A DNA stretch of 64,000 nt from Actinomycetes bacterium (GCA_021796545.1 JAKABX010000001.1:3977-67976); one strand, 5' to 3'; positions 1 through 64,000 are shown, counted from the first letter of the stretch. Translations and numbers: made by a program. The notes: generated by a model from the letters alone, not told the origin.

Positions 1-1082
1 AACGCGGCGAGCAGCCCCGCCGCACGCGGCGCGTCGGGCACGAGGTCGGCGACCACGCCGCGGCGCCGAAGCGCCGCCGCTGTGGCCTCCCCGACCGCCG
101 CGACGGCAGGCCCCGCGAGCGCCCGAGCGTCGCGCAGTTCGGCGAAACAGCGCTCGACCGCGTTCGTCGAGGCGAAGACGATCCACGCGTAGCTCTTGAG
201 CGTCTCGAGTGCGGCACGCAGCGCCGCGCCGGCGTCGGGCGGGTCGGTGATCTCGAGCGTCGGGAACTCGACAACCTCGGCCCCGAGCGCCGCGAGCGCA
301 GTCGAGAGCGCGCCCGCCTGGTCCGCCGCCCGCGTCACCACGACCCGACGGCGCGCCAGCGGCCGATCCTCGACCGTGGCGAGACGCAGCCGCGCGACCG
401 CGCCGATGACGAGCGTCGCCGGCGAGGCGACCGGTTGCCGCCCGAGCGCTGCAAGCGTGGTGCGGACCGTGCGCTGGAGCGCGGTGGCCGGGAGCTCGAC
501 GGCGGCGACGGGCGTCTCGGGATCCATCCCCCCGGCGACGAGGCGCCGCGCGATCTCGTCGCGGCGCTCGGCGCCCGTCACCACGACGAGCGTCGTGCGC
601 GCACGGACCAGAGCTGCCCAGTCGGGCGCGCCCCGCGCGCCCGGATCACGCCCGGAGACCACCGTCACCCCCGCCGAGGCGTCGCCCTGGACGACCGGGA
701 TGCCGGCGAGCAGGGGCGCGGCGAGTGCCGCGCAGAGCCCGGGGACGACCTCGAGCGCCACACCTGCCGCCGCGAGGGCGATGGCCTCGTCCGCACCACG
801 GCCGAAGACATAGGGGTCGCCGACGACGAGGCGGACGACGCGCCGGCCCTGGCGCGCGGCGGTGACGACCAACGCGACGGTCTCGTCTCGAACGCCGGCC
901 CCGTCGTCTTCGATCGCCGGGCCTGCGTCGACGAGCTCGGCACCGCGCCGCGCCAGGCGCAACAGCGCGGGGGCGACAAGGCGGTCGTGCACGACGACAT
1001 CGGCGGCCGCCACCAGCTCGGCCCCGCGGCGCGTGAGCAGGCCGGGATCTCCCGGCCCCGCGCCGACGAGGTGGACGGTCAC
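1..1082 (-). CDS. hemD: uroporphyrinogen-III C-methyltransferase / uroporphyrinogen-III synthase fusion (CobA-HemD type); 3' end runs off the window
   Basis: Own translation of the minus strand from GTG at 1082 gives VTVHLVGAGPGDPGLLTRRGAELV...VVGDPYVFGRGADE (SUMT-like half), then RRVVVTRAADQAGALS...YAWIVFASTNAVE (HemD-like half). No stop before position 1. GTGA overlap with the hemC stop (1079-1082). Absent from the ORF track because it is open at the window edge. Confidence 0.85.
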   Translation of the reverse strand, partial: MTVHLVGAGPGDPGLLTRRGAELVAAADVVVHDRLVAPALLRLARRGAELVDAGPAIEDDGAGVRDETVALVVTAARQGRRVVRLVVGDPYVFGRGADEAIALAAAGVALEVVPGLCAALAAPLLAGIPVVQGDASAGVTVVSGRDPGARGAPDWAALVRARTTLVVVTGAERRDEIARRLVAGGMDPETPVAAVELPATALQRTVRTTLAALGRQPVASPATLVIGAVARLRLATVEDRPLARRRVVVTRAADQAGALSTALAALGAEVVEFPTLEITDPPDAGAALRAALETLKSYAWIVFASTNAVERCFAELRDARALAGPAVAAVGEATAAALRRRGVVADLVPDAPRAAGLLAA

Positions 1083-1972
1083 CACTCGCCCACGACGAGC
1101 GAGCCGCCCCGGTGCGCGACGAGCTCGTCGGCGAGGCGGGCGCCGAGTTGCTCGGGCGCTGTGCCGGTCGCGCGCGCGCGGAGGACGAAGTGCCCGTCGC
1201 GGCGCGCGAGGAGACCCTCGAGGCAGAGTCCGCCCTCCTCGATGCGGGCAAGCGCCCCGACCGGCGCGTCGCAGCCCCCCCCGAGGCCGGCGAGGAACGC
1301 GCGCTCAGCGAGCAGGCAGCGGTGCGCGTCGGGGTCGTCGACGGCCGCGAGCCGCGCGATGGTCGCCGCGTCGTCCTCCCGGCAGCGCAACGCCAGCGCG
1401 CCCTGGCCGACCTGGGGCAACAGGACGCTCGTCGGCAGGATCTCGGCCGCGTCGGCTGTCAGCCCGAGGCGGGCGAGCGCCGCGGCCGCGACCACGACCG
1501 CGCCGCCGTCGGGCACGCGGGAAAGGCGCGTCGCGATGTTGCCGCGCAGACCGACAAAGCCGAGGTCGGGGCGCAGCGCCGCGAGCTGGGCACGCCGGCG
1601 CACCGACCCAGTCGCGACGAGCGCTCCAGGACGCAGCTCGGCGAGCGACCGGCCGACAAGTGCGTCGCGCGGGTCGGCGCGGGACGGCACCGCCGCGAGG
1701 ACGAGCCCGGGCGGCGGCGCCGCTGCGGGGAGGTCCTTGGCGGAGTGGACCGCGACGTCCGCGCGGCCCTCGAGGACCGCCGCTTCGATCTCGGTGACGA
1801 AGACGCCGCGCTCGCCGAGCCGCTCGATCGGGACCGAGAGGTCCCGGTCACCGGCGCTGTCGAGAAGCACGGGCACCGCCTCGTCACCGACCGCCACGAG
1901 CGCGGCCGCGACGAGCGCGACCTGAGCCCGCGCGAGCGGGCTCCGACGCGTGGCGAGCCGCAGGGGCGCCAC
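1079..1972 (-). CDS. hemC: hydroxymethylbilane synthase (porphobilinogen deaminase)
   Basis: 297 aa ORF. LRLATRRSPLARAQ, VHSAKDLP and GGCDAPVGA segments are typical of HemC. It lies 5 nt after hemA in hemA-hemC-hemD order. Confidence 0.93.
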   Translation of the reverse strand: MAPLRLATRRSPLARAQVALVAAALVAVGDEAVPVLLDSAGDRDLSVPIERLGERGVFVTEIEAAVLEGRADVAVHSAKDLPAAAPPPGLVLAAVPSRADPRDALVGRSLAELRPGALVATGSVRRRAQLAALRPDLGFVGLRGNIATRLSRVPDGGAVVVAAAALARLGLTADAAEILPTSVLLPQVGQGALALRCREDDAATIARLAAVDDPDAHRCLLAERAFLAGLGGGCDAPVGALARIEEGGLCLEGLLARRDGHFVLRARATGTAPEQLGARLADELVAHRGGSLVVGEW

Positions 1973-1977
1973 CGCAG

Positions 1978-3225
1978 CTACAGGTCGAACAGGGCGCGCA
2001 GCGCCTCGGCGAGGCGCTCGCCACGCGGTGAGCCGGCGGCCTCTTTCAGCTGGACCGTCGGCTCGTGGAGGAGCTTCGCAACGACCCGGCGCGTCGCCTC
2101 GTCGACGGCCGCGCGCTCGTGGGGCTCAAGGCGCGCGGTGACCCGCTCGACCTCGGCGGCACGCATCGCCTCGGCGCGGGCCCGCAGAGACGCGACCAGC
2201 GGGGCCACGCTGCGACCGAGCACGCCGGCGCGGTAGCGGCCGAGTTCCTCGTCGATGATCTCGAGCGCCCGCGGCACCTCGGCGCGGCGCGAGGCCATCT
2301 CGCGTTCCGCGTAGGCGTTGAGGTCGTCCATGTCGACGAGCGTCACGCCCTCGAGGGCCGCGACCGCCGGGTCGACGTCGCGGGGCACCCCGGCGTCGAT
2401 GACGAGCAACGGCCGTTCCGCGCGCCCGCCCCTCAGGTCCTCCGGACCGATCAGCGGCCCGGGCGCCGAGGTGGCGGTGAGCAGCACGTCGGCCTCGACA
2501 AGCGCTTCGCGCACCTCTTCGAGGGGGATCGCCCGCCCCCCCACGCTCCCCGCGACCTCGTCGGCGCGCGCCCGCGCCCGGCTCGCGACGGTGAAGCGGA
2601 GCCCGGGCGCCGCGGCCGCGAGCGTCGTCGCGAGGCCTGCGCCCGCCTCGCCGGCGCCGATGAGCAGCGCATGGTGGTCGCTCAGGTCGCCGAGGAGCGA
2701 GCGGGCGACCCCGACCGCCACGTGGGCCAGAGACGTCGTCCCTCGCGCGATCGCCGTCTCGGCGCGCACGCGCTTTCCGACTGCGATGGCGCTGCGGAAC
2801 AGGCCGGTCAGGACCGGCCCGGCGGCGCGCTCGGCCGCGGCGCGCTCGGCCGCGTGGCGGACCTGGCGCAGGATCTCGCCCTCGCCGAGGAGGACCGAGT
2901 CGACGCCGGCCGCAACCTCGAAGAGGTGGCGGGCCGCGGCATCGTCGTAGGCGACGGTGAGCACGGCGTCGAGGTCGCAGGTCGCCTCGTCACCGAGGCG
3001 ACCTGCGAAGAAGGCCCGGATGTCGCCGAGCGCGTCGTGGAAGCGATCGACGACCGCGTACACCTCGGTGCGCAGGCAGGTCGAGACGACGACCGCCTCG
3101 GAGATCTCCGGGCTGTCGCAAAGCACGCGCAGTGCCTTGCCGAGCTCGTCATCGGCGACGGTGAGCCGGCCGAGCACATCGAGGCTCGTCTCCCGCTCGT
3201 GACACCCGACGACGACGACCGACAC
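1978..3225 (-). CDS. hemA: glutamyl-tRNA reductase
   Basis: 415 aa. N-terminus VVVGCHERETSLDVLGRL, Rossmann LLIGAGEAG, and a C-terminal dimerisation-helix-like region. Heme operon context. Confidence 0.93.
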   Translation of the reverse strand: MSVVVVGCHERETSLDVLGRLTVADDELGKALRVLCDSPEISEAVVVSTCLRTEVYAVVDRFHDALGDIRAFFAGRLGDEATCDLDAVLTVAYDDAAARHLFEVAAGVDSVLLGEGEILRQVRHAAERAAAERAAGPVLTGLFRSAIAVGKRVRAETAIARGTTSLAHVAVGVARSLLGDLSDHHALLIGAGEAGAGLATTLAAAAPGLRFTVASRARARADEVAGSVGGRAIPLEEVREALVEADVLLTATSAPGPLIGPEDLRGGRAERPLLVIDAGVPRDVDPAVAALEGVTLVDMDDLNAYAEREMASRRAEVPRALEIIDEELGRYRAGVLGRSVAPLVASLRARAEAMRAAEVERVTARLEPHERAAVDEATRRVVAKLLHEPTVQLKEAAGSPRGERLAEALRALFDL

Positions 3226-3296
3226 CCTGCCCTCCTGCGCCGTGGAACGCGCCGCCCCGGGGGGCGCGCGACGGCCCTCTGCGCAGCTCCCGAACT

Positions 3297-3989
3297 CTAG
3301 CGCCCGGCGGCCGCGTCCCCCGGTGAGACTACGGCCCGCCGGGCGCGGTGGCGATCGCGGGTGCCGTAGAACGCGAGAACCTGGAGTTCGGCGGCGAGGT
3401 CGACGGTGCCGAGCCGCACGCTCGGCGCAGCGTGCAAGACGACGGGGGCGAGATTGAGGATCGCCCGCACCCCCGCGCCGGCAAGGCGGTCGGCGAGCGA
3501 CTGGGCGACCTCGGCGGGCGTGGCGAGCACGGCGATGACCGCGCCCTCGCGCCGCACGACGCGCTCGAGGGCGTCGACGTGCTCGACCGGAACGCCCGCG
3601 ACCTCGGTCCCGACGATCTCGGGGTCGACGTCGAGCAGGGCGGCCACGCGCAGTCCCCGGGCGGAGAAGTTGCCCGACCGGGCGAGCGCGCGACCCAGGT
3701 TGCCGACCCCGACGACGACGATCGGGGACTCCTTATCGATGCCGAGCGCGCGGTCCACCTGCGTGAGCAGGTGACGGACCTCGTAGCCGGTCCCCCGCGT
3801 TCCCCACGAGCCGAGGTGGGAGAGGTCCCGCCTCAGCGTCGCCGCGTTGACGCCGGTCGCCGCCGCGAGCTCGGCCGAGGCGATCGTCTGCAGCCCGCGG
3901 CGCTCGTAATCGACGAGCGCGCGGTGGTAGACGGGGAGACGGGCGACCGTCGGCGCCGGGACCTTGGCGCGGAGCCCGCTGCGCCGCAT
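3297..3989 (-). CDS. rex: redox-sensing transcriptional repressor Rex
   Basis: 230 aa. Winged-helix RLPVYHRAL...ELAAATGVNAATLRRDLS, then Rossmann VVVGVGNLGRALA. Sits directly upstream of hemACD, the arrangement known for the Streptomyces rex-hemACD operon. Confidence 0.9.
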   Translation of the reverse strand: MRRSGLRAKVPAPTVARLPVYHRALVDYERRGLQTIASAELAAATGVNAATLRRDLSHLGSWGTRGTGYEVRHLLTQVDRALGIDKESPIVVVGVGNLGRALARSGNFSARGLRVAALLDVDPEIVGTEVAGVPVEHVDALERVVRREGAVIAVLATPAEVAQSLADRLAGAGVRAILNLAPVVLHAAPSVRLGTVDLAAELQVLAFYGTRDRHRARRAVVSPGDAAAGR

Positions 3990-4122
3990 GGGCGAACCCT
4001 AGGGGGCCGGCGCGGCGTCGGACAACCCGGGGGCACTCCCGCCTACCCGCGCTCGGTCGGCACAGCCGGTGTGCGGACGCGCGTGACAATCCGGCCGTCC
4101 GCTCCCCGGACCGCCGACGGGG

Positions 4123-4326
4123 TCAGCCTGCTTCGGTGAAGCGGGCTGACAGGTAGTGGTCGACGTCCTCCTCGCGCAGCCGGTACGACCGGCCGACGCG
4201 GACGGCGGGCAGCTCGCCGGCGCTGATCAGCCGGTAGACCGTCATGTTGGAGACGCGCAGTAGGCGCGCGACCTCCGCGACGGTCAGGAACTGCGCCTTG
4301 GTGTAGCGAACGGTCAGTGCTCTCAC
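4123..4326 (-). CDS. small excisionase/MerR-like helix-turn-helix DNA-binding protein (Rv0500A-like)
   Basis: 67 aa. LTVAEVARLLRVSNMTVYRLISAGELPAVRVGRSYRL is a classic excisionase-type HTH. Conserved position next to proC, as with Rv0500A/Rv0500. Confidence 0.8.
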   Translation of the reverse strand: MRALTVRYTKAQFLTVAEVARLLRVSNMTVYRLISAGELPAVRVGRSYRLREEDVDHYLSARFTEAG

Positions 4327-4393
4327 CCCTCTCCGCCACCACGAACACTAGGCGCGCGACGCTCGGAGGGGAAGGGTGCGCCCGCGCGGGCCC

Positions 4394-5194
4394 TCAGTGC
4401 TCCGCGCCGATCTCGCGAGACCGGCGCACCGCCGCCTCGACGGCCTCGAGGAATGCGGCCCGGACCCCCCGCTCCTCGAGCGCACGGAGTCCGACCGCGG
4501 TGGTCCCGCCCGGCGAGGTGACCGCGGCGCGCAGGCGCTCGGGCGACTCGGCCGTCTCCGCGAGCATCCGCCCGGCTCCGACCAGGGTCTGGACCGTGAG
4601 GACGGTCGCGACCTCCCGGTCCAAGCCGGCGAGCACGCCCGCCTCGATCAACGCCTCGGCCACGAGGAAGATGTAGGCGGGCCCCGAGCCCGACAGTCCT
4701 GTCGCGACGTCGAGGAGCGGCTCGGAGAGGCGGACGACCACGCCGAGCGCCGAGAGCAGGCCCTCGGCCCACTCGAGGTCCGCCTCACCGGCCGCCGAGC
4801 CTCCCGCGATCGCGCTCGCGCCCGAGCCGACGAGGGCAGGGGTGTTCGGCATGGCGCGGACGACGGGGAGACCGGGCCAAAGGCACGCCTCGAGGCGCGC
4901 GACGGGCACCCCGGCAACGATGGAGAGCGCGCGGCCGTACCCGCCGCGCGGAAGCGCCCGGCACGCGGCGACGACGTCTTTCGGTTTCACGGCGAGAACC
5001 AGGGCGTCCGCGGGGACCGGCGCCTCGAGCGCCTCGAGGTCGGGATACCGGTCCCCCAGCCGCACTCGGGCCGCGGGATCCGGGTCGGCCAAGGCGATGT
5101 CCCCGCGCTGTGCCCAGCCGGAGCGCAGAAGGCCGGCGGCGAGCGCGGTCCCCATGCGGCCGGCACCGAGAACGAGGAGCTTCGGCACGGCCAC
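4394..5194 (-). CDS. proC: pyrroline-5-carboxylate reductase
   Basis: The ORF-track frame 4394..5557 has an Arg/Pro-rich, non-protein-like first 120 aa. GTG at 5194 gives VAVPKLLVLGAGRMGTALAAGLL (Rossmann start), 20 nt after the mshA stop. The C-terminus carries the SPGGTT motif. Confidence 0.88.
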   Translation of the reverse strand: MAVPKLLVLGAGRMGTALAAGLLRSGWAQRGDIALADPDPAARVRLGDRYPDLEALEAPVPADALVLAVKPKDVVAACRALPRGGYGRALSIVAGVPVARLEACLWPGLPVVRAMPNTPALVGSGASAIAGGSAAGEADLEWAEGLLSALGVVVRLSEPLLDVATGLSGSGPAYIFLVAEALIEAGVLAGLDREVATVLTVQTLVGAGRMLAETAESPERLRAAVTSPGGTTAVGLRALEERGVRAAFLEAVEAAVRRSREIGAEH

Positions 5195-5214
5195 GACGCT
5201 ACCGGCCCGGCGCG

Positions 5215-6462
5215 TCAGGCGCAGGTGACGAGCGCCCGCTCCGTGAGGTGCGCGTAGCGCTCGAGAAGCCCGGCAGCCGCGAGCGGCCAGGTATAGCGCC
5301 GCGCCCGCTCGGCCGCGGCGGAGCCGAGGCCCGCGGCGTGCAGGCGGTCGCCGAGCACCGTCGCAAGGGACCGGGCGAAGCCCGGGACGTCGCCGCGATC
5401 GACGACGTACCCGGTCTCGCCGTGGGCCACGAGGGTGGTCAGCCCTCCCACCGCCGAGGCGACGACGGGGATGCCGCACGCGGCGGCCTCGAGCGCGACG
5501 AGCCCGAAGGACTCCGAGCGGCTCGGGACGACGCAACAGTCCGCCGCCCGGTACCACGTCGAGAGGAGCTCGTGGGGCTGAGGCGGCACGAAGGAGACGG
5601 CGTCCTCCAGGCCGAGGATCCGGGCCAGCTCGACGAGGCGGCCGCGCTCAGCCTCGCCTTCGGGGCCGCTCGGCCCTCCGACGACGACGAGGCGCGCGTC
5701 GGGGATCCCGAGGGCTGGCAGCGCCGCGAGCGCCCGCAGCGCGACCGTCAGGCCCTTCAATGGCTGGATCCTCCCGACGGCGAGAACCAGCGGACGCTCG
5801 GGTGCAAGGCGCAGCGCGCGCCGCGCCTGGGTCTGGTCGCCGGGCGAGAAGAACGCATGGTCGACTCCCGGCGGCACGATCGCGACGCGGCCGGGGTCGG
5901 CGCCGTACAGCTCGACGAGCTGGTCGAGCTCGACCGTGCAGGAGGCGAGCACCAGGTCGGAGCAGCCGATCACCGCGGCCTCGGCCCGCGCCCGTCTCTC
6001 GGGTTCCTCGTGGTCGACGTCTTCGGGACTCGCTTCGGCCTTGACACGGTCCAGGGTGTGGAAGGTCGAGACGAGAGGGAGATCGAGACGGTGCTTCAGC
6101 ACGTGCCCGGCCAGCCCGGAGAGCCAGTAGTTCGCGTGGATCGCGTCGGGCGGGCCGTCGGGGTCCGTCGCCATCGCCGCACCGACGCGCTCTGCGAACT
6201 CGTCCACGAGCCGGTGCAGGCCGGCCTTGGGCACCAGGGCGCGGGGCCCGGCGGGCACGTGGTGGACGACGAGGCCCGGCTCGACGACGACGCGCTCGGC
6301 CTGGTCGCGACGTTCGGTCCGCGTGTAGACGTCGCAGTGCACCCCGCTGCGCGCGAGGGCCGTCGCGAGCTCGCGCACGTAGACGTTCATCCCGCCGCCA
6401 TCGCCGGTACCGGGCTGGGCGAGCGGGGACGTGTGCATCGACAGCACCGCCAGCTTTCGCAT
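5215..6462 (-). CDS. mshA: D-inositol-3-phosphate glycosyltransferase (mycothiol biosynthesis, GT4)
   Basis: ATG at 6462 gives MRKLAVLSMHTSPLAQPGTGDGGGMNVYVRELA, the characteristic MshA N-terminus. GT4 C-terminal EsFGLValEAaAcG motif. The upstream 65 codons of the track ORF look non-coding. Confidence 0.88.
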   Translation of the reverse strand: MRKLAVLSMHTSPLAQPGTGDGGGMNVYVRELATALARSGVHCDVYTRTERRDQAERVVVEPGLVVHHVPAGPRALVPKAGLHRLVDEFAERVGAAMATDPDGPPDAIHANYWLSGLAGHVLKHRLDLPLVSTFHTLDRVKAEASPEDVDHEEPERRARAEAAVIGCSDLVLASCTVELDQLVELYGADPGRVAIVPPGVDHAFFSPGDQTQARRALRLAPERPLVLAVGRIQPLKGLTVALRALAALPALGIPDARLVVVGGPSGPEGEAERGRLVELARILGLEDAVSFVPPQPHELLSTWYRAADCCVVPSRSESFGLVALEAAACGIPVVASAVGGLTTLVAHGETGYVVDRGDVPGFARSLATVLGDRLHAAGLGSAAAERARRYTWPLAAAGLLERYAHLTERALVTCA

Positions 6463-6484
6463 CGGGGTGCAATCTACCGGCGGC

Positions 6485-7033
6485 TCACCGCAGCCCTGCC
6501 GCCCCCGGGGGGTGCCCGCGGGGACCCGTGCGGGGCCCTCGCTCGAGAGGCCCGGCACGCGATGCCGGCGCGTAGCGCCACCAGGCCCGGCCAACCACGA
6601 GCTCGCGCTGCACCGGACCGAATTTGCGGCTGTCGCGGCTTGCGTCCGGGTTGTCACCGAGCAGGACGACCGTCTCGTCGCCCACCTCGACCGCGCGCTT
6701 GACCACGAGGCGAGACGCCACGTCCGGATCGCGGACCACGACGACGTCGCCGTCGCGGATACGCGCCGTCACATGAACGAGGAGCCGGTCGCCCTCGAGC
6801 AGTCCGGGCCGCATGCTCGGCCCGTGCACCTGCACCCGCCGGCACCACCGGCGCCCGACGCCGGACCCCACGGCGGCGAGCAGCGCCAGGACCGAGACGG
6901 GTCGGCGCGCTCTGACCGCGCGACGCCCGGCCTCGTTAGGCTGTGGCCGCCTGCCCGGCTCGGAGCGCCCCGCTCCCGACCGACGGCGGCGGCTCGACAG
7001 AAGCGATCGAAGGGACCCGGAGATGACACTCAT
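6485..7033 (-). CDS. sodX: S26-family signal-peptidase-like Ni-SOD maturation protease
   Basis: 182 aa with VHGPSMRPGL (catalytic Ser box) and GDNPDASRDSRKFGPV. Divergent from sodN. The start is uncertain: the track start at 7033 overlaps the sodN start by 11 nt. Confidence 0.75.
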   Translation of the reverse strand: MSVISGSLRSLLSSRRRRSGAGRSEPGRRPQPNEAGRRAVRARRPVSVLALLAAVGSGVGRRWCRRVQVHGPSMRPGLLEGDRLLVHVTARIRDGDVVVVRDPDVASRLVVKRAVEVGDETVVLLGDNPDASRDSRKFGPVQRELVVGRAWWRYAPASRAGPLERGPRTGPRGHPPGAAGLR

Positions 7034-7442
7034 TTCACGCCTGTTCGCCGTGCTCGACCGCGTGGTGCCGCCGGTCGCGGTCCACGCCCACTGCGACCTG
7101 CCCTGCGGCGTCTATGACCCCGCGCAGGCCCGGATCGAGGCCGAGTCGGTCAAGGCGATCATGGAGAAGTACAACGCCTCGGACGACCACGACTTCAAGA
7201 CCCGCGCCCTGTTCATCAAGGAGCAGCGGGCCGAGCTCGTCAAGCACCACCTCTGGGTCCTTTGGACCGACTACTTCAAGCCCGCGCACGCGGAGAAGTT
7301 CCCCGAGCTGCACGAGCTCTTCTGGCGCGCGACCAAGGTTGCCGGCGACACCAAGAAGACCAACGACGTGGCCGTCGCGGACAAACTGTTGGCGGACATC
7401 GCCGAGATCGACCGGATCTTCTGGGAGACCAAGAAGGCCTGA
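7023..7442 (+). CDS. sodN: nickel-containing superoxide dismutase precursor
   Basis: ATG at 7023. MTLISRLFAVLDRVVPPVAVHA followed by HCDLPCGVYDP (Ni-hook). 139 aa, with the rest matching the four-helix NiSOD pattern. Confidence 0.95.
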   Translation: MTLISRLFAVLDRVVPPVAVHAHCDLPCGVYDPAQARIEAESVKAIMEKYNASDDHDFKTRALFIKEQRAELVKHHLWVLWTDYFKPAHAEKFPELHELFWRATKVAGDTKKTNDVAVADKLLADIAEIDRIFWETKKA

Positions 7443-7476
7443 ACCCCATGCCGGGCGGGCCCGGCGGATCGATCGA

Positions 7477-7510
7477 GCGACCCCGGCGCGCACCCGCGTG
7501 TCGGGGTCGC
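7477..7510. terminator. hairpin between convergent sodN and the DksA-like gene (candidate bidirectional terminator)
   Basis: Perfect 9-bp arms gcgaccccg (7477-7485) and cggggtcgc (7502-7510) with a 16-nt loop. No U-tract. Confidence 0.35.
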
Positions 7511-7528
7511 AACGCGTCTTGGCACAGT

Positions 7529-7801
7529 TCACGCGTGCGCGGCGCAGCGGTTCGCCGACGGGGCCCCGGAGACGACGTCGTCGCCCAGCGGCGCGCCGCA
7601 GACCTCACAGGTGCGCTCGCCACCCGACTCGAGCCGCTCGAGTGCCCGGCTCACCGCGGCGAGCGCCTCCTCGATCGCGTCGAGCTCGGCCCCGGCATCG
7701 GCGACCACCGGGTCGGGAACCGCGCGCAGCTCGTTGGCCGGGGTGTCGGCCACCTTGTCGGGCCCGGCGGCGGCAGGGGGCGGGGGGCTCTCGTCGGTCA
7801 T
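7529..7801 (-). CDS. TraR/DksA-family C4-type zinc-finger protein (variant CxxC-x17-CxxH)
   Basis: ATG at 7801 overlaps the ndh stop (ATGA, 7798-7801). 90 aa. Coiled-coil-like ELDAIEEALAAVSRALERLE, then CEVCGAPLGDDVVSGAPSANRCAAH. Confidence 0.65.
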   Translation of the reverse strand: MTDESPPPPAAAGPDKVADTPANELRAVPDPVVADAGAELDAIEEALAAVSRALERLESGGERTCEVCGAPLGDDVVSGAPSANRCAAHA

Positions 7802-9078
7802 TGGCGGTCCACCATGATCACCCGGCTCGCCCGATCCCAGGTGATGTAGTTCCACGCCCAGTTCACGAGGACGACGACGCGGTTGCGGAAGCCGATCAGG
7901 AACACGAGGTGGACGACGAGCCACGCGAGCCAGCCGACCGTTCCCCGCAGGGCGATGCGTCCGGGCAGCTCGGCGACGGCCGCCCGGCGGCCGATCGTGG
8001 CCATGATGCCGTGATTGTGATAGCGGAAGGCCGGTGCCGGCGCCCCCGCGAGACGACTGCGGATCACCCGGGCCACATGGCGACCACCCTGGATCGCAAC
8101 CTGCGCCAGCTGGGGGAGCGGACGGCCCTCGCCGCCGTCCACCAGCGCCATGTCGCCGACGACGAAAACCTCGGGGCGCCCGGGGAGCGAGAGGTCGGCG
8201 CCGACGGGAACGGTCCCGTTGCGGGCTCTGTCGCCAGGGAGCAGCTCGGCGAGCGGATTGGCGCGGACGCCGGCGGTCCACACGACCGTGGAGGCGACGA
8301 CCGCACGGCCGTCCGCCAGGAGAACGCCGTCGGCGCGCACCTCGGCAAGGGGGGCCTCGAGAAGGACCTCGACGCCTTTGGTGCGAAGGACGCGTAGCGC
8401 CTCCTCCTGCGACGCGCGCGAGAAGCCGCCGAGGAGATGATCGAGCGCCTCGACCAGCACGACGCGCGCATCGGAGACCTCGAGGTGCGGAAAGTCCAGC
8501 GCGAGGTTGGTCCCGATCAGCTCCGCCAGGGCGCCCGCCATCTCGACGCCGGTCGGTCCGCCACCGACCAGCACGACGGTGAGCAGGCCGGGCACCTTCT
8601 CGGGCTGGGCGTCGGCCCGCTCGAAGCACTCGAGAACGTGATTGCGCAGGTGGACGGCGTCGGCGAGCGTCTTCAGCGCGAACGCGTGCTCGGCGACGCC
8701 GGGGATGTCGAAGTCCGCCGTCGCGCTCCCCGGTGCGAGGACGAGATAGTCGTACTCGAGCGGATCGCCGCGATCGACGGCGACGACGCGTCGCTCGAGG
8801 TCGATGCCGGTCACCGCTGCATGGCGCACCGTGACGTCGGGGCGGCCGGCGAAGATCGACCGGATCGGGTGCGCGATGTCCTCGGGAGCGAGACCCGCCG
8901 TCGCGACCTGGTAGAGCAGCGGCCAGAAGCCGTGGTAGTTGTCCCGGTCGACGACCGTCACCTCCGCGCCCGAGCCGATGAGGCCGAGCGCGGCGTTGAG
9001 ACCGCCGAAGCCGGCGCCGACGACCACGACGCGCGGCCGCGGACGCCCGCGGGGGGCGATCGGTTCGGTCGTTGCCAT
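7798..9078 (-). CDS. ndh: type II NADH:quinone oxidoreductase (NDH-2)
   Basis: From the Met at 9078: MATTEPIAPRGRPRPRVVVVGAGFGGLNAA (FAD GxGxxG) and a second dinucleotide fold VVLVGGGPTGVEMAGAL. Track ORF is 7798..9126. Confidence 0.9.
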   Translation of the reverse strand: MATTEPIAPRGRPRPRVVVVGAGFGGLNAALGLIGSGAEVTVVDRDNYHGFWPLLYQVATAGLAPEDIAHPIRSIFAGRPDVTVRHAAVTGIDLERRVVAVDRGDPLEYDYLVLAPGSATADFDIPGVAEHAFALKTLADAVHLRNHVLECFERADAQPEKVPGLLTVVLVGGGPTGVEMAGALAELIGTNLALDFPHLEVSDARVVLVEALDHLLGGFSRASQEEALRVLRTKGVEVLLEAPLAEVRADGVLLADGRAVVASTVVWTAGVRANPLAELLPGDRARNGTVPVGADLSLPGRPEVFVVGDMALVDGGEGRPLPQLAQVAIQGGRHVARVIRSRLAGAPAPAFRYHNHGIMATIGRRAAVAELPGRIALRGTVGWLAWLVVHLVFLIGFRNRVVVLVNWAWNYITWDRASRVIMVDRQ

Positions 9079-9289
9079 CGCACTATCGTGCCCGATCCCC
9101 GCGCCGGCGCTGCACAGCGCCCGCACCTCGCTGGTGCTGGACGGACCGCGGGAATCGTGCTCAGCTTGCCCGCGTCAGCGGGTCCGCAGCGGGCGGACCG
9201 GGTACGGAGCGTCGGATCGGCCCCGGGGAGGCGGAGGTGGCCTTTGTGGTGGCGAGGCCCTCGACACCCCGGCGCGTGAGCGTCCACCG

Positions 9290-10462
9290 GTGATTCCCGA
9301 AGCGGACCGCCCCGAGGAGCCTGCCAACGCCGAGGAGCGTCCCGGCGTGGCGCAACCCGCCGCGCACCCCCCTGCGGGAGCCGGCTCCGGCGCGAGCGGC
9401 GACCTCGAGAACGACTTCGGCCCCCTCGGCCGGCCGTTCAGCCGCCGCTCGCCTTTCGTCGTCGGCTTTCTCGGCGCGCTCGGGGTCGCTCTCGCCTACA
9501 CGCTCTGGCGCGCCGTCGCCGACATCGGGGGCGTGCTGCTCGTCATCGGCGTGAGCTTCTTCCTCGCCGTCGGCCTCGCCCCCGCGGTCGAGTGGCTCAC
9601 CTCCCGCGGCATGCGCCGCGGGATCGCGGTGCTCGTGATCATCATCGCCTTCCTCGCCGTGATCGGCGGCTTCGTCGCCGCGGCGGTGCCACCGATCTCC
9701 CACGAGGTCTCCGCGCTGATCAACAAGCTCCCCGCCTACCGGCGCGACATCGCGGCCGGCCGCGGGCTCGTCGGGCACGTCGCAAAGAGCCTCCACCTCA
9801 CCAGCTACCTGACCGGCACGAAGACCGATCAACTCAAGTCCCTCGTGGAATCCGGCGCGCTCGGCGCGGGGCGCGCCCTCATCTCGGCGGGGACCGGGGT
9901 CGTGAGCGGGATCGTGCTGACGATCTACTTCCTCATCGCGCTCCCCAAGGTCCGCACGATGGGGCTCAATCTCGTGCCCGCGTCGCGGCGCGCCCGCACG
10001 GCGGCGCTGACCGACGAGGTCTTCAGCCGGGTGGGCGGCTTCGTCCTCGGCAATCTTCTGACCTCCCTGGTTTCGGGGGTCGGGACCTACATCTGGCTGG
10101 CCGCCTTCGGCATCCCCTACCCGTTCCTCCTCGCGCTCTTCGTCGCGCTCCTCGACCTCATTCCGGTCATCGGCTCGACGGTTGCCGGAATCGTCGTCTC
10201 GCTCGTCGCCCTCGTCCACGGCCTCGCCATCGCGGCGGGAACGGCCGCCTTCTATATTGGCTACCGGTTCTTCGAGGACTACCTGCTCACCCCCCGCGTC
10301 ATGCGGCACACGGTGCGGATCTCCCCCGGGCTGACCATCATCGCAACCCTCATCGGCGGAACGCTCCTCGGACTGATCGGGGCGCTCGTCGCGATCCCGT
10401 CCGCGGCGGCCGTCTACCTCCTGCTCGACGAGGTCGTCTTCCCGCGCATGGACCGCGCCTGA
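9290..10462 (+). CDS. AI-2E family transporter (UPF0118/PerM-like membrane protein)
   Basis: Multi-TM protein with LIPVIGSTVAGIVVSLVAL and GALVAIPSAAAVY segments typical of the family. The first in-frame start after the divergent ndh start is GTG 9290, so the start is uncertain. Confidence 0.75.
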   Translation: MIPEADRPEEPANAEERPGVAQPAAHPPAGAGSGASGDLENDFGPLGRPFSRRSPFVVGFLGALGVALAYTLWRAVADIGGVLLVIGVSFFLAVGLAPAVEWLTSRGMRRGIAVLVIIIAFLAVIGGFVAAAVPPISHEVSALINKLPAYRRDIAAGRGLVGHVAKSLHLTSYLTGTKTDQLKSLVESGALGAGRALISAGTGVVSGIVLTIYFLIALPKVRTMGLNLVPASRRARTAALTDEVFSRVGGFVLGNLLTSLVSGVGTYIWLAAFGIPYPFLLALFVALLDLIPVIGSTVAGIVVSLVALVHGLAIAAGTAAFYIGYRFFEDYLLTPRVMRHTVRISPGLTIIATLIGGTLLGLIGALVAIPSAAAVYLLLDEVVFPRMDRA

Positions 10463-10572
10463 GTCGCTGACCCACACCGCGTCCGCGCGACCCGGAGCGG
10501 CGCCCGCTACCCTCGGCGCGCGTGGCAACGAGGGGCGCATCACCGAACGGTCCAGGGAGCGGCCCGCGGCAC

Positions 10573-11376
10573 ATGCGGCCAGCCGACCGGCGCACGATCA
10601 TCGCCCGGCGCGCCGTGGTCGGCGGGAGCCTCGGCATCGTGGGCGTTGCCGCGGCCTTCGCTGCCGGCGCGTTCGGCGACCTGGGGGGTACACCGGTCCG
10701 GCACTCTGCGGCACCGACGACGACGCGCGCGACCACGACCACCTTGGTCCGGCCGGCGATGACGAGCCGGCCGACGACGACCACCACCCGCTCGGCGACC
10801 ACGACCACCGCGGCGGCGCCGACGACGACCACCACCCGCTCGGCGACCACGACCACCGCGGCGGCGCCGACGACGACACTGCCCGCGACCACGACCACCG
10901 CGGCGCCGACGACGACACTGCCCGCGACCACGACCACCGCGGCGCCGACGACGACACTGCCCGCGACCACGACCACCGCGGCGGCGCCGACGACGACACT
11001 GCCCGCGACCACGACCACCGCGGCGCCGACGACGACACTGCCCGCGACCACGACCACCGCGGCGCCGACGACGACCACCGGCGTCGAGCCGGGGAGCGTG
11101 CTTGTCGAAGTTCTCAACGGCAATGGTGTCTCGGGGGCTGCCGGCCAGGCCGCGACGGCGCTCCACGACGCAGGGTTCGCCATCAACGGCACCGGCAACG
11201 CGCCGGCCTTCACCTACGCCGAAACGGTCGTCGCGTATCCGCCCGGTGCGGCCGCTCAGGCCGAGACCGTCGCGGCCCACGTCATCGGCGCGGTCGAGCT
11301 GCGGACCTCGCCGCAGCTTCCGACGGGGGTCGTGGACCTGATTCTCGGTGACACCTACGACGGCATCACCCCCTAG
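10573..11376 (+). CDS. membrane-anchored LytR_C (LytR/CpsA/Psr C-terminal) domain protein with Thr/Ala/Pro repeat linker
   Basis: ATG 10573 gives MRPADRRTIIARRAVVGGSLGIVGVAAAFAAGA (signal anchor), a long T/A/P repeat, then VLVEVLNGNGVSGAAGQAATALHDAGF...VDLILG, which is LytR_C-like. Confidence 0.7.
   Translation: MRPADRRTIIARRAVVGGSLGIVGVAAAFAAGAFGDLGGTPVRHSAAPTTTRATTTTLVRPAMTSRPTTTTTRSATTTTAAAPTTTTTRSATTTTAAAPTTTLPATTTTAAPTTTLPATTTTAAPTTTLPATTTTAAAPTTTLPATTTTAAPTTTLPATTTTAAPTTTTGVEPGSVLVEVLNGNGVSGAAGQAATALHDAGFAINGTGNAPAFTYAETVVAYPPGAAAQAETVAAHVIGAVELRTSPQLPTGVVDLILGDTYDGITP
10771..11079 (+). repeat. in-frame perfect tandem repeats (2 x 48 nt, then 5 x 39/42 nt)
   Basis: The unit ccgacgacgaccaccacccgctcggcgaccacgaccaccgcggcggcg occurs at 10771-10818 and 10819-10866. 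The unit ccgacgacgacactgcccgcgaccacgaccaccgcggcg occurs at 10867, 10906, 10945 (+gcg), 10987 and 11026. A partial unit runs to ~11079. Confidence 0.95.
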
Positions 11377-11427
11377 CGTCCACCACGCCGGTGGCACACT
11401 GTCCACACGGCTGAGGGAGACACAGCG

Positions 11428-12396
11428 ATGCGAATCGGCACACTCGGCGCGGCACGGATCACCCCGAAGGCCCTCCTCGAGCCCGCCGCGGGGATTCCCG
11501 GCGTCGAGGTCGTCGCCGTCGCGTCCCGCGACCGCGCCCGGGCGGCGGCCTTCGCCGCGGCGCACGGCATCCCGAAGGTCTACGACACCTACTCGGCCCT
11601 GCTTGCCGACGAGACGATCGACGCGGTCTACAACCCGCTCGCCAACAGCGAGCACGCTCCGTGGTCGATCACCGCTCTCGAAGCGGGAAAGCACGTCCTC
11701 TGCGAGAAGCCGATGGGCTTGAACGCCGAGGAGGTGCGCACGATGGTGGCGGCCGCGGAGCGCTCCGGGCGGATCCTGATGGAGGCGCTCCACTGGCGCT
11801 ACCACCCCGTCGCCGCCCGCGTTCTCGAGCTGACGGCGCGTCTCGGTGAGCTGCGGCACGCCGAGGCCGTGTTCTTCGACCGAATGGAGGACCAGAGCGA
11901 CATCCGCTATCAGCTCGCGCTCGGTGGCGGATCCACGATGGATCTCGGCTGCTACTGCATCCACGCATTGCGGACTGTGCTCGGTAGCGAGCCGATCGAG
12001 GTGATCTCCGCACGCGCCGTCGAGGGACCCCCCGGGGTCGACGTCTCGATGGCGGCCGAACTCTCGTTCCCCGGCGGGATCGAGGGCCGGATGCGCTGCG
12101 GCTTCGACGGTCCTCCCGAGCCGGTCTGGACGATCGTGCTCGAAGGGGCTGCGGGGCGCCTGCGCATGGAGAACTTCGTCCTTCCCCAGCTCGGCAACCG
12201 TCTCACGGCCGAGCTCGCATCGGGAGAGAGCATCGACGAGGAGCTCTCGCTCCGGCCGAGCTACGCCTACCAGCTCGAGGCGTTCGCCCATGCGGCGGCG
12301 ACCGGGGAGCCCCCGCTGACCGCAGGCGCCGACGCGATCGCGAACGCGGTCGCGATCGACGCCGTCTACCGGGCCGCGGGTCTGCCGCTGCGCTGA
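11428..12396 (+). CDS. Gfo/Idh/MocA family NAD(P)-dependent oxidoreductase
   Basis: 322 aa. MRIGTLGAARITPKAL, DAVYNPLANSEH and GKHVLCEKPM are hallmarks of the family. SD gagggag lies upstream of the ATG. Confidence 0.85.
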   Translation: MRIGTLGAARITPKALLEPAAGIPGVEVVAVASRDRARAAAFAAAHGIPKVYDTYSALLADETIDAVYNPLANSEHAPWSITALEAGKHVLCEKPMGLNAEEVRTMVAAAERSGRILMEALHWRYHPVAARVLELTARLGELRHAEAVFFDRMEDQSDIRYQLALGGGSTMDLGCYCIHALRTVLGSEPIEVISARAVEGPPGVDVSMAAELSFPGGIEGRMRCGFDGPPEPVWTIVLEGAAGRLRMENFVLPQLGNRLTAELASGESIDEELSLRPSYAYQLEAFAHAAATGEPPLTAGADAIANAVAIDAVYRAAGLPLR

Positions 12397-12488
12397 GCTG
12401 GCCCGCGACCCGTCGACTGGCACGCGACCGCACGGCGCGCGGACCATGGGGTGGCCGGTGCCCGACCGGCGAGGGAAGAGAGAGCGAC

Positions 12489-13985
12489 GTGGAGACGATC
12501 CCGCACTTCATCGGTGGACAGCGCGTGGCAGGTCGCTCGGGACGTGGTGCGCCCGTGTACGACCCGGCGACCGGAGCCCAGACGGCCGAGGTCGCCCTTG
12601 CGGACGTCGACGAGGTCGATGCGGCGGTGCGCGTCGCCGGCGAAGCGTTCACGTCCTGGTCGCAGGCGTCGCTCAGTGCGCGCTCACGGGTCCTGTTCGC
12701 GTTCCGGGCGCTCGTGCACGCACACCTCGACGAGCTCGCGCGCGTCGTCGCCGCGGAGCACGGCAAGGTGCTCTCCGACGCACGCGGGGAGGTCCAGCGC
12801 GGCCTCGAGGTCGTCGAGTTCGCCTGCGGGCTCGGCCATCTGCTGAAGGGTGGCTATTCGGACCAGGTCTCGAGCGGCGTCGACGTGTACTCGCTGCGCG
12901 AGCCGCTCGGTGTCGTGGCGGGGATCACCCCGTTCAACTTCCCCGTGATGGTGCCGATGTGGATGCATCCCGTCGCGATCGCGTGTGGGAACAGCTTCGT
13001 GCTCAAGCCCAGCGAGCGCGATCCCTCGGCGTCGCTGCGCGTCGCGGAGCTGTGGGCCGAGGCCGGTCTGCCTGCCGGCGTGTTCAACGTCGTCAACGGG
13101 GACCGCGCGGCCGTCGAGGCGCTGTGCGACCACCCGGGGGTGGCGGCGATCTCCTTCGTCGGCTCGACGCCGATCGCGCGCGCCGTGCACGCCCGGGCGA
13201 CCGCGGCCGGAAAGCGCGTCCAGGCGCTCGGCGGGGCGAAGAACCACGCTGTCGTCCTGCCTGACGCCGATCCCGACTTCGCGGCGGACCATCTGGTTGC
13301 GGCCGCCTTCGGCTCGGCCGGCGAGCGCTGCATGGCGATCTCGGCCGCCGTCGCCGTGGGCGCGCGCGGCGACGACCTCGTCGAGATCGTCGCGAAGAAG
13401 GGCGCGGCGGTGCGCGTCGGACCGGGGCGCGACGAGGCGAGCGAGATGGGCCCGGTGATCACCGCCGAAGCCCGCGACCGGATCGTCGCGGCGATCGGCC
13501 ACAGCACCGAGCAGGGCGCACACCTCGCCCTCGACGGCCGGGGGATCGTCGTCCCGGGCCACGAGGACGGCTTCTTCGTTGGACCGACCGTCGTCGACGC
13601 GGTCACCCCGCAGATGGACGTCTACCGCCAGGAGATCTTCGGGCCCGTGCTCTCGGTGCTGCGCGCCGGCGACGTCGACGAGGCGATCGCGCTCGTGAAC
13701 GCCAACCCCTACGGCAACGGCACGGCCGTCTTCACCAACTCCGGTGAGACGGCGCGGCGCTTCGTGCGGGGCGTCAGCGTCGGCATGGTCGGGGTCAACG
13801 TCCCGATCCCGGTCCCCGTCGCCCACTACTCCTTCGGCGGTTGGAAGGACTCCCTGTTCGGCGAGCACCACATCCACGGACCCGAGGGGGTTGCCTTCTA
13901 CACCCGCGCGAAGGTCGTCACCGCGCGCTGGCCGAGCCCGCGCGCCGCCTCGGCCGCGTCCTACCACTTCCCGACCGGGCAGTAG
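12489..13985 (+). CDS. mmsA: CoA-acylating methylmalonate-semialdehyde dehydrogenase
   Basis: 498 aa, GTG start. IPHFIGGQRV, ITPFNFPVMVPMWM, FVLKPSERDP, GERCMA (catalytic Cys) and no ELGG-type Glu, as in MMSDH/IolA. Confidence 0.85.
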   Translation: METIPHFIGGQRVAGRSGRGAPVYDPATGAQTAEVALADVDEVDAAVRVAGEAFTSWSQASLSARSRVLFAFRALVHAHLDELARVVAAEHGKVLSDARGEVQRGLEVVEFACGLGHLLKGGYSDQVSSGVDVYSLREPLGVVAGITPFNFPVMVPMWMHPVAIACGNSFVLKPSERDPSASLRVAELWAEAGLPAGVFNVVNGDRAAVEALCDHPGVAAISFVGSTPIARAVHARATAAGKRVQALGGAKNHAVVLPDADPDFAADHLVAAAFGSAGERCMAISAAVAVGARGDDLVEIVAKKGAAVRVGPGRDEASEMGPVITAEARDRIVAAIGHSTEQGAHLALDGRGIVVPGHEDGFFVGPTVVDAVTPQMDVYRQEIFGPVLSVLRAGDVDEAIALVNANPYGNGTAVFTNSGETARRFVRGVSVGMVGVNVPIPVPVAHYSFGGWKDSLFGEHHIHGPEGVAFYTRAKVVTARWPSPRAASAASYHFPTGQ

Positions 13986-13995
13986 CCCGGGCGGC

Positions 13996-14364
13996 TCAGG
14001 ACGCGTCTGGCGGCGACGGAGGGGGCAGGACCTCCTCGGCGCGTGGCGGAGCCCACGCCCCCGGCGGCGCGGGAACCCCGATGCCCGGCGGCGACCAGGG
14101 AGGAACGGGGAAGGGCTCGACGGCGGGCTCCGTGTCGGCGACCGCGCGCCGGGCCGGCCGGCCGCGCCGGCGGCCGAGGAAGCTGTAGCCGAGGAGGCCG
14201 ACGAGCGCGACCAGGTAGAGCCCACGGGCGACGGTGTAGCCGTGGCCGCGGTGGTTGAAGAGCGCACCGGCCACGAGCAGCAGCACGAGCATTCCGAGCC
14301 GCAGCGCACGCAGCCGCGGGTTGCGGTTCATCCCATAGCCGCCGAGTCCGAACACGGCCTCCAT
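13996..14364 (-). CDS. small membrane protein with Pro-rich C-terminal tail (hypothetical)
   Basis: ATG 14364 gives MEAVFGLGGYGMNRNPRLRALRLGMLVLLLVAGALF...LVALVGLLGYSFL (2 TM), then a PVPPWSPPGIGVPAPPGAWAPP tail. The remainder of track ORF 13996..14904 is off-frame over the next gene. Confidence 0.5.
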   Translation of the reverse strand: MEAVFGLGGYGMNRNPRLRALRLGMLVLLLVAGALFNHRGHGYTVARGLYLVALVGLLGYSFLGRRRGRPARRAVADTEPAVEPFPVPPWSPPGIGVPAPPGAWAPPRAEEVLPPPSPPDAS

Positions 14365-14401
14365 GATCCCCCAAGATGGCCGCGACGCCAATGGGGAGGG
14401 C

Positions 14402-14959
14402 TCAGCCCCTCGGCGCTCGGTGCACCGAGACCGCGTAGTCCGCACCGGGTGCCACGAAGGCGGCGCGCTGCCAGGTCGAAAGACGCTCCTCGAGTGCGAG
14501 CCCCGCGCCAGACGCGGCGGCGTCGTACTCCTCGAGCGTGTATCCCCGCCCGAGCTGGAAGCCGGCGACGAGGCGGCCGCCGGGTGCGACGTGCGCCGCG
14601 CAGCGCGCGACGAGCCGGTCACGCTCGCCCGGGGCGCAGAACAGCGGCACGTTGCCGGCCAGCACGACGACGGCGAAGCGCCGGCCGAGGTCGAAGCCGG
14701 TGAGGTCCCCCTCGAACCAGGCGAGCTCCGGCGCACGCCGGCGCGCCTCGGCGAGCATGGAGGCGTCGCGGTCGACGCCGACCACCTCGATGCCGCGGCG
14801 CGCGAGCTCGATCGCGACCCGGCCGGTACCACAGCCGGCGTCGAGCACCGAGGCCGGCGCACCGCCAGCGACAAAGTCCGCCTCGCCGTGAACGTCGGCC
14901 CCAAGCCCAGCGAGCTCGTCGAAGTGCCTCTGGTAGGCGCGGCCGTCGAAGGTGGTCAT
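14402..14959 (-). CDS. class I SAM-dependent methyltransferase
   Basis: ATG 14959. VLDAGCGTGRVAIELARRGIEVVGVDRD (motif I plus acidic loop). 185 aa. Confidence 0.8.
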   Translation of the reverse strand: MTTFDGRAYQRHFDELAGLGADVHGEADFVAGGAPASVLDAGCGTGRVAIELARRGIEVVGVDRDASMLAEARRRAPELAWFEGDLTGFDLGRRFAVVVLAGNVPLFCAPGERDRLVARCAAHVAPGGRLVAGFQLGRGYTLEEYDAAASGAGLALEERLSTWQRAAFVAPGADYAVSVHRAPRG

Positions 14960-15008
14960 CACCCCAGTGAAGCCGACCCGCGGCGCACGGGCCCGACGGG
15001 GCGGCGCG

Positions 15009-15079
15009 CTCCGGGGGGAGGGCTCGAACCTCCATTCTGGGATCCAAAGTCCCATGTCCTGCCATTGGACGACCCCGGA
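15009..15079 (-). tRNA. tRNA-Gln (anticodon UUG)
   Basis: Hand-folded cloverleaf on the minus strand. Acceptor TCCGGGG/CCCCGGA, D arm GTCC-AATGGCA-GGAC, anticodon arm TGGGA-CTTTGGA-TCCCA, T arm GGAGG-TTCGAGC-CCTCC. No encoded CCA. Confidence 0.9.
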
Positions 15080-15214
15080 CTGCCGTGCCGGCGCCGCCGT
15101 GGGCGGCGACCGGCCGCCCGAGCGTACCCGGCCACCCCCGCCCTGATCCGGGGCGCCCGGCGCGCGCGCCGCCACAACGGGAGGGGCGCGCGATCAACTA
15201 GCCTTCCGGGCGCC

Positions 15215-15310
15215 ATGGGTTCACTCATCAAGAAACGCCGGAAGCGCATGCGCAAGAAGAAGCACAAGAAGATGCTGAAGCGCACGCGCTGGCAGCGCCG
15301 CACCAAGTAA
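15215..15310 (+). CDS. actinobacterial mini ribosomal protein bS22-like (31 aa)
   Basis: [31 protein letters not shown] closely resembles the mycobacterial bS22 sequence [25 protein letters not shown]... as I recall it. It is the tail of a spurious 315-aa track ORF. Confidence 0.75.
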   Translation: [31 protein letters not shown]

Positions 15311-15381
15311 GCGCCGCCGCTCCCGTCCCGGCACCCAACCCCTCCGGCACCGCGAGGCCGTCGCGGCGCGTCTGCGCGCGC

Positions 15382-16215
15382 TCAGACGAGCGCGCCCTCG
15401 CTCCGGCAGGCGGTGACCACCGCCGAGAGGCCTGTGGCCCGGACGGATGCGGCGATCTCGGCCTCGAGCCACGACACCTCGCCGGGGGCGCACTCGACGA
15501 ACCACGTCGCGCCGCTGCCGGCGAGCGACGGCGCGCGCCCGGCGGCCTCCGCCACAGCGTCGCGCCAGCGGGCGAGGCGCGGCTCGACCGCGAGCGCGGC
15601 CGGCTCGAGATCGTTGACACCCCGCGCACGGGGCGTCGCGGGGTCGTCGAAGGCCCGGTAGACGGCCGCCGTCGAGACCGCGAGCGCCGGGATGCAGACC
15701 ACGACGTGCAGCGCCACCGGCGCGAGCGGCGTCAGCCTGTCGCCGACGCCCCCGACCCGCGCGCGCCCGCCGCGCAGGCAGAAGGGGACGTCTGCACCGA
15801 GCCGCACGGCGACGTCGGGGGCGTCCACACCCGCCCAGCGCAGCACCGCCGCCGCGTCCGCAGAGCCGCCGCCGAGTCCCGAGCCCGGCGGGATGCGCTT
15901 GGTCAAGGTGACGGCCGCCTCCCGGCCGGCGAGGCGCAGCGCGGCGAGGACGAGGTTCTCCGGCCCCCCGGGTACGGGCGCACGCTCGCCGCTGCCCGCG
16001 CTCCAGGCGATCTCGTCCCGGATCTCGAGGCGGCTCGTTTCGGCGGGGACGATGACGAGCCCGTCCGCGAGGTCGAGGCTCACCATCTCGGCGTCGAGCA
16101 GGTGGTAGCCGTCATCCCGGCGTCCGACGACGCGCAGCGTGCGGGTCAGCTTGGCCCGGGCGCGGACCTCGACGGGTCGCTGTGGCGGCGGCGGCATGCG
16201 GCTAGCTTGCCCCAC
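15382..16215 (-). CDS. ispE: 4-diphosphocytidyl-2-C-methyl-D-erythritol kinase
   Basis: 277 aa. KLTRTLRVVGRRDDGYHLL and the GHMP-kinase motif IPPGSGLGGGSADAAAVL. The start is 16215 or ATG 16197; either overlaps the rsmA 3' end by 52-70 nt. Confidence 0.88.
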   Translation of the reverse strand: MGQASRMPPPPQRPVEVRARAKLTRTLRVVGRRDDGYHLLDAEMVSLDLADGLVIVPAETSRLEIRDEIAWSAGSGERAPVPGGPENLVLAALRLAGREAAVTLTKRIPPGSGLGGGSADAAAVLRWAGVDAPDVAVRLGADVPFCLRGGRARVGGVGDRLTPLAPVALHVVVCIPALAVSTAAVYRAFDDPATPRARGVNDLEPAALAVEPRLARWRDAVAEAAGRAPSLAGSGATWFVECAPGEVSWLEAEIAASVRATGLSAVVTACRSEGALV

Positions 16216-17048
16216 TCGGCGAGCGTGAGCTCCTCGGCACGCGCGCTCGGCGCGACACCTGCGGCCGCGAAGTCCTCCATCTCGACCAGGCCGGCGAGGG
16301 CACGCCGCAGCATCTTGCGCCTCGTGGCGAAGCCGGCGCGCAAGAGTGTGTCGACCTCGGCGTAGCTCGCGTCACCGGGGTCGACGGCCGGCTGGTCCCG
16401 GCGCTCGATCGCGACAAGGACGGACTCGACCCGGGGCCGCGGGTGGAAGACCGTGGCCGGCACGTGGCCGACGACTCTCGCCGTGGCGAAGTACGCCCGC
16501 CGCGCCGAGACCGCACCGTAGGCCTCGTCGCCGGGGTCCGCCGCGAGCCGCTCGCCGACCTCGCGCTGGACCATGACCAGCATGCGCGTGATCTGGGGCA
16601 CGCCGACGAGCAGGTCGAGCACCAGCGGCGTCGCGACGTTGTAGGGGAGGTTTGCGACGAGCACCCAGTTGTCGCCGGCGAGCAGGCTCTGCCAGTCGCA
16701 GGTGCGCGCGTCGGCGGCGACGAGGCGGACCGAAGGGGGAAGGACCTCCCCGAGCAGTGCGACGAGGCGCCGGTCGACCTCGACCGCGGTCACCGCCGCA
16801 CCGCTCGCGACGAGCGCGAGGGTGAGCGATCCGAGACCCGGGCCGATCTCGACGACCCGGTCTCCCGGCTTGACACCGGCAAGGCGCGCGATCCGCTCCA
16901 CGGTGTTCGGGTCGACGACGAAGTGCTGGCCGAGTGCCTTGGCCGCGTGCAGGCCATGGCTCTCGAGCAGAGCGCGAACGTCGCGCGCGCCGAGGCGGGA
17001 GGGCGGAGCGCCTTGCGGGGAACCCGGCCCGGCGCCTCGCTCGCTCAC
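16146..17048 (-). CDS. rsmA: 16S rRNA (adenine1518/1519-N6)-dimethyltransferase
   Basis: 300 aa. LGQHFVVDPNTVERI, VVEIGPGLGSLT and NLPYNVATP motifs. The GTG start overlaps the tatD stop (GTGA at 17045-17048). Confidence 0.92.
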   Translation of the reverse strand: MSERGAGPGSPQGAPPSRLGARDVRALLESHGLHAAKALGQHFVVDPNTVERIARLAGVKPGDRVVEIGPGLGSLTLALVASGAAVTAVEVDRRLVALLGEVLPPSVRLVAADARTCDWQSLLAGDNWVLVANLPYNVATPLVLDLLVGVPQITRMLVMVQREVGERLAADPGDEAYGAVSARRAYFATARVVGHVPATVFHPRPRVESVLVAIERRDQPAVDPGDASYAEVDTLLRAGFATRRKMLRRALAGLVEMEDFAAAGVAPSARAEELTLAEWGKLAACRRRHSDPSRSAPGPS

Positions 17049-17893
17049 GGCAGCGGCGGGAGGCCGAAGGCCGCGGCGGCGTTCGCGCTCGTCTGCTCGG
17101 CGAGCGCGTCGAACTCCTCGCCGCGCAGAGCAGCGAGCGCCGCGAGCACGACGGTGACGAGTGCCGGCTCGTTCGGCCGGCCCCGGTGCGGCACCGGGGC
17201 GAGGAAGGGCGCGTCGGTCTCGACGAGCATCTTGTCCCGCGGGCAGAGGCGCGCCGCCTCCCGGACGGGCTCGGCGCTCTTGAAGGTCGTGATCCCGCTG
17301 AAGGACAGGTACGCGCCGAGATCGAGGAACGGGCGCGCCTCGTCGGGCCCTCCGGTGAAGCAGTGGATGACGACCCGCTCGGGAAGCACAGGGGCCTCAC
17401 TGAGCAGGGTCGCCGTGTCCTCCCAGGCATCCCGGGTGTGGACGACGAGGGTGAGGGCGAGGCGCGCCGCCAGGGCGATCTGCGCGGCGAAGACCTCCTG
17501 CTGGGCAGGACGCGGCGAGTGGTCGTAGAAGTAGTCGAGCCCGCACTCCCCGATCGCGACGAGCGAGCCCGGCGGGCGCGCTGCGCCAGGGGCGGGCGCG
17601 GCCTCGACGGCGAGCGCGGCCACGGGACCAAGGGGATCCTTGGCGTCATGGGGGTGCAGCCCGACGCTCGCCCACAGCGCGACCGGCAGCGCACCCTGCC
17701 CGCTCGCGCGCGCGAGCGCGAGCGCCTGGGCCGAGGAGCGCTCCCCCGTACCGATGCAGATCGCCCGTCCGACCCCGGCCGCGGCCGCACGGCCGAGCAG
17801 CGCGGCGACCTCGAGCCCGTCGGGGAGGTAGTCCTCCTGGATGTGGCAGTGGCTGTCGGTGACGCGGCCAGGCGCGTGCGCGCTCGTGCTCAC
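17045..17893 (-). CDS. tatD: TatD-family metal-dependent hydrolase
   Basis: GTG 17893 overlaps the metG stop (GTGA). DSHCHIQ, ECGLDYFY, VVHTRDAW, VIHCFTG and ETDAPFLAP motifs. Confidence 0.88.
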   Translation of the reverse strand: MSTSAHAPGRVTDSHCHIQEDYLPDGLEVAALLGRAAAAGVGRAICIGTGERSSAQALALARASGQGALPVALWASVGLHPHDAKDPLGPVAALAVEAAPAPGAARPPGSLVAIGECGLDYFYDHSPRPAQQEVFAAQIALAARLALTLVVHTRDAWEDTATLLSEAPVLPERVVIHCFTGGPDEARPFLDLGAYLSFSGITTFKSAEPVREAARLCPRDKMLVETDAPFLAPVPHRGRPNEPALVTVVLAALAALRGEEFDALAEQTSANAAAAFGLPPLP

Positions 17894-19428
17894 GGGCGGT
17901 CGCCCGGCGCGCCGTCGTGGCGGCGGGGGAAGAGGACCTCCCCCTTCTCGACCCGCAGACCGCCGGGGTAGCCGCCCCAACCGAGCCCGCCCGCCGCCCG
18001 ACCCGGGTCCCCGGGGCCGCCCGAGAGCCCGAGGCGCGACCAGATCGCCGCGGCCGCGCGCGGCAGCGCCGGCGACGCGAGCACGGCGACGAGGCGCAGG
18101 ACCTCAAGCGCGTCGCCGAGCACGCCCTCGACCTGCGCGCCGGGCGGGAGCTTCCACGGCTCCTCGGCCTCGAGCTCGGCATTGGCGTCGCGGATCAGCC
18201 GCCAGGTTGCCTCGAGCGCGTCGTGCGGGGCGCTGCGCGCCCAGGCCGCCTCGGCGTCCGCGACGCAGGCGAGGGCCTGGGGCGCGAGCGGGCTCGCGTC
18301 GGCCGGACGCGGCGCGGGCCCGATCCCGCCGCACTTGGACCCGACGACCGTCGCGACGCGCGCGAGCAGGTTCCCGAGGTTGTTCGCGAGGTCCGCGTTG
18401 TAGCGCGCGACGAGCCCCTCGTAGCTGAACTCGCCGTCCGCTCCGAGGGAGACCTCCCTCAGGAGGTGGTAGCGGAGCGCGTCGCTACCGACGTCGGCCG
18501 CGAGGGCGACCGGGTCGATCTGGTTGGCGCGCGACTTGGACATCTTCTCGCCACCGACGAGCAGGAAGCCGTGGACGAGCACCTCCGCGGGCGGCTCGAC
18601 GCCGGCGGCGAGACACATCGCCGGCCACCACACCGCGTGGAAACGCAGGATGTCCTTGCCGACGAGGTGATGCACCGCCGGCCACCAGCGGACGAACGCG
18701 GCGTCGTCGATGCCATAGCCGGCCGCGGTGCAGTAGTTGATCAGCGCGTCGTACCAGACGTAGACGACGTGGCTCTCGTCCCAGGGGACTGGGATCCCCC
18801 ACCCGATCGAGGTCCGCGAGATCGAGATGTCCTCGAGCCCCTGGCGGATGAAGCTCAGCGCCTCGTTGCGCCGCGTCTCGGGGCGCACGGCGTCCGGGCG
18901 CGTCGCATACCACTCGAGGAGGGCGTCTTGGAACTTGGAGAGCGCGAAGAAGTAGTTCTCCTCGACGAGCCACTCGACGTCACGGCCGTGCACGGGACAG
19001 GTGCGCCCGGGGGCGAGCTCGGCCTCCCCGTAGTAGGCCTCGCACGCGACGCAGTACCACCCGGAGTAGGTGCCCTTGTAGATGTGGCCGTTGTCGTGGA
19101 TCGCCCGGATGAAGCGCTGGACGGCCGCACGGTGACGCCCTTCGGTCGTGCGGATGAAGTCGTCGTAGGAGATATCGAGTGCGGCCCAGGCCGTCTTGAA
19201 GTGGGCGCTCGTCTCATCGGCCCAGGTCCGCGGGTCGACGCCACGCTCCTCGGCCGCGCGCTGGATCTTGAGTCCGTGCTCGTCGGTGCCGGTGAGGAAG
19301 AGGACCTCGTCGCCGACGACGCGGTGCCAGCGCGCCAGCGCGTCGGCGCTGACGACGGTGTAGGCGGTACCGAGGTGCGGCCGGTCGTTGACGTAGAAGA
19401 TCGGCGTCGTCTGGTAGTAGCGGGCCAC
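17890..19428 (-). CDS. metG: methionine--tRNA ligase
   Basis: 512 aa. YYQTTPIFYVNDRPHLGTAYT (HIGH region) and KMSKSRAN (KMSKS). Confidence 0.95.
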   Translation of the reverse strand: MARYYQTTPIFYVNDRPHLGTAYTVVSADALARWHRVVGDEVLFLTGTDEHGLKIQRAAEERGVDPRTWADETSAHFKTAWAALDISYDDFIRTTEGRHRAAVQRFIRAIHDNGHIYKGTYSGWYCVACEAYYGEAELAPGRTCPVHGRDVEWLVEENYFFALSKFQDALLEWYATRPDAVRPETRRNEALSFIRQGLEDISISRTSIGWGIPVPWDESHVVYVWYDALINYCTAAGYGIDDAAFVRWWPAVHHLVGKDILRFHAVWWPAMCLAAGVEPPAEVLVHGFLLVGGEKMSKSRANQIDPVALAADVGSDALRYHLLREVSLGADGEFSYEGLVARYNADLANNLGNLLARVATVVGSKCGGIGPAPRPADASPLAPQALACVADAEAAWARSAPHDALEATWRLIRDANAELEAEEPWKLPPGAQVEGVLGDALEVLRLVAVLASPALPRAAAAIWSRLGLSGGPGDPGRAAGGLGWGGYPGGLRVEKGEVLFPRRHDGAPGDRP

Positions 19429-19433
19429 GGCGC

Positions 19434-20309
19434 TCAGCGTACCGGGGGCTCGGGTCCCTCCCCGGAGGGCGGGGATCCCGCAGCCAGCGCAGACCGGTAG
19501 GCGTCGCGGTGCGCGAGCCCGAGGAGCACCTCGGCCGCGAGGGCCGCATCGCGCACCGACAGGCCGGCGCCCCGCAGCCGTCCGAGCGCCTCCTCGATGC
19601 CGGGGAGCGGGGCGCTCTTTGGGGCGGGCGCGCCGTCGAGCACGAGCACGTGCTCCCCGCGGCGCTCACCCTCCCCGCGCTCTGCGAGCGCCGCGCCGAG
19701 CGTGCCGCGCCAGACCTCCTCGTGCAGCTTGGTCAGCTCGCGTGCGATGACGACCCGCCGGTCCGTGCCGCAGGCCGCCGCGAGCGCCGCGAGCGTGGCG
19801 GCGACGCGGCGCGGCGACTCGTACAGCACCGATGGCTCCTCCGCCACAGCGAGCACCTCGAGGCGCCGGCGGCGCTCGGGTCCGGTGCGCGGCAGGAAGC
19901 CCTCAAAGCGGAAATGCGCCGTGTCGAGTCCGCTGACCACAAGCGCCGCAAGCAGCGCGGAGGGCCCCGGCACCGCGGTGACGACCGCGCCGACACGCAC
20001 CGCCGCCTGGACCAGGCGGGCACCGGGGTCCGAGACGAGCGGCGTCCCCGCGTCCGAGACGAGCGCGACCGACGCGCCCTGGGCGAGGAGGTTCCCGAGC
20101 TCGGCCGTGCGCGCCGCCTCGTTGTGTGCGTGCAGGGAGGCGAGCCGGCGCGTCCGGATTCCCGCTGCCGAGAGCAGCCGCCCGGTGTGGCGGGTGTCCT
20201 CGCACGCGACCACGTCGACCTCGGCGAGCACGGCCGCCGCGCGCGGGGAGAGGTCGCCGAGGTTGCCGATCGGCGTCGCCACGACCACGAGACGCCCCGG
20301 GGCGCTCAC
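19434..20309 (-). CDS. rsmI: 16S rRNA (cytidine1402-2'-O)-methyltransferase
   Basis: GTG 20309 (GTGA overlap with the upstream DUF192 gene) gives VSAPGRLVVVATPIGNLGDLSPRA...ACEDTRHTGRLL...SDAGTPLVSDPG. Confidence 0.9.
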   Translation of the reverse strand: MSAPGRLVVVATPIGNLGDLSPRAAAVLAEVDVVACEDTRHTGRLLSAAGIRTRRLASLHAHNEAARTAELGNLLAQGASVALVSDAGTPLVSDPGARLVQAAVRVGAVVTAVPGPSALLAALVVSGLDTAHFRFEGFLPRTGPERRRRLEVLAVAEEPSVLYESPRRVAATLAALAAACGTDRRVVIARELTKLHEEVWRGTLGAALAERGEGERRGEHVLVLDGAPAPKSAPLPGIEEALGRLRGAGLSVRDAALAAEVLLGLAHRDAYRSALAAGSPPSGEGPEPPVR

Positions 20310-20626
20310 TCCTCGATCTCGAGGCGGTCGCCGGGGCGCAACCGCCACCGCTCGAAGGCACCGGCCTCGGCCTCGAGGATCGAGCAGACGCCGCGGTGCG
20401 GCAGGCCCAGCCGGTTCGGGGCGAGCCGGGACGTCGCGACGACCACGAGATCGGCGTCGAGGTAGGCGACGTCGACGGCGCGGCGGGCGCCGAAGCTGTG
20501 CGCGCGGCGCCGAGGGATGAGCACCGCACCGACGCCCGGCGCGCTGCGGCGCCGCCGGCGGCGCCACTTGGCGGGGCCGACCTCGAGGCTCGCGAGCACC
20601 TCGCCTTGGCGCAGGAGCCAGGCCAC
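20306..20626 (-). CDS. DUF192-like protein
   Basis: GTG 20626 is preceded by gggagg. VAWLLRQGEVLASLEV...AHSFGARRAVDVAYLDADLVVV...LEAEAGAFERW resembles DUF192. 106 aa. Confidence 0.6.
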   Translation of the reverse strand: MAWLLRQGEVLASLEVGPAKWRRRRRRSAPGVGAVLIPRRRAHSFGARRAVDVAYLDADLVVVATSRLAPNRLGLPHRGVCSILEAEAGAFERWRLRPGDRLEIEE

Positions 20627-20727
20627 CCCCCACCTCCCTCGGCCGTGCCGGTGACCTTCCACCGACAACCTACTTCCGACCGTGCGCCCGCGAGCGGGAC
20701 ACAGCCGCCTTGCTAGGATCGCCAGCC

Positions 20728-20811
20728 GTGTCCAAGCGAACCACGAAGCGGAAGCTCTCCACCAAGAAGAAGGCGAACCACGGCAAGAAGCCGAACTGCG
20801 GTCGCGGCTGA
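20728..20811 (+). CDS. actinobacterial mini ribosomal protein bL37-like (27 aa)
   Basis: GTG 20728 gives VSKRTTKRKLSTKKKANHGKKPNCGRG. The KKANHGKxPN core matches mycobacterial bL37 as I recall it. TAGGAT lies 8 nt upstream of the start, which may indicate a leaderless transcript. Too short for the ORF track. Confidence 0.6.
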   Translation: MSKRTTKRKLSTKKKANHGKKPNCGRG

Positions 20812-20838
20812 CCCCTTCCTCCGCGCGCTCGGCGCGCT

Positions 20839-21924
20839 TCAGACGTTGAAGCGGAACTCGACGACGTCGCCGTCCTGCATCACGTAGTCGCGGCCCTCGA
20901 TGCGCGCCTTTCCCGCGGCGCGTGCCGCGGCGAGGGAGCCCGCGGCGATGAGGTCGTCGTAGGAGACGACCTCGGCCTTGATGAATCCCCGCTCGAAGTC
21001 GCTGTGGATCGCGCCGGCGGCCACCGGGGCGGTGTCGCCCGCGTGGATCGTCCACGCGCGGGTCTCCTTCGGACCGGCGGTGAGGTAGGTCTGCAGACCG
21101 AGCGTGCGGAACCCGACACGGGCCAGGCGTGCCAGTCCGGACTCGCTGAGCCCGTAGGACGAGAGCAGGTCGGCCGCGTCGGCCGGCTCGAGGGTCGCGA
21201 GCTCCGCCTCGAGCTGCGCGCAGAGCACGACCGCTTCGGCCGGCGCGACGAGCGCGGCGAGGCTCTCGGCGAGCTGTCCGTCGCCGAGAGCGGACTCGTC
21301 GATGTTAAAGACGTAGATGAACGGCTTGGCCGTGAGCAGGTGGAGGTCCCTCAAGAGCGCCGGGTCGAGCGCACCGTCGGCGGCGGCCGCCGAGATCGTG
21401 CGACCGGCGTCGAGAACGGCGCGCGCACGGCGCAGAGTCGCAAGCATCGCCGCGAGGTCGGGGCGGTTGCGCGCCTCGCGCTCGAGGCGCGCGAGGCGGT
21501 TGTCGACGCTCTGGAGATCGGCGAGGACGAGTTCGGTCTCGACGGTCTCCCGGTCCCCCGCGGGGTCGACGCGTCCGTCGACGTGGATGACGTCGGGGTC
21601 GGTGAAGACGCGCACCACCTGGCAGATCGCGTCGACCTCCCGGATCGCGGCGAGGAACTTGTTGCCGAGGCCCTGACCCTCCGACGCCCCCCGGACCAGC
21701 CCGGCGATGTCGACGAAGGTGACCGTCGCCGGCACGACACGTGCCGAGTGGAAGAGCGCGCCGAGGCGCTCGAGGCGCTCGTCGGGCACCGCCACGACGC
21801 CGACGTTCGGCTCGATCGTGGCGAAGGGGTAATTGGCGGCGAGCACGCCGTTGTTGGTGAGCGCGTTGAACAGGGTCGACTTGCCGACGTTCGGGAGTCC
21901 GACGATCCCGATCGACAGCCCCAC
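20839..21924 (-). CDS. ychF: redox-regulated ribosome-binding ATPase YchF
   Basis: GTG 21924 is preceded by gaaggagg. [33 protein letters not shown] and a C-terminal TGS-like ...[21 protein letters not shown]. 361 aa. The upstream 300 codons of the track ORF are an artefact. Confidence 0.93.
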
Positions 21925-21971
21925 GGCACCTCCTTCGTCACTCGCCCCAGAAGAGGTGCAGCGTAGACGCG

Positions 21972-22928
21972 CTAGGTTCCGCCCCCGGCCGCCCGGCTGC
22001 CGGGTACCCGCGGGGCGCCGAGGTGCGCGAGACGCGCCGCGAGCACGCTCGGGCGGTCGGTCATGATCCCGTCCACGCCCGCGCCGACGAGCCGGTCCAT
22101 CTCGGCCGGGTCGTTGACCGTCCAGGCATGGACCGCAACGCCGATCTCGTGCGCCGTGGCGACGAAACCCGCGGTGACGAGGCGGATGCCGCGCACGTGA
22201 CTCGGCACCTGGAAGGCCGCGTAGCGTGAGAGGAACTCCGGGGGCCGGCGCCGCGTGCGCTGCGCGAGGAGGAACGACCGCAGCGCGCGGCGCTGGGGGG
22301 AGACGGCGATCTCGGGTGCGAGCACGCCGACGCGGGCGACCGCCGCCTCGTGGAAAGAGGCGACGATGACGTCCTCGATGCGCCCGTGGCGACGCAGCAG
22401 GGCGACCAGGGCCGCCTCGTAGGGGCGCACCCTCGGCGCGGTCTGCTTGATGTCGAGGTTGAGCGGGACTCCCCGAGTCGCCTCGAGCACCTCCGCGAGA
22501 CGCGGCACGCGCAGCCGCTCGTCGCGCCGGGCGGCGTGACGGAGCGGGTACTCCCCCGCGGGCCGCCCCGGCACGCTTCCCCGACCGGGAATGAAGTGGT
22601 AGGCGGCATCGAGGTGCGCGATCTCTGCGTAGGTGCGCTCCGCGATCGGCCCGGTCCCGTCGGTCGTCGCGTCGAGGGTGGCGTCGTGGCAGACGACGAT
22701 CTCGCCGTCCGCGGTCGCGTGCACGTCGAGCTCGATCGCGTCCGCGCCGGCAGAGAGCGCGTGCTCGATCGCGTACAGCGTGCTCGCCGGCGCCTCCTCG
22801 GCGCCCCCCTGATGCGCGTACGCGAGCACGCGACGCTCCAGCCACGGATTCACGGACCCACCCCCCCGCAACCTCTCAGCGCACCCACCCCCGTGATCTC
22901 GCGCCACGAGGGCGCGAGTAGCCTCCAC
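21972..22928 (-). CDS. glycerophosphodiester phosphodiesterase family protein
   Basis: AYAHQGGAEEAPASTLYA...AIELDVHATADGEIVVCHD (GDPD catalytic region). The alternative GTG start at 22853 (VNPWLERRVL) is more likely, as it leaves a divergent promoter gap. Confidence 0.8.
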   Translation of the reverse strand: MEATRALVARDHGGGCAERLRGGGSVNPWLERRVLAYAHQGGAEEAPASTLYAIEHALSAGADAIELDVHATADGEIVVCHDATLDATTDGTGPIAERTYAEIAHLDAAYHFIPGRGSVPGRPAGEYPLRHAARRDERLRVPRLAEVLEATRGVPLNLDIKQTAPRVRPYEAALVALLRRHGRIEDVIVASFHEAAVARVGVLAPEIAVSPQRRALRSFLLAQRTRRRPPEFLSRYAAFQVPSHVRGIRLVTAGFVATAHEIGVAVHAWTVNDPAEMDRLVGAGVDGIMTDRPSVLAARLAHLGAPRVPGSRAAGGGT

Positions 22929-22933
22929 CTGCC

Positions 22934-23539
22934 GTGATCGACCACATTCTCCTCGACCTCATCGGGGCAATCCGCGAAGCCCTCGAGGGCGCCCTCCTCG
23001 AGCAGCTCGCCGTCGAGGAGCGCTTCCAGATCGACGTCTTCCTCGGGGACGTCTCCTTCGAGACCTCCTACAGCCTTCCCGGCGAGCAGAGCCCACCGCG
23101 CGTGCGCGCCGACATCAGCCTCGAGTGGCCGACCTGGAGCCAGAGCGCGTACCGCTCCTGGTCGATTGGCGAGTCGCCGGCGGAGCGCCCCGAGGTCGTC
23201 ATCGAGGTCGCGCTCCGGCTCCAGCGCCTCGTCGGTCTGCCCGACCCCGCGGCAGTCCTCGCCGCACTCGGAGAAAGCGTGCCCGAGATCGGCGGCGAGC
23301 GCCTGGAGCGGACCGGACCGACGATCGAGCAGGTCCACCGCGACACCGGCCCGCCCTCGTGCGCGATCGAGATCGCCTACCAGGGCGCCTACCGCTTCGA
23401 CGAGGCCGTCCTCGAGGAGCCCGAGAAGATCGACGAGCAGGTCGCGGGTCTCGCACGCTGGATCGCGTCGGGGCTGGTGCGCCTGGCGGATCTGGACCTT
23501 CCGTTCCTGCCCGCCGAGGAGGACGACGCCGCGGGCTGA
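22934..23539 (+). CDS. acidic hypothetical protein (201 aa)
   Basis: GTG start. Balanced, protein-like composition (MIDHILLDLIGAIREALEGALLEQLAVEERFQIDVF...) with an acidic C-terminus FLPAEEDDAAG. I recognise no family. Confidence 0.55.
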   Translation: MIDHILLDLIGAIREALEGALLEQLAVEERFQIDVFLGDVSFETSYSLPGEQSPPRVRADISLEWPTWSQSAYRSWSIGESPAERPEVVIEVALRLQRLVGLPDPAAVLAALGESVPEIGGERLERTGPTIEQVHRDTGPPSCAIEIAYQGAYRFDEAVLEEPEKIDEQVAGLARWIASGLVRLADLDLPFLPAEEDDAAG

Positions 23540-23700
23540 GCCCGGGCTCCTCGGCTCGCCCCGGAATCCCCGCGCCCGCACCCGGCACAGCCCTGCGGCC
23601 CGCTCGCCGCCCGGAGCGGGGACCCGCCAAAAGCGCCGTTGGGCCCAGCTGCGACGGGCGGCTCGGTGGGCCATGGTCCTGCAGCCATTGCCGCCACGGG

Positions 23701-24132
23701 TCACCCGCTGCCCGGCCGGGGCACGCCCGATCGCGTGCCGCCTCCGCCAAAGGCCGGCTCGCGCGCAAGAGCCGCTCCGTCGGCGACCCAGCCCACCCTC
23801 CCCGGCCGACAGGAGCTGGCGGGCCCAGCGTCGGGCAACAGGATCGGTCCGTCACCGAGGACGACGAGCGGCCGGGGGACGCGGCGCCTTGTCGCCAAGA
23901 TCCTTCGATCGTGATCCACGTCGTTGCGCAGCCGACCGGAGGTGAGGTCCCGGATCACGCGCGCCCGCCAAGGACCCGGCACCCGCTCGAGGCCGCGGGG
24001 AAGCGGGCCGTCGGGTCGGTGCGCGGCGGCCGCCCCAGGGCACACCTGCACCCGCCCGGAGTCGAGCGCCGTGGCGAGCACGTGCGGGCGCGTACGCGTC
24101 GCGAGCCTGCGGACCGACAGGTCCAGGGTCAA
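23701..24132 (-). CDS. hypothetical protein, or the distal part of a frameshifted gene
   Basis: TTG at 24132 overlaps the stop of the upstream frame (TTGA at 24129-24132). MTLDLSVRRLATRTRPHVLATALDSGRVQV...PLVVLGDGPILLPDAG. The codon-phase GC signal is good at 23850-24130 and weak below 23820. Confidence 0.35.
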   Translation of the reverse strand: MTLDLSVRRLATRTRPHVLATALDSGRVQVCPGAAAAHRPDGPLPRGLERVPGPWRARVIRDLTSGRLRNDVDHDRRILATRRRVPRPLVVLGDGPILLPDAGPASSCRPGRVGWVADGAALAREPAFGGGGTRSGVPRPGSG

Positions 24133-24437
24133 AAGCCGGGGCCGTGGACCGCGACCGCGCGCCCCGTGCGGATCGGGGGCAGCGTGACCCGGCAGAGCTT
24201 GCGTCGGGTCGCCATGGCGTCGTGCGCCCGCAGCACCGGACCGATGGCCGTGGCCGCCTCGAGCGCGTCGTCGTGGACGAAGCTGAGGTAGCCGAGATCG
24301 ATGCTGTTCTCGGTGACGTCGAGCGGGTGGCCGTCGAACTGGACGCGGGTCCACGACACCGTGGTCCCGCCCGGCACCCGCAGCTCGGGGAGGCTCCACG
24401 TGGGCGGCGGAGCGTCCGGGTGGTACCGGACGGACAC
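24129..24437 (-). CDS. hypothetical protein, or the middle part of a frameshifted gene
   Basis: Third-position GC is 18-19 of 20 in the sampled 60-nt blocks for this frame. GTG 24437 gives VSVRYHPDAPPPTWSLPELRVPGGTTVSWTRVQFDGHPLDVTENSIDLGYLSFVHDDALEAATAIGPVLRAHD.... No family recognised. Confidence 0.45.
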   Translation of the reverse strand: MSVRYHPDAPPPTWSLPELRVPGGTTVSWTRVQFDGHPLDVTENSIDLGYLSFVHDDALEAATAIGPVLRAHDAMATRRKLCRVTLPPIRTGRAVAVHGPGF

Positions 24438-24826
24438 GGTTGTCGTCGACCTCGAGGACCGGCAAGCTGGCGAGTTGGACAGACCGGGCCTTGCCGCCGC
24501 AGCCGTTCGGCCGGCATCCGGCGTCGGGGGCGAAGCAAGAGCGGTGCAAGTTGCACTCGGGACGGTCGGACTTGACGTGCCCGAACCGGGCCCGGTCGGG
24601 CGCCGAGGCGGGGCACGACGCGCTTTCGGGCCGGCGGCGACGCCAGACCAGCCCGACGCCGCGGGCAGCTTGCGCGGATGCACGGCCGGTCGACGTCTGC
24701 GCCGATCGGGGCCGGGACCGGCGCCGTGGGCAAACCTACCTCGGCGTCTTGTTTCGGGACGACCGTGGTAGCGGTGCCTCCGGCCGGGGCGCTCCCGAGC
24801 GGGAGGCGTGCGTCCGGCGCAGCGTC

Positions 24827-24855
24827 GTGCTCCGTCCGGCGCCGGGACGGAGCAC
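24827..24855 (-). terminator. strong GC hairpin 6 nt downstream of the PfkB kinase stop
   Basis: gtgctccgtccggc / gccgggacggagcac form a 14-bp stem with one bulge. No U-tract, which is common in high-GC actinobacteria. Confidence 0.45.
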
Positions 24856-24861
24856 GTCTTG

Positions 24862-25902
24862 TCAGAGCGGCGTCTTGGCCGTGGCGATGGCCGCGAGCGG
24901 CCGCTCTGGGCGGGCACCGAGATGGCCGATCACCTCTGCGGCGGCGAGCGCGCCGAGCGCGCCGGCCTCCTCGAGATCGGCGCCGTGGGTGAAGCCGTAA
25001 CAGAAGCCGGCCGCGAACAGGTCGCCCGCCCCGGTCCGGTCGACGACCGGATCGATGGGCGCCACGGGCACGTGCAGGACCCCGCCCCCGGCGCCGACGA
25101 GCGCGCCGTCGGACCCGCAGGTCGCCACGGCCACAAGCCCGGGCCGGGCGACCGCCCCGAGCGCCTCCCGCACGCTCGGGACGCCGGCCAGCGCGCAGAT
25201 CTCGGCCTCGTTCGCGAAGACGAGGTCGACCTCCTCGTGCACGAGCCGGGCGAGTGTCGCATGGTGCCGCTCCACCAGGAGGGAGTCCGCGAGGCCGACC
25301 GCGACGGTGTTCCCCGCCCGTCGGCGCGCCTCGAGGATGCGCTCGACGATTGCCGGGGCGTCGGGGAGGTCGAGAACGTAGCCCTCGAGGAAGACGAGCG
25401 CCGCCTCAGCGAGGAGGTCGACGTCGATCCCGCTGCGGTCCAGGCGCCCGCCGACGCCGAGTGCGGTCGCCATCGTGCGCTCGCCGTCGGGGGTGACGAC
25501 GACGAAGCAGCGGCCCGTCGCGGCCTCGCTGTCGGCTTCGTCGACGGGGAAGCGCTCGAGCACGGCACGCACTCCGGACGCGTCGAGGTCGGCGGCGAAG
25601 CGCTCGCCCGGCTCGTCGTGTGCCACGGCGCCGATGAAGGCCGGGGTCCCCCCGAAAGACGCGATCCCGACGGCGGTGTTGGTCACCATCCCGCCGGGGA
25701 CGCGCCGGTGGGTCCCGACGCGCTCCGCGATCCGAAGCGACGTCTCGATGTCGACCAGCGTCATGCTGCCCGGTGGCAGACCGAGCTCGTCGAGGACGTC
25801 GTAGGGGGCGAAGGCCAGGTGGTCCATCAGCGCGTTGCCGACGCAGACGACGTCGATCGGACGCGCGGGGGACGCGTCCGTCCCGTGGGCGAGAGCGCTC
25901 AT
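24862..25902 (-). CDS. PfkB-family carbohydrate/nucleoside kinase (adenosine-kinase-like)
   Basis: 346 aa. VVCVGNALMDHL, GGMVTNTAVG and DRTGAGDLFAAGF (PfkB signature 2). Nucleoside-metabolism neighbourhood. Confidence 0.8.
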   Translation of the reverse strand: MSALAHGTDASPARPIDVVCVGNALMDHLAFAPYDVLDELGLPPGSMTLVDIETSLRIAERVGTHRRVPGGMVTNTAVGIASFGGTPAFIGAVAHDEPGERFAADLDASGVRAVLERFPVDEADSEAATGRCFVVVTPDGERTMATALGVGGRLDRSGIDVDLLAEAALVFLEGYVLDLPDAPAIVERILEARRRAGNTVAVGLADSLLVERHHATLARLVHEEVDLVFANEAEICALAGVPSVREALGAVARPGLVAVATCGSDGALVGAGGGVLHVPVAPIDPVVDRTGAGDLFAAGFCYGFTHGADLEEAGALGALAAAEVIGHLGARPERPLAAIATAKTPL

Positions 25903-25936
25903 CGGCCGGATGCTACCGGCGGCCGGGGGGCTGACC

Positions 25937-26461
25937 TCAACCGACGGCGGCGGTGCCCGGGCGCGCCAGGACGCGCAGGATCACTTTGAAAAGGAGCATC
26001 GCCGTGCACGCGACCGCCCCGGGCGCCGGAAGGCACACGGCGCGCGTGGCGGTCACCGTCGCCGTTCCCGCCCGCCGCGCGCGCAGGCGCCGGGCGGTGG
26101 CGCCCCGCACAGGCAGGACCCCGAGCGCGGCCGTCTGGAGGACGCCGGCCGGTCTTGCGACGGGAACCGTCCACATCGGCCCCGACAGGGAGGGGGCGTG
26201 GAGGAAGAAGAGGACCTCCTCGCCCACCCGGACGCAGTAGGTCCGGCCGTTCTGCGCCTGGGTCAGCACCGCGGCACCACCGCCCTTCGGCGGGCGGAGC
26301 ACGACGCAGGCCGGAGTCCTCGCAGCGGGACGCGTCGAGGACGCGCTTGCGGCCCCGCCGGTGAAGGGGCCGACGAGCGATGCCATGGCGAGCGCGGCGA
26401 CGAGCGGGACGCCGGCGCGGCGGTGGGGACCCCGGCGTCCCCCGCGGCGGACCGATCCCAT
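25937..26461 (-). CDS. small secreted hypothetical protein
   Basis: MGSVRRGGRRGPHRRAGVPLVAALAMASLVGPFTGGAASA looks like a signal (possibly Tat-type) peptide. The mature part has 4 Cys and beta-rich segments (TYCVRVGEEVLFFLH, TATVTATRAVC). Family unknown. Confidence 0.5.
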   Translation of the reverse strand: MGSVRRGGRRGPHRRAGVPLVAALAMASLVGPFTGGAASASSTRPAARTPACVVLRPPKGGGAAVLTQAQNGRTYCVRVGEEVLFFLHAPSLSGPMWTVPVARPAGVLQTAALGVLPVRGATARRLRARRAGTATVTATRAVCLPAPGAVACTAMLLFKVILRVLARPGTAAVG

Positions 26462-26569
26462 GGCACCTCCCTCCACGAGGCTACGCCACCGGGCCGACCC
26501 GCCACCAAGAGGTGGGGATAGGCTGCGCGCGGCTCGTCGCGCGGGTGCGGCGAGAGTGCGTGGAGGACG

Positions 26570-27580
26570 ATGCAGACGAGCACAGGCACCGGGCCGATCG
26601 GCGCCGATCTCGCGGCGCCGGCGCGCACCGTTCCCTTCGGCGTCCCAGCGCCCGGCACCGAGGTCGTCCGCTCGGAGTCCGAGCTGCGACGCTTCCTGCT
26701 CGGTCTCCCCGGCGTGGACCAGGTCGGTGTCGAAGAGCGCGCCGCGCGGCTCGGCGGGCGCTCGATCAAGGCTGCTGCCAAGCTCTTCGCGATCGATGCC
26801 GCCATCTCGATGGTCGACCTCACGACTCTCGAGGGGGCGGACACCCCCGGCAAGGTGCGGGCGCTCTGCGGCAAGGCGCGCCGGCCCGACCCGGCCGATC
26901 CCTCCGTCCCCCCGGTCGCCGCAGTCTGCGTCTACCCCGACCTCGTCCCGGTCGCGCGCGGCGCGCTCGCCGGCTCGCCGGTCAAGGTCGCCTCGGTCGC
27001 GACGGCGTTTCCCTCGGGACGGGCGTCACTCGCCGTCAAGCTCGCGGACGTCGCCGACGCGCTCGAGGCGGGAGCCGACGAGGTCGACATGGTCATCGAC
27101 CGGGGCGCGTTCCTCGCGGGTGACTACGGGCGTGTCCTCGAGGAGGTGTTCGCGGTCAAGCAGGCCTGCCGCAAGGCGCACCTGAAGGTCATCCTCGAGA
27201 CCGGCGAGCTCGCCACCTACGACAACGTGCGGCGCGCGGCGTGGATCGCGATGCTCGGCGGCGCGGACTTCGTGAAGACCTCGACGGGCAAGGTCTCCCC
27301 CGCCGCGACGCTCCCGGTCGCCGTCGTGCTGTTCGAGGCCGTCCGGGACTTCCTCGACCTCACCGGGCGCGCCGTCGGGGTGAAGGTCGCCGGAGGCGTG
27401 CGGACGACCAAGAGCGCGATCGGCTACCTCGTCGCGGCGAACGAGGTTGCCGGCGAGGCCTTCGTCGACCCGGCGCTCTTGCGCATCGGCGCGTCGGGCC
27501 TCTTGAACGACCTCCTCATGCAGCGGCAGAAGCAGCGCCGCGGCGCCTACGCCGCGGCCGACGACTTCAGCGTCGAGTAG
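26570..27580 (+). CDS. deoC: deoxyribose-phosphate aldolase (long actinobacterial form)
   Basis: 336 aa. DLTTLEGADTPGKV, VCVYPDLV, EVDMVIDRG and FVKTSTGK (Schiff-base Lys). Confidence 0.9.
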   Translation: MQTSTGTGPIGADLAAPARTVPFGVPAPGTEVVRSESELRRFLLGLPGVDQVGVEERAARLGGRSIKAAAKLFAIDAAISMVDLTTLEGADTPGKVRALCGKARRPDPADPSVPPVAAVCVYPDLVPVARGALAGSPVKVASVATAFPSGRASLAVKLADVADALEAGADEVDMVIDRGAFLAGDYGRVLEEVFAVKQACRKAHLKVILETGELATYDNVRRAAWIAMLGGADFVKTSTGKVSPAATLPVAVVLFEAVRDFLDLTGRAVGVKVAGGVRTTKSAIGYLVAANEVAGEAFVDPALLRIGASGLLNDLLMQRQKQRRGAYAAADDFSVE

Positions 27581-27582
27581 CA

Positions 27583-29011
<1,429 letters not shown>

Positions 29012-29022
<11 letters not shown>

Positions 29023-29881
29023 ACGCGTCCCGGTGGCAAAGACCGCCAAGCTCTACATCGCCGGCGCCTTCCCGCGCTCGGAGTCCGGGCGCTCCTACGT
29101 CGTCAACGCTGCGAACGGCCGCCTGCTCGCGAACGTCGCGGCCGCGTCACGAAAGGACGTGCGCGAGGCCGTCGTCGCGGCGCGCGCCGCACAGGCGCGC
29201 TGGGCGGCGGCCACGGCGTACAACCGCGGCCAGGTCCTCTACCGCATCGCCGAGATGCTCGAGGACCGCGCCCCGACCTTTACGGCGGCGGTCGCGGACG
29301 CGGAGGGCTGCGACGACGCCGACGCCCGCGCGCGTGTCGGCGCGACCATCGACCGACTGGTGTGGTACGCGGGGTGGGCGGACAAGATCGCCCAGATCGT
29401 CGGCGGCGCGAACCCGGTGGCCGGCCCCTTCTTCAACTTCTCGCTGCCCGAGCCGACCGGGGTCGTCGGCGTCCTCGCACCCCAGAACTCGTCGCTCCTC
29501 GGCCTCGTCAGCGTCGTCGCCCCCGTGATCACGACGGGCAACGCGGCGGTGGTCGTCGCGAGCGAGGCGCGCCCGCTGCCCGCGGTCGCCTTCGCCGAGG
29601 TGCTCGCGACCGCCGATCTCCCCGGCGGGGTCGTCAACATCCTCACCGGACGCACCGCCGAGCTCGCGCCTGTGCTCGCCGCGCACCGCGACGTCGAGGC
29701 GCTCGACTGTGCGGGGGCCGGGCCCGAGCTCTCTGCCACCCTCGAGGAGGCGGCCGCCGACAACGTGAAGCGGGTGCTCGCGGCCCCCGGCGAGGAGGAG
29801 GAGTGGAGCGCGTCCCCGAGCGTGCAGCGGATGCTCGCCTTCGTCGAGACCAAGACCGTCTGGCACCCGCTCGGGATCTAG
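29012..29881 (+). CDS. truncated aldehyde-dehydrogenase-family paralog lacking the catalytic Glu/Cys region
   Basis: 289 aa. Aligns by eye to the N-terminal ~60% of the upstream ALDH (LPGGVVNILTG vs LPPGVVNIVTG) but ends before any ELGG or catalytic-Cys motif. The start is TTG 29012 (11-nt overlap) or GTG 29033. Confidence 0.75.
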
Positions 29882-29888
29882 TCAGGCC

Positions 29889-30509
29889 ATGGCACTCACC
29901 GTCGTCGATCACCCACTGGCCGGCGCGCTGCTCAGCGCGCTGCGCGACCGTTCGACACCCCCACCGCTGTTCCGCCTCCTCGCCAAGCGGCTCGCGCTCG
30001 TCTGCTGCCTCGAGGCCACGCGCACGCTGCCGACCGCGCCGGTCGCCGTCGAGACCCCGCTCACCACGACGGGCGGGGTCCGCCTCGCGACGCCGGTCGT
30101 CGCGGTGCCGATCCTTCGGGCCGGGCTCGGGATGCTCGAGGCCGTCACCGAGCTGCTGCCCGAGGTCACCGTCGGCTACGTCGGGCTCGAGCGCGACCAC
30201 GCCACCTTCGAGCCGTCCTTCTACTACTCCAAGCTGCCCCCGCTCGCGGGCCGGACCGTGCTGCTGCTCGACCCGATGCTCGCGACCGGCGGCTCCGCCG
30301 CTGCGGCGTGCACCGCGCTCGCCAAGGCCGGTGCAGAGTCGATCACGCTTCTGTCGGTCGTCGCCGCGCCCGAGGGCATCCGCCACCTCGAGGAGACGCA
30401 CCCCGAGCTCAACATCGTCACGGCCGCCGTCGACGAGGGCCTCGACGATCACGCCTACATCGTCCCGGGCCTCGGAGACTTCGGCGACCGGCTCTTCGGG
30501 ACGAGCTAG
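29889..30509 (+). CDS. upp: uracil phosphoribosyltransferase
   Basis: 206 aa. VVAVPILRAGLGM, LLLDPMLATGGSA (PRPP loop) and YIVPGLGDFGDRLFGT. Confidence 0.93.
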   Translation: MALTVVDHPLAGALLSALRDRSTPPPLFRLLAKRLALVCCLEATRTLPTAPVAVETPLTTTGGVRLATPVVAVPILRAGLGMLEAVTELLPEVTVGYVGLERDHATFEPSFYYSKLPPLAGRTVLLLDPMLATGGSAAAACTALAKAGAESITLLSVVAAPEGIRHLEETHPELNIVTAAVDEGLDDHAYIVPGLGDFGDRLFGTS

Positions 30510-30521
30510 TGGCCCCGCGCG

Positions 30522-30872
30522 TTAGTTCGTCGGTGAATCATCGAACCACGCGCTCGGGTCGCTGAGGTAGAGGCCGCACGCGCAGTCGAGGGCCTCCTCG
30601 GGGCTGCCGGCCGTCATCCCGCTCGGGAGGAACGAGTCCTCGTAGTCGTCGTGGCTCGCCCGGTAGATCGCAAAGCCCCAGGTGTGGAGCACTCCGCCGT
30701 AGCGGAGGCGGCAGAGCTTCTGGACGGTGCCGTCGCCAAGGCGTCCATCGACGTAGGCGAAGTTCGCGCGGAAACGCACGTCGACGCCGACAAGCTCGGG
30801 CCAGCGCTCTTTGGCACGCTCGTTGAGGCGGGCGCTCAGGCTGTGCTTGGTCGATTCCGGTGGCGCCTTCAC
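30522..30872 (-). CDS. hypothetical protein encoded inside the IS, downstream of the transposase
   Basis: GTG 30872 gives VKAPPESTKHSLSARLNERAKERWPELVGVDVRFRANFAYVDGRLGDGTVQKLCRLRYGGVLHTWGFAIYRASHDDYEDSFLPSGMTAGSPEEALDCACGLYL.... Clearly protein-like. The TAA stop lies inside the left IR. The track start 30971 would overlap the transposase 3' end. Confidence 0.65.
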   Translation of the reverse strand: MKAPPESTKHSLSARLNERAKERWPELVGVDVRFRANFAYVDGRLGDGTVQKLCRLRYGGVLHTWGFAIYRASHDDYEDSFLPSGMTAGSPEEALDCACGLYLSDPSAWFDDSPTN

Positions 30873-30894
30873 CGGCCCATTGTTGCCGCCCGGG

Positions 30895-32040
30895 TCAGGC
30901 AGCGAGCGGGACGTGCGACTCGAGGCGCTCGAGCAGGGCGGTGAGATCCTTGGTCGAGAAGCGCCAGTCAAAGGGCGTGGCGGTCGCGTTGTCGTGCTTC
31001 TCGAAGGCCTCGAGGCGCTCAGCGAGGGCCACCAGGTCCGAGAAGTCGCCCAAGCGGACGACCTTGCGCTGGATGATCGAGAAGACGACCTCGATCTGGT
31101 TCAGCCACGAGGCGTGGATCGGAAGGTGGATCAAGCGCGCGTTCGGCAAGGCCGCCTCCATGCGATCGATCGAGCGCTGCCCGTTGTGCGAGGAGCCGTT
31201 GTCGACGACGAAGAAGACGCGCCGGGCGCTCTTGTAGGGCTCTTGCGACATCACCTTGTGCACGAGGGCCATGAACGGTGCGATGCCGGTCTTGTCGGCC
31301 ACCTCGCCAAAGAGCATGGCGCGATGCACGTCGTAGGCGCCGAGGTAGCAGAGCGTGCCGCCCCGGCGATACTCGAACTCGACGCGGCGCAGGCGTCCCG
31401 GGGCGGTCTCGAGATCGCGGTGGCGGCGCGAGAGCGCCTGCAGCTGGGACTTCTCATCGGCGGAGATGACGTACTCGTCCTCCTCGAGCGGGCGCCCGTC
31501 GAAGAGGCGCTCGTAGAGGTCGAGAACCTGAGCGGCCTTCTCGGAGAAGAGCGGATCGCGGGGGAAGATCCAAGAGCGGTAGCGCCAGGGTTTGATCGCC
31601 GCCGCGTGCAGCCAGCGGCGAATGGTCGAAGAGGAGATCGCCTCGACCAGTCCCTCGGTGACCACCTGAGCGGCGAGCTCGTGGGAGCTCCAGCGCACAA
31701 GGGGCACCTCGCGTCGCTCGGGCGGCTCGCAGGCCATTGCCTTCACGTGGGCGACGATCTCACCGGAGAAGCGCCGCAGGCGGCCCGAACGCTTGCGATC
31801 GCTGAGACCGGCACGTCCCTCCTCAAAGAAGCGCTTGCGCCACTTGGAGACGACGTCGACGCAGACTCTCACTCGCCGGGCGATCTCCACATTGGCAAGG
31901 CCGTCAGCGGCGAGCAGCACGATGCGCGCCCGCACGACGTCACGATGAGCGGCGACACCAGAGGAGGCTCGCTGTTCGAGAACTGCCCGATCACCGTCGG
32001 ACAGCACCACGATGAACGGCGACGAGCGAGGCACCGGCAC
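30895..32040 (-). CDS. IS630-family DDE transposase
   Basis: 381 aa. N-terminal HTH (LANVEIARRVRVCVDVVSKWRKRF), then DEKSQLQAL...FFVVDNGSSH...LPIHASWLNQIEVVFSIIQRK, typical of IS630/Tc1-mariner-like DDE enzymes. Confidence 0.9.
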   Translation of the reverse strand: MPVPRSSPFIVVLSDGDRAVLEQRASSGVAAHRDVVRARIVLLAADGLANVEIARRVRVCVDVVSKWRKRFFEEGRAGLSDRKRSGRLRRFSGEIVAHVKAMACEPPERREVPLVRWSSHELAAQVVTEGLVEAISSSTIRRWLHAAAIKPWRYRSWIFPRDPLFSEKAAQVLDLYERLFDGRPLEEDEYVISADEKSQLQALSRRHRDLETAPGRLRRVEFEYRRGGTLCYLGAYDVHRAMLFGEVADKTGIAPFMALVHKVMSQEPYKSARRVFFVVDNGSSHNGQRSIDRMEAALPNARLIHLPIHASWLNQIEVVFSIIQRKVVRLGDFSDLVALAERLEAFEKHDNATATPFDWRFSTKDLTALLERLESHVPLAA

Positions 32041-32302
32041 ACCTCCTGGCTCTCTACGATCGCTGCCAGAAAGTTACACCGATGTATTTATCGGCAGGGC
32101 CACTAGCGCCCCCGTCACGCGCCACTGGGGGAGATCCGAGCCGGGCACCGGTTCCCGGCGCCCGGCTGACACTCGGAGCCGTGCACAGTCTCCGGTCGCA
32201 GCGCCAAGAGCGCGCCCGCAGCCCATCGCCGGCGCCGAGGCGGGCGGCGCCAACCTCCCGGCCTCGCCTGCGCCCGGGCCGCCGAGCAAGCGCCGGAGCC
32301 TA

Positions 32303-32318
32303 AGTGGTCTAGACCGTT
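32303..32318. promoter_or_regulatory. dre-like (DasR/NagR-type) palindromic operator 1
   Basis: AGTGGTCTAGACCGTT matches the Streptomyces dre consensus A(G/C)TGGTCTAGACCA(G/C)T at 14 of 16 positions. It abuts a TTGACG hexamer. Confidence 0.55.
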
Positions 32319-32346
32319 GACGCGTCAAGATCGGCGGGACTACTGT
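32317..32346 (+). promoter_or_regulatory. candidate sigma70-type promoter
   Basis: TTGACG-N18-TACTGT sits between the two dre-like sites. ATG at 32351 is 5 nt after the -10 element. Purely sequence-based. Confidence 0.3.
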
Positions 32347-32351
32347 GCCCA

Positions 32352-32367
32352 TGTGGTCCATACCACT
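32352..32367. promoter_or_regulatory. dre-like operator 2
   Basis: TGTGGTCCATACCACT, 13 of 16 to the dre consensus. The same GTGGTCCATACCAC core recurs as its reverse complement at 37461-37474. Confidence 0.5.
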
Positions 32368-32707
32368 TGGGCGACCACAGCGGCGCCAGCTCGGATCGCG
32401 TCCTTGCCGGTCTCCGACGTCAGGTGCCCGCCGGCGTCCAACCCGTCGTCGTGAACGGGCCGCTGGCACGGCGCGATGTGCGCGCGGCCGACGCCGGTCG
32501 CGTGGGCGCCCGTTGGAGGAGAGGGCGGTCGGAGCCGTGCCGCGGCCCGCTGACGCCGGATCGCCCCGCCTCCCGGGCCGGCGCGGACCGCAAGCATCGC
32601 GACGCCCGGGGAACGGGGCGCGCGGTGACGCAAAGGGCGGCGCGCCTTTGCGCCCGACGGCCGGCGTGCACCGTCGCGCCCCGGACGGCGCCGTCGCGTT
32701 GCCGGGC

Positions 32708-33091
32708 GTGCCGGCGATGATCTCGACGCACTCCGGCCTCGTCGGAGATGGCCCGGCCGAGGGCACGCGCGGCGCGGTCGCGCCGCGCTTCGCCATCCTC
32801 GGCACGAACGAGCCGGGAGTGCCGCCGGACGCCGAGCGCGGGACCGGCGCCCGGACGGGGCTCTCGTTCCCCCGGGCCGGGAACCGGTACCTTTGCGCCC
32901 ACGTGTTCACCGCGCAGCACAGCCACCGCACCCGCGACGTCGGACGCCGAGCCGTCTCGCCCGGTCGCGGCGCAGCCACCGCTCGCCCGGTCGCGGACTG
33001 GGCCGCCTCTCCGGCGCGCGCCCTCCCCTTGCCCGTGAGCGTTCCCCGCCCCTGCGGCGGCGCGCCCGCCGCAGGGGCGGGAAGGCGATGA
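32708..33091 (+). CDS. possible upstream ORF translationally coupled to the GntR regulator (very uncertain)
   Basis: The stop TGA overlaps the regulator ATG (ATGA at 33088-33091). Plus-frame GC1/GC2/GC3 are roughly 76/66/90% from ~32700 onward. The product is Arg/Pro/Gly/Ala-rich and unlike known families. Candidate starts are GTG 32708 or ATG 32717. Confidence 0.25.
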
Positions 33092-33942
33092 GCGCGCGCC
33101 CGCCGTCGGGAGCGGCACCGGGCGCGCCGGCGACCGCCGAGGAGCGCCTGGCCGACGCTTCGCGCGTCCCGAAGTACTACCGGCTGAAGCAGGAGCTGTT
33201 GAAGCAGCTCGAGTCGCTCGCGCCGGGGGAGTCGCTCGCCTCCGAACGCCTGCTCGCGGCGAAGTTCGGGACCTCGCGTACGACGGTGCGCCAGGCCTTC
33301 CAGGAACTCGTCGTCGAGGGACGCCTGCAGCGCGTCCACGGCAGTGGCACCTATGTCGCGCCGCCGAAGCTCACCCAGGCCCTGCAGCTCACGAGCTACA
33401 CCGAGGACATGCGCTCGATGGGCATCGAGCCGAGCTCGCGCGTGCTCGAGGTGGCCCAGCTGAGCGCCGACGACTTCCTCGCCAAGCGCCTGTCGATCAC
33501 CGTCGGCGGGCGCGTCGTGAGGATCAGGCGCCTGCGCATCGCCGACGGTGAGCCCCGCGCGATCGAGACGACCCACCTTTCGGCGGCCCGCTTCCCTCGG
33601 CTCCGCCAGAACCTGGCTCGCCTCGGCTCGCTCTATGCGGCGCTCGCCGACGTCTACGGCGTGCACCTGGCGGCCGCCGAGGAGACGATCGAGACGGTCC
33701 TCGCCCGTCCCGAGGAGGCTGAGCTCCTCGAGACCGACGTCGGGCTGCCCATGCTGATGCTCTCGCGGCACTCCTTCGACAGCGACGGGATGCCGGTCGA
33801 GTGGGCGCGCAGCGTCTACCGCGGCGACCGCTACAAGTTCGTCGCCTGGCTGCAGCGGCCCAAGGGGGCGGAGGGCGCCGACCATCCTGGTGCCGAGATG
33901 GTCGTCTTGCCTGCCCGAGGGCGCCGCGGCGAACGGCGCTGA
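33088..33942 (+). CDS. GntR/HutC-family transcriptional regulator (DasR/NagR-like)
   Basis: ATG 33088. [61 protein letters not shown] (GntR wHTH) plus a UTRA-like C-terminal domain. Adjacent to GlcNAc genes and dre-like sites. Confidence 0.85.
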
Positions 33943-34052
33943 CGCGTGCATGCCGGGGCGCCATCTCGAATCACGCCGGCTCGCCACCACGCTGCGCCTC
34001 CGCCCGGGATCACGGGACCGCGGAGCGGTCCTACCGGGTGGCTCCTTTGCTG

Positions 34053-36008
34053 CTACTTGATACTGCCGGCGGTGAGCCCCCCGACGAGATAGCGCTCGAT
34101 CGTCGCGAACAGGACGACGACGGGAACGATGCCGATGAGCGACGCCACGAACAGGTAGTTGTACTGCGTCTGGTAGAGGCCGACGAACGCGTTGATCCCG
34201 ACCGTCAGCGTCTCGCGGTTGGTCGTCGGGTTGTTGAAGACGGTCTCGGCGACGACGAACTCGTTCCACACCTGGATGAAGGTGAAGATCACCGCCGTGA
34301 CGATCGCCGGCTTGGCGAGGGGGAGCACCACGCGTGTCATCGTCTGGAAAGGCGTCGCCCCGTCCACGAGCGCAGCGTCCTCGATGTCGACGGGGATGCT
34401 CGCGAGGTACCCGTTCATGATCCACACGGCGAAGGCGAGGTTGAACCCGGCGTCGATCAGGATCAGCGCCCAGTAGCTGTTCATCCCGTTGACGCTCGAG
34501 ACCTCCCGGAAGATCCCGACGACGAGCGCCACCGGCGCGAACATCTGGGTGACGAGGATGGCGTAGAGGAAGGCCTGGCGACCGCGGAAACGGTGCCGCG
34601 CCGTGTAATACGCCGCCGGCAGCGCGACGCCGAGGACGAGCAACGTCGATCCGCCAGCGATGATCAGGCTGTTCACCAGGTAGGAGGCGAGGGGGATCTG
34701 GCTCCAGACGCTGGCGAAGTTGCCCCACTCCGGGTGCGTGGGCAGGTACAGCGCCGGCGAGTGGAAAAGGTCGAGGTTCGACTTGATCGAGGAGAGGAAC
34801 ATCACCGCGTAGGGCGCGAGGAAGAACGCTGCGACGAGCGCACCGATGACGGGCAGCCCCACCGCCCGCCCGCGCCGCCAGCCCGTAGCCAGCACCGCGG
34901 CAGGCCGTCGCAGCGGGAGCGCGACACCCGCCGCGAGGCGCGCAAGGACCGCCTCGAGCCCCGAAGCGAGGCCGGCCAGGACCGTTGCGACCCCCCGGCG
35001 GGCCGCCGCAAAGGCGGACCGGCGGGCACCCGGCGCGGATGGGACCGCTGCGGCGTCGGACTCACTGCGCCGCACGTGGCGCACGTAGACTCCGACGAGC
35101 GCCATCAGCACGGCCACGTTCAGCACACCGAGTGCCGCCGCCTCGCCGGCGTCGAGGCGGTAGGTGAAGGCGATCTTGTACATGAAGGTGATCGTCGTGT
35201 CGGTGGCGTCCCCGGGGATCTTGCCCGTGATGACCCAGATGATGGGGAAGGAGTTGAAGACGTAGATCGTGTTCAGCACGATCGCGACCGTGAGCGAGGT
35301 GCGAAGCAGCGGGAAGGTGACGAAACGGTAGGCCTGCCAGGCGCTGCACCCGTCCACCCGCGTCGCGTCGTCGAGCTCCGGCGGGATCGCCTGCAGCCCG
35401 GCCAAGAGCACGTAGGTCGTGAAGGGGATCGAGACGATGACCCCGACCACGATGAGGCACCAGAAGGCGGTCGCGGGGTTCTGGTACCAGTAGACGGGTG
35501 CCGAGATGAGGTGCAGGTCCAAAAGGACGCGGTTCAGCATCCCGTAGGAACCCTCGTAGATGTAGCGCCAAAGCGTGGCGGTCATCACGAGGGAGGCCGC
35601 CCAGGGGACGATCAGCGCCCAGCGCACGACGCGGCGTCCGGCGAAGCGCTTATTGAGGAACTGGGCGAGCGGCAGTGAGAGGAGCACGGTGCAGCCGACC
35701 ACGAGGACGACCCACAGCACCGTGTTGACCACGACGTGTCCGAGCGCGGGCTCGGAGAACAGGTTGCGGAAGTTCCCAAGTCCCGTGAAGCCCTGATCGA
35801 GGCCGATCGAGCTGATCCGGTGCAGCGAGGTGATGACCATCTCGATGGCGGGATAGACGACGACGGCGGCGATCAGCGCCACGGTCGGTCCGATCCACAC
35901 CAGGGGCACCAAGCGGCGGGCGTGGCGGCGCGGGCGTGGCGGACCGGTGGTGCGGGACCGCCCGCCGCTGACCGCCGGGGCGGTGGAAGAGGCGGTGGTC
36001 ACCGACAT
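34053..36008 (-). CDS. fused CUT1-type ABC sugar permease (MalF-like and MalG-like halves in one 651-aa polypeptide)
   Basis: A single uninterrupted ORF. The first half has the EAA-loop-like AGLQAIPPELDDATRVDGCSAWQAYRFVTFP and the second has IPVDIEDAALVDGATPFQTMTRVVLP. They are joined by a ~65-aa Ala/Arg/Gly-rich linker. Confidence 0.8.
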   Translation of the reverse strand: MSVTTASSTAPAVSGGRSRTTGPPRPRRHARRLVPLVWIGPTVALIAAVVVYPAIEMVITSLHRISSIGLDQGFTGLGNFRNLFSEPALGHVVVNTVLWVVLVVGCTVLLSLPLAQFLNKRFAGRRVVRWALIVPWAASLVMTATLWRYIYEGSYGMLNRVLLDLHLISAPVYWYQNPATAFWCLIVVGVIVSIPFTTYVLLAGLQAIPPELDDATRVDGCSAWQAYRFVTFPLLRTSLTVAIVLNTIYVFNSFPIIWVITGKIPGDATDTTITFMYKIAFTYRLDAGEAAALGVLNVAVLMALVGVYVRHVRRSESDAAAVPSAPGARRSAFAAARRGVATVLAGLASGLEAVLARLAAGVALPLRRPAAVLATGWRRGRAVGLPVIGALVAAFFLAPYAVMFLSSIKSNLDLFHSPALYLPTHPEWGNFASVWSQIPLASYLVNSLIIAGGSTLLVLGVALPAAYYTARHRFRGRQAFLYAILVTQMFAPVALVVGIFREVSSVNGMNSYWALILIDAGFNLAFAVWIMNGYLASIPVDIEDAALVDGATPFQTMTRVVLPLAKPAIVTAVIFTFIQVWNEFVVAETVFNNPTTNRETLTVGINAFVGLYQTQYNYLFVASLIGIVPVVVLFATIERYLVGGLTAGSIK

Positions 36009-36143
36009 GGCACTCCCGAGCGCTCGCGCACACCTCGCACCGGCCGCTGTGGTGGTGCCAGGGACATGCTCACCTCGCTCCTCGCGGGACGGCCGGAGGC
36101 CGGGCCGCTCGCACGGCCCGGCCTCCGGTGTGGGGGATCTGTG

Positions 36144-37400
36144 TCAGCGTCCGGAGGTCGCGACCTGCTGGAGCGAGTTGAGCACCGATGCCGGGCTCGT
36201 CCCCGGCGTCATCGCCGTTCCGATCTGGCTCTGGACCGCCGCCTGGATCTGGTTCCACTTCGGATTGGTCAGCGGGTAGAACTTCGCCGAGGGCAGCAGC
36301 GCGATGCCCGTCGCGTCGACCGGGTTGTGCGCCAGCGCCGCGCTCGCCGACGCGGTCGCCGGCAGGAAGCCTTCACGCTGCACGAAGTTCAGGTAGTTCG
36401 ACTTCTGGTAGACGAAGTCGAGGAAGGCCTTGTCGAGCGGCGCGTTGCCCGTCCGCTTAAAGGCCATCAGGACATCCTGCACGCCGAGCGTGAACTTCGG
36501 AATGCTGAGGTTGGCGCGAGGCCACGGCGCCGAGGCCCAGTTGACCTTCGACTTGGCCATGAAGGAGGTCTGGAAGGTACCGAGCGGCATGATCTCGGTC
36601 ATCGCCACCTTGCCGGTCGCGAAGTCCGCCCAGCATCCGCTCGTCCGGTCGGTCGATCCCGGGTTGGGCTCGGTCACCTTGTCGACGTTCGCGAGCTTCG
36701 CGAGGAAGTTGAGCGCCTGGATGTTCTTCGGGCTGTTGATGGTGAACTTCCCCGCCGAGTTCACCCAACCGCCGCCGTTTGACCAGGCCCACAGCGAGAA
36801 CTCGGCCTGGGCCTCCTCCGAGCCGAGCGGCAGGCAGTAGCCGATGTAGCCGGCCTTGGTCGCCTTCTTCGCGTCGGTCACGAACTGTGCCCACGTCTGC
36901 GGCGGCTTCGCGATGCCGGCCTTGGCAAAGGCCGCCTTGTTGTAGCCGAGGCCGCGCACACTGGCGATCCACGGGATGCCGTACTGGACACCGCCGATGC
37001 TGTCGCTCTTCACGAACGACTTGATGAAGTCCGCGCGCACCGCGGGCGAGAGCACGTCCGACGCTGGGAAGAGAAGGCCCGCCTTCGCATAGGTCGCGTA
37101 GTTGTTGAAGTTCAAGATGTCCGGGTACGAGTGCGTCTGGATCATCGTCGGGACCTGCTGGAGCAGCGTGTTCCAGTCGATGACACGCAGATTGACGTGG
37201 ATCTGGGGGTCCTGCTTCTCGAAACGAGAGACGAGGTCCTTCCAGTACGGGGTCGTCTTGCTGCTGTACTGCGCCATCACGACATTGATGCTGCCGCTCG
37301 GCCCCGAGGCCCGTCCGCTGGCGACCGCCGTCCCCGCCGTGGCGAGACCGACGGCGCCGAGCAGGCCGATGCCCGCGGCGATGCGAGGTGCTCTTCTCAC
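36144..37400 (-). CDS. ABC transporter extracellular solute-binding protein (family 1, sugar)
   Basis: GTG 37400 is preceded by aagggagggg. MRRAPRIAAGIGLLGAVGLATAGTAVA is a signal peptide. 418 aa, typical SBP_bac_1 length and composition (NgcE/DasA-like context). Confidence 0.85.
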   Translation of the reverse strand: MRRAPRIAAGIGLLGAVGLATAGTAVASGRASGPSGSINVVMAQYSSKTTPYWKDLVSRFEKQDPQIHVNLRVIDWNTLLQQVPTMIQTHSYPDILNFNNYATYAKAGLLFPASDVLSPAVRADFIKSFVKSDSIGGVQYGIPWIASVRGLGYNKAAFAKAGIAKPPQTWAQFVTDAKKATKAGYIGYCLPLGSEEAQAEFSLWAWSNGGGWVNSAGKFTINSPKNIQALNFLAKLANVDKVTEPNPGSTDRTSGCWADFATGKVAMTEIMPLGTFQTSFMAKSKVNWASAPWPRANLSIPKFTLGVQDVLMAFKRTGNAPLDKAFLDFVYQKSNYLNFVQREGFLPATASASAALAHNPVDATGIALLPSAKFYPLTNPKWNQIQAAVQSQIGTAMTPGTSPASVLNSLQQVATSGR

Positions 37401-37459
37401 GCTTCCCCTCCCTTGTCCCGCGGCGGATGCGGCTCCGAACGGCCGGCCTCGCGCTGCGA

Positions 37460-37475
37460 AGTGGTATGGACCACT
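37460..37475. promoter_or_regulatory. dre-like operator 3, between the divergent SBP and SIS genes
   Basis: AGTGGTATGGACCACT is a perfect 16-nt inverted repeat apart from the two central bases. It lies 60 nt upstream of the SBP start codon. Confidence 0.55.
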
Positions 37476-37639
37476 GATTGCAAGGCTAAGACCGCGCGCC
37501 TACAGTGTCAAGCCGCGTGGAGTTCCCATAGCGAGGCGGCGCTTTGCGCCTTTCGCTGCCGCAAGAGCGCGAGGCCCGACGGACGTGCGGGCGGCCGTGG
37601 CATTGCGGCGCGCCGGATCGAGTGAAGGGATGCCGTCCC

Positions 37640-38521
37640 GTGTCCCATATCGCCGAAGAGATCGCGACCGAGCCTGCCTGTTGGCTGGCCGCTGCCGACC
37701 GCGCGCGCGCCGTCGGCGCGCAGCTGCCCCGGACCGGCGAGCGCGTCGCGGTCGTGGGCTGCGGCACGTCGTACAACGTGGCGTCCTCCTACGCCGTCCT
37801 TCGGGAGGGACGCGGCGGGGGCTTCACCGACGCCTTCCCGGCCTCGGAGGTCCGCTGGCGGCGCGCCTACGACCGCGTGCTGCTCATCTCGCGCTCGGGC
37901 ACCACGAGCGAGGTGCTCGCGGTCGCCCGGAGCCTGCCTGAGGGCACCCCGGCGGTGGCGCTCACCGCTGAGCCCCGGTCGCCACTTGCCGAGGCGGTCG
38001 AGCACACCATCGTCCTCGACTTCGCGCACGAGCGCTCGGTGGTGCAGACCCGCTTCGCCACGAGCGTCCTCGCCCTGCTCCGGGCGCATCTCGGCGAGGA
38101 TCTCGCCGGCGCGGTGGCCGACGGACGGGCGGCACTGGAGGCGCCCCTCGATGAGGACTGGATGCGAGCGCAGCGGTTCACCTTTCTTGGGACCGGCTGG
38201 GTCGTCGGCCTCGCCGGGGAGGCCGCGCTCAAGCTCCGGGAGAGCGCGCTCTGCTGGACGGAGTCCTACCCGGCGATGGAGCTGCGTCACGGGCCGATCA
38301 GCGTGGTCGATGCGGGGACGCTGGTCTGGTCACTTGATCGAGCTCCCGAGGGCCTGGGCGCGGAGGTGACCGCGACGGGGGCGATATTCGTGGACGCCTC
38401 GCTCGATCCGCTCGCCGAGCTGGTCCGGATCCACCGCCTCGCGCTGGCACTCGCCGAGGCGCGGGGGCTTGATCCGGATCACCCCCGGCACCTCAGCTTC
38501 TCGGTCGTCCTCGACGACTGA
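37640..38521 (+). CDS. SIS-domain sugar-phosphate isomerase/deaminase (NagB-II / GlmS-C-like)
   Basis: GTG 37640 is preceded by gaaggga. RVAVVGCGTSYNVASS, LLISRSGTTSEV and a second SIS half FTFLGTGWVVGLAGEAALKLRE. Confidence 0.8.
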   Translation: MSHIAEEIATEPACWLAAADRARAVGAQLPRTGERVAVVGCGTSYNVASSYAVLREGRGGGFTDAFPASEVRWRRAYDRVLLISRSGTTSEVLAVARSLPEGTPAVALTAEPRSPLAEAVEHTIVLDFAHERSVVQTRFATSVLALLRAHLGEDLAGAVADGRAALEAPLDEDWMRAQRFTFLGTGWVVGLAGEAALKLRESALCWTESYPAMELRHGPISVVDAGTLVWSLDRAPEGLGAEVTATGAIFVDASLDPLAELVRIHRLALALAEARGLDPDHPRHLSFSVVLDD

Positions 38522-38541
38522 GGGTACGGATCGACGAGTCG

Positions 38542-39567
38542 GTGGTCGAATCGGCCAAGAAGCCGGGAAGCTGGTCGATCGCGCCACGCAGCGAGCGACC
38601 GCTCGCGGGGAGCGGCGCCGTGGCGGGGATCGACGTGGGCGGCACCTTCACCAAGTCGGTCCTCGTGCTGTCCTCGGGGGAAATCGCCCTGACGCGCCGG
38701 AACGAGACTGCCGGCGCAGGCGGCCCCGCCGCCCACGTCGACCGCATCGGGGCACTCGCCGGTCAGCTGGCGGCCAAGGCCGCGGGCGCCGGGGAGCGGC
38801 TCACTGCCCTCGGGGTCGCGGTCCCCGGGGTCGTCGACGAGGCCGCCGGTGTCGCCCGGTACTCCGCGAATCTCGGCTGGCGGGACCTCGACCTCGGCGG
38901 CGAGCTCTCCGAGCGGCTCGGCATTTCGGTCTCGATCGGCCACGACGTGCGCCTCGGCGCGCTCGGTGAGGGGGTGCTCGGCGCAGCTCGGGGTGTCGCC
39001 GACTTCCTCTACGTGCCGGTCGGCACCGGGGTCGCGGCGGCGGTCGTCCTCGACGGCCACGTGCGCCGCGGTCGGCACGGCACCGCCGGCGAGGTCGGCC
39101 ACGTCGCGCTCGACGAGTCCGGCCCGCCCTGTGGCTGCGGAAGGCGCGGGTGCCTCGAGGCGGTCGCCTCCGCGGCGGCGATCGCCCGCCGCTACGCCGA
39201 GCGCGCCGGCGGCGACGTCGATGCCGCGGCGGTGCTCGCACGCGCGTCGGCGGGCGAGCGCGTCGCGCTCGAGGTCTGGCAGACGGCGGTCGCCGCCCTC
39301 GGCGCCACTCTCGCGCACGCGCAGGCGCTCCTCGACGTCGACCTCATCGTCGTCGGCGGTGGTCTCGCGCACGCCGGCGACGCGCTCCTCTCGCCGCTCG
39401 AGAGCGAGATCGCAGCCCGGCTCGGCTGGTTGCCCCGGCCCCGCCTCGCCGTCGCGGCCCTCGGCGATCAGGCGGCGTGCCTCGGTGCGGCGCTGCGTGC
39501 GCGCGCCGAAGGCCCACCCGAGGCACCCGGCGCCCCGCCGGAGCGCCAGACGGGTGATCCGCGATGA
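38542..39567 (+). CDS. ROK-family sugar kinase (probable N-acetylglucosamine kinase)
   Basis: VAGIDVGGTFTKS, GVAVPGVVD, and the Zn motif GHVALDESGPPCGCGRRGCLEAVAS. The start is 38542 or GTG 38620. Confidence 0.82.
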   Translation: MVESAKKPGSWSIAPRSERPLAGSGAVAGIDVGGTFTKSVLVLSSGEIALTRRNETAGAGGPAAHVDRIGALAGQLAAKAAGAGERLTALGVAVPGVVDEAAGVARYSANLGWRDLDLGGELSERLGISVSIGHDVRLGALGEGVLGAARGVADFLYVPVGTGVAAAVVLDGHVRRGRHGTAGEVGHVALDESGPPCGCGRRGCLEAVASAAAIARRYAERAGGDVDAAAVLARASAGERVALEVWQTAVAALGATLAHAQALLDVDLIVVGGGLAHAGDALLSPLESEIAARLGWLPRPRLAVAALGDQAACLGAALRARAEGPPEAPGAPPERQTGDPR

Positions 39568-40721
39568 CCCGCGTCCGGCGTCTGCTGCGCGGCGCGGTTC
39601 TTGCGCCCGGCGGCCTGCTCGACCCGGGCTGGGTGCGAATCGAGGGCGAGCTGATCGCCGGCCTCGGCGCCGGTGTGCCGGCGCCCGCGCCCGGCGAGCT
39701 GCTGGAGGAGGTGGACGGGCTCGTCCTCCCCGGCCTGGTCGATCTGCACTGCCACGGTGGCGGCGGCGGCTCCTTCTCCGATGCGCAGCCCGACAGCGCG
39801 CGCCGCGCGGCCGAGTTCCACCGCCGCGCCGGCACGACGACGCTGTGGGCGAGCCTGGTCACCGCGCCGGTGGAGGAGCTCGTCGCCTCGCTGGCGATGC
39901 TGCGCGAGCTGGTCGCCGACGGCCTGATCGCCGGCGTCCATCTCGAGGGCCCCTTCCTCTCGGCACGGCGCTGCGGGGCGCAGAATCCCGCCCACCTCCT
40001 CGCCCCGGACCGCCGCGTGCTCGCCCGCCTCCTCGAGGCGGGCGAGGGGACGGTGCGCATGGTGACGCTCGCCCCGGAGCTGCCCGGCGCGCTCGAGCTG
40101 GTCGGCGACGTCGTCGCCGCGGGCGCGCTCGCCGCCGTGGGGCACACCGACGCGACCTACGAGCAGACACGCGCCGCCATCGACGCCGGGGCCTCGGTCG
40201 CCACGCACCTCTACAACGGCATGCGCCCCCTGCACCACCGCGACCCCGGACCCGTCGTCGCGCTCGCGAACGACGCGGGAGTGCGCTGCGAGCTCATCGC
40301 CGACGGCCATCACCTCCATCCGGCGATCCTCGAGGCGACCACGCGCTGTCTCGGAAGCGACCGGACCTTCCTCGTCACCGACGCCATCTCCGCGGCCGGC
40401 ATGCCCGAGGGGCGTTACCGCCTCGGTGGCCTGGACGTCGAGGTCTCCGGCGGAAGCGCCCACCTCGTCGGGGGCGGCTCCCTTGCCGGTAGCACCATCA
40501 CGGCCTTCGACGGCCTCGCCTTCGCCCGCCGTCAGGCGGGGCTCCCCCTCGCGCGGGCCGTCGGGCTCGCGGCGGTGACGCCGGGACGCCTGGCCGGCGG
40601 GCCGCAATCCGGGACGCTCGTGCCCGGAGCGCGCGCCGATCTCGTCGCGTGCAGCCGCGAGCTCGAGCGGCGCGCCGTGATGATCGGCGGCGCCTGGCTC
40701 AACGACCGCGCGCGCGACTGA
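39564..40721 (+). CDS. nagA: N-acetylglucosamine-6-phosphate deacetylase
   Basis: ATGA overlap with the ROK gene. GLVDLHCHGGGGGSF, HLEGPFLS, GHTDATYE and HLYNGM motifs. Confidence 0.92.
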   Translation: MTRVRRLLRGAVLAPGGLLDPGWVRIEGELIAGLGAGVPAPAPGELLEEVDGLVLPGLVDLHCHGGGGGSFSDAQPDSARRAAEFHRRAGTTTLWASLVTAPVEELVASLAMLRELVADGLIAGVHLEGPFLSARRCGAQNPAHLLAPDRRVLARLLEAGEGTVRMVTLAPELPGALELVGDVVAAGALAAVGHTDATYEQTRAAIDAGASVATHLYNGMRPLHHRDPGPVVALANDAGVRCELIADGHHLHPAILEATTRCLGSDRTFLVTDAISAAGMPEGRYRLGGLDVEVSGGSAHLVGGGSLAGSTITAFDGLAFARRQAGLPLARAVGLAAVTPGRLAGGPQSGTLVPGARADLVACSRELERRAVMIGGAWLNDRARD

Positions 40722-40788
40722 GGGGCGCAGGCGCCCGAGCCACCAGCCGGCGCGCCGGGCCCGCGCCGTCACCGGGCGCAGGGACCGG

Positions 40789-41679
40789 TCAGCGCGCCGG
40801 GAGACGGGTGAGGGCGCGGCGCACCGACCCGTCACCGTCGGCCAGAGCGGCGCGCGCCCGGCCCGCACCGACACCGGCGAGGGCCATCACCAGCGCCGTC
40901 GGCACCTCGCCGCTGGCCGCGGCGAGCAGCTCCCGGGCCTCCTCCTCGCCGAGGCCCGCCGCCTCGCGGAGGATGCGCCGCGCCCGTCCCTGCAGCTTCG
41001 CGTTCGTCGGGTCGAGCCCGACCATGAGGTTGCCGTAGGTCCGGCCGAGCCGGATCATGGCCGTCGTCGAGATGGCGTTCAAGACGAGCTTGGTCGCCGT
41101 CCCCGCCTTGAGGCGCGTCGACCCGGCGAGCACCTCCGCTCCGGTGTCCGGCGCGACGTGGACGTCGACCTCGCGTCCGAGCGGGCAGTCAGGCGAGCAG
41201 CTCACGAGAATGGTCGTGACACGGGCGCGCTGTGCCGCCACCAAAGCGCCGCGCACGTAGGGCGTCGCGCCGCTCGCGGATACGCCGAGCGCGACGTCGA
41301 GCGGGCGAAGCACGCCCGCGGCCGCGCGCCCGGCAGCCTCGTCGTCCTCCGCGGCCTCGCGGCCACGGGCGTCGGGGGCGCCGTCGCCGGCGAGGTGGAC
41401 GACGACGGACCCGTCGGAAAGGCCGAAGGTCGGAGCGAGCTCCGACGCGTCGAGTGCGGCGAGGCGGCCCGAGGTGCCCGCACCGAAGCTGTGCAGGCAA
41501 CCGCCGCCACGAAGGCTGGAGACGACGGCCTCGACGGCCCGGGCGATCTGGCCCGCGACCGCCGCGACCGCGTCGGGCACCCGACGCTCCTCGTCGAGCA
41601 GCGCAGCGACGATCGCCTCGGTCGGGCGGAGGTCGAGGTCGCGGGTGCGCTCGTTGACGGACTCGGTCGACCCGGCCAT
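40789..41679 (-). CDS. murQ: N-acetylmuramic acid 6-phosphate etherase
   Basis: 296 aa. TESVNERTRDLDL, FGAGTSGRLAALDASELAPTFG and GSTRLKAGTATKLVLN (SIS/MurQ signature). Confidence 0.9.
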   Translation of the reverse strand: MAGSTESVNERTRDLDLRPTEAIVAALLDEERRVPDAVAAVAGQIARAVEAVVSSLRGGGCLHSFGAGTSGRLAALDASELAPTFGLSDGSVVVHLAGDGAPDARGREAAEDDEAAGRAAAGVLRPLDVALGVSASGATPYVRGALVAAQRARVTTILVSCSPDCPLGREVDVHVAPDTGAEVLAGSTRLKAGTATKLVLNAISTTAMIRLGRTYGNLMVGLDPTNAKLQGRARRILREAAGLGEEEARELLAAASGEVPTALVMALAGVGAGRARAALADGDGSVRRALTRLPAR

Positions 41680-41759
41680 TGCGCGAGATTACGTGAGGTC
41701 CCTCTCTGCGCCGCGCCTCGCAAGGGCCCCAAAGCTGTGGGGCGCAGCCGAGGCCCCCG

Positions 41760-42680
41760 TCAGGCGTGGTACGCGCGGGCGATCTCCGCGCCGAGGCGGA
41801 CGTTGCTGCGCACCGCCGCCAGGTTCGCCTCGAGGGAGGCGCCGCGGGTCGCCCGCACCATCTCTGCGAGCAAAAAGGGTGTGATCTTGGCTCCGGTGAT
41901 CTTCTGGCGGTCCGCTTCGTCCAGCGCGCTGGCAAGCACCTGGTCGTGGACGACGGGGTCGAGCTGCTCGGCCTCACCGACCGGATTGGCGACGACGAGC
42001 GCGCCGCCAAGACCGAGCGCGTCCTGCTGGCGCATGATCGCGGCCACCTGGGCCGGCGTCTCGACCGTCCAGTCGATGTGCTCGCCCGAACGCGTGAGGT
42101 AGAAGCCGGGGAAGTCCCGCGTCCCGTACCCGACCACGGCGACGTTCAGTGTCTCGAGGCGCTGGAGGGTGCCCGGGACGTCCAGGATCGACTTCACCCC
42201 CGCCGAGACGACCGTGATGGTCGTGCGGCTCAGTGCGTCGAGGTCCGCCGACTCGTCGAGGTGCTCGGCGAAGCCGCGGTGCACGCCGCCGAGCCCGCCG
42301 GTGGCAAAGACCCTGATGCCCGCGAGCGCGGCGAGGCTGGCGGTCGCCGAGACCGTCGTCGCGCCGCTCGCGCCCTGGGCCACCGCGAGCGCGAGGTCGC
42401 GGCGCCCGAGCTTGCGTAGCGACAGGTCCTCTGCCACGCGCTCGAGCTCGGCGTCGCCGAGGCCGACCACGCAGGAGCCGTCGAGCACGGCGACCGTCGC
42501 GGGGACCGCGCCGTGGTCGCGCACGATCTTCTCGAGCTCGCGTGCGACCGCGAGGTTCCGTGGCCGCGGAAGGCCGTGGGCGATGATCGTCGACTCGAGC
42601 GCGACGAGGGGACGCCTTGCGGCGCGCGCCTCGGCCACCTCCTCGCCGAGGCGCAACGGGGGCCGTGCGGCGGGACTCAC
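41760..42680 (-). CDS. psuG: pseudouridine-5'-phosphate glycosidase
   Basis: 306 aa. VALESTIIAHGLPRPRN, ATTVSATASLAALAGIRVFATGGLGGVHRG and SADL. GTGA overlap with the upstream mutase stop. Confidence 0.9.
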   Translation of the reverse strand: MSPAARPPLRLGEEVAEARAARRPLVALESTIIAHGLPRPRNLAVARELEKIVRDHGAVPATVAVLDGSCVVGLGDAELERVAEDLSLRKLGRRDLALAVAQGASGATTVSATASLAALAGIRVFATGGLGGVHRGFAEHLDESADLDALSRTTITVVSAGVKSILDVPGTLQRLETLNVAVVGYGTRDFPGFYLTRSGEHIDWTVETPAQVAAIMRQQDALGLGGALVVANPVGEAEQLDPVVHDQVLASALDEADRQKITGAKITPFLLAEMVRATRGASLEANLAAVRSNVRLGAEIARAYHA

Positions 42681-44371
42681 GACGCACTCCGGGCCGCGAC
42701 CGCCGCCTCCCAGGACCGCAGGCGCGTCCGCGCCGCGCTGCGCGCGGCCAAGAGTCCGCCTGGGCCGGGTGGCGGCGTCGTCGCCTCGAAGTAGAACTTG
42801 ACCTTCGCCTCGGTCCCGCTCGGCCGCAGCGTGACGCGGCCGTTCTCGCCGAGCCGCAGCACCAGGGCGTCGGTCGGCGGCAGCTCGCTCCCGCCCGCCC
42901 GCAGGTCACGCACCTCGGTCACGGCGTCACCACCCAGTGCGCTCGGCGGTGCGACGCGCCACGCGTCGAGGATGCCGGCCATCTCGTCGGCCGCGCGCCC
43001 AACCTCGCGCCGCAGCGACAGCTGACTCGTCAGATGGACCCCGAGGCGCGCCTCGAGCGCGTCGAGCCGGTCGAGCAGCGAGGCGCCGGCCGCCTTGGCC
43101 TCTGCCGCCATCTCCGCGGCGACCAGTGCCGCGCTCAGCCCGTCCTTGTCGGCCACGGCGTCACCGATGCAGAAGCCGAGCGCCTCCTCGTAGCCGAAGA
43201 CGAGGCGGTGACCGGGTCGCCGCTGCGCCGCGCGCACGATCCACTTGAATCCGGTCAGCGTCTCGACGTAGGCGACCCCGGCTTCCGCCGCGAGCGCGCC
43301 CAGCAGCGAGGAGCTGACGATCGTCGTCGCGACGAGGCGATCCGGCCCGGAGGTCCGGGCGAGCACGTGCTCGGCGAGCAGGACGCCGAGCTGGTCGCCG
43401 CTCAGAACCACGAGCCCGCCGGTTCTGCCGTCGCGCACGGCGAGCGCGAGGCGGTCGGCGTCAGGGTCGTTGGCGAGCACGATGTCCGCGCCGCGCGCCT
43501 CGCCGAGCGCGAGCGCGAGGTCCAGCGCGCCGGGCTCCTCGGGGTTGGGGAACGCGACAGTCGGGAAGTCGGGATCGGGTGTCGCCTGCGCCGCGACGAC
43601 CGCGGGCGCGGGGAAGCCGGCAGCGGCGAGCAGGCCGGGGAAAACGGCCCCGCCGACGCCGTGCAGCGGGGTGTAGACGACCGACAGGTCGCGCGGCCCC
43701 CCGGGCTGCACCAGCGCGAGGCAGCGGTCGGTGTACGCGCGGATGAGGGCCTGCTCGTCGACCACCTCCACCCCGCACGCCGGCCCCGCCGGGGGCGGTG
43801 CCGCGGCCTCGGCCGCACGCGAGATCGCCTCGTCCTCGGGAGGGATCACCTGCGCGCCGTCCGCCGCGTAGACCTTGTAGCCGTTGTCCTGGGCGGGGTT
43901 GTGGCTCGCGGTCACGACGACGGCGGCCTCGGCGCCGAAGTGGCGGAGCGCGAACGCGCACAGCGGGGTCGGAAGCGCCGTCGCGAGCAGGCGCACGCGC
44001 ACCGAGAGCGCGGCGGCGACCTCGGCGACGTCGGCGGCGAAGGCGGCCGAGCCGTGGCGCGCGTCGTGGCCGACGACAAGCCCCCGGGTCGCGGCTCCGG
44101 GTCCTCGCGCCGCGATGACCCGACACAGACCGGCGGTCGTGCGCCTGACGACCGCGCGGTTCATGCGCGCCGGACCGGCACCGAGCCGGGCGCGCAAGCC
44201 TGCCGTGCCGAAGCGCAGCGGCCGGTCGAAGCGCTCGTGCAGCGCGGCCTCGTCGCCGGCCTCGAGGAGCGCCCCGAGCTCCGCACGGGTCGCAGGGTCG
44301 GGGTCGGCGGCGATCCAGTCCGCGGCGCGACGTCGCAGATCCTCCGCCACGCTCACCGCCGTCCTGCTCAC
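42677..44371 (-). CDS. phosphohexo/phosphopento-mutase (alpha-D-phosphohexomutase family; PmmB-like)
   Basis: GTG 44371 (GTGA overlap with the punA stop). [25 protein letters not shown] (phosphoserine loop) and NDPDADRLA (Mg loop). Position next to punA, as with Mtb pmmB-deoD. Confidence 0.85.
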
Positions 44372-45207
44372 AGCGCTGGCACGAGCCGCCGGAGCAGGCT
44401 CCCGAGCGCGGGCGCCGCCGCCGCGCCCGCGGCCAGGACCTCCGCGTGGTCGAGGGGCGCCGCCGAGACGCCGGCGGCGAGGTTGGTCACGCACGACAGG
44501 CCGAGCACCTCGGCCCCGAGGTGGTGCGCGGCGATCGCCTCGAGGGCGGTCGACATCCCGACGAGCGAGGCGCCGAACTGGCGCAGCATCGCGACCTCCG
44601 CTGGCGTCTCGTAGTGCGGGCCGGCGAGCGCGGCGTAGACGCCCTCGGTGAGCGACGGCTCGACGCCGCGCGCGAGCCCCCGCAGACGCCGCGAGTAGAG
44701 GTCGGAGAGGTCGACAAAGCGCGACGCATAGCCCTCGGGGGGCGCGTCACCCCCGAGCGGCGAGCGGCCCGTCAGATTGAGGTGATCGCGGATCAGCACC
44801 GCCTGGCCGGGCGCGTACGCCGGGTCGAGCCCGCCCGCCGCATTGGTGAGCACGACGCGCCGCGCCCCGGCGACCACGGCGGCGCGCACCGCATGCACGA
44901 CCTCCTCGATACTCCGGCCCTCGTAGAGGTGGACCCGCCCGAGCGCGACGAGCGTCGGGCGGGCTCCGACCTCGACCAGGAGGAGGCGGTTGCCGTGGCC
45001 GGCGACGCTCGGTGCCGCGAAGCCGGGGAGCGTGGCCGCCTCGACGCTTGCGACCGGCGTCCCGAGCGCGGCGGCCGCTTCGTGCCAGCCCGAGCCCAGG
45101 ACGACGGCGACCTCGGGCGCGCGGCCGAGTTGCGCCACGAGCGCGTCGGCGGCGACCTCAGCGAGGCGGAACGCACCGCCACCTTGCGTCGGGGGCATCG
45201 GCCTCAC
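44368..45207 (-). CDS. punA: purine nucleoside phosphorylase (PunA/trimeric type)
   Basis: [27 protein letters not shown] and [11 protein letters not shown] motifs. The start is GTG 45207 or ATG 45198. Confidence 0.9.
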
Positions 45208-45208
45208 C

Positions 45209-46366
45209 CTACCCGTCGGCCGCCGCCGTCCCCCGAGGGGCCGGCAGGTGCCGCGACACGCGGAAGGCCGACTCGGCCTCGAGGGCCTCGTATCCGGGCT
45301 TGATGACGCCGTTGATGAGCGCCAGGCGGTCGTCGAAGGGGTAGAACGCGCTCTTCATCGCATTGATCGACAGCCAGCGCAGATCGCTCCAGCCCCACCC
45401 GAACGCCTCGGCGCAGCGCGCCATCTCCGAAGAGAGCGTCACCCCGCTCATGAGGCGGTTGTCGGTGTTGATGGTCGTGCGGAAGTTCAGGCGGCGGAAG
45501 AGCGCGATCGGATGCTGGTCGAGACTCGCCGCGACGCCGGTGTGGACGTTCGAGGTCGGGCAGAGCTCGAGGGGGATACGCCGGTCGCGCACGTAGGCGG
45601 CGAGGCGGCCAAGGCTCACCGTGCCGTCCTCGTGCACCGTCACGTCGTCGATCAGGCGAACACCGTGACCGAGGCGCTCCGCGTTGCACCACTGCAGCGC
45701 CTGCCAGATCGAGGGCAGGCCGAACGCCTCACCGGCGTGCAGGGTGGCGTGGAAGTTCTCGCGCTGGACGTGCTGGAAGGCGTCGAGATGGCGGGTCGGA
45801 GGGTAGCCGGCCTCCGGACCGGCGACGTCGAATCCCGCGACCCCGACGTCGCGGTGGCGCACGGCGAGCTCGGCGATCTCGAGCGAGCGCGCGGCGGTCC
45901 GCATCGCCGTGAGCAGCGCCCTGACGACGATAAGTCGGCCCTTGGTCGCCGCCGTGGCCATCCCGTCCGCGAAGCCCGCGAGAACCGCCTCGACGATCTC
46001 GTCGAGATCGAGCCCGCGCTCGGTGTGCAGCTCGGGCGCGAAGCGCACCTCCGCGTAGACGACGCCGTCGGTCGCGAGGTCCTCGACGCACTCGGCGGCC
46101 ACGCGCCGGAGCGCCGTGGTGTGCTGCATCAGCGCGACGGTGTGCGTGAAGCCCTCGAGGTAGCGCACGAGGTCCCGTCGGGGCGTGTCGGCGACGAACC
46201 ACGCGGCGAGCTCGGCGGCGTCGAGGCTCGGCAGCCCCCGATAGCCCTGCTCCACGGCGAGCTCCACGACCGTCTCGGGGCGCAGGCCCCCGTCGAGATG
46301 GTCGTGGAGCAGGACCTTCGGTGCCCGGCGGATCTGATCGAGGCTCGGCGACGCGTCCTGCATCAC
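45209..46366 (-). CDS. add: adenosine deaminase
   Basis: 385 aa. [34 protein letters not shown] and [11 protein letters not shown]. Confidence 0.93.
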
Positions 46367-46404
46367 CCTCTCCTACGCGACAAAGACGCGAGGCGCAAGC
46401 AGGT

Positions 46405-47691
46405 TCAGTCGATGCGCTCGAGCACCAGGGGCGCGGCCTGCGGTGGCGCGTCGGTGATCTCGATCGCCCCCTCGAGCGCCGCGAGGGCACGGGGAAGGCG
46501 GGTCACGTCCTCGGTGTGCAGCTCGAGGACGACGTCGCCGGCGGCCACGGCCTCACCGGGCTTGCGCAGGCAGACCACGCCCGCTGGGGCCGAGACCGGA
46601 TCCTCCTTGCGGGCCCGGCCCGCCCCGAGGCGCCACGCCGCGACGCCGACGCCGCGAGCATCGAGGCGCGCGAGCACCCCCGAGCGTCCGGCCCGCACGG
46701 GTGCGACGTGCGGGGCCCGCGCGAGCGGTGCGTCCGGGTCACCACCCTGTGCGGCGATCATCTCCCGCCACCGGGCGAGGGCCGAGCCGTCCTCGAGCGC
46801 CCGTGCGGGGTCGGCCGACAGCCCGGCGAGGGCGCACATCTCGCGGGAGAGCGCGAGCGTCACCTCGACGAGGTCGGCGGGTCCCCGTCCCGACAGCGTC
46901 TCGACGGCCTCCGCGACCTCGAGTGCGTTGCCCACCGCGCGCCCGAGCGGGGCGTCCATGGCGGTGACGAGCGCGGAGACCGACAGCCCGTGCGCGCGGC
47001 CGAGTCCCACCATCGTGCGGGCGAGCGCGACGGCGTCGTCGCGGGCCGCCATGAACGCGCCCGTTCCCGTCTTCACGTCGAGGACCAGCGCGTCGGTCCC
47101 CTCGGCGATCTTCTTCGCCATGATCGAGCCCGCGATGAGCGGGATCGACTCGACCGTGCCGGTCACGTCGCGCAGCGCGTAGAGCTTGCGGTCGGCCGGC
47201 GCGAGCCCCGCGCCGGCGGCACAGATCACGGCGCCGACCGAGGCGAGCTGGGCGCGGATCTCGTCGTTGGTGAGGTTCGCCCGCCACCCCGGAATCGACT
47301 CGAGCTTGTCGAGCGTCCCGCCGGTGTGGCCGAGCCCGCGCCCGCTCAACTGGGGAACGGCCGCGCCGCACGCGGCGAGGAGGGGGACGAGGACGAGAGA
47401 GACCTTGTCCCCGACGCCGCCCGTCGAGTGCTTGTCCACGGTCGGGCGTCCCAGCCCACCGAGATCGAGACGCTCCCCTGAGGCGACGATCGCGCGCGTC
47501 CAGGCTTCGAGCTCCCGGTGGCACAGGCCCCGCCACACGATCGCCATCAGCAGCGCCGCGACCTGCTCGTCGGCAACGGCGCCGGCGAGGTAGCCCTCGA
47601 TGAGCCAGGAGATCGCCTGGTCGGAGAGCTCACCCCCGTCGCGCTTTCGGCAGATGAGCTCGACGGCGTCGAAGGGCGCCGCCGGGCTCAC
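46405..47691 (-). CDS. deoA: thymidine/pyrimidine-nucleoside phosphorylase
   Basis: GTG 47691 (GTGA overlap with the cdd stop). ICRKRDGGELSD, VDKHSTGGVGDKVSL and SGRGLGHTGGTLDKLESIPG. The 400-codon upstream extension in the track is an artefact. Confidence 0.92.
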   Translation of the reverse strand: MSPAAPFDAVELICRKRDGGELSDQAISWLIEGYLAGAVADEQVAALLMAIVWRGLCHRELEAWTRAIVASGERLDLGGLGRPTVDKHSTGGVGDKVSLVLVPLLAACGAAVPQLSGRGLGHTGGTLDKLESIPGWRANLTNDEIRAQLASVGAVICAAGAGLAPADRKLYALRDVTGTVESIPLIAGSIMAKKIAEGTDALVLDVKTGTGAFMAARDDAVALARTMVGLGRAHGLSVSALVTAMDAPLGRAVGNALEVAEAVETLSGRGPADLVEVTLALSREMCALAGLSADPARALEDGSALARWREMIAAQGGDPDAPLARAPHVAPVRAGRSGVLARLDARGVGVAAWRLGAGRARKEDPVSAPAGVVCLRKPGEAVAAGDVVLELHTEDVTRLPRALAALEGAIEITDAPPQAAPLVLERID

Positions 47692-48122
47692 GACGGTGAG
47701 CGCCGTGCGAAGTCCTCGGCGCCGAAGGCGAGCGGCAGGAGCTCCCCGAGTCGACGGGGCGGCAGCTGCGGCCCGGCGTCGACGAGCAGGTCGGGACCCC
47801 CGTGCTCGGCGAGCAGCTGGCGGCAGCGCCCGCAGGGTGACAGCGGTCGGCCGTCGCCGGCGGTCACGGCGACGGCGACGAGCCGGCCACCGCCCGAGGA
47901 CACCAGTGCGGAGACGAGCCCGCACTCCGCGCAGAGGCTGAGGCCGAAGGACGCGTTCTCGACGTTGCAGGCGCTCAGCAACTCGCCGCGCTCGGTGAGA
48001 CCGGCGGCCCCGACCCGCAGGCCCGAATAGGGCGCGTACGCGCGCGCCGCGATCGCGTCGGCCGCCGCGCGCAGCACGTCCCAGTCGACACCGGCCGCCT
48101 CGCTCGGGATGCCGCCACGCAC
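47688..48122 (-). CDS. cdd: cytidine deaminase
   Basis: 144 aa. AYAPYSGLRVGAA, CAECG and PCGRCRQ zinc ligand motifs. Confidence 0.93.
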   Translation of the reverse strand: MRGGIPSEAAGVDWDVLRAAADAIAARAYAPYSGLRVGAAGLTERGELLSACNVENASFGLSLCAECGLVSALVSSGGGRLVAVAVTAGDGRPLSPCGRCRQLLAEHGGPDLLVDAGPQLPPRRLGELLPLAFGAEDFARRSPS

Positions 48123-48198
48123 GGGCGCACACTACACTTTCTGGTCCGTGCTTCCCCCCGGCGCCCTCGCCGCGCGCACGCCCAACGCCGCGCGAATC

Positions 48199-49092
48199 GT
48201 GGCCGTCGGGGACGTGATGGCCGACGTCGTCGTCCGCCTCGCGGCCCCGGTCGCGCCGGCGAGCGACACGCCGGCCGCGATCTCGCTCTTTCCGGGGGGT
48301 TCGGCGGCGAACACGGCGGTCTGGCTGGCGGCCGCCGGCGCCGAGGTCACCCTCGTGGCCGCCGTCGGTAACGACCTCCTCGGCGACGCCGCAACGCGGG
48401 CCCTGAGCGGCGGCGGCGTCACCCCCCACCTCAGCCGGGTGCCCGGCGTGTCCACCGGTGTGGTCGTCGCCATCGTGACGCGCTCGGGCGAGCGCTCGAT
48501 GCTCACCGACCGCGGCGCGAACCGCCTGCTCAGCCCCGACCATCTCCCCGTGGCGCTCTTCGCGCCGGGCGCGCACCTGCATCTGTCCGCGTACGTGATC
48601 TATGACGAGAGGACCCGCCCGACCGCCGAACGCGCGCTCGCACTCGCCGCAGCAGCGGAGATGACCGTCTCCCTCGACCCCTGTTCGGCTTCCCCTCTCG
48701 CCGCCTTCGGCGCCGCCGCCTTTTGCGCCGCGACCCGCACGGCGACCTGGTGCTGCGCGAACAGCGACGAGGCCGCCGTGCTCACGGCCCAAAGTGACCC
48801 GGCCGCGGCCGCCGCAGCGCTCAGCGAGGTCTACCCCGAGGTGACGGTCAGCGCGGGCGCCGACGGCGTCTATGTCGCAACCACCGGGCGCGTGCGGCAC
48901 GTCCCGGCCGCAACGACCGAGGTCGCCGACACCACCGGGGCCGGCGACGCGTTCACGGGCACGTACCTCGCGCGCCGGCTCGCGGGCGAGGGGCCGGAGG
49001 ACGCAGCGGCCGCCGCAGTCGCCGTCGCCGCCCGGGTCGTCGCGGCGCCCGGGGCCCGCCCGCCGGGCGCGCTCGCCTACTCCAGACTGTAG
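48199..49092 (+). CDS. PfkB-family ribokinase-like sugar/nucleoside kinase
   Basis: GTG 48199 gives VAVGDVMADVVV, then FPGGSAANTAVW and DTTGAGDAFTGTYLA. The track start 48109 would overlap the divergent cdd start. The 3' end overlaps the convergent permease by 16 nt. Confidence 0.8.
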   Translation: MAVGDVMADVVVRLAAPVAPASDTPAAISLFPGGSAANTAVWLAAAGAEVTLVAAVGNDLLGDAATRALSGGGVTPHLSRVPGVSTGVVVAIVTRSGERSMLTDRGANRLLSPDHLPVALFAPGAHLHLSAYVIYDERTRPTAERALALAAAAEMTVSLDPCSASPLAAFGAAAFCAATRTATWCCANSDEAAVLTAQSDPAAAAAALSEVYPEVTVSAGADGVYVATTGRVRHVPAATTEVADTTGAGDAFTGTYLARRLAGEGPEDAAAAAVAVAARVVAAPGARPPGALAYSRL

Positions 49093-50369
49093 GGGACTCC
49101 GTCGGCGGCCGGCGGCCTGACCCGGCCGACGAGTCCGGAGACGACCGCGATCGTGATCACGTACGGCGCCATCGACAGGAACGGCGAGGGGATGCCGACG
49201 CTCAACACCGCGAGGAAGCTCTGGAGCGAGACCGCGAAGCCGAAGAGCAGCGCGGCACCAAGCGCCCCGAAGGGCCGCCAGCGCCCGAAGATCATCGCGG
49301 CGAGCGCCACGTAGCCGAGGCCGGCGGTCATCTGGGCGGAGAACTCGCCGATCGAGCCGATCGTGAACGACGCCCCGCCGATGCCGGCGACCACGCCGCC
49401 CAGGATGACGTTGCGGTAGCGCACCGAAAGCACGTGGATCCCGACGCTCTGCGCGGCGCGGGGGTGCTCACCCACCGCGCGCACACGCAGCCCCCAGCGC
49501 GTGTGGAACAGCGTCACGTGCACGAGTACGAGGAGCGCGAAGGCGCCGTAGAAAAAGACGTTCTGGTCGAAAAGCACCGGTCCGGCGATGGGGATCTTGT
49601 CGAGCAGGGGGACCGCGAACGGCGAGAAGGTCGAGGGGCTGTTCAGGGTCGTCTGGTCCGGGGTGAGGACCTGGGCCGTGAGGAAGTTCGTCAGTCCCGT
49701 GCAGAAAGCGACGATGACGACCCCGACGATGATCTGGTCCGCCCCGTAGCGGAGCGCCAAGAAGGCGAGGAGCGCCCCGAAGAGCGCGCCGGCGACCGCC
49801 CCGGAGACGACGCCCAACCAGAGGTTCCCCGTGGCGCTGCCGATCATGGCGCCGAGGAACGCACCGGCGAGGAACTGGCCCTCGATCGCGATGTTCACGA
49901 CGCCCGAGCGCTCACAGAGGATCCCCGACAGCGAGCCGTAGACGAGCGGCGTCGCGGCGACCATGGTCTCCGCGAGCATCTGGACGAAGTTGAGCGTGTT
50001 GCCCCGCGCCGCCCAGGCGAGGAACGCCCAGAGGAACGCGCAGAACCCGGCGCTGAAGATGAGGTAGCTCCCCTGTGTCCGGAGCCGTACGAGAAGCACG
50101 ATGCCGAGGCCGCCACAGACGAGCGCGCAGGCGATCGCGACCGGGCGGACCGACATCACCAGTGGCGAGAGGTCGATCGAGGGGGGCGTCGAGAGCAAGA
50201 AGGTCGCCCGTGCGCCGCCCGTGACGCCGAGAGCGAAGGCCATAAGGGTGACGACCCCGAGGAGGACGAGGAACACCCCCATCCCGCGGACCCGCCCGAG
50301 CGAGACCAGGCGCGCGTCCACCGCGGCTGCCTCAGCTGCGTCGCTCAGCGCGCGCTCGCCCGCGCTCAT
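49077..50369 (-). CDS. ABC transporter permease (BMP/nucleoside-type, YufQ/NupC-like)
   Basis: ATG 50369 (ATGA overlap with the upstream permease stop). ~10 TM. SGVVNIAIEGQFLAGAF is typical of the BPD_transp_2 family. Confidence 0.85.
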   Translation of the reverse strand: MSAGERALSDAAEAAAVDARLVSLGRVRGMGVFLVLLGVVTLMAFALGVTGGARATFLLSTPPSIDLSPLVMSVRPVAIACALVCGGLGIVLLVRLRTQGSYLIFSAGFCAFLWAFLAWAARGNTLNFVQMLAETMVAATPLVYGSLSGILCERSGVVNIAIEGQFLAGAFLGAMIGSATGNLWLGVVSGAVAGALFGALLAFLALRYGADQIIVGVVIVAFCTGLTNFLTAQVLTPDQTTLNSPSTFSPFAVPLLDKIPIAGPVLFDQNVFFYGAFALLVLVHVTLFHTRWGLRVRAVGEHPRAAQSVGIHVLSVRYRNVILGGVVAGIGGASFTIGSIGEFSAQMTAGLGYVALAAMIFGRWRPFGALGAALLFGFAVSLQSFLAVLSVGIPSPFLSMAPYVITIAVVSGLVGRVRPPAADGVPYSLE

Positions 50370-51628
50370 CCACCCCATCCCTTGGTGAACAGCAGGATCT
50401 TCCCCGCCCCCGCCTCCCGCAGACGGAAGATCTCGCGCACGAGGGCGGGGGTGGCGACCATGAAGACGATGACGGCCTGGATCACCGTCGTCAGGTCGAT
50501 CGGGATCGAGGCGACCGCCTGCATGTACCGTCCCCCGGTCGACAGGGCCGCGAAGAGCAGCGACCCGAGGACGACCCCGAGGGGGCGGTTGCGCCCGAGC
50601 AGCGCGACGGTGATCGCATTGAAGCCGACCGCGCCGCCGTATCCGCTCGAGAGGAAGAAGTCGGTCCCCGAGACGGTCGACATGCCGGCCAGGCCGACGA
50701 GCGCCCCGGAGATCGTGAGCACCGCGATCGTCGCCCGCCGGGCGTCCATGCCCGCCGTCCGGCCGGCGGAGGGGTTGGCGCCGATCACGGTGAACTCGAA
50801 GCCGAGGGTGGACTTGCGCATGAACCACGAGGCCGCCGCCGCGACCGCGAGCGCGATGAGCAGTCCGAGGTTCACTCGCAGCGTCGAGCCGAACAGGTGC
50901 GGCAGGCGGGCGGTCATCGGGATCGTCTGCGAGATCGAGTTCGACTGGCCCGGCTGCTGGAGCGGATGGGTCGTGAGCAGGTACGCGAGCAGGTCGAGGA
51001 AGATGTAGTTGAGCATGATCGTGACGATCACCTCGTGCGCCCCCGTGCGCGCCTTGAGGATCCCCGGGATGAAGCCGGCAAGGGCGCCGCCGGCCGCCCC
51101 GGCGAGCACGACGAGCACGAGGTGGGGGACGAGCGGGAGGCTGACCCCGAAGCCGACGTAGGTGGCCGCCAGCGCGCCCGCGATGAGCTGGCCCTGTCCC
51201 CCGATGTTGAAGACGCCGGTCGAAAAGCCGATCGCGACGCCGGTTCCGGCAAGGATCAGCGGGGTCGCGGAGACGAGCGTCTCCGAGATCGGCGTAAAGA
51301 CCCCCGTCCATCCGCGGCCTGTCGTGAGCGCGTGGCCGAGTGCGGAGGGGCTGATCACCGAACCGGCGAAGAGCGCGCCGTAGGCGTTGCCGACGGTCGA
51401 GAAGCTGGTCGCGAAGGCGGCGCCCGGCGCGCGGCCGACAGCACCCCAGGCATGCAGGGTCGCCGGCGTCGTCACGATGATGAGCAGGGCACCGACCACG
51501 AGGCCGCCGACCACCGCGAGCAGCGTGACCACCGCGACGTTCGCCTCGGTGACGAAGGCGAGCACGCGGCGCCACCACGGCGTGCCCGGCGGCGACGGGG
51601 AGGCGAGGGCGCTCTCGGCCGCGCTCAC
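50366..51628 (-). CDS. ABC transporter permease (BMP/nucleoside-type, YufP/NupB-like)
   Basis: 420 aa. TGVFNIGGQGQLIAGAL. GTGA overlap with the ATPase stop. Confidence 0.85.
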   Translation of the reverse strand: MSAAESALASPSPPGTPWWRRVLAFVTEANVAVVTLLAVVGGLVVGALLIIVTTPATLHAWGAVGRAPGAAFATSFSTVGNAYGALFAGSVISPSALGHALTTGRGWTGVFTPISETLVSATPLILAGTGVAIGFSTGVFNIGGQGQLIAGALAATYVGFGVSLPLVPHLVLVVLAGAAGGALAGFIPGILKARTGAHEVIVTIMLNYIFLDLLAYLLTTHPLQQPGQSNSISQTIPMTARLPHLFGSTLRVNLGLLIALAVAAAASWFMRKSTLGFEFTVIGANPSAGRTAGMDARRATIAVLTISGALVGLAGMSTVSGTDFFLSSGYGGAVGFNAITVALLGRNRPLGVVLGSLLFAALSTGGRYMQAVASIPIDLTTVIQAVIVFMVATPALVREIFRLREAGAGKILLFTKGWGG

Positions 51629-53166
51629 GGCGACTCGCCCTTCGCCCCCCCGGGCGGCGGTGCAACCGCGTCGATGCCGGCCATGAGAAGGCCGATCCGG
51701 TCGCGCCCGACGCTCGGGTCGACGACGCCGGCGATCCTCCCGCGGTACATCACCGCGACGCGGTCGCCGAGGGCGAGGACCTCATCGAGCTCGGAGGAGA
51801 CCAGCAAAACGGCCGCGCCCCGGTCGCGCTCGGCGACGATGCGGCGGTGGACGTACTCGATCGAACCGACGTCGAGGCCGCGGGTCGGCTGGGAGCAGAC
51901 GAGGAGCTTGACGGGCCGGGAGAGCTCGCGCGCGACGACGACCTTCTGTTGGTTGCCACCCGAGAGCGTGCCGACGGCGACGGCGGCCGAGGGCGCGCGG
52001 ATGTCGAACTCGGCGAGCTTGCGCTCGCCGTCGGCCCGCACCCTCGCCAGGCGGCGCGCGCCGTGGCGCGCGTAGGGCGCCCGGTCGTACTGGTTGAGGA
52101 CGAGGTTGTCAGCGATCGAGAGGCTGAGCACGAGCCCGTCGCTCTGGCGGTCCTCGGGGACGTTGGCGACGCCCGCCTCGATCGCGCGGCGCGGTGTCGC
52201 GTGCGAAAGGTCGCGCCCGCCGACGCGGATCGTCCCCGCCGCGACGGCGCGCATGCCCGTCACCGCCTCGGCAAGCTCCGTCTGGCCGTTGCCCTGAACG
52301 CCCGCGACGGCCACGATCTCGCCGGCGCGCACGTCGAGGCTCACGTCGTCGACGACCGTGACCCCGCGGTCGTCGACGACGCGTAGGCCGGCAATTTCGA
52401 GCACCGCCTCTCCGGGTCGCGCCGGCTCCTTGTGCACGACCAGCTCGACCGAGCGGCCGACCATCATCGCGGCGAGCTGGTCCTCGTCGGTCTCGGCGGG
52501 CGTGGTGTGGCCGACGACCCGGCCCAGGCGGACCACCGTGATCCGGTCGGCGACCGCGAGCACCTCTTTCAGCTTGTGGGTGATGAACAAGATGGATCGG
52601 CCCGCGGCCACGAGCGAGCGCATGATGGTGAAGAGCGCCTCGGTCTCCTGCGGCGTGAGGACCGCGGTCGGCTCATCGAGGATCAGCACCTTGGCGTCAC
52701 GGATGAGGGCCTTCAGGATCTCGACTCGTTGCTGCGCGCCGACGGGGAGATGCTCAACCAGTGCGTCGGGATCGACGGCGAGGCCGAACTCGGCCGAGAG
52801 CCGACGGATTTCGGCCCGCGCGCGGCGCCGGTCGAGGAAGCCGAGACGGCGCACGGGCTCAAAGCCGAGCACGACGTTCTCCGCGACGCTGAAGACCGGG
52901 ACGAGCATGAAGTGCTGGTGCACCATGCCGATGCCGCGGCGCACGGCGTCCCCCGGGTCCGAGAAGCGCACCGGCTCACCGTCGATGCGGATCTCGCCTC
53001 CGTCGGCATGCAACAGACCGAACAGGACGTTCATGAGCGTCGTCTTGCCGGCGCCGTTCTCGCCGAGCAGGCAGTGGATCTCGCCCTCCTCGACGCTGAG
53101 GTCGATCCCGTCGTTGGCCACCAGGTCGCCGAAGCGCTTGGTGATGCCGGCGAGCTCGAGTCTCAT
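51625..53166 (-). CDS. ABC transporter ATP-binding protein (tandem NBD, sugar/nucleoside type)
   Basis: ATG 53166 gives MRLELAGITKRFG. Walker A GENGAGKTT, LSGGNQQKV and ILDEPT, plus a second NBD. 513 aa. Confidence 0.9.
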   Translation of the reverse strand: MRLELAGITKRFGDLVANDGIDLSVEEGEIHCLLGENGAGKTTLMNVLFGLLHADGGEIRIDGEPVRFSDPGDAVRRGIGMVHQHFMLVPVFSVAENVVLGFEPVRRLGFLDRRRARAEIRRLSAEFGLAVDPDALVEHLPVGAQQRVEILKALIRDAKVLILDEPTAVLTPQETEALFTIMRSLVAAGRSILFITHKLKEVLAVADRITVVRLGRVVGHTTPAETDEDQLAAMMVGRSVELVVHKEPARPGEAVLEIAGLRVVDDRGVTVVDDVSLDVRAGEIVAVAGVQGNGQTELAEAVTGMRAVAAGTIRVGGRDLSHATPRRAIEAGVANVPEDRQSDGLVLSLSIADNLVLNQYDRAPYARHGARRLARVRADGERKLAEFDIRAPSAAVAVGTLSGGNQQKVVVARELSRPVKLLVCSQPTRGLDVGSIEYVHRRIVAERDRGAAVLLVSSELDEVLALGDRVAVMYRGRIAGVVDPSVGRDRIGLLMAGIDAVAPPPGGAKGESP

Positions 53167-53267
53167 CGGGCGCAATCGTCGCGTACCCGCGTGGCGCGTG
53201 CGCGCCATGCGCGCGGCGCCCCGCCCCCGGCTCCCCCGCGGGGTCCGGAGCGGGGCGCCGGAGCGCG

Positions 53268-54455
53268 TCAGCTCGCGGGGTAGGAGTTCGGGTCGATCGA
53301 GATCTTGCCCGCCTCGATCTCCGCCTTGAGCTTGTTGAGCATCGCCTTCACCTTGGCGGGAACCTTGTTCGCGAACTGGTGGAAGGGCGCGAGCGCTACG
53401 CCGCCGTTGGCGAGGGTGCCGTTGTAGTTCCCGCCGTGGAAGGTCCCCCGCGCCGCGGCCTCCACCGCGGCGGACACCGACGCGGCGATGCCCTTGGTGA
53501 CGCTCGAGATGAACAGCGAGCAGTACTGCGGCGCGGAGACGCAGCCGTCGGTGTCGACCCACAGCATGTAGTGACCCGGCCCGGCCTGCTTCACCGCCGC
53601 GGCGGCACCGAGGCCGACCGCCCCGGCGACGGGAAAGATGATGTCCGCACCCTGGGCGATGAGGGTCTGGGTTGTCGTCTTGCCGAGTGCCTGGTTGGTG
53701 AAGTCGTTGGTGAAGGTGCCGTTGCCGGCGAAGGCACCCGAGGCGAAGTTCCGCTTCTTCGCGGGTGTCCAGCCCAGAGCCACGACGTGCGCGTGGTTGA
53801 CCTTGTCGTAGTAGCGCACCCCGGCGACGAAACCGTCCATGTAGATCGTGACCGGCGGGATGTCCTGACCGCCGAAGGTCCCGACCTTGCCGGTCTTGGA
53901 CATCGCGGCGGCGAGGTAGCCGCCGAGGAAGGCGTCCTGGTTCGTGTGGTACACGAGGCCGAGCACGTTCTTCATCGCCGGCGTGTAGGAGAAGTCCACG
54001 ATCGCGAACTTCTGATTGGGGTTCTTCTTCGCCGCGCTCTGGGTCGCCTGGGCCATGTCGAAGCCGACCGTGATGATGATCCCGCACTTCTCACCGATGA
54101 AGGTGCTGATGTTCGGGGCGTAGTCGCTCGTCGAGTTCGACTGGAGGTACTTGTAGCTCAGCCCGGGAATCGCCTTGGCCGCGATCTTGAGGCCAAGGTA
54201 CGCCGAAGCGTTGAACGAGCGGTCGTTGATGCCCCCGGTGTCGGTCACCTCGCAGGCAAGGAAGTGCTTGGCCGCGTGCGGCACGGCGACGGCGGGCGCG
54301 CGGTGCGCGGCGACACGGGGGGCCGTGCTCGCGCCGGCCCCCGCCGCGAGACCACCGACGGCTGCCACCGTCGTCACGGCCGCGGCAGACGCCGCCGACA
54401 GACGTGTGGCGACAAAGCGGCGGTGTGGGTTCACGACCTGGCTTTTTCTGCGCAT
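53268..54455 (-). CDS. BMP-family (PnrA-like) ABC substrate-binding protein
   Basis: ATG 54455 is preceded by gagaggggaa. Signal/anchor region, then VTDTGGINDRSFNASAY, which is typical of basic-membrane-protein nucleoside binders. Confidence 0.85.
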   Translation of the reverse strand: MRRKSQVVNPHRRFVATRLSAASAAAVTTVAAVGGLAAGAGASTAPRVAAHRAPAVAVPHAAKHFLACEVTDTGGINDRSFNASAYLGLKIAAKAIPGLSYKYLQSNSTSDYAPNISTFIGEKCGIIITVGFDMAQATQSAAKKNPNQKFAIVDFSYTPAMKNVLGLVYHTNQDAFLGGYLAAAMSKTGKVGTFGGQDIPPVTIYMDGFVAGVRYYDKVNHAHVVALGWTPAKKRNFASGAFAGNGTFTNDFTNQALGKTTTQTLIAQGADIIFPVAGAVGLGAAAAVKQAGPGHYMLWVDTDGCVSAPQYCSLFISSVTKGIAASVSAAVEAAARGTFHGGNYNGTLANGGVALAPFHQFANKVPAKVKAMLNKLKAEIEAGKISIDPNSYPAS

Positions 54456-54641
54456 GGATTCCCCTCTCGTGACTTTGGCGGGCCCTCGCCCGCGGCCCTC
54501 GTCGACCTTGCGGTCGCCCCCCGGGGCGCGTTCGCACCGGACGGCCAACCCTACGTTCTTGTTGCAGACCCGTCACGCCCGGATTCCCTTCGGGCGCGCG
54601 ACCGATCGACGGCGCACGCCACGTTCGGTAGCGTTCCGCGC

Positions 54642-57302
54642 ATGACCGAGCCGATCGAGCGTCCCACGGCGGGCGGGGACGACAGCGAGCACCGCCTGCC
54701 GAAGAATGTCTCCCCGGCCCGCTACGACCTGCACCTCGTGCCCGATCTCGAGGCGGCGACCTTCACCGGCACCGTGACCATCGAGGTCGAGGTGCGCGAG
54801 CGCACCGATCGCATTGTGTGCAACGCCGCTGAGCTCGAGGTCGCAGACGCGCGCGTTGCGCCGGGCTGGCGTTCGGGAGGCGACCCTTCGTCCCGGGGGT
54901 CCGCGTGCGCCGTCGAGATCGACGCGACGCGCGAGCGCGTCTGGTTCCACGCGGAGGGCCCGCTTCAGCCGGGTCGCTACAGCCTTTCGTGCGCGTTCAG
55001 CGGGGTCCTCAACGACAAGCTGCGCGGCTTCTACCGCAGCACCTTCACCGCAGACGACGGCACGACCCAGGTCATCGCGACGACCCAGTTCGAGGAGACC
55101 TCCGCCCGGCGCGCGTTCCCCTGCTTCGACGAACCGGACGCCAAGGCGGTCTTCGCCGTCACCCTCGATGCCCCCGCTGGCTGCCTCGCTCTGTCCAACG
55201 GCCCCGAGGTCGGCCGCGAGAGGCTCTCGGACGGTTCGACACGCTTCCGTTTCGGGGCCACGATCCCGATGTCGACCTACCTCGTCGCCTTCGTCGTCGG
55301 CCCGCTCGAGGTCACGTCCCCCCGGGACGTCGGCGGGGTACCGGTCCGTGTCGCCCACGTTCCGGGCCGAGGCGGCCTCACCGGCGCAGCGCTCGACGCG
55401 GCAGAGCACGCGCTCGGCTTCTTCGCCTCCTACTTCGGTCTCGCCTACCCCGCGGACAAGCTCGACCTGGTCGCGATCCCGGACTTCGCCGCGGGTGCGA
55501 TGGAGAACCTCGGCTGCGTGACCTTCCGCGAGGCGATCGTGCTCTCCGACCCGAACGACACGACCCATGCCGAGCGCGAACGCCTCGTGGAGGTTGTCGA
55601 CCACGAGCTCGCCCACATGTGGTTCGGCGATCTCGTCACGATGCGGTGGTGGAACGGCATCTGGTTGAACGAGGCGTTCGCCACGTTCATGGCACTCCTC
55701 TGCCAGAACGACTACCAACCCGAGCAGCGCGTGTTCACGAGCTTCGCGCGCAGCCGCGCCGCGGCCTTCGGGACCGACTCGCTCCACTCGACACGCCCGA
55801 TCGAGTACCCCGTGCACGCACCCGACGACGCCGCGGCGATGTTCGACGTGCTGACCTACGAGAAGGGCGCGAGCGTGCTGTGGATGCTCGAGAGCTTCCT
55901 CGGGCCCGAACGCTTCCGCGCGGGGGTGCGCGCCTATCTCGCGGCACACCGCTTCGGCAACACCGAGACGACCGACCTCTTCGACGCCCTCGGCGAGGAG
56001 GCCCCCGACATCCCGGTGCGCGAGACCATGGACTCCTGGATCTTCCAGGGCGGCTACCCGCTCGTGCGCGCCGCGCGCGTCGAGGGGGCGGGCGGCCCGG
56101 CGGTCGAGCTCACCCAGACCCCCTTCTCCTATTTGCCGGAGAAGGAGGCCGCCGAGCTCGGCGTGCTCCCCGAGGACGGCTCGGCGATCGGGCGGTCCTG
56201 GCTCATCCCCATGCTCGTCGCACCGGTCGGTGCCGGAGACAAGCAGGTGAGCCGCGTCCTGCTCGGCCACGAGCCGCAGCGCCTCGAGCTCAGCGGCCCG
56301 GTGGTGCTCAACGCGGGCGGTACCGGCTTCTACCGTCTCTCCTACGAAAGCGAGCTCCTCCAGGACCTCCTCGGGCACCTCTACGAGCTGAGCCCGCTCG
56401 AGCGCTTCAGCCTCCTTGGCGACACCTGGGCGGCCGCGCTGGCCAGCCAGGCGCCGCTGCGCGACACGCTCGGGATCCTCGATCGTCTCCGGGACGAGCG
56501 TGACCCCCACGTCTGGTCGCTCGCGTCGAGGATCCTGTGGCTCCTTGATCTCGTTGCCCCCGAGGAGCAGCGCCCGGCGCTGCACCGCTACGGGCGCGAC
56601 ATCGCCCAGGAGGCGTTCGCACGGATCGGCTGGCAGCCGCGCGCCGACGAGGGCGCGCTGGACGCCCTGCTGCGCCCGACCCTGGTCTCCCTGCTCGGCC
56701 GCGTGCTTCGCGACCCGGAGGTGATCGCGCGCGCCCACGAGCTGTTCGCACACGACCACGGAGGTGGGGCGGTCGTCGACCCGAACGTCGCGAGCGCGGT
56801 CGTCGGCGTGGTCGTCTCCGACGCGAGCCGCGCGGAGCTCGACGCGGTCATCGCCCGCTGCCGCCACCCCCGCGACCCGATGGACCAGGTCCGCCACATC
56901 TACGCGCTGGCATCGCTGCGCGACCCGGCCTTCATCGAAGAGATTCTCGGTCTGTGCATGAGCGAGATCCGCTCGCAGAACGCCCCGGTGCTGCTCGGCG
57001 CGATGCTGACCGAGCGGGAGAGCGGACCGCTCGCCTTCGATCACGTCCGGTCGCACTTCACCGAGATGGGCACGCGCTTCCCCGACAACCTCGTCGAGCG
57101 CATGCTCGGGGGCATCTCCGGCCTCGCGCAGGTGAACGCGGCCGGTGAGCCCGTCCACCTCGCGGAGGTCCTGGCCTTCGTCCGCAACGCGGTGCACGGT
57201 GCGCGACGCCGCCACGTCAACCAGGCGCTCGAGCGGCTCGCCGTGAACCTGCGGCTCGCCCGCTCGCTGCGCGCCGAGGCGCTGCCCCTGCCGGAGCGGT
57301 AG
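54642..57302 (+). CDS. pepN: aminopeptidase N (M1 family)
   Basis: ATG 54642. GAMENLGCVTF (GAMEN) and HELAHMWFGDLVTMRWWNGIWLNEAFA (HExxH-x18-E). 886 aa. The upstream 421 codons of the track ORF are antisense to the BMP gene. Confidence 0.93.
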   Translation: MTEPIERPTAGGDDSEHRLPKNVSPARYDLHLVPDLEAATFTGTVTIEVEVRERTDRIVCNAAELEVADARVAPGWRSGGDPSSRGSACAVEIDATRERVWFHAEGPLQPGRYSLSCAFSGVLNDKLRGFYRSTFTADDGTTQVIATTQFEETSARRAFPCFDEPDAKAVFAVTLDAPAGCLALSNGPEVGRERLSDGSTRFRFGATIPMSTYLVAFVVGPLEVTSPRDVGGVPVRVAHVPGRGGLTGAALDAAEHALGFFASYFGLAYPADKLDLVAIPDFAAGAMENLGCVTFREAIVLSDPNDTTHAERERLVEVVDHELAHMWFGDLVTMRWWNGIWLNEAFATFMALLCQNDYQPEQRVFTSFARSRAAAFGTDSLHSTRPIEYPVHAPDDAAAMFDVLTYEKGASVLWMLESFLGPERFRAGVRAYLAAHRFGNTETTDLFDALGEEAPDIPVRETMDSWIFQGGYPLVRAARVEGAGGPAVELTQTPFSYLPEKEAAELGVLPEDGSAIGRSWLIPMLVAPVGAGDKQVSRVLLGHEPQRLELSGPVVLNAGGTGFYRLSYESELLQDLLGHLYELSPLERFSLLGDTWAAALASQAPLRDTLGILDRLRDERDPHVWSLASRILWLLDLVAPEEQRPALHRYGRDIAQEAFARIGWQPRADEGALDALLRPTLVSLLGRVLRDPEVIARAHELFAHDHGGGAVVDPNVASAVVGVVVSDASRAELDAVIARCRHPRDPMDQVRHIYALASLRDPAFIEEILGLCMSEIRSQNAPVLLGAMLTERESGPLAFDHVRSHFTEMGTRFPDNLVERMLGGISGLAQVNAAGEPVHLAEVLAFVRNAVHGARRRHVNQALERLAVNLRLARSLRAEALPLPER

Positions 57303-57309
57303 AGCGTCG

Positions 57310-57900
57310 GTGAATTTCGCGCTCGCGGCGACGACCTTCGCGGTCATCATCCCCGCGGAGCTGCCCGACAAGACCTTCATCGCCGCGGTGGTGATGAGCG
57401 CGCGCAACCGCCCGCTGCCGGTGTGGATCGGCGCCGCGGCGGGCCTCATCGTCCAGGCCCTCGTCGGCGTCGTGGCCGGGCGCCTGCTCGCGCTGCTCCC
57501 CCACCGGTCGGTCGAGGGCATCGTCGCGGCGCTCTTCCTCCTCGGTGGCGGCTACCTGCTCCTCACCCGTGAGCGCGCCGTGGTGCGCGCCGGCGAGGGC
57601 CTCGCCGAGGCCGTGGGGGCCGCCGCCTCGGCGCGAGTCGCTCTGCGCGCCTTCGGGCTCATCGCGTTCGCCGAGTTCGGTGACCTGACCCAGGTCGTCA
57701 TCGCCAACCTGACGGCGCGCAGCGGGGACCCCCTCAGCGTCTTGGTCGGGGCGGCGCTCGCGTTCGTCCTCCTCAGCGCCGTCGCCGTTCTTGCCGGGCG
57801 GACGCTCGTGCGCCACGTCTCCCTCGCCCTCGTCCGCAGGATCTCGGGCGTCGTGCTGGTCGGCCTGGGGGTCTGGAGTCTCGTCGGGGCGCTGGGATGA
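57310..57900 (+). CDS. UPF0016 (GDT1/TMEM165/MneA-like) cation transporter
   Basis: 196 aa with the two family repeats AELPDKTF and EFGDLTQ. Confidence 0.8.
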   Translation: MNFALAATTFAVIIPAELPDKTFIAAVVMSARNRPLPVWIGAAAGLIVQALVGVVAGRLLALLPHRSVEGIVAALFLLGGGYLLLTRERAVVRAGEGLAEAVGAAASARVALRAFGLIAFAEFGDLTQVVIANLTARSGDPLSVLVGAALAFVLLSAVAVLAGRTLVRHVSLALVRRISGVVLVGLGVWSLVGALG

Positions 57901-58577
57901 GCGTGGTCCCGGCGCCGGGAGCGCGCGCGGCCGGCCTCCTCGCCCGGGCGCGGGCGACCGCCGGCTTCCTCGATACCGGGGAGGGCGAGCGCCTCTATGC
58001 GCTCGCCGCAGAGGTCGGCACCGCGCAGCAGGGTGCGCTCGTCGAGATCGGCAGCTACCGCGGCCGCTCGACACTGTTCCTCGCAGCCGGCGTCGCACAG
58101 GCCCGCGACGCCGGCGCGGGGTCGGCCGTGCTGCTGAGCGTCGACCACCACCGGGGGTCCGAAGAGATGCAGGCGGGCTGGGAGCACCACGACCCGAGCC
58201 TTGTCGACCCGGTGACGGGGAAGATGGACTCGCTGCCGGCTCTCCGGGCGAACCTCGCGGCCGCCGGGGCCGAGGATCTCGTCGTCGTCGTGGTCGGCGA
58301 CTCACCCGTCGTCGCGAGACACCTCGTCGGGACCGCCGGGCTCGTCTTCGTGGACGGGGGGCACGCTGCGGAGGTCGCCGAGGTCGACTACCACGCCTGG
58401 GCGCCCAAGGTCGCAGCGGGAGGGCTCCTGTGCTTCCACGACGTCTTCGCCGACCCCGCGGACGGCGGGCAGGCGCCCTACGCGTGCTACCGCGACGCTC
58501 TGGCGTCAGGGCGCTTTGTCGAGCGGGGCGCCGATCGCATCGGGAGCCTGCGGGTCCTCGAGCGCCGCGTCCGATAA
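57897..58577 (+). CDS. class I SAM-dependent methyltransferase (Methyltransf_24/CmcI-like)
   Basis: ATGA overlap with the UPF0016 gene. LVEIGSYRGRSTLFLA and VFVDGGHAAEV. Confidence 0.7.
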   Translation: MSVVPAPGARAAGLLARARATAGFLDTGEGERLYALAAEVGTAQQGALVEIGSYRGRSTLFLAAGVAQARDAGAGSAVLLSVDHHRGSEEMQAGWEHHDPSLVDPVTGKMDSLPALRANLAAAGAEDLVVVVVGDSPVVARHLVGTAGLVFVDGGHAAEVAEVDYHAWAPKVAAGGLLCFHDVFADPADGGQAPYACYRDALASGRFVERGADRIGSLRVLERRVR

Positions 58578-58581
58578 GGGC

Positions 58582-59610
58582 TCAGCGTCTCCCCGGGGCA
58601 AAGACCGCGGCAGCCGGCCCGCCCGCGAGGGCGTCCGCGGCGAGCAGGACCGCGGCCGCCGTGTAGGTCGTGCGCTCGCCCGTCGGGAACGACGAGAGCT
58701 CGGGATAGACGAGACCGGTGAGGTAGGAGCCGTCGTCCTGGCGCGCGGCGCGCGTGGCGACGAGCAGGGCGTCGGCCTTCCTCCTCAGGCCGGCGCGCAG
58801 GCACGCGAGCGCGCACTCGGCCGTCTCGGCGGCGGTCACCCAGCGACGGTCGTCCCGGCAGAGGACGCCCTGCCCCGGCCGGACGAAGCGCTCCCAGCCC
58901 GCCGCGAGGCGGTGGCGCGCGGCGGCACCCCCGAGGACGCCGGCGAGGACGGGGTAGTACCAGTCCATCGCATAGTGGTCCTTCGCCGAGAATGCCGCGC
59001 GCCGCCAGGTGAGCGCGAGCGCGAGGCGCGAGGCGGCGTCGGTGACAAACGCGGGCAGCCAGAGGTCGAGCGCCATGGCCAGATCCTCGGCCGCGCGCAG
59101 GCTCGCGTGGATCGACGAGCAGGCGGCGATGAGCGCGAGGTCACCCCGCGAACCGCTTGGGGCGTCCGACCAGCAGATCGCGCCGCTCGGTCGCTGCTGG
59201 GCGCAGACAAATCCGAGGGCCCGCACCGCAGCGGGCCAGTAGCGGCGCACGAGCGCCGCGTCGCCGGACACGTGCCACAGCTGCGCGAGCGCGAAGGACA
59301 GGTAGGCGCTGCCGTTGGTGTCGCGGCGCCTATCGACGACGCTGCCGTCGGGGCCGTAGCCGGCCGCGAAGGCGCCGCCGGGCTCCTGGTGCGCGACGAG
59401 CGCGGCGACGGCGCGCTCGGCGGCGTCGGGCGCGCCCGAGACCGCGAGCGCCATCGCGGCCTCGAGGTGGTTCCAGGGGTCGGCGTGCTGCCCGTCGGCG
59501 TGGGGGATCAAGCCCGAGGCCGTCTGGGCGGCGAGGATCGTCGCCGCGGTCTGCGCTCGCTCGGCGGCCGAGAGCGGCGCGCCGAACGACGCTGCGGGCG
59601 CGCCGGTCAC
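58582..59610 (-). CDS. prenyltransferase/squalene-oxidase-repeat-like (alpha/alpha toroid) protein
   Basis: GTG 59610 (GTGA overlap with the upstream methyltransferase stop). 342 aa with repeated aromatic/Gly helical-hairpin segments (QEPGGAFAAGYGPDG, QQRPSGAICW, RQDDGSYLTG), like terpenoid-cyclase/prenyltransferase repeats. Confidence 0.6.
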   Translation of the reverse strand: MTGAPAASFGAPLSAAERAQTAATILAAQTASGLIPHADGQHADPWNHLEAAMALAVSGAPDAAERAVAALVAHQEPGGAFAAGYGPDGSVVDRRRDTNGSAYLSFALAQLWHVSGDAALVRRYWPAAVRALGFVCAQQRPSGAICWSDAPSGSRGDLALIAACSSIHASLRAAEDLAMALDLWLPAFVTDAASRLALALTWRRAAFSAKDHYAMDWYYPVLAGVLGGAAARHRLAAGWERFVRPGQGVLCRDDRRWVTAAETAECALACLRAGLRRKADALLVATRAARQDDGSYLTGLVYPELSSFPTGERTTYTAAAVLLAADALAGGPAAAVFAPGRR

Positions 59611-60326
59611 GGCGCCGCCAGGCGCCGGCAGTAGAGGACGAGGCTCTTGCCGAGGATCGGATCGAGGCCGCGCTCGACGCGGCGCAGCCAGCGGGGACGG
59701 TGCACGATGTCGTGGACGAGGAGACGGTGGTAGGCCGCGACCGCACGCTGGTCGTCGCGGGCGACGCCGACCAGGCAGCGCAGCCACCAGTAGGGGGTGT
59801 GCAGCGCATGCGCGTGGTGGGCGGCGCTGATGCAAAACCCCGCGCGCTCGAGGCGCGCGCGAAGCTGGCCGCGGCGGTAGATGCGGACATGGCCGCCCGG
59901 AGCGCCGTGGTACTGCGCCGAGAGCAGCCAGTTGACCGCCTCGGGCCAGGCGCGCGGCACGCTCAGAGCGAGGACCCCGCCGGGCCGAAGGACGCGTGCG
60001 AGCTCGGCCAGCGCGCGGCCGTCCTCGGGGACGTGCTCGAGGACCTCTGATGCGACGACGTGGGTGAAGCTCCCGCTCGTGAAGGGCAGGGTGCACGCGT
60101 CGGCGCCCAGCGCCCCCCAGCGGACGGCGCCATCGATCTCCCCGGCCGCCGCCATCGCAGCGAGCATCGTCCGCACCTCCCCGAGCTCGCCCGGACTCGT
60201 GTCGAGAGCCACGACCTCGGCGCCAGCGCGCGCGCAGGCGAAGGCGTGCCGCCCACCGCCGCAGCCCACGTCGAGGACGCGGGCACCCGGTCCGATTCCG
60301 GCGCGGGTGAGATCGACCGTCAGCAC
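59607..60326 (-). CDS. class I SAM-dependent methyltransferase (Methyltransf_11-like)
   Basis: GTG 60326. VLDVGCGGGRHAFACARAGAEVVALDTS and LRPGGVLALSVP. 7-nt overlap with the GT4 stop. Confidence 0.8.
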   Translation of the reverse strand: MLTVDLTRAGIGPGARVLDVGCGGGRHAFACARAGAEVVALDTSPGELGEVRTMLAAMAAAGEIDGAVRWGALGADACTLPFTSGSFTHVVASEVLEHVPEDGRALAELARVLRPGGVLALSVPRAWPEAVNWLLSAQYHGAPGGHVRIYRRGQLRARLERAGFCISAAHHAHALHTPYWWLRCLVGVARDDQRAVAAYHRLLVHDIVHRPRWLRRVERGLDPILGKSLVLYCRRLAAP

Positions 60327-61654
60327 CGCGCGACCCGTCCGGGGTGCTCGGCGAGCACCTCCCTGTAGACCTCGAGCGTCCCGGTCGCCGTCGCCGTCCA
60401 GCTGAAGCGCTCGCAGACCCGGCGCCGACCAGCTGCACCGAGACGCGCCCCGAATGCGGGGTCATCGAGGACCCGCCCGATCGCGTGCGCGAGCGCGCCG
60501 GGGTCGCCCGGGGGCACGAGGAGCGCGTGCTCGCCGTCGTTGCCCGCGACCTCGGGAAGCGCGCCCCCCGTCGTCGCGACGAGCGGTGTCCCGCACGCGA
60601 GCGCCTCGGCGGCGGGAAGGGAGAACCCCTCGTACAGCGAGGGCACGACCGCGCAGGCGGCCTCGGCGTAGCGGCGCGCGATCTGCTCGTCGCTCTCGCC
60701 GCCGACGAAGGTGACGACACCTTGGAGGCCGAAGCGCTCCAGCGCGACGCGCACCGGCGAGTCGGCCCGCAGGCGCCCGACGACGACGAGGTGGGCCTCG
60801 GGCCTCTCCGTCCTCAGCTTCGCGAGCGCCTCCAGGAGGACGGCGAGACCCTTCAGCGGGACGTCGGCGCTCGCAGTGGTCATCAGGCGACCCGGCACGC
60901 GCGCAACCCCGGGGTCGGGACGGTAGAGCGAGGCGTCGACGCCCGCGGGGACGACGCGCACCCGCTCCTCGGGGACGCCGAGCCCCCGGACGAGGTCGTC
61001 GCGCGAGGAGTCCGAGACGGTGATGAGCCGGGCGAGACGGCGCGCGACACGGTCCTGCATCGCGGCAAAGCCGTACCAGCGCCGAAGCGACAGGCGGCGC
61101 GCGCCGCTGTGGGCGTGGGCGAGGTCGACCGCGCGGTCGACGCTCACCGGGTGGTGGATCGAGGCGACGAGCGGCCAGCCGTCCGCGAGCATCCCGAGCA
61201 GGCCGGTGCCAAGACACTGGTCGTCATGGACGATGTCGAAGTCGCCGCGCCGGCCCTGCAGAGCCCCCCGCGCGCGCAGCGAGAAGGTCCGCGGCTCGGG
61301 GAAGCCGCCGGTCCACATCGTCGCGAGCTCGAGCAGATCGACCGCCGAGGTGAGCTCGCGCGGGTGGGGTGTGCGGAACGGGGTCGGCTCGCGGTAAAGG
61401 TCGAGGCTCGGCAGGCGCACGAGCTCGGCGCCACCGTCGAGGACCGGGTAGGGCTGGCCCGAGAAGACGGTGACGCGCTGACCGAGCCCGGTGAGCTCAC
61501 GGGCGAGATGCCGGACGTAGACCCCCTGGCCACCGCAGTGCGGGTTGCCCCGGTAGCAGAGCAGAGCGATCCGCAGGCCATCTCCCCCACGCGACGCGCG
61601 CCCGGATGCGAAGGGGCCGCCCGCCATGGCGCTACAGCCTCGCCGCTCGTGCAC
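60320..61654 (-). CDS. GT4-family glycosyltransferase
   Basis: LRIALLCYRGNPHCGGQGVYVRHLAREL and EGFSLPAAEALACGTPLVAT. The start is 61654 or Met 61627. Confidence 0.82.
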   Translation of the reverse strand: MHERRGCSAMAGGPFASGRASRGGDGLRIALLCYRGNPHCGGQGVYVRHLARELTGLGQRVTVFSGQPYPVLDGGAELVRLPSLDLYREPTPFRTPHPRELTSAVDLLELATMWTGGFPEPRTFSLRARGALQGRRGDFDIVHDDQCLGTGLLGMLADGWPLVASIHHPVSVDRAVDLAHAHSGARRLSLRRWYGFAAMQDRVARRLARLITVSDSSRDDLVRGLGVPEERVRVVPAGVDASLYRPDPGVARVPGRLMTTASADVPLKGLAVLLEALAKLRTERPEAHLVVVGRLRADSPVRVALERFGLQGVVTFVGGESDEQIARRYAEAACAVVPSLYEGFSLPAAEALACGTPLVATTGGALPEVAGNDGEHALLVPPGDPGALAHAIGRVLDDPAFGARLGAAGRRRVCERFSWTATATGTLEVYREVLAEHPGRVARC

Positions 61655-61686
61655 CGGCGCCGCAACCGGTGGGCAGGCCCCGTCGC

Positions 61687-62073
61687 TCAGTACTCGGTCA
61701 TCCCCCGAACCTCCTGCTGCCAGCGCTCGAACTCGGGCGACATCGTGATCGGGAGCAGCGACATGAGCTTCACGGCATCCCCCTCGACCCGGATGCGGCC
61801 CTGCAGGAACGCCGCGTTGGTGTCGAGCTCACCTTGCTGGATCGCGACGGCGTCCTCGTAGGACTGGGTGAGGGTGACCTCGGCATCGGCAAGGATGCCG
61901 AGGCGGTTCTCCTTCAGGTGCCCGTCCTCGACGATCCAGTAGTAGTGGACGTCGCCGTCTGGACCGCCCTCGACGACGTACTGCAGCCGCGCGCTCGCGC
62001 CGGGCCGTTCGGGCTGATCCGCCGACAGCCGGGTGCTCTCGTCCAGCCACTCCTGGGTCAAGAACCTTGTCAT
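61687..62073 (-). CDS. SCP2 (sterol-carrier-protein-2-like) domain protein
   Basis: 128 aa. FLTQEWLDE...AEVTLTQSYEDAVAIQQGELDTNAAFLQGRIRVEGDAVKLMSL is typical of actinobacterial SCP2 domains. Confidence 0.75.
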   Translation of the reverse strand: MTRFLTQEWLDESTRLSADQPERPGASARLQYVVEGGPDGDVHYYWIVEDGHLKENRLGILADAEVTLTQSYEDAVAIQQGELDTNAAFLQGRIRVEGDAVKLMSLLPITMSPEFERWQQEVRGMTEY

Positions 62074-62139
62074 CGCTCTCCTCCCCTCGCGCGCACGCGC
62101 GCCTCTTCCCGCGCCCTCATGGCACCTCGGAGCCCCGCC

Positions 62140-63030
62140 TCAGGCCGCCGAGCCGCCGAGCGCGCTTTCCCCGACCCCCGCGAAAAGGTCATCCTCGGGC
62201 GGCATCACCGCGACGCGGCTGCGCGCGAGAAGGTAGGGGTCGAACACGTGCAGCTCGCGCTCGACCTCGGGGGGCAGCCCGAACCAGTGCGGCGAGTGCG
62301 GGTCAATCTGTGTGGCGTGCGCGAGCAGGCCGGCACGGCGCGCGTCGGAGAAGCCGCTCACGTCGACCCGGGTCGTGACCTCGGGAACCGGAGCGCGCTC
62401 CAGCCACCCCTCCTCGATGCGCTTGGTGTAGGGCGACTCGAGGCCGAGCTCGAGAAACTTCTCGTGGCGGGCGATCATGTGCTCGACCGGCCAGAGGCTG
62501 TAGTAGAGCTTGTCCGGCGCGAAGGGTGCCCCGACCTCGGGGAACGCGGACGGGTCGCCGGCGGCCTCGAAGGCCGCGACCGAGATCGCGTGCGTCTTTA
62601 GGTGATCGGGGTGCGGATATCCGCTCTGGTCCTCGGGGTAGGTGACGACGACCTGCGGCCGTTCGCGGCGGATCACCCCGACGAGGCGTGCGACCGCCTC
62701 CTCGGGGGGCGCCGCGTTGAACGAGCGCGGATCGCTGTTGGCGGGGCTCTCGGGCATGCCCGAGTCCCGGTAGCCGAGAAGGACGACCGCGTCGTAACCG
62801 ATCGCCCTGGCCGCCGCCATCAGCTCGCGGCGGCGGACCGCCGCGAGGTCCCGGCGCACCTCGGGCAGGTCCATCGCGGGATTGAGAATGTCCCCCTCCT
62901 CACCGCCGGTGCAGGTGACGAGGACGGTCCGCACACCGGCCGCGTGGTAGCGCGCGACGGTCGCGGCGCCCTTGGAGGCCTCGTCATCGGGGTGCGCGTG
63001 CACGCAGAGCAGGCAGAGTCCGTCAGCCAT
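62140..63030 (-). CDS. mca: mycothiol S-conjugate amidase
   Basis: ATG 63030 gives MADGLCLLCVHAHPDDEASKGAATVARY...VTCTGGEEGDILNP...GYPHPDH...HATQIDP. Close to Mtb Mca (Rv1082) as I recall it. MshB is the less likely alternative. Confidence 0.82.
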   Translation of the reverse strand: MADGLCLLCVHAHPDDEASKGAATVARYHAAGVRTVLVTCTGGEEGDILNPAMDLPEVRRDLAAVRRRELMAAARAIGYDAVVLLGYRDSGMPESPANSDPRSFNAAPPEEAVARLVGVIRRERPQVVVTYPEDQSGYPHPDHLKTHAISVAAFEAAGDPSAFPEVGAPFAPDKLYYSLWPVEHMIARHEKFLELGLESPYTKRIEEGWLERAPVPEVTTRVDVSGFSDARRAGLLAHATQIDPHSPHWFGLPPEVERELHVFDPYLLARSRVAVMPPEDDLFAGVGESALGGSAA

Positions 63031-63265
63031 GCCCGCGAAGCTACCGGAGCGCGCCGCCCGAGCGGCACGGGCGGCGCGCTCCGGTGGCCCACAGCCGGCT
63101 ACCAGCCTGAGCTGGGACGCTCGCGGGTACGACGGCCAACGGCCGCGGGCGGGACGGAGCGACCGGGGCATATGCTCCATGGCAGGGCGTTCGCTCCCGC
63201 AACGCCGGAGACCCCGGCGCCCGGGTGGGACGCGAGCAGTTGCACAACATCGCCGAGGAGCGCAG

Positions 63266-64000
63266 ATGAGCGTGATGAAGCGCCTGTCGGGCATCGTCCA
63301 GGCCAAGGCGAACAAGGTCCTCGATCGCGTCGAGGACCCCCGCGAGACGCTGGACCTGTCCTACGAGAAGCAGCTCGAGCAGCTCCAGCAGGTCCGCAAG
63401 GGCGTCGCCGACATCGCGACGGCGCGCAAGCGGATCGAGCTCCAGGCGCGTCAGCTTCAGCAGAGCGCCGACAAGCTGCAGGGCCAGGCGACGATGGCCC
63501 TCCAGCAGAACCGCGAGGACCTCGCCCGCGAGGCCCTCTCGCGCCGCGCGGGCATCGCGACCCAGCTCGAGCAGCTGAAGGTCCAGCACGACCAGCTCGT
63601 CTCCCAGGAGGAGCGGATGGTCGCGACGACCCAGCAGCTCGAGGCGCGCGTCACCTCCTTCCGCACCCAGAAGGAGACGCTCAAGGCCTCCTACACCGCG
63701 GCCGCGGCCCAGACCCGCATCGGCGAGGCGGTGTCGGGCATCTCGGAGTCGATGAGCGACACCGGCCTCGCCCTCGAGCGAGCCCAGGACAAGGTCGCCC
63801 AGATGCAGGCGCGCGCGAGCGCGATGGACGAGCTGCTCTCCTCCGGTGCGCTGACCGACCTCACCGGATCGACCGACCCGCTCCAAGCCGAGCTCGAGCG
63901 CGGCAGCCAGCAGGGCCAGGTGGAACTCGAGCTCGCCCGCCTGAAGGGCCAGCTCGGCACCGCACCGGCGCCGGGCGCACTGGGTGCCGGGGCGCCGGCC
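63266..64000 (+). CDS. pspA: PspA/IM30 family protein (3' end beyond the window)
   Basis: Own translation from ATG 63266 (SD gaggag) gives MSVMKRLSGIVQAKANKVLDRVEDPRETLDLSYEKQLEQLQQVRKGVADIATARKRIELQ..., a continuous coiled coil. No stop by 64000, hence absent from the ORF track. Confidence 0.88.
   Translation, partial: MSVMKRLSGIVQAKANKVLDRVEDPRETLDLSYEKQLEQLQQVRKGVADIATARKRIELQARQLQQSADKLQGQATMALQQNREDLAREALSRRAGIATQLEQLKVQHDQLVSQEERMVATTQQLEARVTSFRTQKETLKASYTAAAAQTRIGEAVSGISESMSDTGLALERAQDKVAQMQARASAMDELLSSGALTDLTGSTDPLQAELERGSQQGQVELELARLKGQLGTAPAPGALGAGAPA

Follow-up and report, generated by a model that had tools for sequence, protein, structure and literature searches.

We analysed a compact group of genes in a 64,000-nucleotide stretch of actinobacterial DNA, hereafter called the window. 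Table 1 lists these genes with their predicted products, named after the enzymes of 3-O-methylmannose polysaccharide (MMP) biosynthesis. The window belongs to a metagenome-assembled contig, and its nearest relatives are MAGs of the Acidimicrobiia type.

Table 1 Predicted genes of the putative MMP cluster and its flanks in the window.
Predicted feature	Position	Strand	Match or remark
GDT1/UPF0016 cation transporter	57310-57900	+	Pfam GDT1, 125 bits
meT1, MMP reducing-end 1-O-methyltransferase, 226 aa	57897-58577	+	Methyltransf_24; convergent on mmpH
mmpH, MMP alpha-(1->4)-endomannosidase, 342 aa, (alpha/alpha)6 barrel	58582-59610	-	PDB 7QSJ
pmeT3, putative SAM-dependent MMP 3-O-methyltransferase, 239 aa, class I	59607-60326	-	Methyltransf_11
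manT, GDP-mannose-dependent alpha-(1->4)-mannosyltransferase, GT-B fold	60320-61627	-	GT4; alternative GTG start 61654
SCP2-domain protein	61687-62073	-	Pfam SCP2, 32 bits
Mca	62140-63030	-	TIGR03446, 295 bits (cut-off 277)

The six open reading frames that the initial annotation had described from the GDT1 gene to the SCP2 gene were confirmed at their coordinates and in the same domain families, and a profile search confirmed mca upstream of them. For the GT4 gene, gene callers chose the ATG at 61627 (435 aa) over the GTG at 61654, and homology of the ATG-start version to mycobacterial ManT runs from residue 18 on. The overlaps described earlier were read directly from the sequence, namely 7 nt between manT and pmeT3, 4 nt (GTGA) between pmeT3 and mmpH, and ATGA at 57897-57900 between the GDT1 gene and meT1. 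Between the convergent stop codons of meT1 and mmpH lie 4 nt (58578-58581) rather than the 5 nt first given. We scanned 57000-63400 for promoters and terminators and detected none, as expected at about 75% GC, so the operon boundaries were drawn only from the distances between genes. Rfam and tRNA scans that covered the window detected no riboswitch near the cluster, and their sole match was a tRNA-Gln at 15008-15079. Judging from a 7-nt gap and the ATGA overlap, a pepN-gdt1-meT1 transcription unit probably ends with meT1.

We compared the locus with the characterised mycobacterial MMP cluster, which consists of manT-pmeT3-mmpH plus meT1 (M. hassiacum MHAS_04402-04405; M. smegmatis MSMEG_6481-6484; Maranha 2023, PMC9883506). 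The same four families are found in both, at 40-52% identity. In BLASTP against the Mycolicibacterium locus, the four window proteins matched one-to-one and at near full length (ManT 52%, MeT3 49%, MmpH 40% and MeT1 49% identity), and the best PDB matches of ManT, MmpH and MeT1 were the solved and biochemically characterised M. hassiacum homologues. The two clusters also agree in the order and orientation of their genes, including the convergent meT1, and in the 7-nt overlap of manT and meT3. ManT, MeT3 and MmpH are encoded side by side in 66 of 69 related GTDB loci, indicating that this arrangement did not arise by chance. Thus, 57897-61627 is very probably an orthologue of the actinobacterial MMP biosynthetic cluster, with manT-pmeT3-mmpH on the minus strand and meT1 converging on it. 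The host is an uncultured, non-mycobacterial lineage in which the cluster is known from its genes, whereas the pathway has already been worked out in mycobacteria. Earlier work on the mycobacterial cluster was reportedly carried out by Ripoll-Rozada in 2019. The proposal that a glycosyltransferase and two methyltransferases make a methylated glycan agrees with the MMP pathway, and the statement that no characterised pathway has this gene set no longer holds, as the core set is present in the mycobacterial cluster.

The best PDB match of ManT was M. hassiacum ManT (7QSG, E 3.9e-134), and the next match was at 1e-28. Nine of ten positions of the GT-B signature, GDP-mannose binding and catalysis are kept (G15, H142, K240, D293, E313, G314, F315, L317 and E321), including the mutagenesis-validated K240, E313 and E321 (PMC9883506); the tenth, L291, which makes a main-chain contact, aligns to E.

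The pMeT3 homologue shares 49% identity with Mycolicibacterium pMeT3 over 237 of 239 aa (E 5e-88). Natural MeT3-MmpH fusion proteins were also found, and the N-terminal part of one of them (P0241) is 65% identical to MeT3. The 3-O-methylation of alpha-1,4-mannosides by pMeT3 is putative even in mycobacteria (PMC9883506), and by orthology and the P0241 fusion to MmpH the window protein is likewise a putative 3-O-methyltransferase. MeT1 matched PDB entries 6G7D, 6G80 and 6H40 (E 5e-52) and no others in the PDB; residues 14-223 aligned with 6G7D and share long conserved motifs. The convergent position of meT1, as in Mycolicibacterium, was found in 31 of 72 related loci. In 36 of 46 loci, meT1 is no further than 7-8 kb away, and in more than half of the related loci it is non-adjacent.

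The third protein of the minus-strand unit had been described as a toroid of an isoprenoid-binding-type fold, similar to prenyltransferase/squalene-oxidase-repeat proteins. We ran the structure-model check on this protein. The AF2 model (pLDDT 94.7) superposed on MmpH (7QSJ) in Foldseek with a TM score of 0.90 and an rmsd of 1.7 A, and 7QSJ was also the only PDB match by sequence (E 4e-61). Other (alpha/alpha)6 glycosidases scored 0.66-0.73, terpene synthases scored 0.54-0.56, and profile searches of the protein gave no Pfam or NCBIfam match; the prenyltransferase identity was therefore rejected. Class II terpene cyclase and prenyltransferase toroids share the alpha/alpha barrel topology with MmpH, but the window protein is predicted to carry an acidic sugar-binding cleft with glycosidase catalytic residues, and the label reflects resemblance at the level of the fold only. 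GH15 and GH125 of clan GH-L are inverting (alpha/alpha)6 glycosidases that have the same fold and carry their catalytic base at the same position; MmpH differs from them in lacking sequence-level membership, and it is an endo-acting alpha-1,4-mannosidase without the Arg/Asp pair of the -1 subsite. The protein is thus a homologue of a glycoside hydrolase with an assigned role, an outcome that the initial annotation itself had named as contradicting its hypothesis. A few MmpH homologues match SQHop_cyclase_N weakly, and NCBI annotation places the prenyltransferase label on the whole family. This label is misleading; the function of the cluster is known and has been experimentally dissected.

The initial annotation had taken SCP2, the toroid, GT4, the two methylases and UPF0016 as one unit for a methylated glycolipid or glycosylated isoprenoid, with SCP2 as a lipid carrier. 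Within the window, the short gaps speak for such a unit, since 59 nt separate SCP2 from manT and gdt1 overlaps meT1; an SCP2 protein that binds acyl chains would also not be an absurd neighbour, given that such binding has been proposed for MMP. Against it, the toroid is a glycoside hydrolase homologue, and the co-occurrence check separated the outer genes from the rest. The SCP2 gene was present in 6 of 46 related loci, 0.9-5.4 kb from manT with unrelated genes between, and GDT1 in 12 of 46, with gaps of 38-1974 nt and without overlap; neither was found in the Mycolicibacterium or Nonomuraea locus. We consider this six-gene reading very improbable, and on synteny we rejected the idea that SCP2 partners MMP as an acyl carrier. 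On the minus strand, manT, pmeT3 and mmpH form a conserved unit, to which SCP2 is a neighbour. Mca was found in 3 of the 46 loci. In all four SCP2 loci with a long enough flank, mca lies directly beside SCP2, and the SCP2 gene accompanies mca rather than the MMP genes. GDT1 is probably co-transcribed with meT1 here, yet it is not a core gene. In this lineage, SCP2, mca, GDT1 and pepN belong to the local synteny around the cluster and are not MMP components. The window differs from the mycobacterial cluster in its flanks, with meT1 appended to pepN-gdt1 and mca-SCP2 on the other side in place of the mycobacterial neighbours. Metal transporter genes recur near MMP clusters, and ManT is stimulated about 5-fold by Mg2+. 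GDT1 was therefore considered as a supplier of metal to the enzymes; we treat the recurrence as a neighbourhood pattern and make no claim from it.

The initial interpretation is therefore partly supported and largely superseded by the identification as an MMP cluster. The steps of the MMP pathway were demonstrated with mycobacterial enzymes (PMC9883506) and are transferred here by orthology. MmpH would cleave existing MMP, a chain of 11-14 alpha-1,4-linked 3-O-methylmannoses, internally into tetra/penta- and hepta/octa-mannosides. ManT would extend these primers by alpha-(1->4) bonds with GDP-mannose as the donor, and pMeT3, whose step is the putative one in mycobacteria as well, would 3-O-methylate the added units with SAM. 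MeT1 would then cap the free reducing ends by 1-O-methylation. In this way, a polymethylated polysaccharide of the cytoplasm, thought to bind fatty acyl chains, would prime its own "partially conservative" replication. The known pathway yields a polysaccharide that is soluble and cytoplasmic, which disagrees with the glycolipid or glycosylated isoprenoid proposed earlier. As an endo-mannosidase is among the genes, the cluster might instead be a catabolic module that salvages exogenous methylmannans. This is the least credible of the readings considered: the hydrolase gene is tightly coupled to those of a glycosyltransferase and two methyltransferases, there is no associated signal peptide or uptake system, and loss of MmpH in M. 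smegmatis is reported to abolish MMP biogenesis (PMC9883506).

We examined the active site of the window MmpH. The catalytic base E262 and the acid candidate D47, both validated by mutagenesis (PMC9883506), are kept, as are W49, N101, M215, Y219 and E265. Four pocket positions differ from the characterised enzyme (D50N, W315Y, F102G and T163A). Two residues that mark the family are termed highly conserved (PMC9883506): Asp50 is the second candidate for the acid, and Trp315 stacks in the -1 subsite. At these positions the window protein has N and Y. N50 and Y315 were present in 22 of 22 sampled homologues of the clade, while the F102 and T163 positions vary. The MmpH of Nonomuraea, 55% identical to the mycobacterial enzyme, also has N50/Y315, which suggests that D50/W315 is a lineage-specific state of mycobacteria. 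We considered whether D50N inactivates the enzyme and rejected this as unlikely: a D50A mutant retains about 29% of the activity (source data, PMC9883506), and N50 is common to a distant lineage. With 40% identity and four pocket differences, the cleavage pattern or substrate of the window enzyme could differ from those of the characterised one.

A cluster of this type may also make a chemically distinct methylated mannan, with acetylation as in the AMMP of Streptomyces or with another chain length, methylation or cleavage pattern, and the MmpH variant may be tuned to that polymer. The fixation of both substitutions in the clade and the low identity of MmpH are consistent with this, and an acetylated variant is made by S. 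griseus, which has a ManT with 53% identity to the M. hassiacum enzyme. However, the catalytic base, the D47 acid candidate and most subsite residues are kept, the same N50/Y315 state occurs in the Nonomuraea enzyme, the D50A enzyme is still active, and no acyltransferase gene lies in or beside the cluster. A distinct mannan thus appears unlikely, and we retain the assignment to MMP biosynthesis. D50N and W315Y are natural sequence variants that can be used for probing the mechanism of MmpH.

MMP has been demonstrated in mycobacteria only, apart from an acetylated form in Streptomyces griseus (PMC9883506), and the published survey of the cluster covers mycobacteria plus a few relatives. We searched a collection of one genome per species and found the MMP cluster in at least 598 matching stretches; the best 80 were all from uncultured Actinomycetota, mostly labelled Acidimicrobiia. 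A tblastn search of a plasmid collection for a non-mycobacterial reference returned one record, Nonomuraea gerenzanensis (NZ_LT559118.1, 10.959-10.964 Mb). In this uncharacterised cluster, the genes for ManT, MeT3 and MmpH directly follow one another and MeT1 is encoded on the other strand, as in the window, but MeT1 is about 1.2 kb away whereas meT1 abuts mmpH in the window. Its proteins are 55-59% identical to the mycobacterial ones and 39-51% to those of the window. The modest new result is that the MMP cluster is common in uncultured Actinomycetota of the Acidimicrobiia type.

A broader reading is that MMP-type polysaccharides are not a speciality of mycobacteria (plus Streptomyces) but are widespread in non-mycolate Actinomycetota that are uncultured, among them many Acidimicrobiia from fresh water, soil and the sea, that N50/Y315 of MmpH is ancestral, and that the cluster is often surrounded by genes for divalent-metal transporters (Nramp, MgtE-N/CBS, GDT1). 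We regard the chances of this reading as evenly balanced. Wide occurrence bears on the purpose of MMP, for which the role proposed so far is in mycobacterial fatty-acid metabolism and cold adaptation. If the trait is indeed widespread, the role of the polymer would not be tied to the envelope-lipid metabolism of mycobacteria and would be more general, such as cold adaptation or the buffering of acyl chains.

We compared the proteins of the cluster with Pfam, NCBIfam and the PDB. All six open reading frames proposed in the initial annotation are present, and most of its family labels were confirmed by Pfam/NCBIfam. The 342-aa "toroid" protein had no match in Pfam or NCBIfam. Its sole PDB match was 7QSJ, the methylmannose polysaccharide hydrolase MmpH of Mycobacterium hassiacum (E 4e-61, residues 14-330). 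The GT4 protein matched 7QSG, the ManT structure deposited as the companion of 7QSJ, at E 4e-134, with the runner-up at 1e-28. The sole PDB matches of the 226-aa methyltransferase were 6G7D, 6G80 and 6H40 (E 5e-52), labelled there only as "Methyltransferase domain protein", which we take to be the M. hassiacum 3-O-methylmannose polysaccharide (MMP) 1-O-methyltransferase MeT1; comparison with the meT1 gene of a mycobacterial cluster supports this identity. The known cluster of four genes, meT1, mmpH, pmeT3 and manT, makes cytoplasmic MMP (Maranha et al. 2023, PMC9883506).

A Mycolicibacterium locus (L085), found via an MmpH homologue, was compared with the window by BLASTP. Gene order and orientation were the same, and both loci have a 7-nt manT/meT3 overlap and an abutting convergent meT1. 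The proteins matched one-to-one over nearly their full length, with identities of 52% (ManT), 49% (MeT3), 40% (MmpH) and 49% (MeT1). The core gene set, for which no characterised pathway had been recognized, corresponds to the mycobacterial four-gene MMP cluster (PMC9883506). SCP2, GDT1 and Mca were not found near L085.

Coordinates of the cluster, its surroundings and related loci (window positions unless another record is named).
Feature	Position	Strand	Remark
GDT1/UPF0016	57310-57900	+	Pfam/NCBIfam
Methyltransf_24 (226 aa; meT1)	57897-58577	+	Pfam/NCBIfam
"Toroid" protein (342 aa; mmpH)	58582-59610	-	
Methyltransf_11 (239 aa; pmeT3)	59607-60326	-	Pfam/NCBIfam
GT4 (manT)	60320-61654	-	Pfam/NCBIfam
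SCP2	61687-62073	-	Pfam/NCBIfam
Mca	62140-63030	-	exceeds NCBIfam equivalog cut-off
ORF	63041-63886	-	high-GC shadow of PspA/IM30 gene
PspA/IM30	63266-64000	+	runs off end
Bmp-family lipoprotein, ABC ATPase, permease	51625-54548	-	upstream of pepN
tRNA-Gln(TTG)	15008-15079	-	Rfam, ARAGORN
L085 ManT	6054-7289	+	
L085 MeT3	7283-8008	+	
L085 MmpH	8001-9065	+	
L085 MeT1	9062-9766	-	
MMP cluster, NZ_LT559118.1 (L086)	~10.959-10.964 Mb		complete, unannotated there
LuxR/GerE-family regulator, L005	5199-5861		directly upstream of manT
LuxR/GerE-family regulator, L006	5150-5809		directly upstream of manT
LuxR/GerE-family regulator, L007	930-1538		
LuxR/GerE-family regulator, L018	1768-2379		
Nramp and/or MgtE-N/CBS	~2.4-6.0 kb per locus		L007, L009-L011, L018, L023, L025, L027, L040, L046, L049, L050, L057, L060, L061, L065, L074, L079, L083

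Reading of the sequence confirmed the tight junctions reported earlier, namely an ATGA overlap (4 nt) of gdt1 with the 226-aa methyltransferase gene, a GTGA overlap of the 239-aa methyltransferase and toroid genes, and a 7-nt overlap of the GT4 and 239-aa methyltransferase genes. The spacer between the convergent stop codons of meT1 and mmpH is 4 nt, not 5 nt. The source contig is metagenomic (ENA ERZ27237515 k141_1394543; also GCA_021844245.1). On the source contigs, gene callers place the manT start at 61627 (ATG), for a product of 435 aa. pepN, gdt1 and meT1 are co-directional, with a 7-nt gap followed by the 4-nt overlap, and from this spacing meT1 is probably cotranscribed with pepN and gdt1 in this organism. 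Promoter and terminator scans were uninformative.

The toroid protein had been read as a prenyltransferase-repeat protein with an isoprenoid-binding-type fold. The AlphaFold2 model (pLDDT 94.7, pTM 0.92) instead has the MmpH glycosidase fold: in Foldseek it aligned with 7QSJ at TM 0.90 (rmsd 1.7 Å), with other (alpha/alpha)6 glycosidases at TM 0.66-0.73, and with terpene synthases at only 0.54-0.56. A glycosidase outcome of such modelling was what the initial annotation had named as refuting its proposal. Of the proposed methylated glycolipid or glycosylated isoprenoid pathway, the methylated glycan is retained, and the lipid or isoprenoid chemistry is not.

Residues of ManT and MmpH were checked against the lists in PMC9883506, whose numbering is used here. 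ManT retains G15, H142, K240, D293, E313, G314, F315, L317 and E321, including all three residues inactivated by alanine substitution; its single departure is at L291, a main-chain contact. MmpH retains its catalytic base (E262) and a candidate acid (D47), as well as W49, N101, M215, Y219 and E265, and carries N, Y, G and A in place of D50, W315, F102 and T163, respectively. Both D50N and W315Y (N47 and Y316 in window numbering) occur in all 22 MmpH homologues sampled from the clade of the window. They are also present in Nonomuraea gerenzanensis MmpH, whose identity to the mycobacterial enzyme is 55%, so that D50/W315 is probably a Mycobacteriales-specific state. Residual activities of MmpH variants were ~34% for D47A, ~29% for D50A and 0% for the glutamate-base variant (source data, PMC9883506); since D50A remains active, N50 should be compatible with hydrolysis. 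The window cluster agrees with the known MMP cluster in the genes present, their arrangement, the fold and the catalytic residues that have been validated, and the "highly conserved" D50 and W315 of MmpH are the sole point of disagreement.

We scanned the MmpH alignment over one genome per GTDB species and obtained at least 598 confirmed matches. The best 80 of these were searched with the window proteins by tblastn, and the denominators below are loci with sufficient flank. Except for a few evidently mislabelled records, these 80 are MAGs whose labels read Acidimicrobiia, Acidimicrobiales, Ilumatobacteraceae (Ilumatobacter is a member of class Acidimicrobiia) or unclassified Actinomycetota. 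ManT-MeT3-MmpH were adjacent and co-directional in 66/69 loci, so that the core of the proposed neighbourhood held. MeT1 was convergent and adjacent in 31/72 and lay anywhere within 7-8 kb in 36/46. PepN was found in 19/46 loci, GDT1 (following meT1) in 12/46 and SCP2 in 6/46. The GDT1-meT1 distance was 38-1974 nt, never an overlap as in the window, and SCP2 lay 0.9-5.4 kb from manT, with a LuxR-type regulator gene in some intervals and MgtE-N/CBS protein, alpha/beta hydrolase and Nramp transporter genes in others. Given these low counts, variable distances and intervening genes, SCP2 and GDT1, previously counted as cluster members, are local synteny and not components of the MMP cluster. Mca, correctly placed beside the cluster, directly adjoined SCP2 in all four loci with long enough flank.

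In the two closest relatives of the window among the 80 (L005 and L006), a LuxR/GerE-family regulator gene lies between SCP2 and manT, directly upstream of the latter. Such a gene was also noted in two further loci. The window lacks this gene, perhaps a regulator of the cluster that its lineage has lost or relocated. Just upstream of manT, Nramp genes occurred in 18/80 loci and MgtE-N/CBS-domain genes in 18/80, both together in 17/80. With GDT1 on the meT1 side, divalent-metal transporter genes thus repeatedly flank the MMP cluster at either end in Acidimicrobiia-type MAGs, for a functional reason or as inherited synteny. Mg2+ stimulates ManT ~5-fold.

Nonomuraea (class Actinomycetes, Streptosporangiales), where all four genes are grouped, and candidate fusion proteins both support a functional tie between the core genes. 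P0241 (606 aa) shares 65% identity with window MeT3 over its N-terminal portion and 54% with window MmpH over its C-terminal portion, and P0248 (590 aa) has the same layout; in these public data, both are either true MeT3-MmpH fusions or frameshifted calls across the overlapping junction. Two other proteins carry an MmpH domain with a long N-terminal extension, which has a weak NRPS Condensation-domain match in P0277 (740 aa) and comprises ~180 aa of unrecognised sequence in P0260 (519 aa). The Nonomuraea record, labelled 'plasmid I', is an 11.85-Mb circular plasmid-collection entry with only 10 annotated features and is evidently a chromosome.

Outside the cluster, the PspA/IM30 gene beyond mca is followed in the gene calls of a longer source contig (L001) by PspAA, M48 peptidase and PspAB genes, which together are a Psp-type membrane-stress module. 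The genes upstream of pepN encode a nucleoside-type uptake system. The tRNA gene is the sole RNA gene that Rfam or ARAGORN detected in the 64-kb window.

By orthology with the mechanism demonstrated in mycobacteria, we infer that mature MMP would be cut internally by MmpH into defined oligomannosides, which ManT would elongate through alpha-(1→4) bonds, using GDP-mannose as donor, so that fragments of old chains would prime new ones. The putative source of the 3-O-methyl groups is pMeT3, and MeT1 would methylate free reducing ends. In M. smegmatis, an mmpH mutant grows slowly at 15 °C.

The main interest of the cluster is the correction of annotation for the MmpH family, of which 110 clusters (50% identity) match with E ≤ 1e-30 and 523 with E ≤ 1e-10. 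NCBI names its members 'prenyltransferase', 'prenyltransferase/squalene oxidase repeat-containing protein' or 'terpene cyclase/mutase family protein', a scattering of entries is labelled 'GH95', 'GH15' or 'oligosaccharide amylase', and only some JGI records have the correct 'MMP endo-(1,4)-3-O-methyl-alpha-D-mannosidase'. The misannotation of this characterised family is systematic. The published survey of MMP clusters deals with mycobacteria and a few relatives, without mention of Acidimicrobiia (PMC9883506), and the literature searched contained no subsequent account of the cluster from this class. The genes hint that MMP-type polysaccharides are far commoner among uncultured Actinomycetota than published work indicates.
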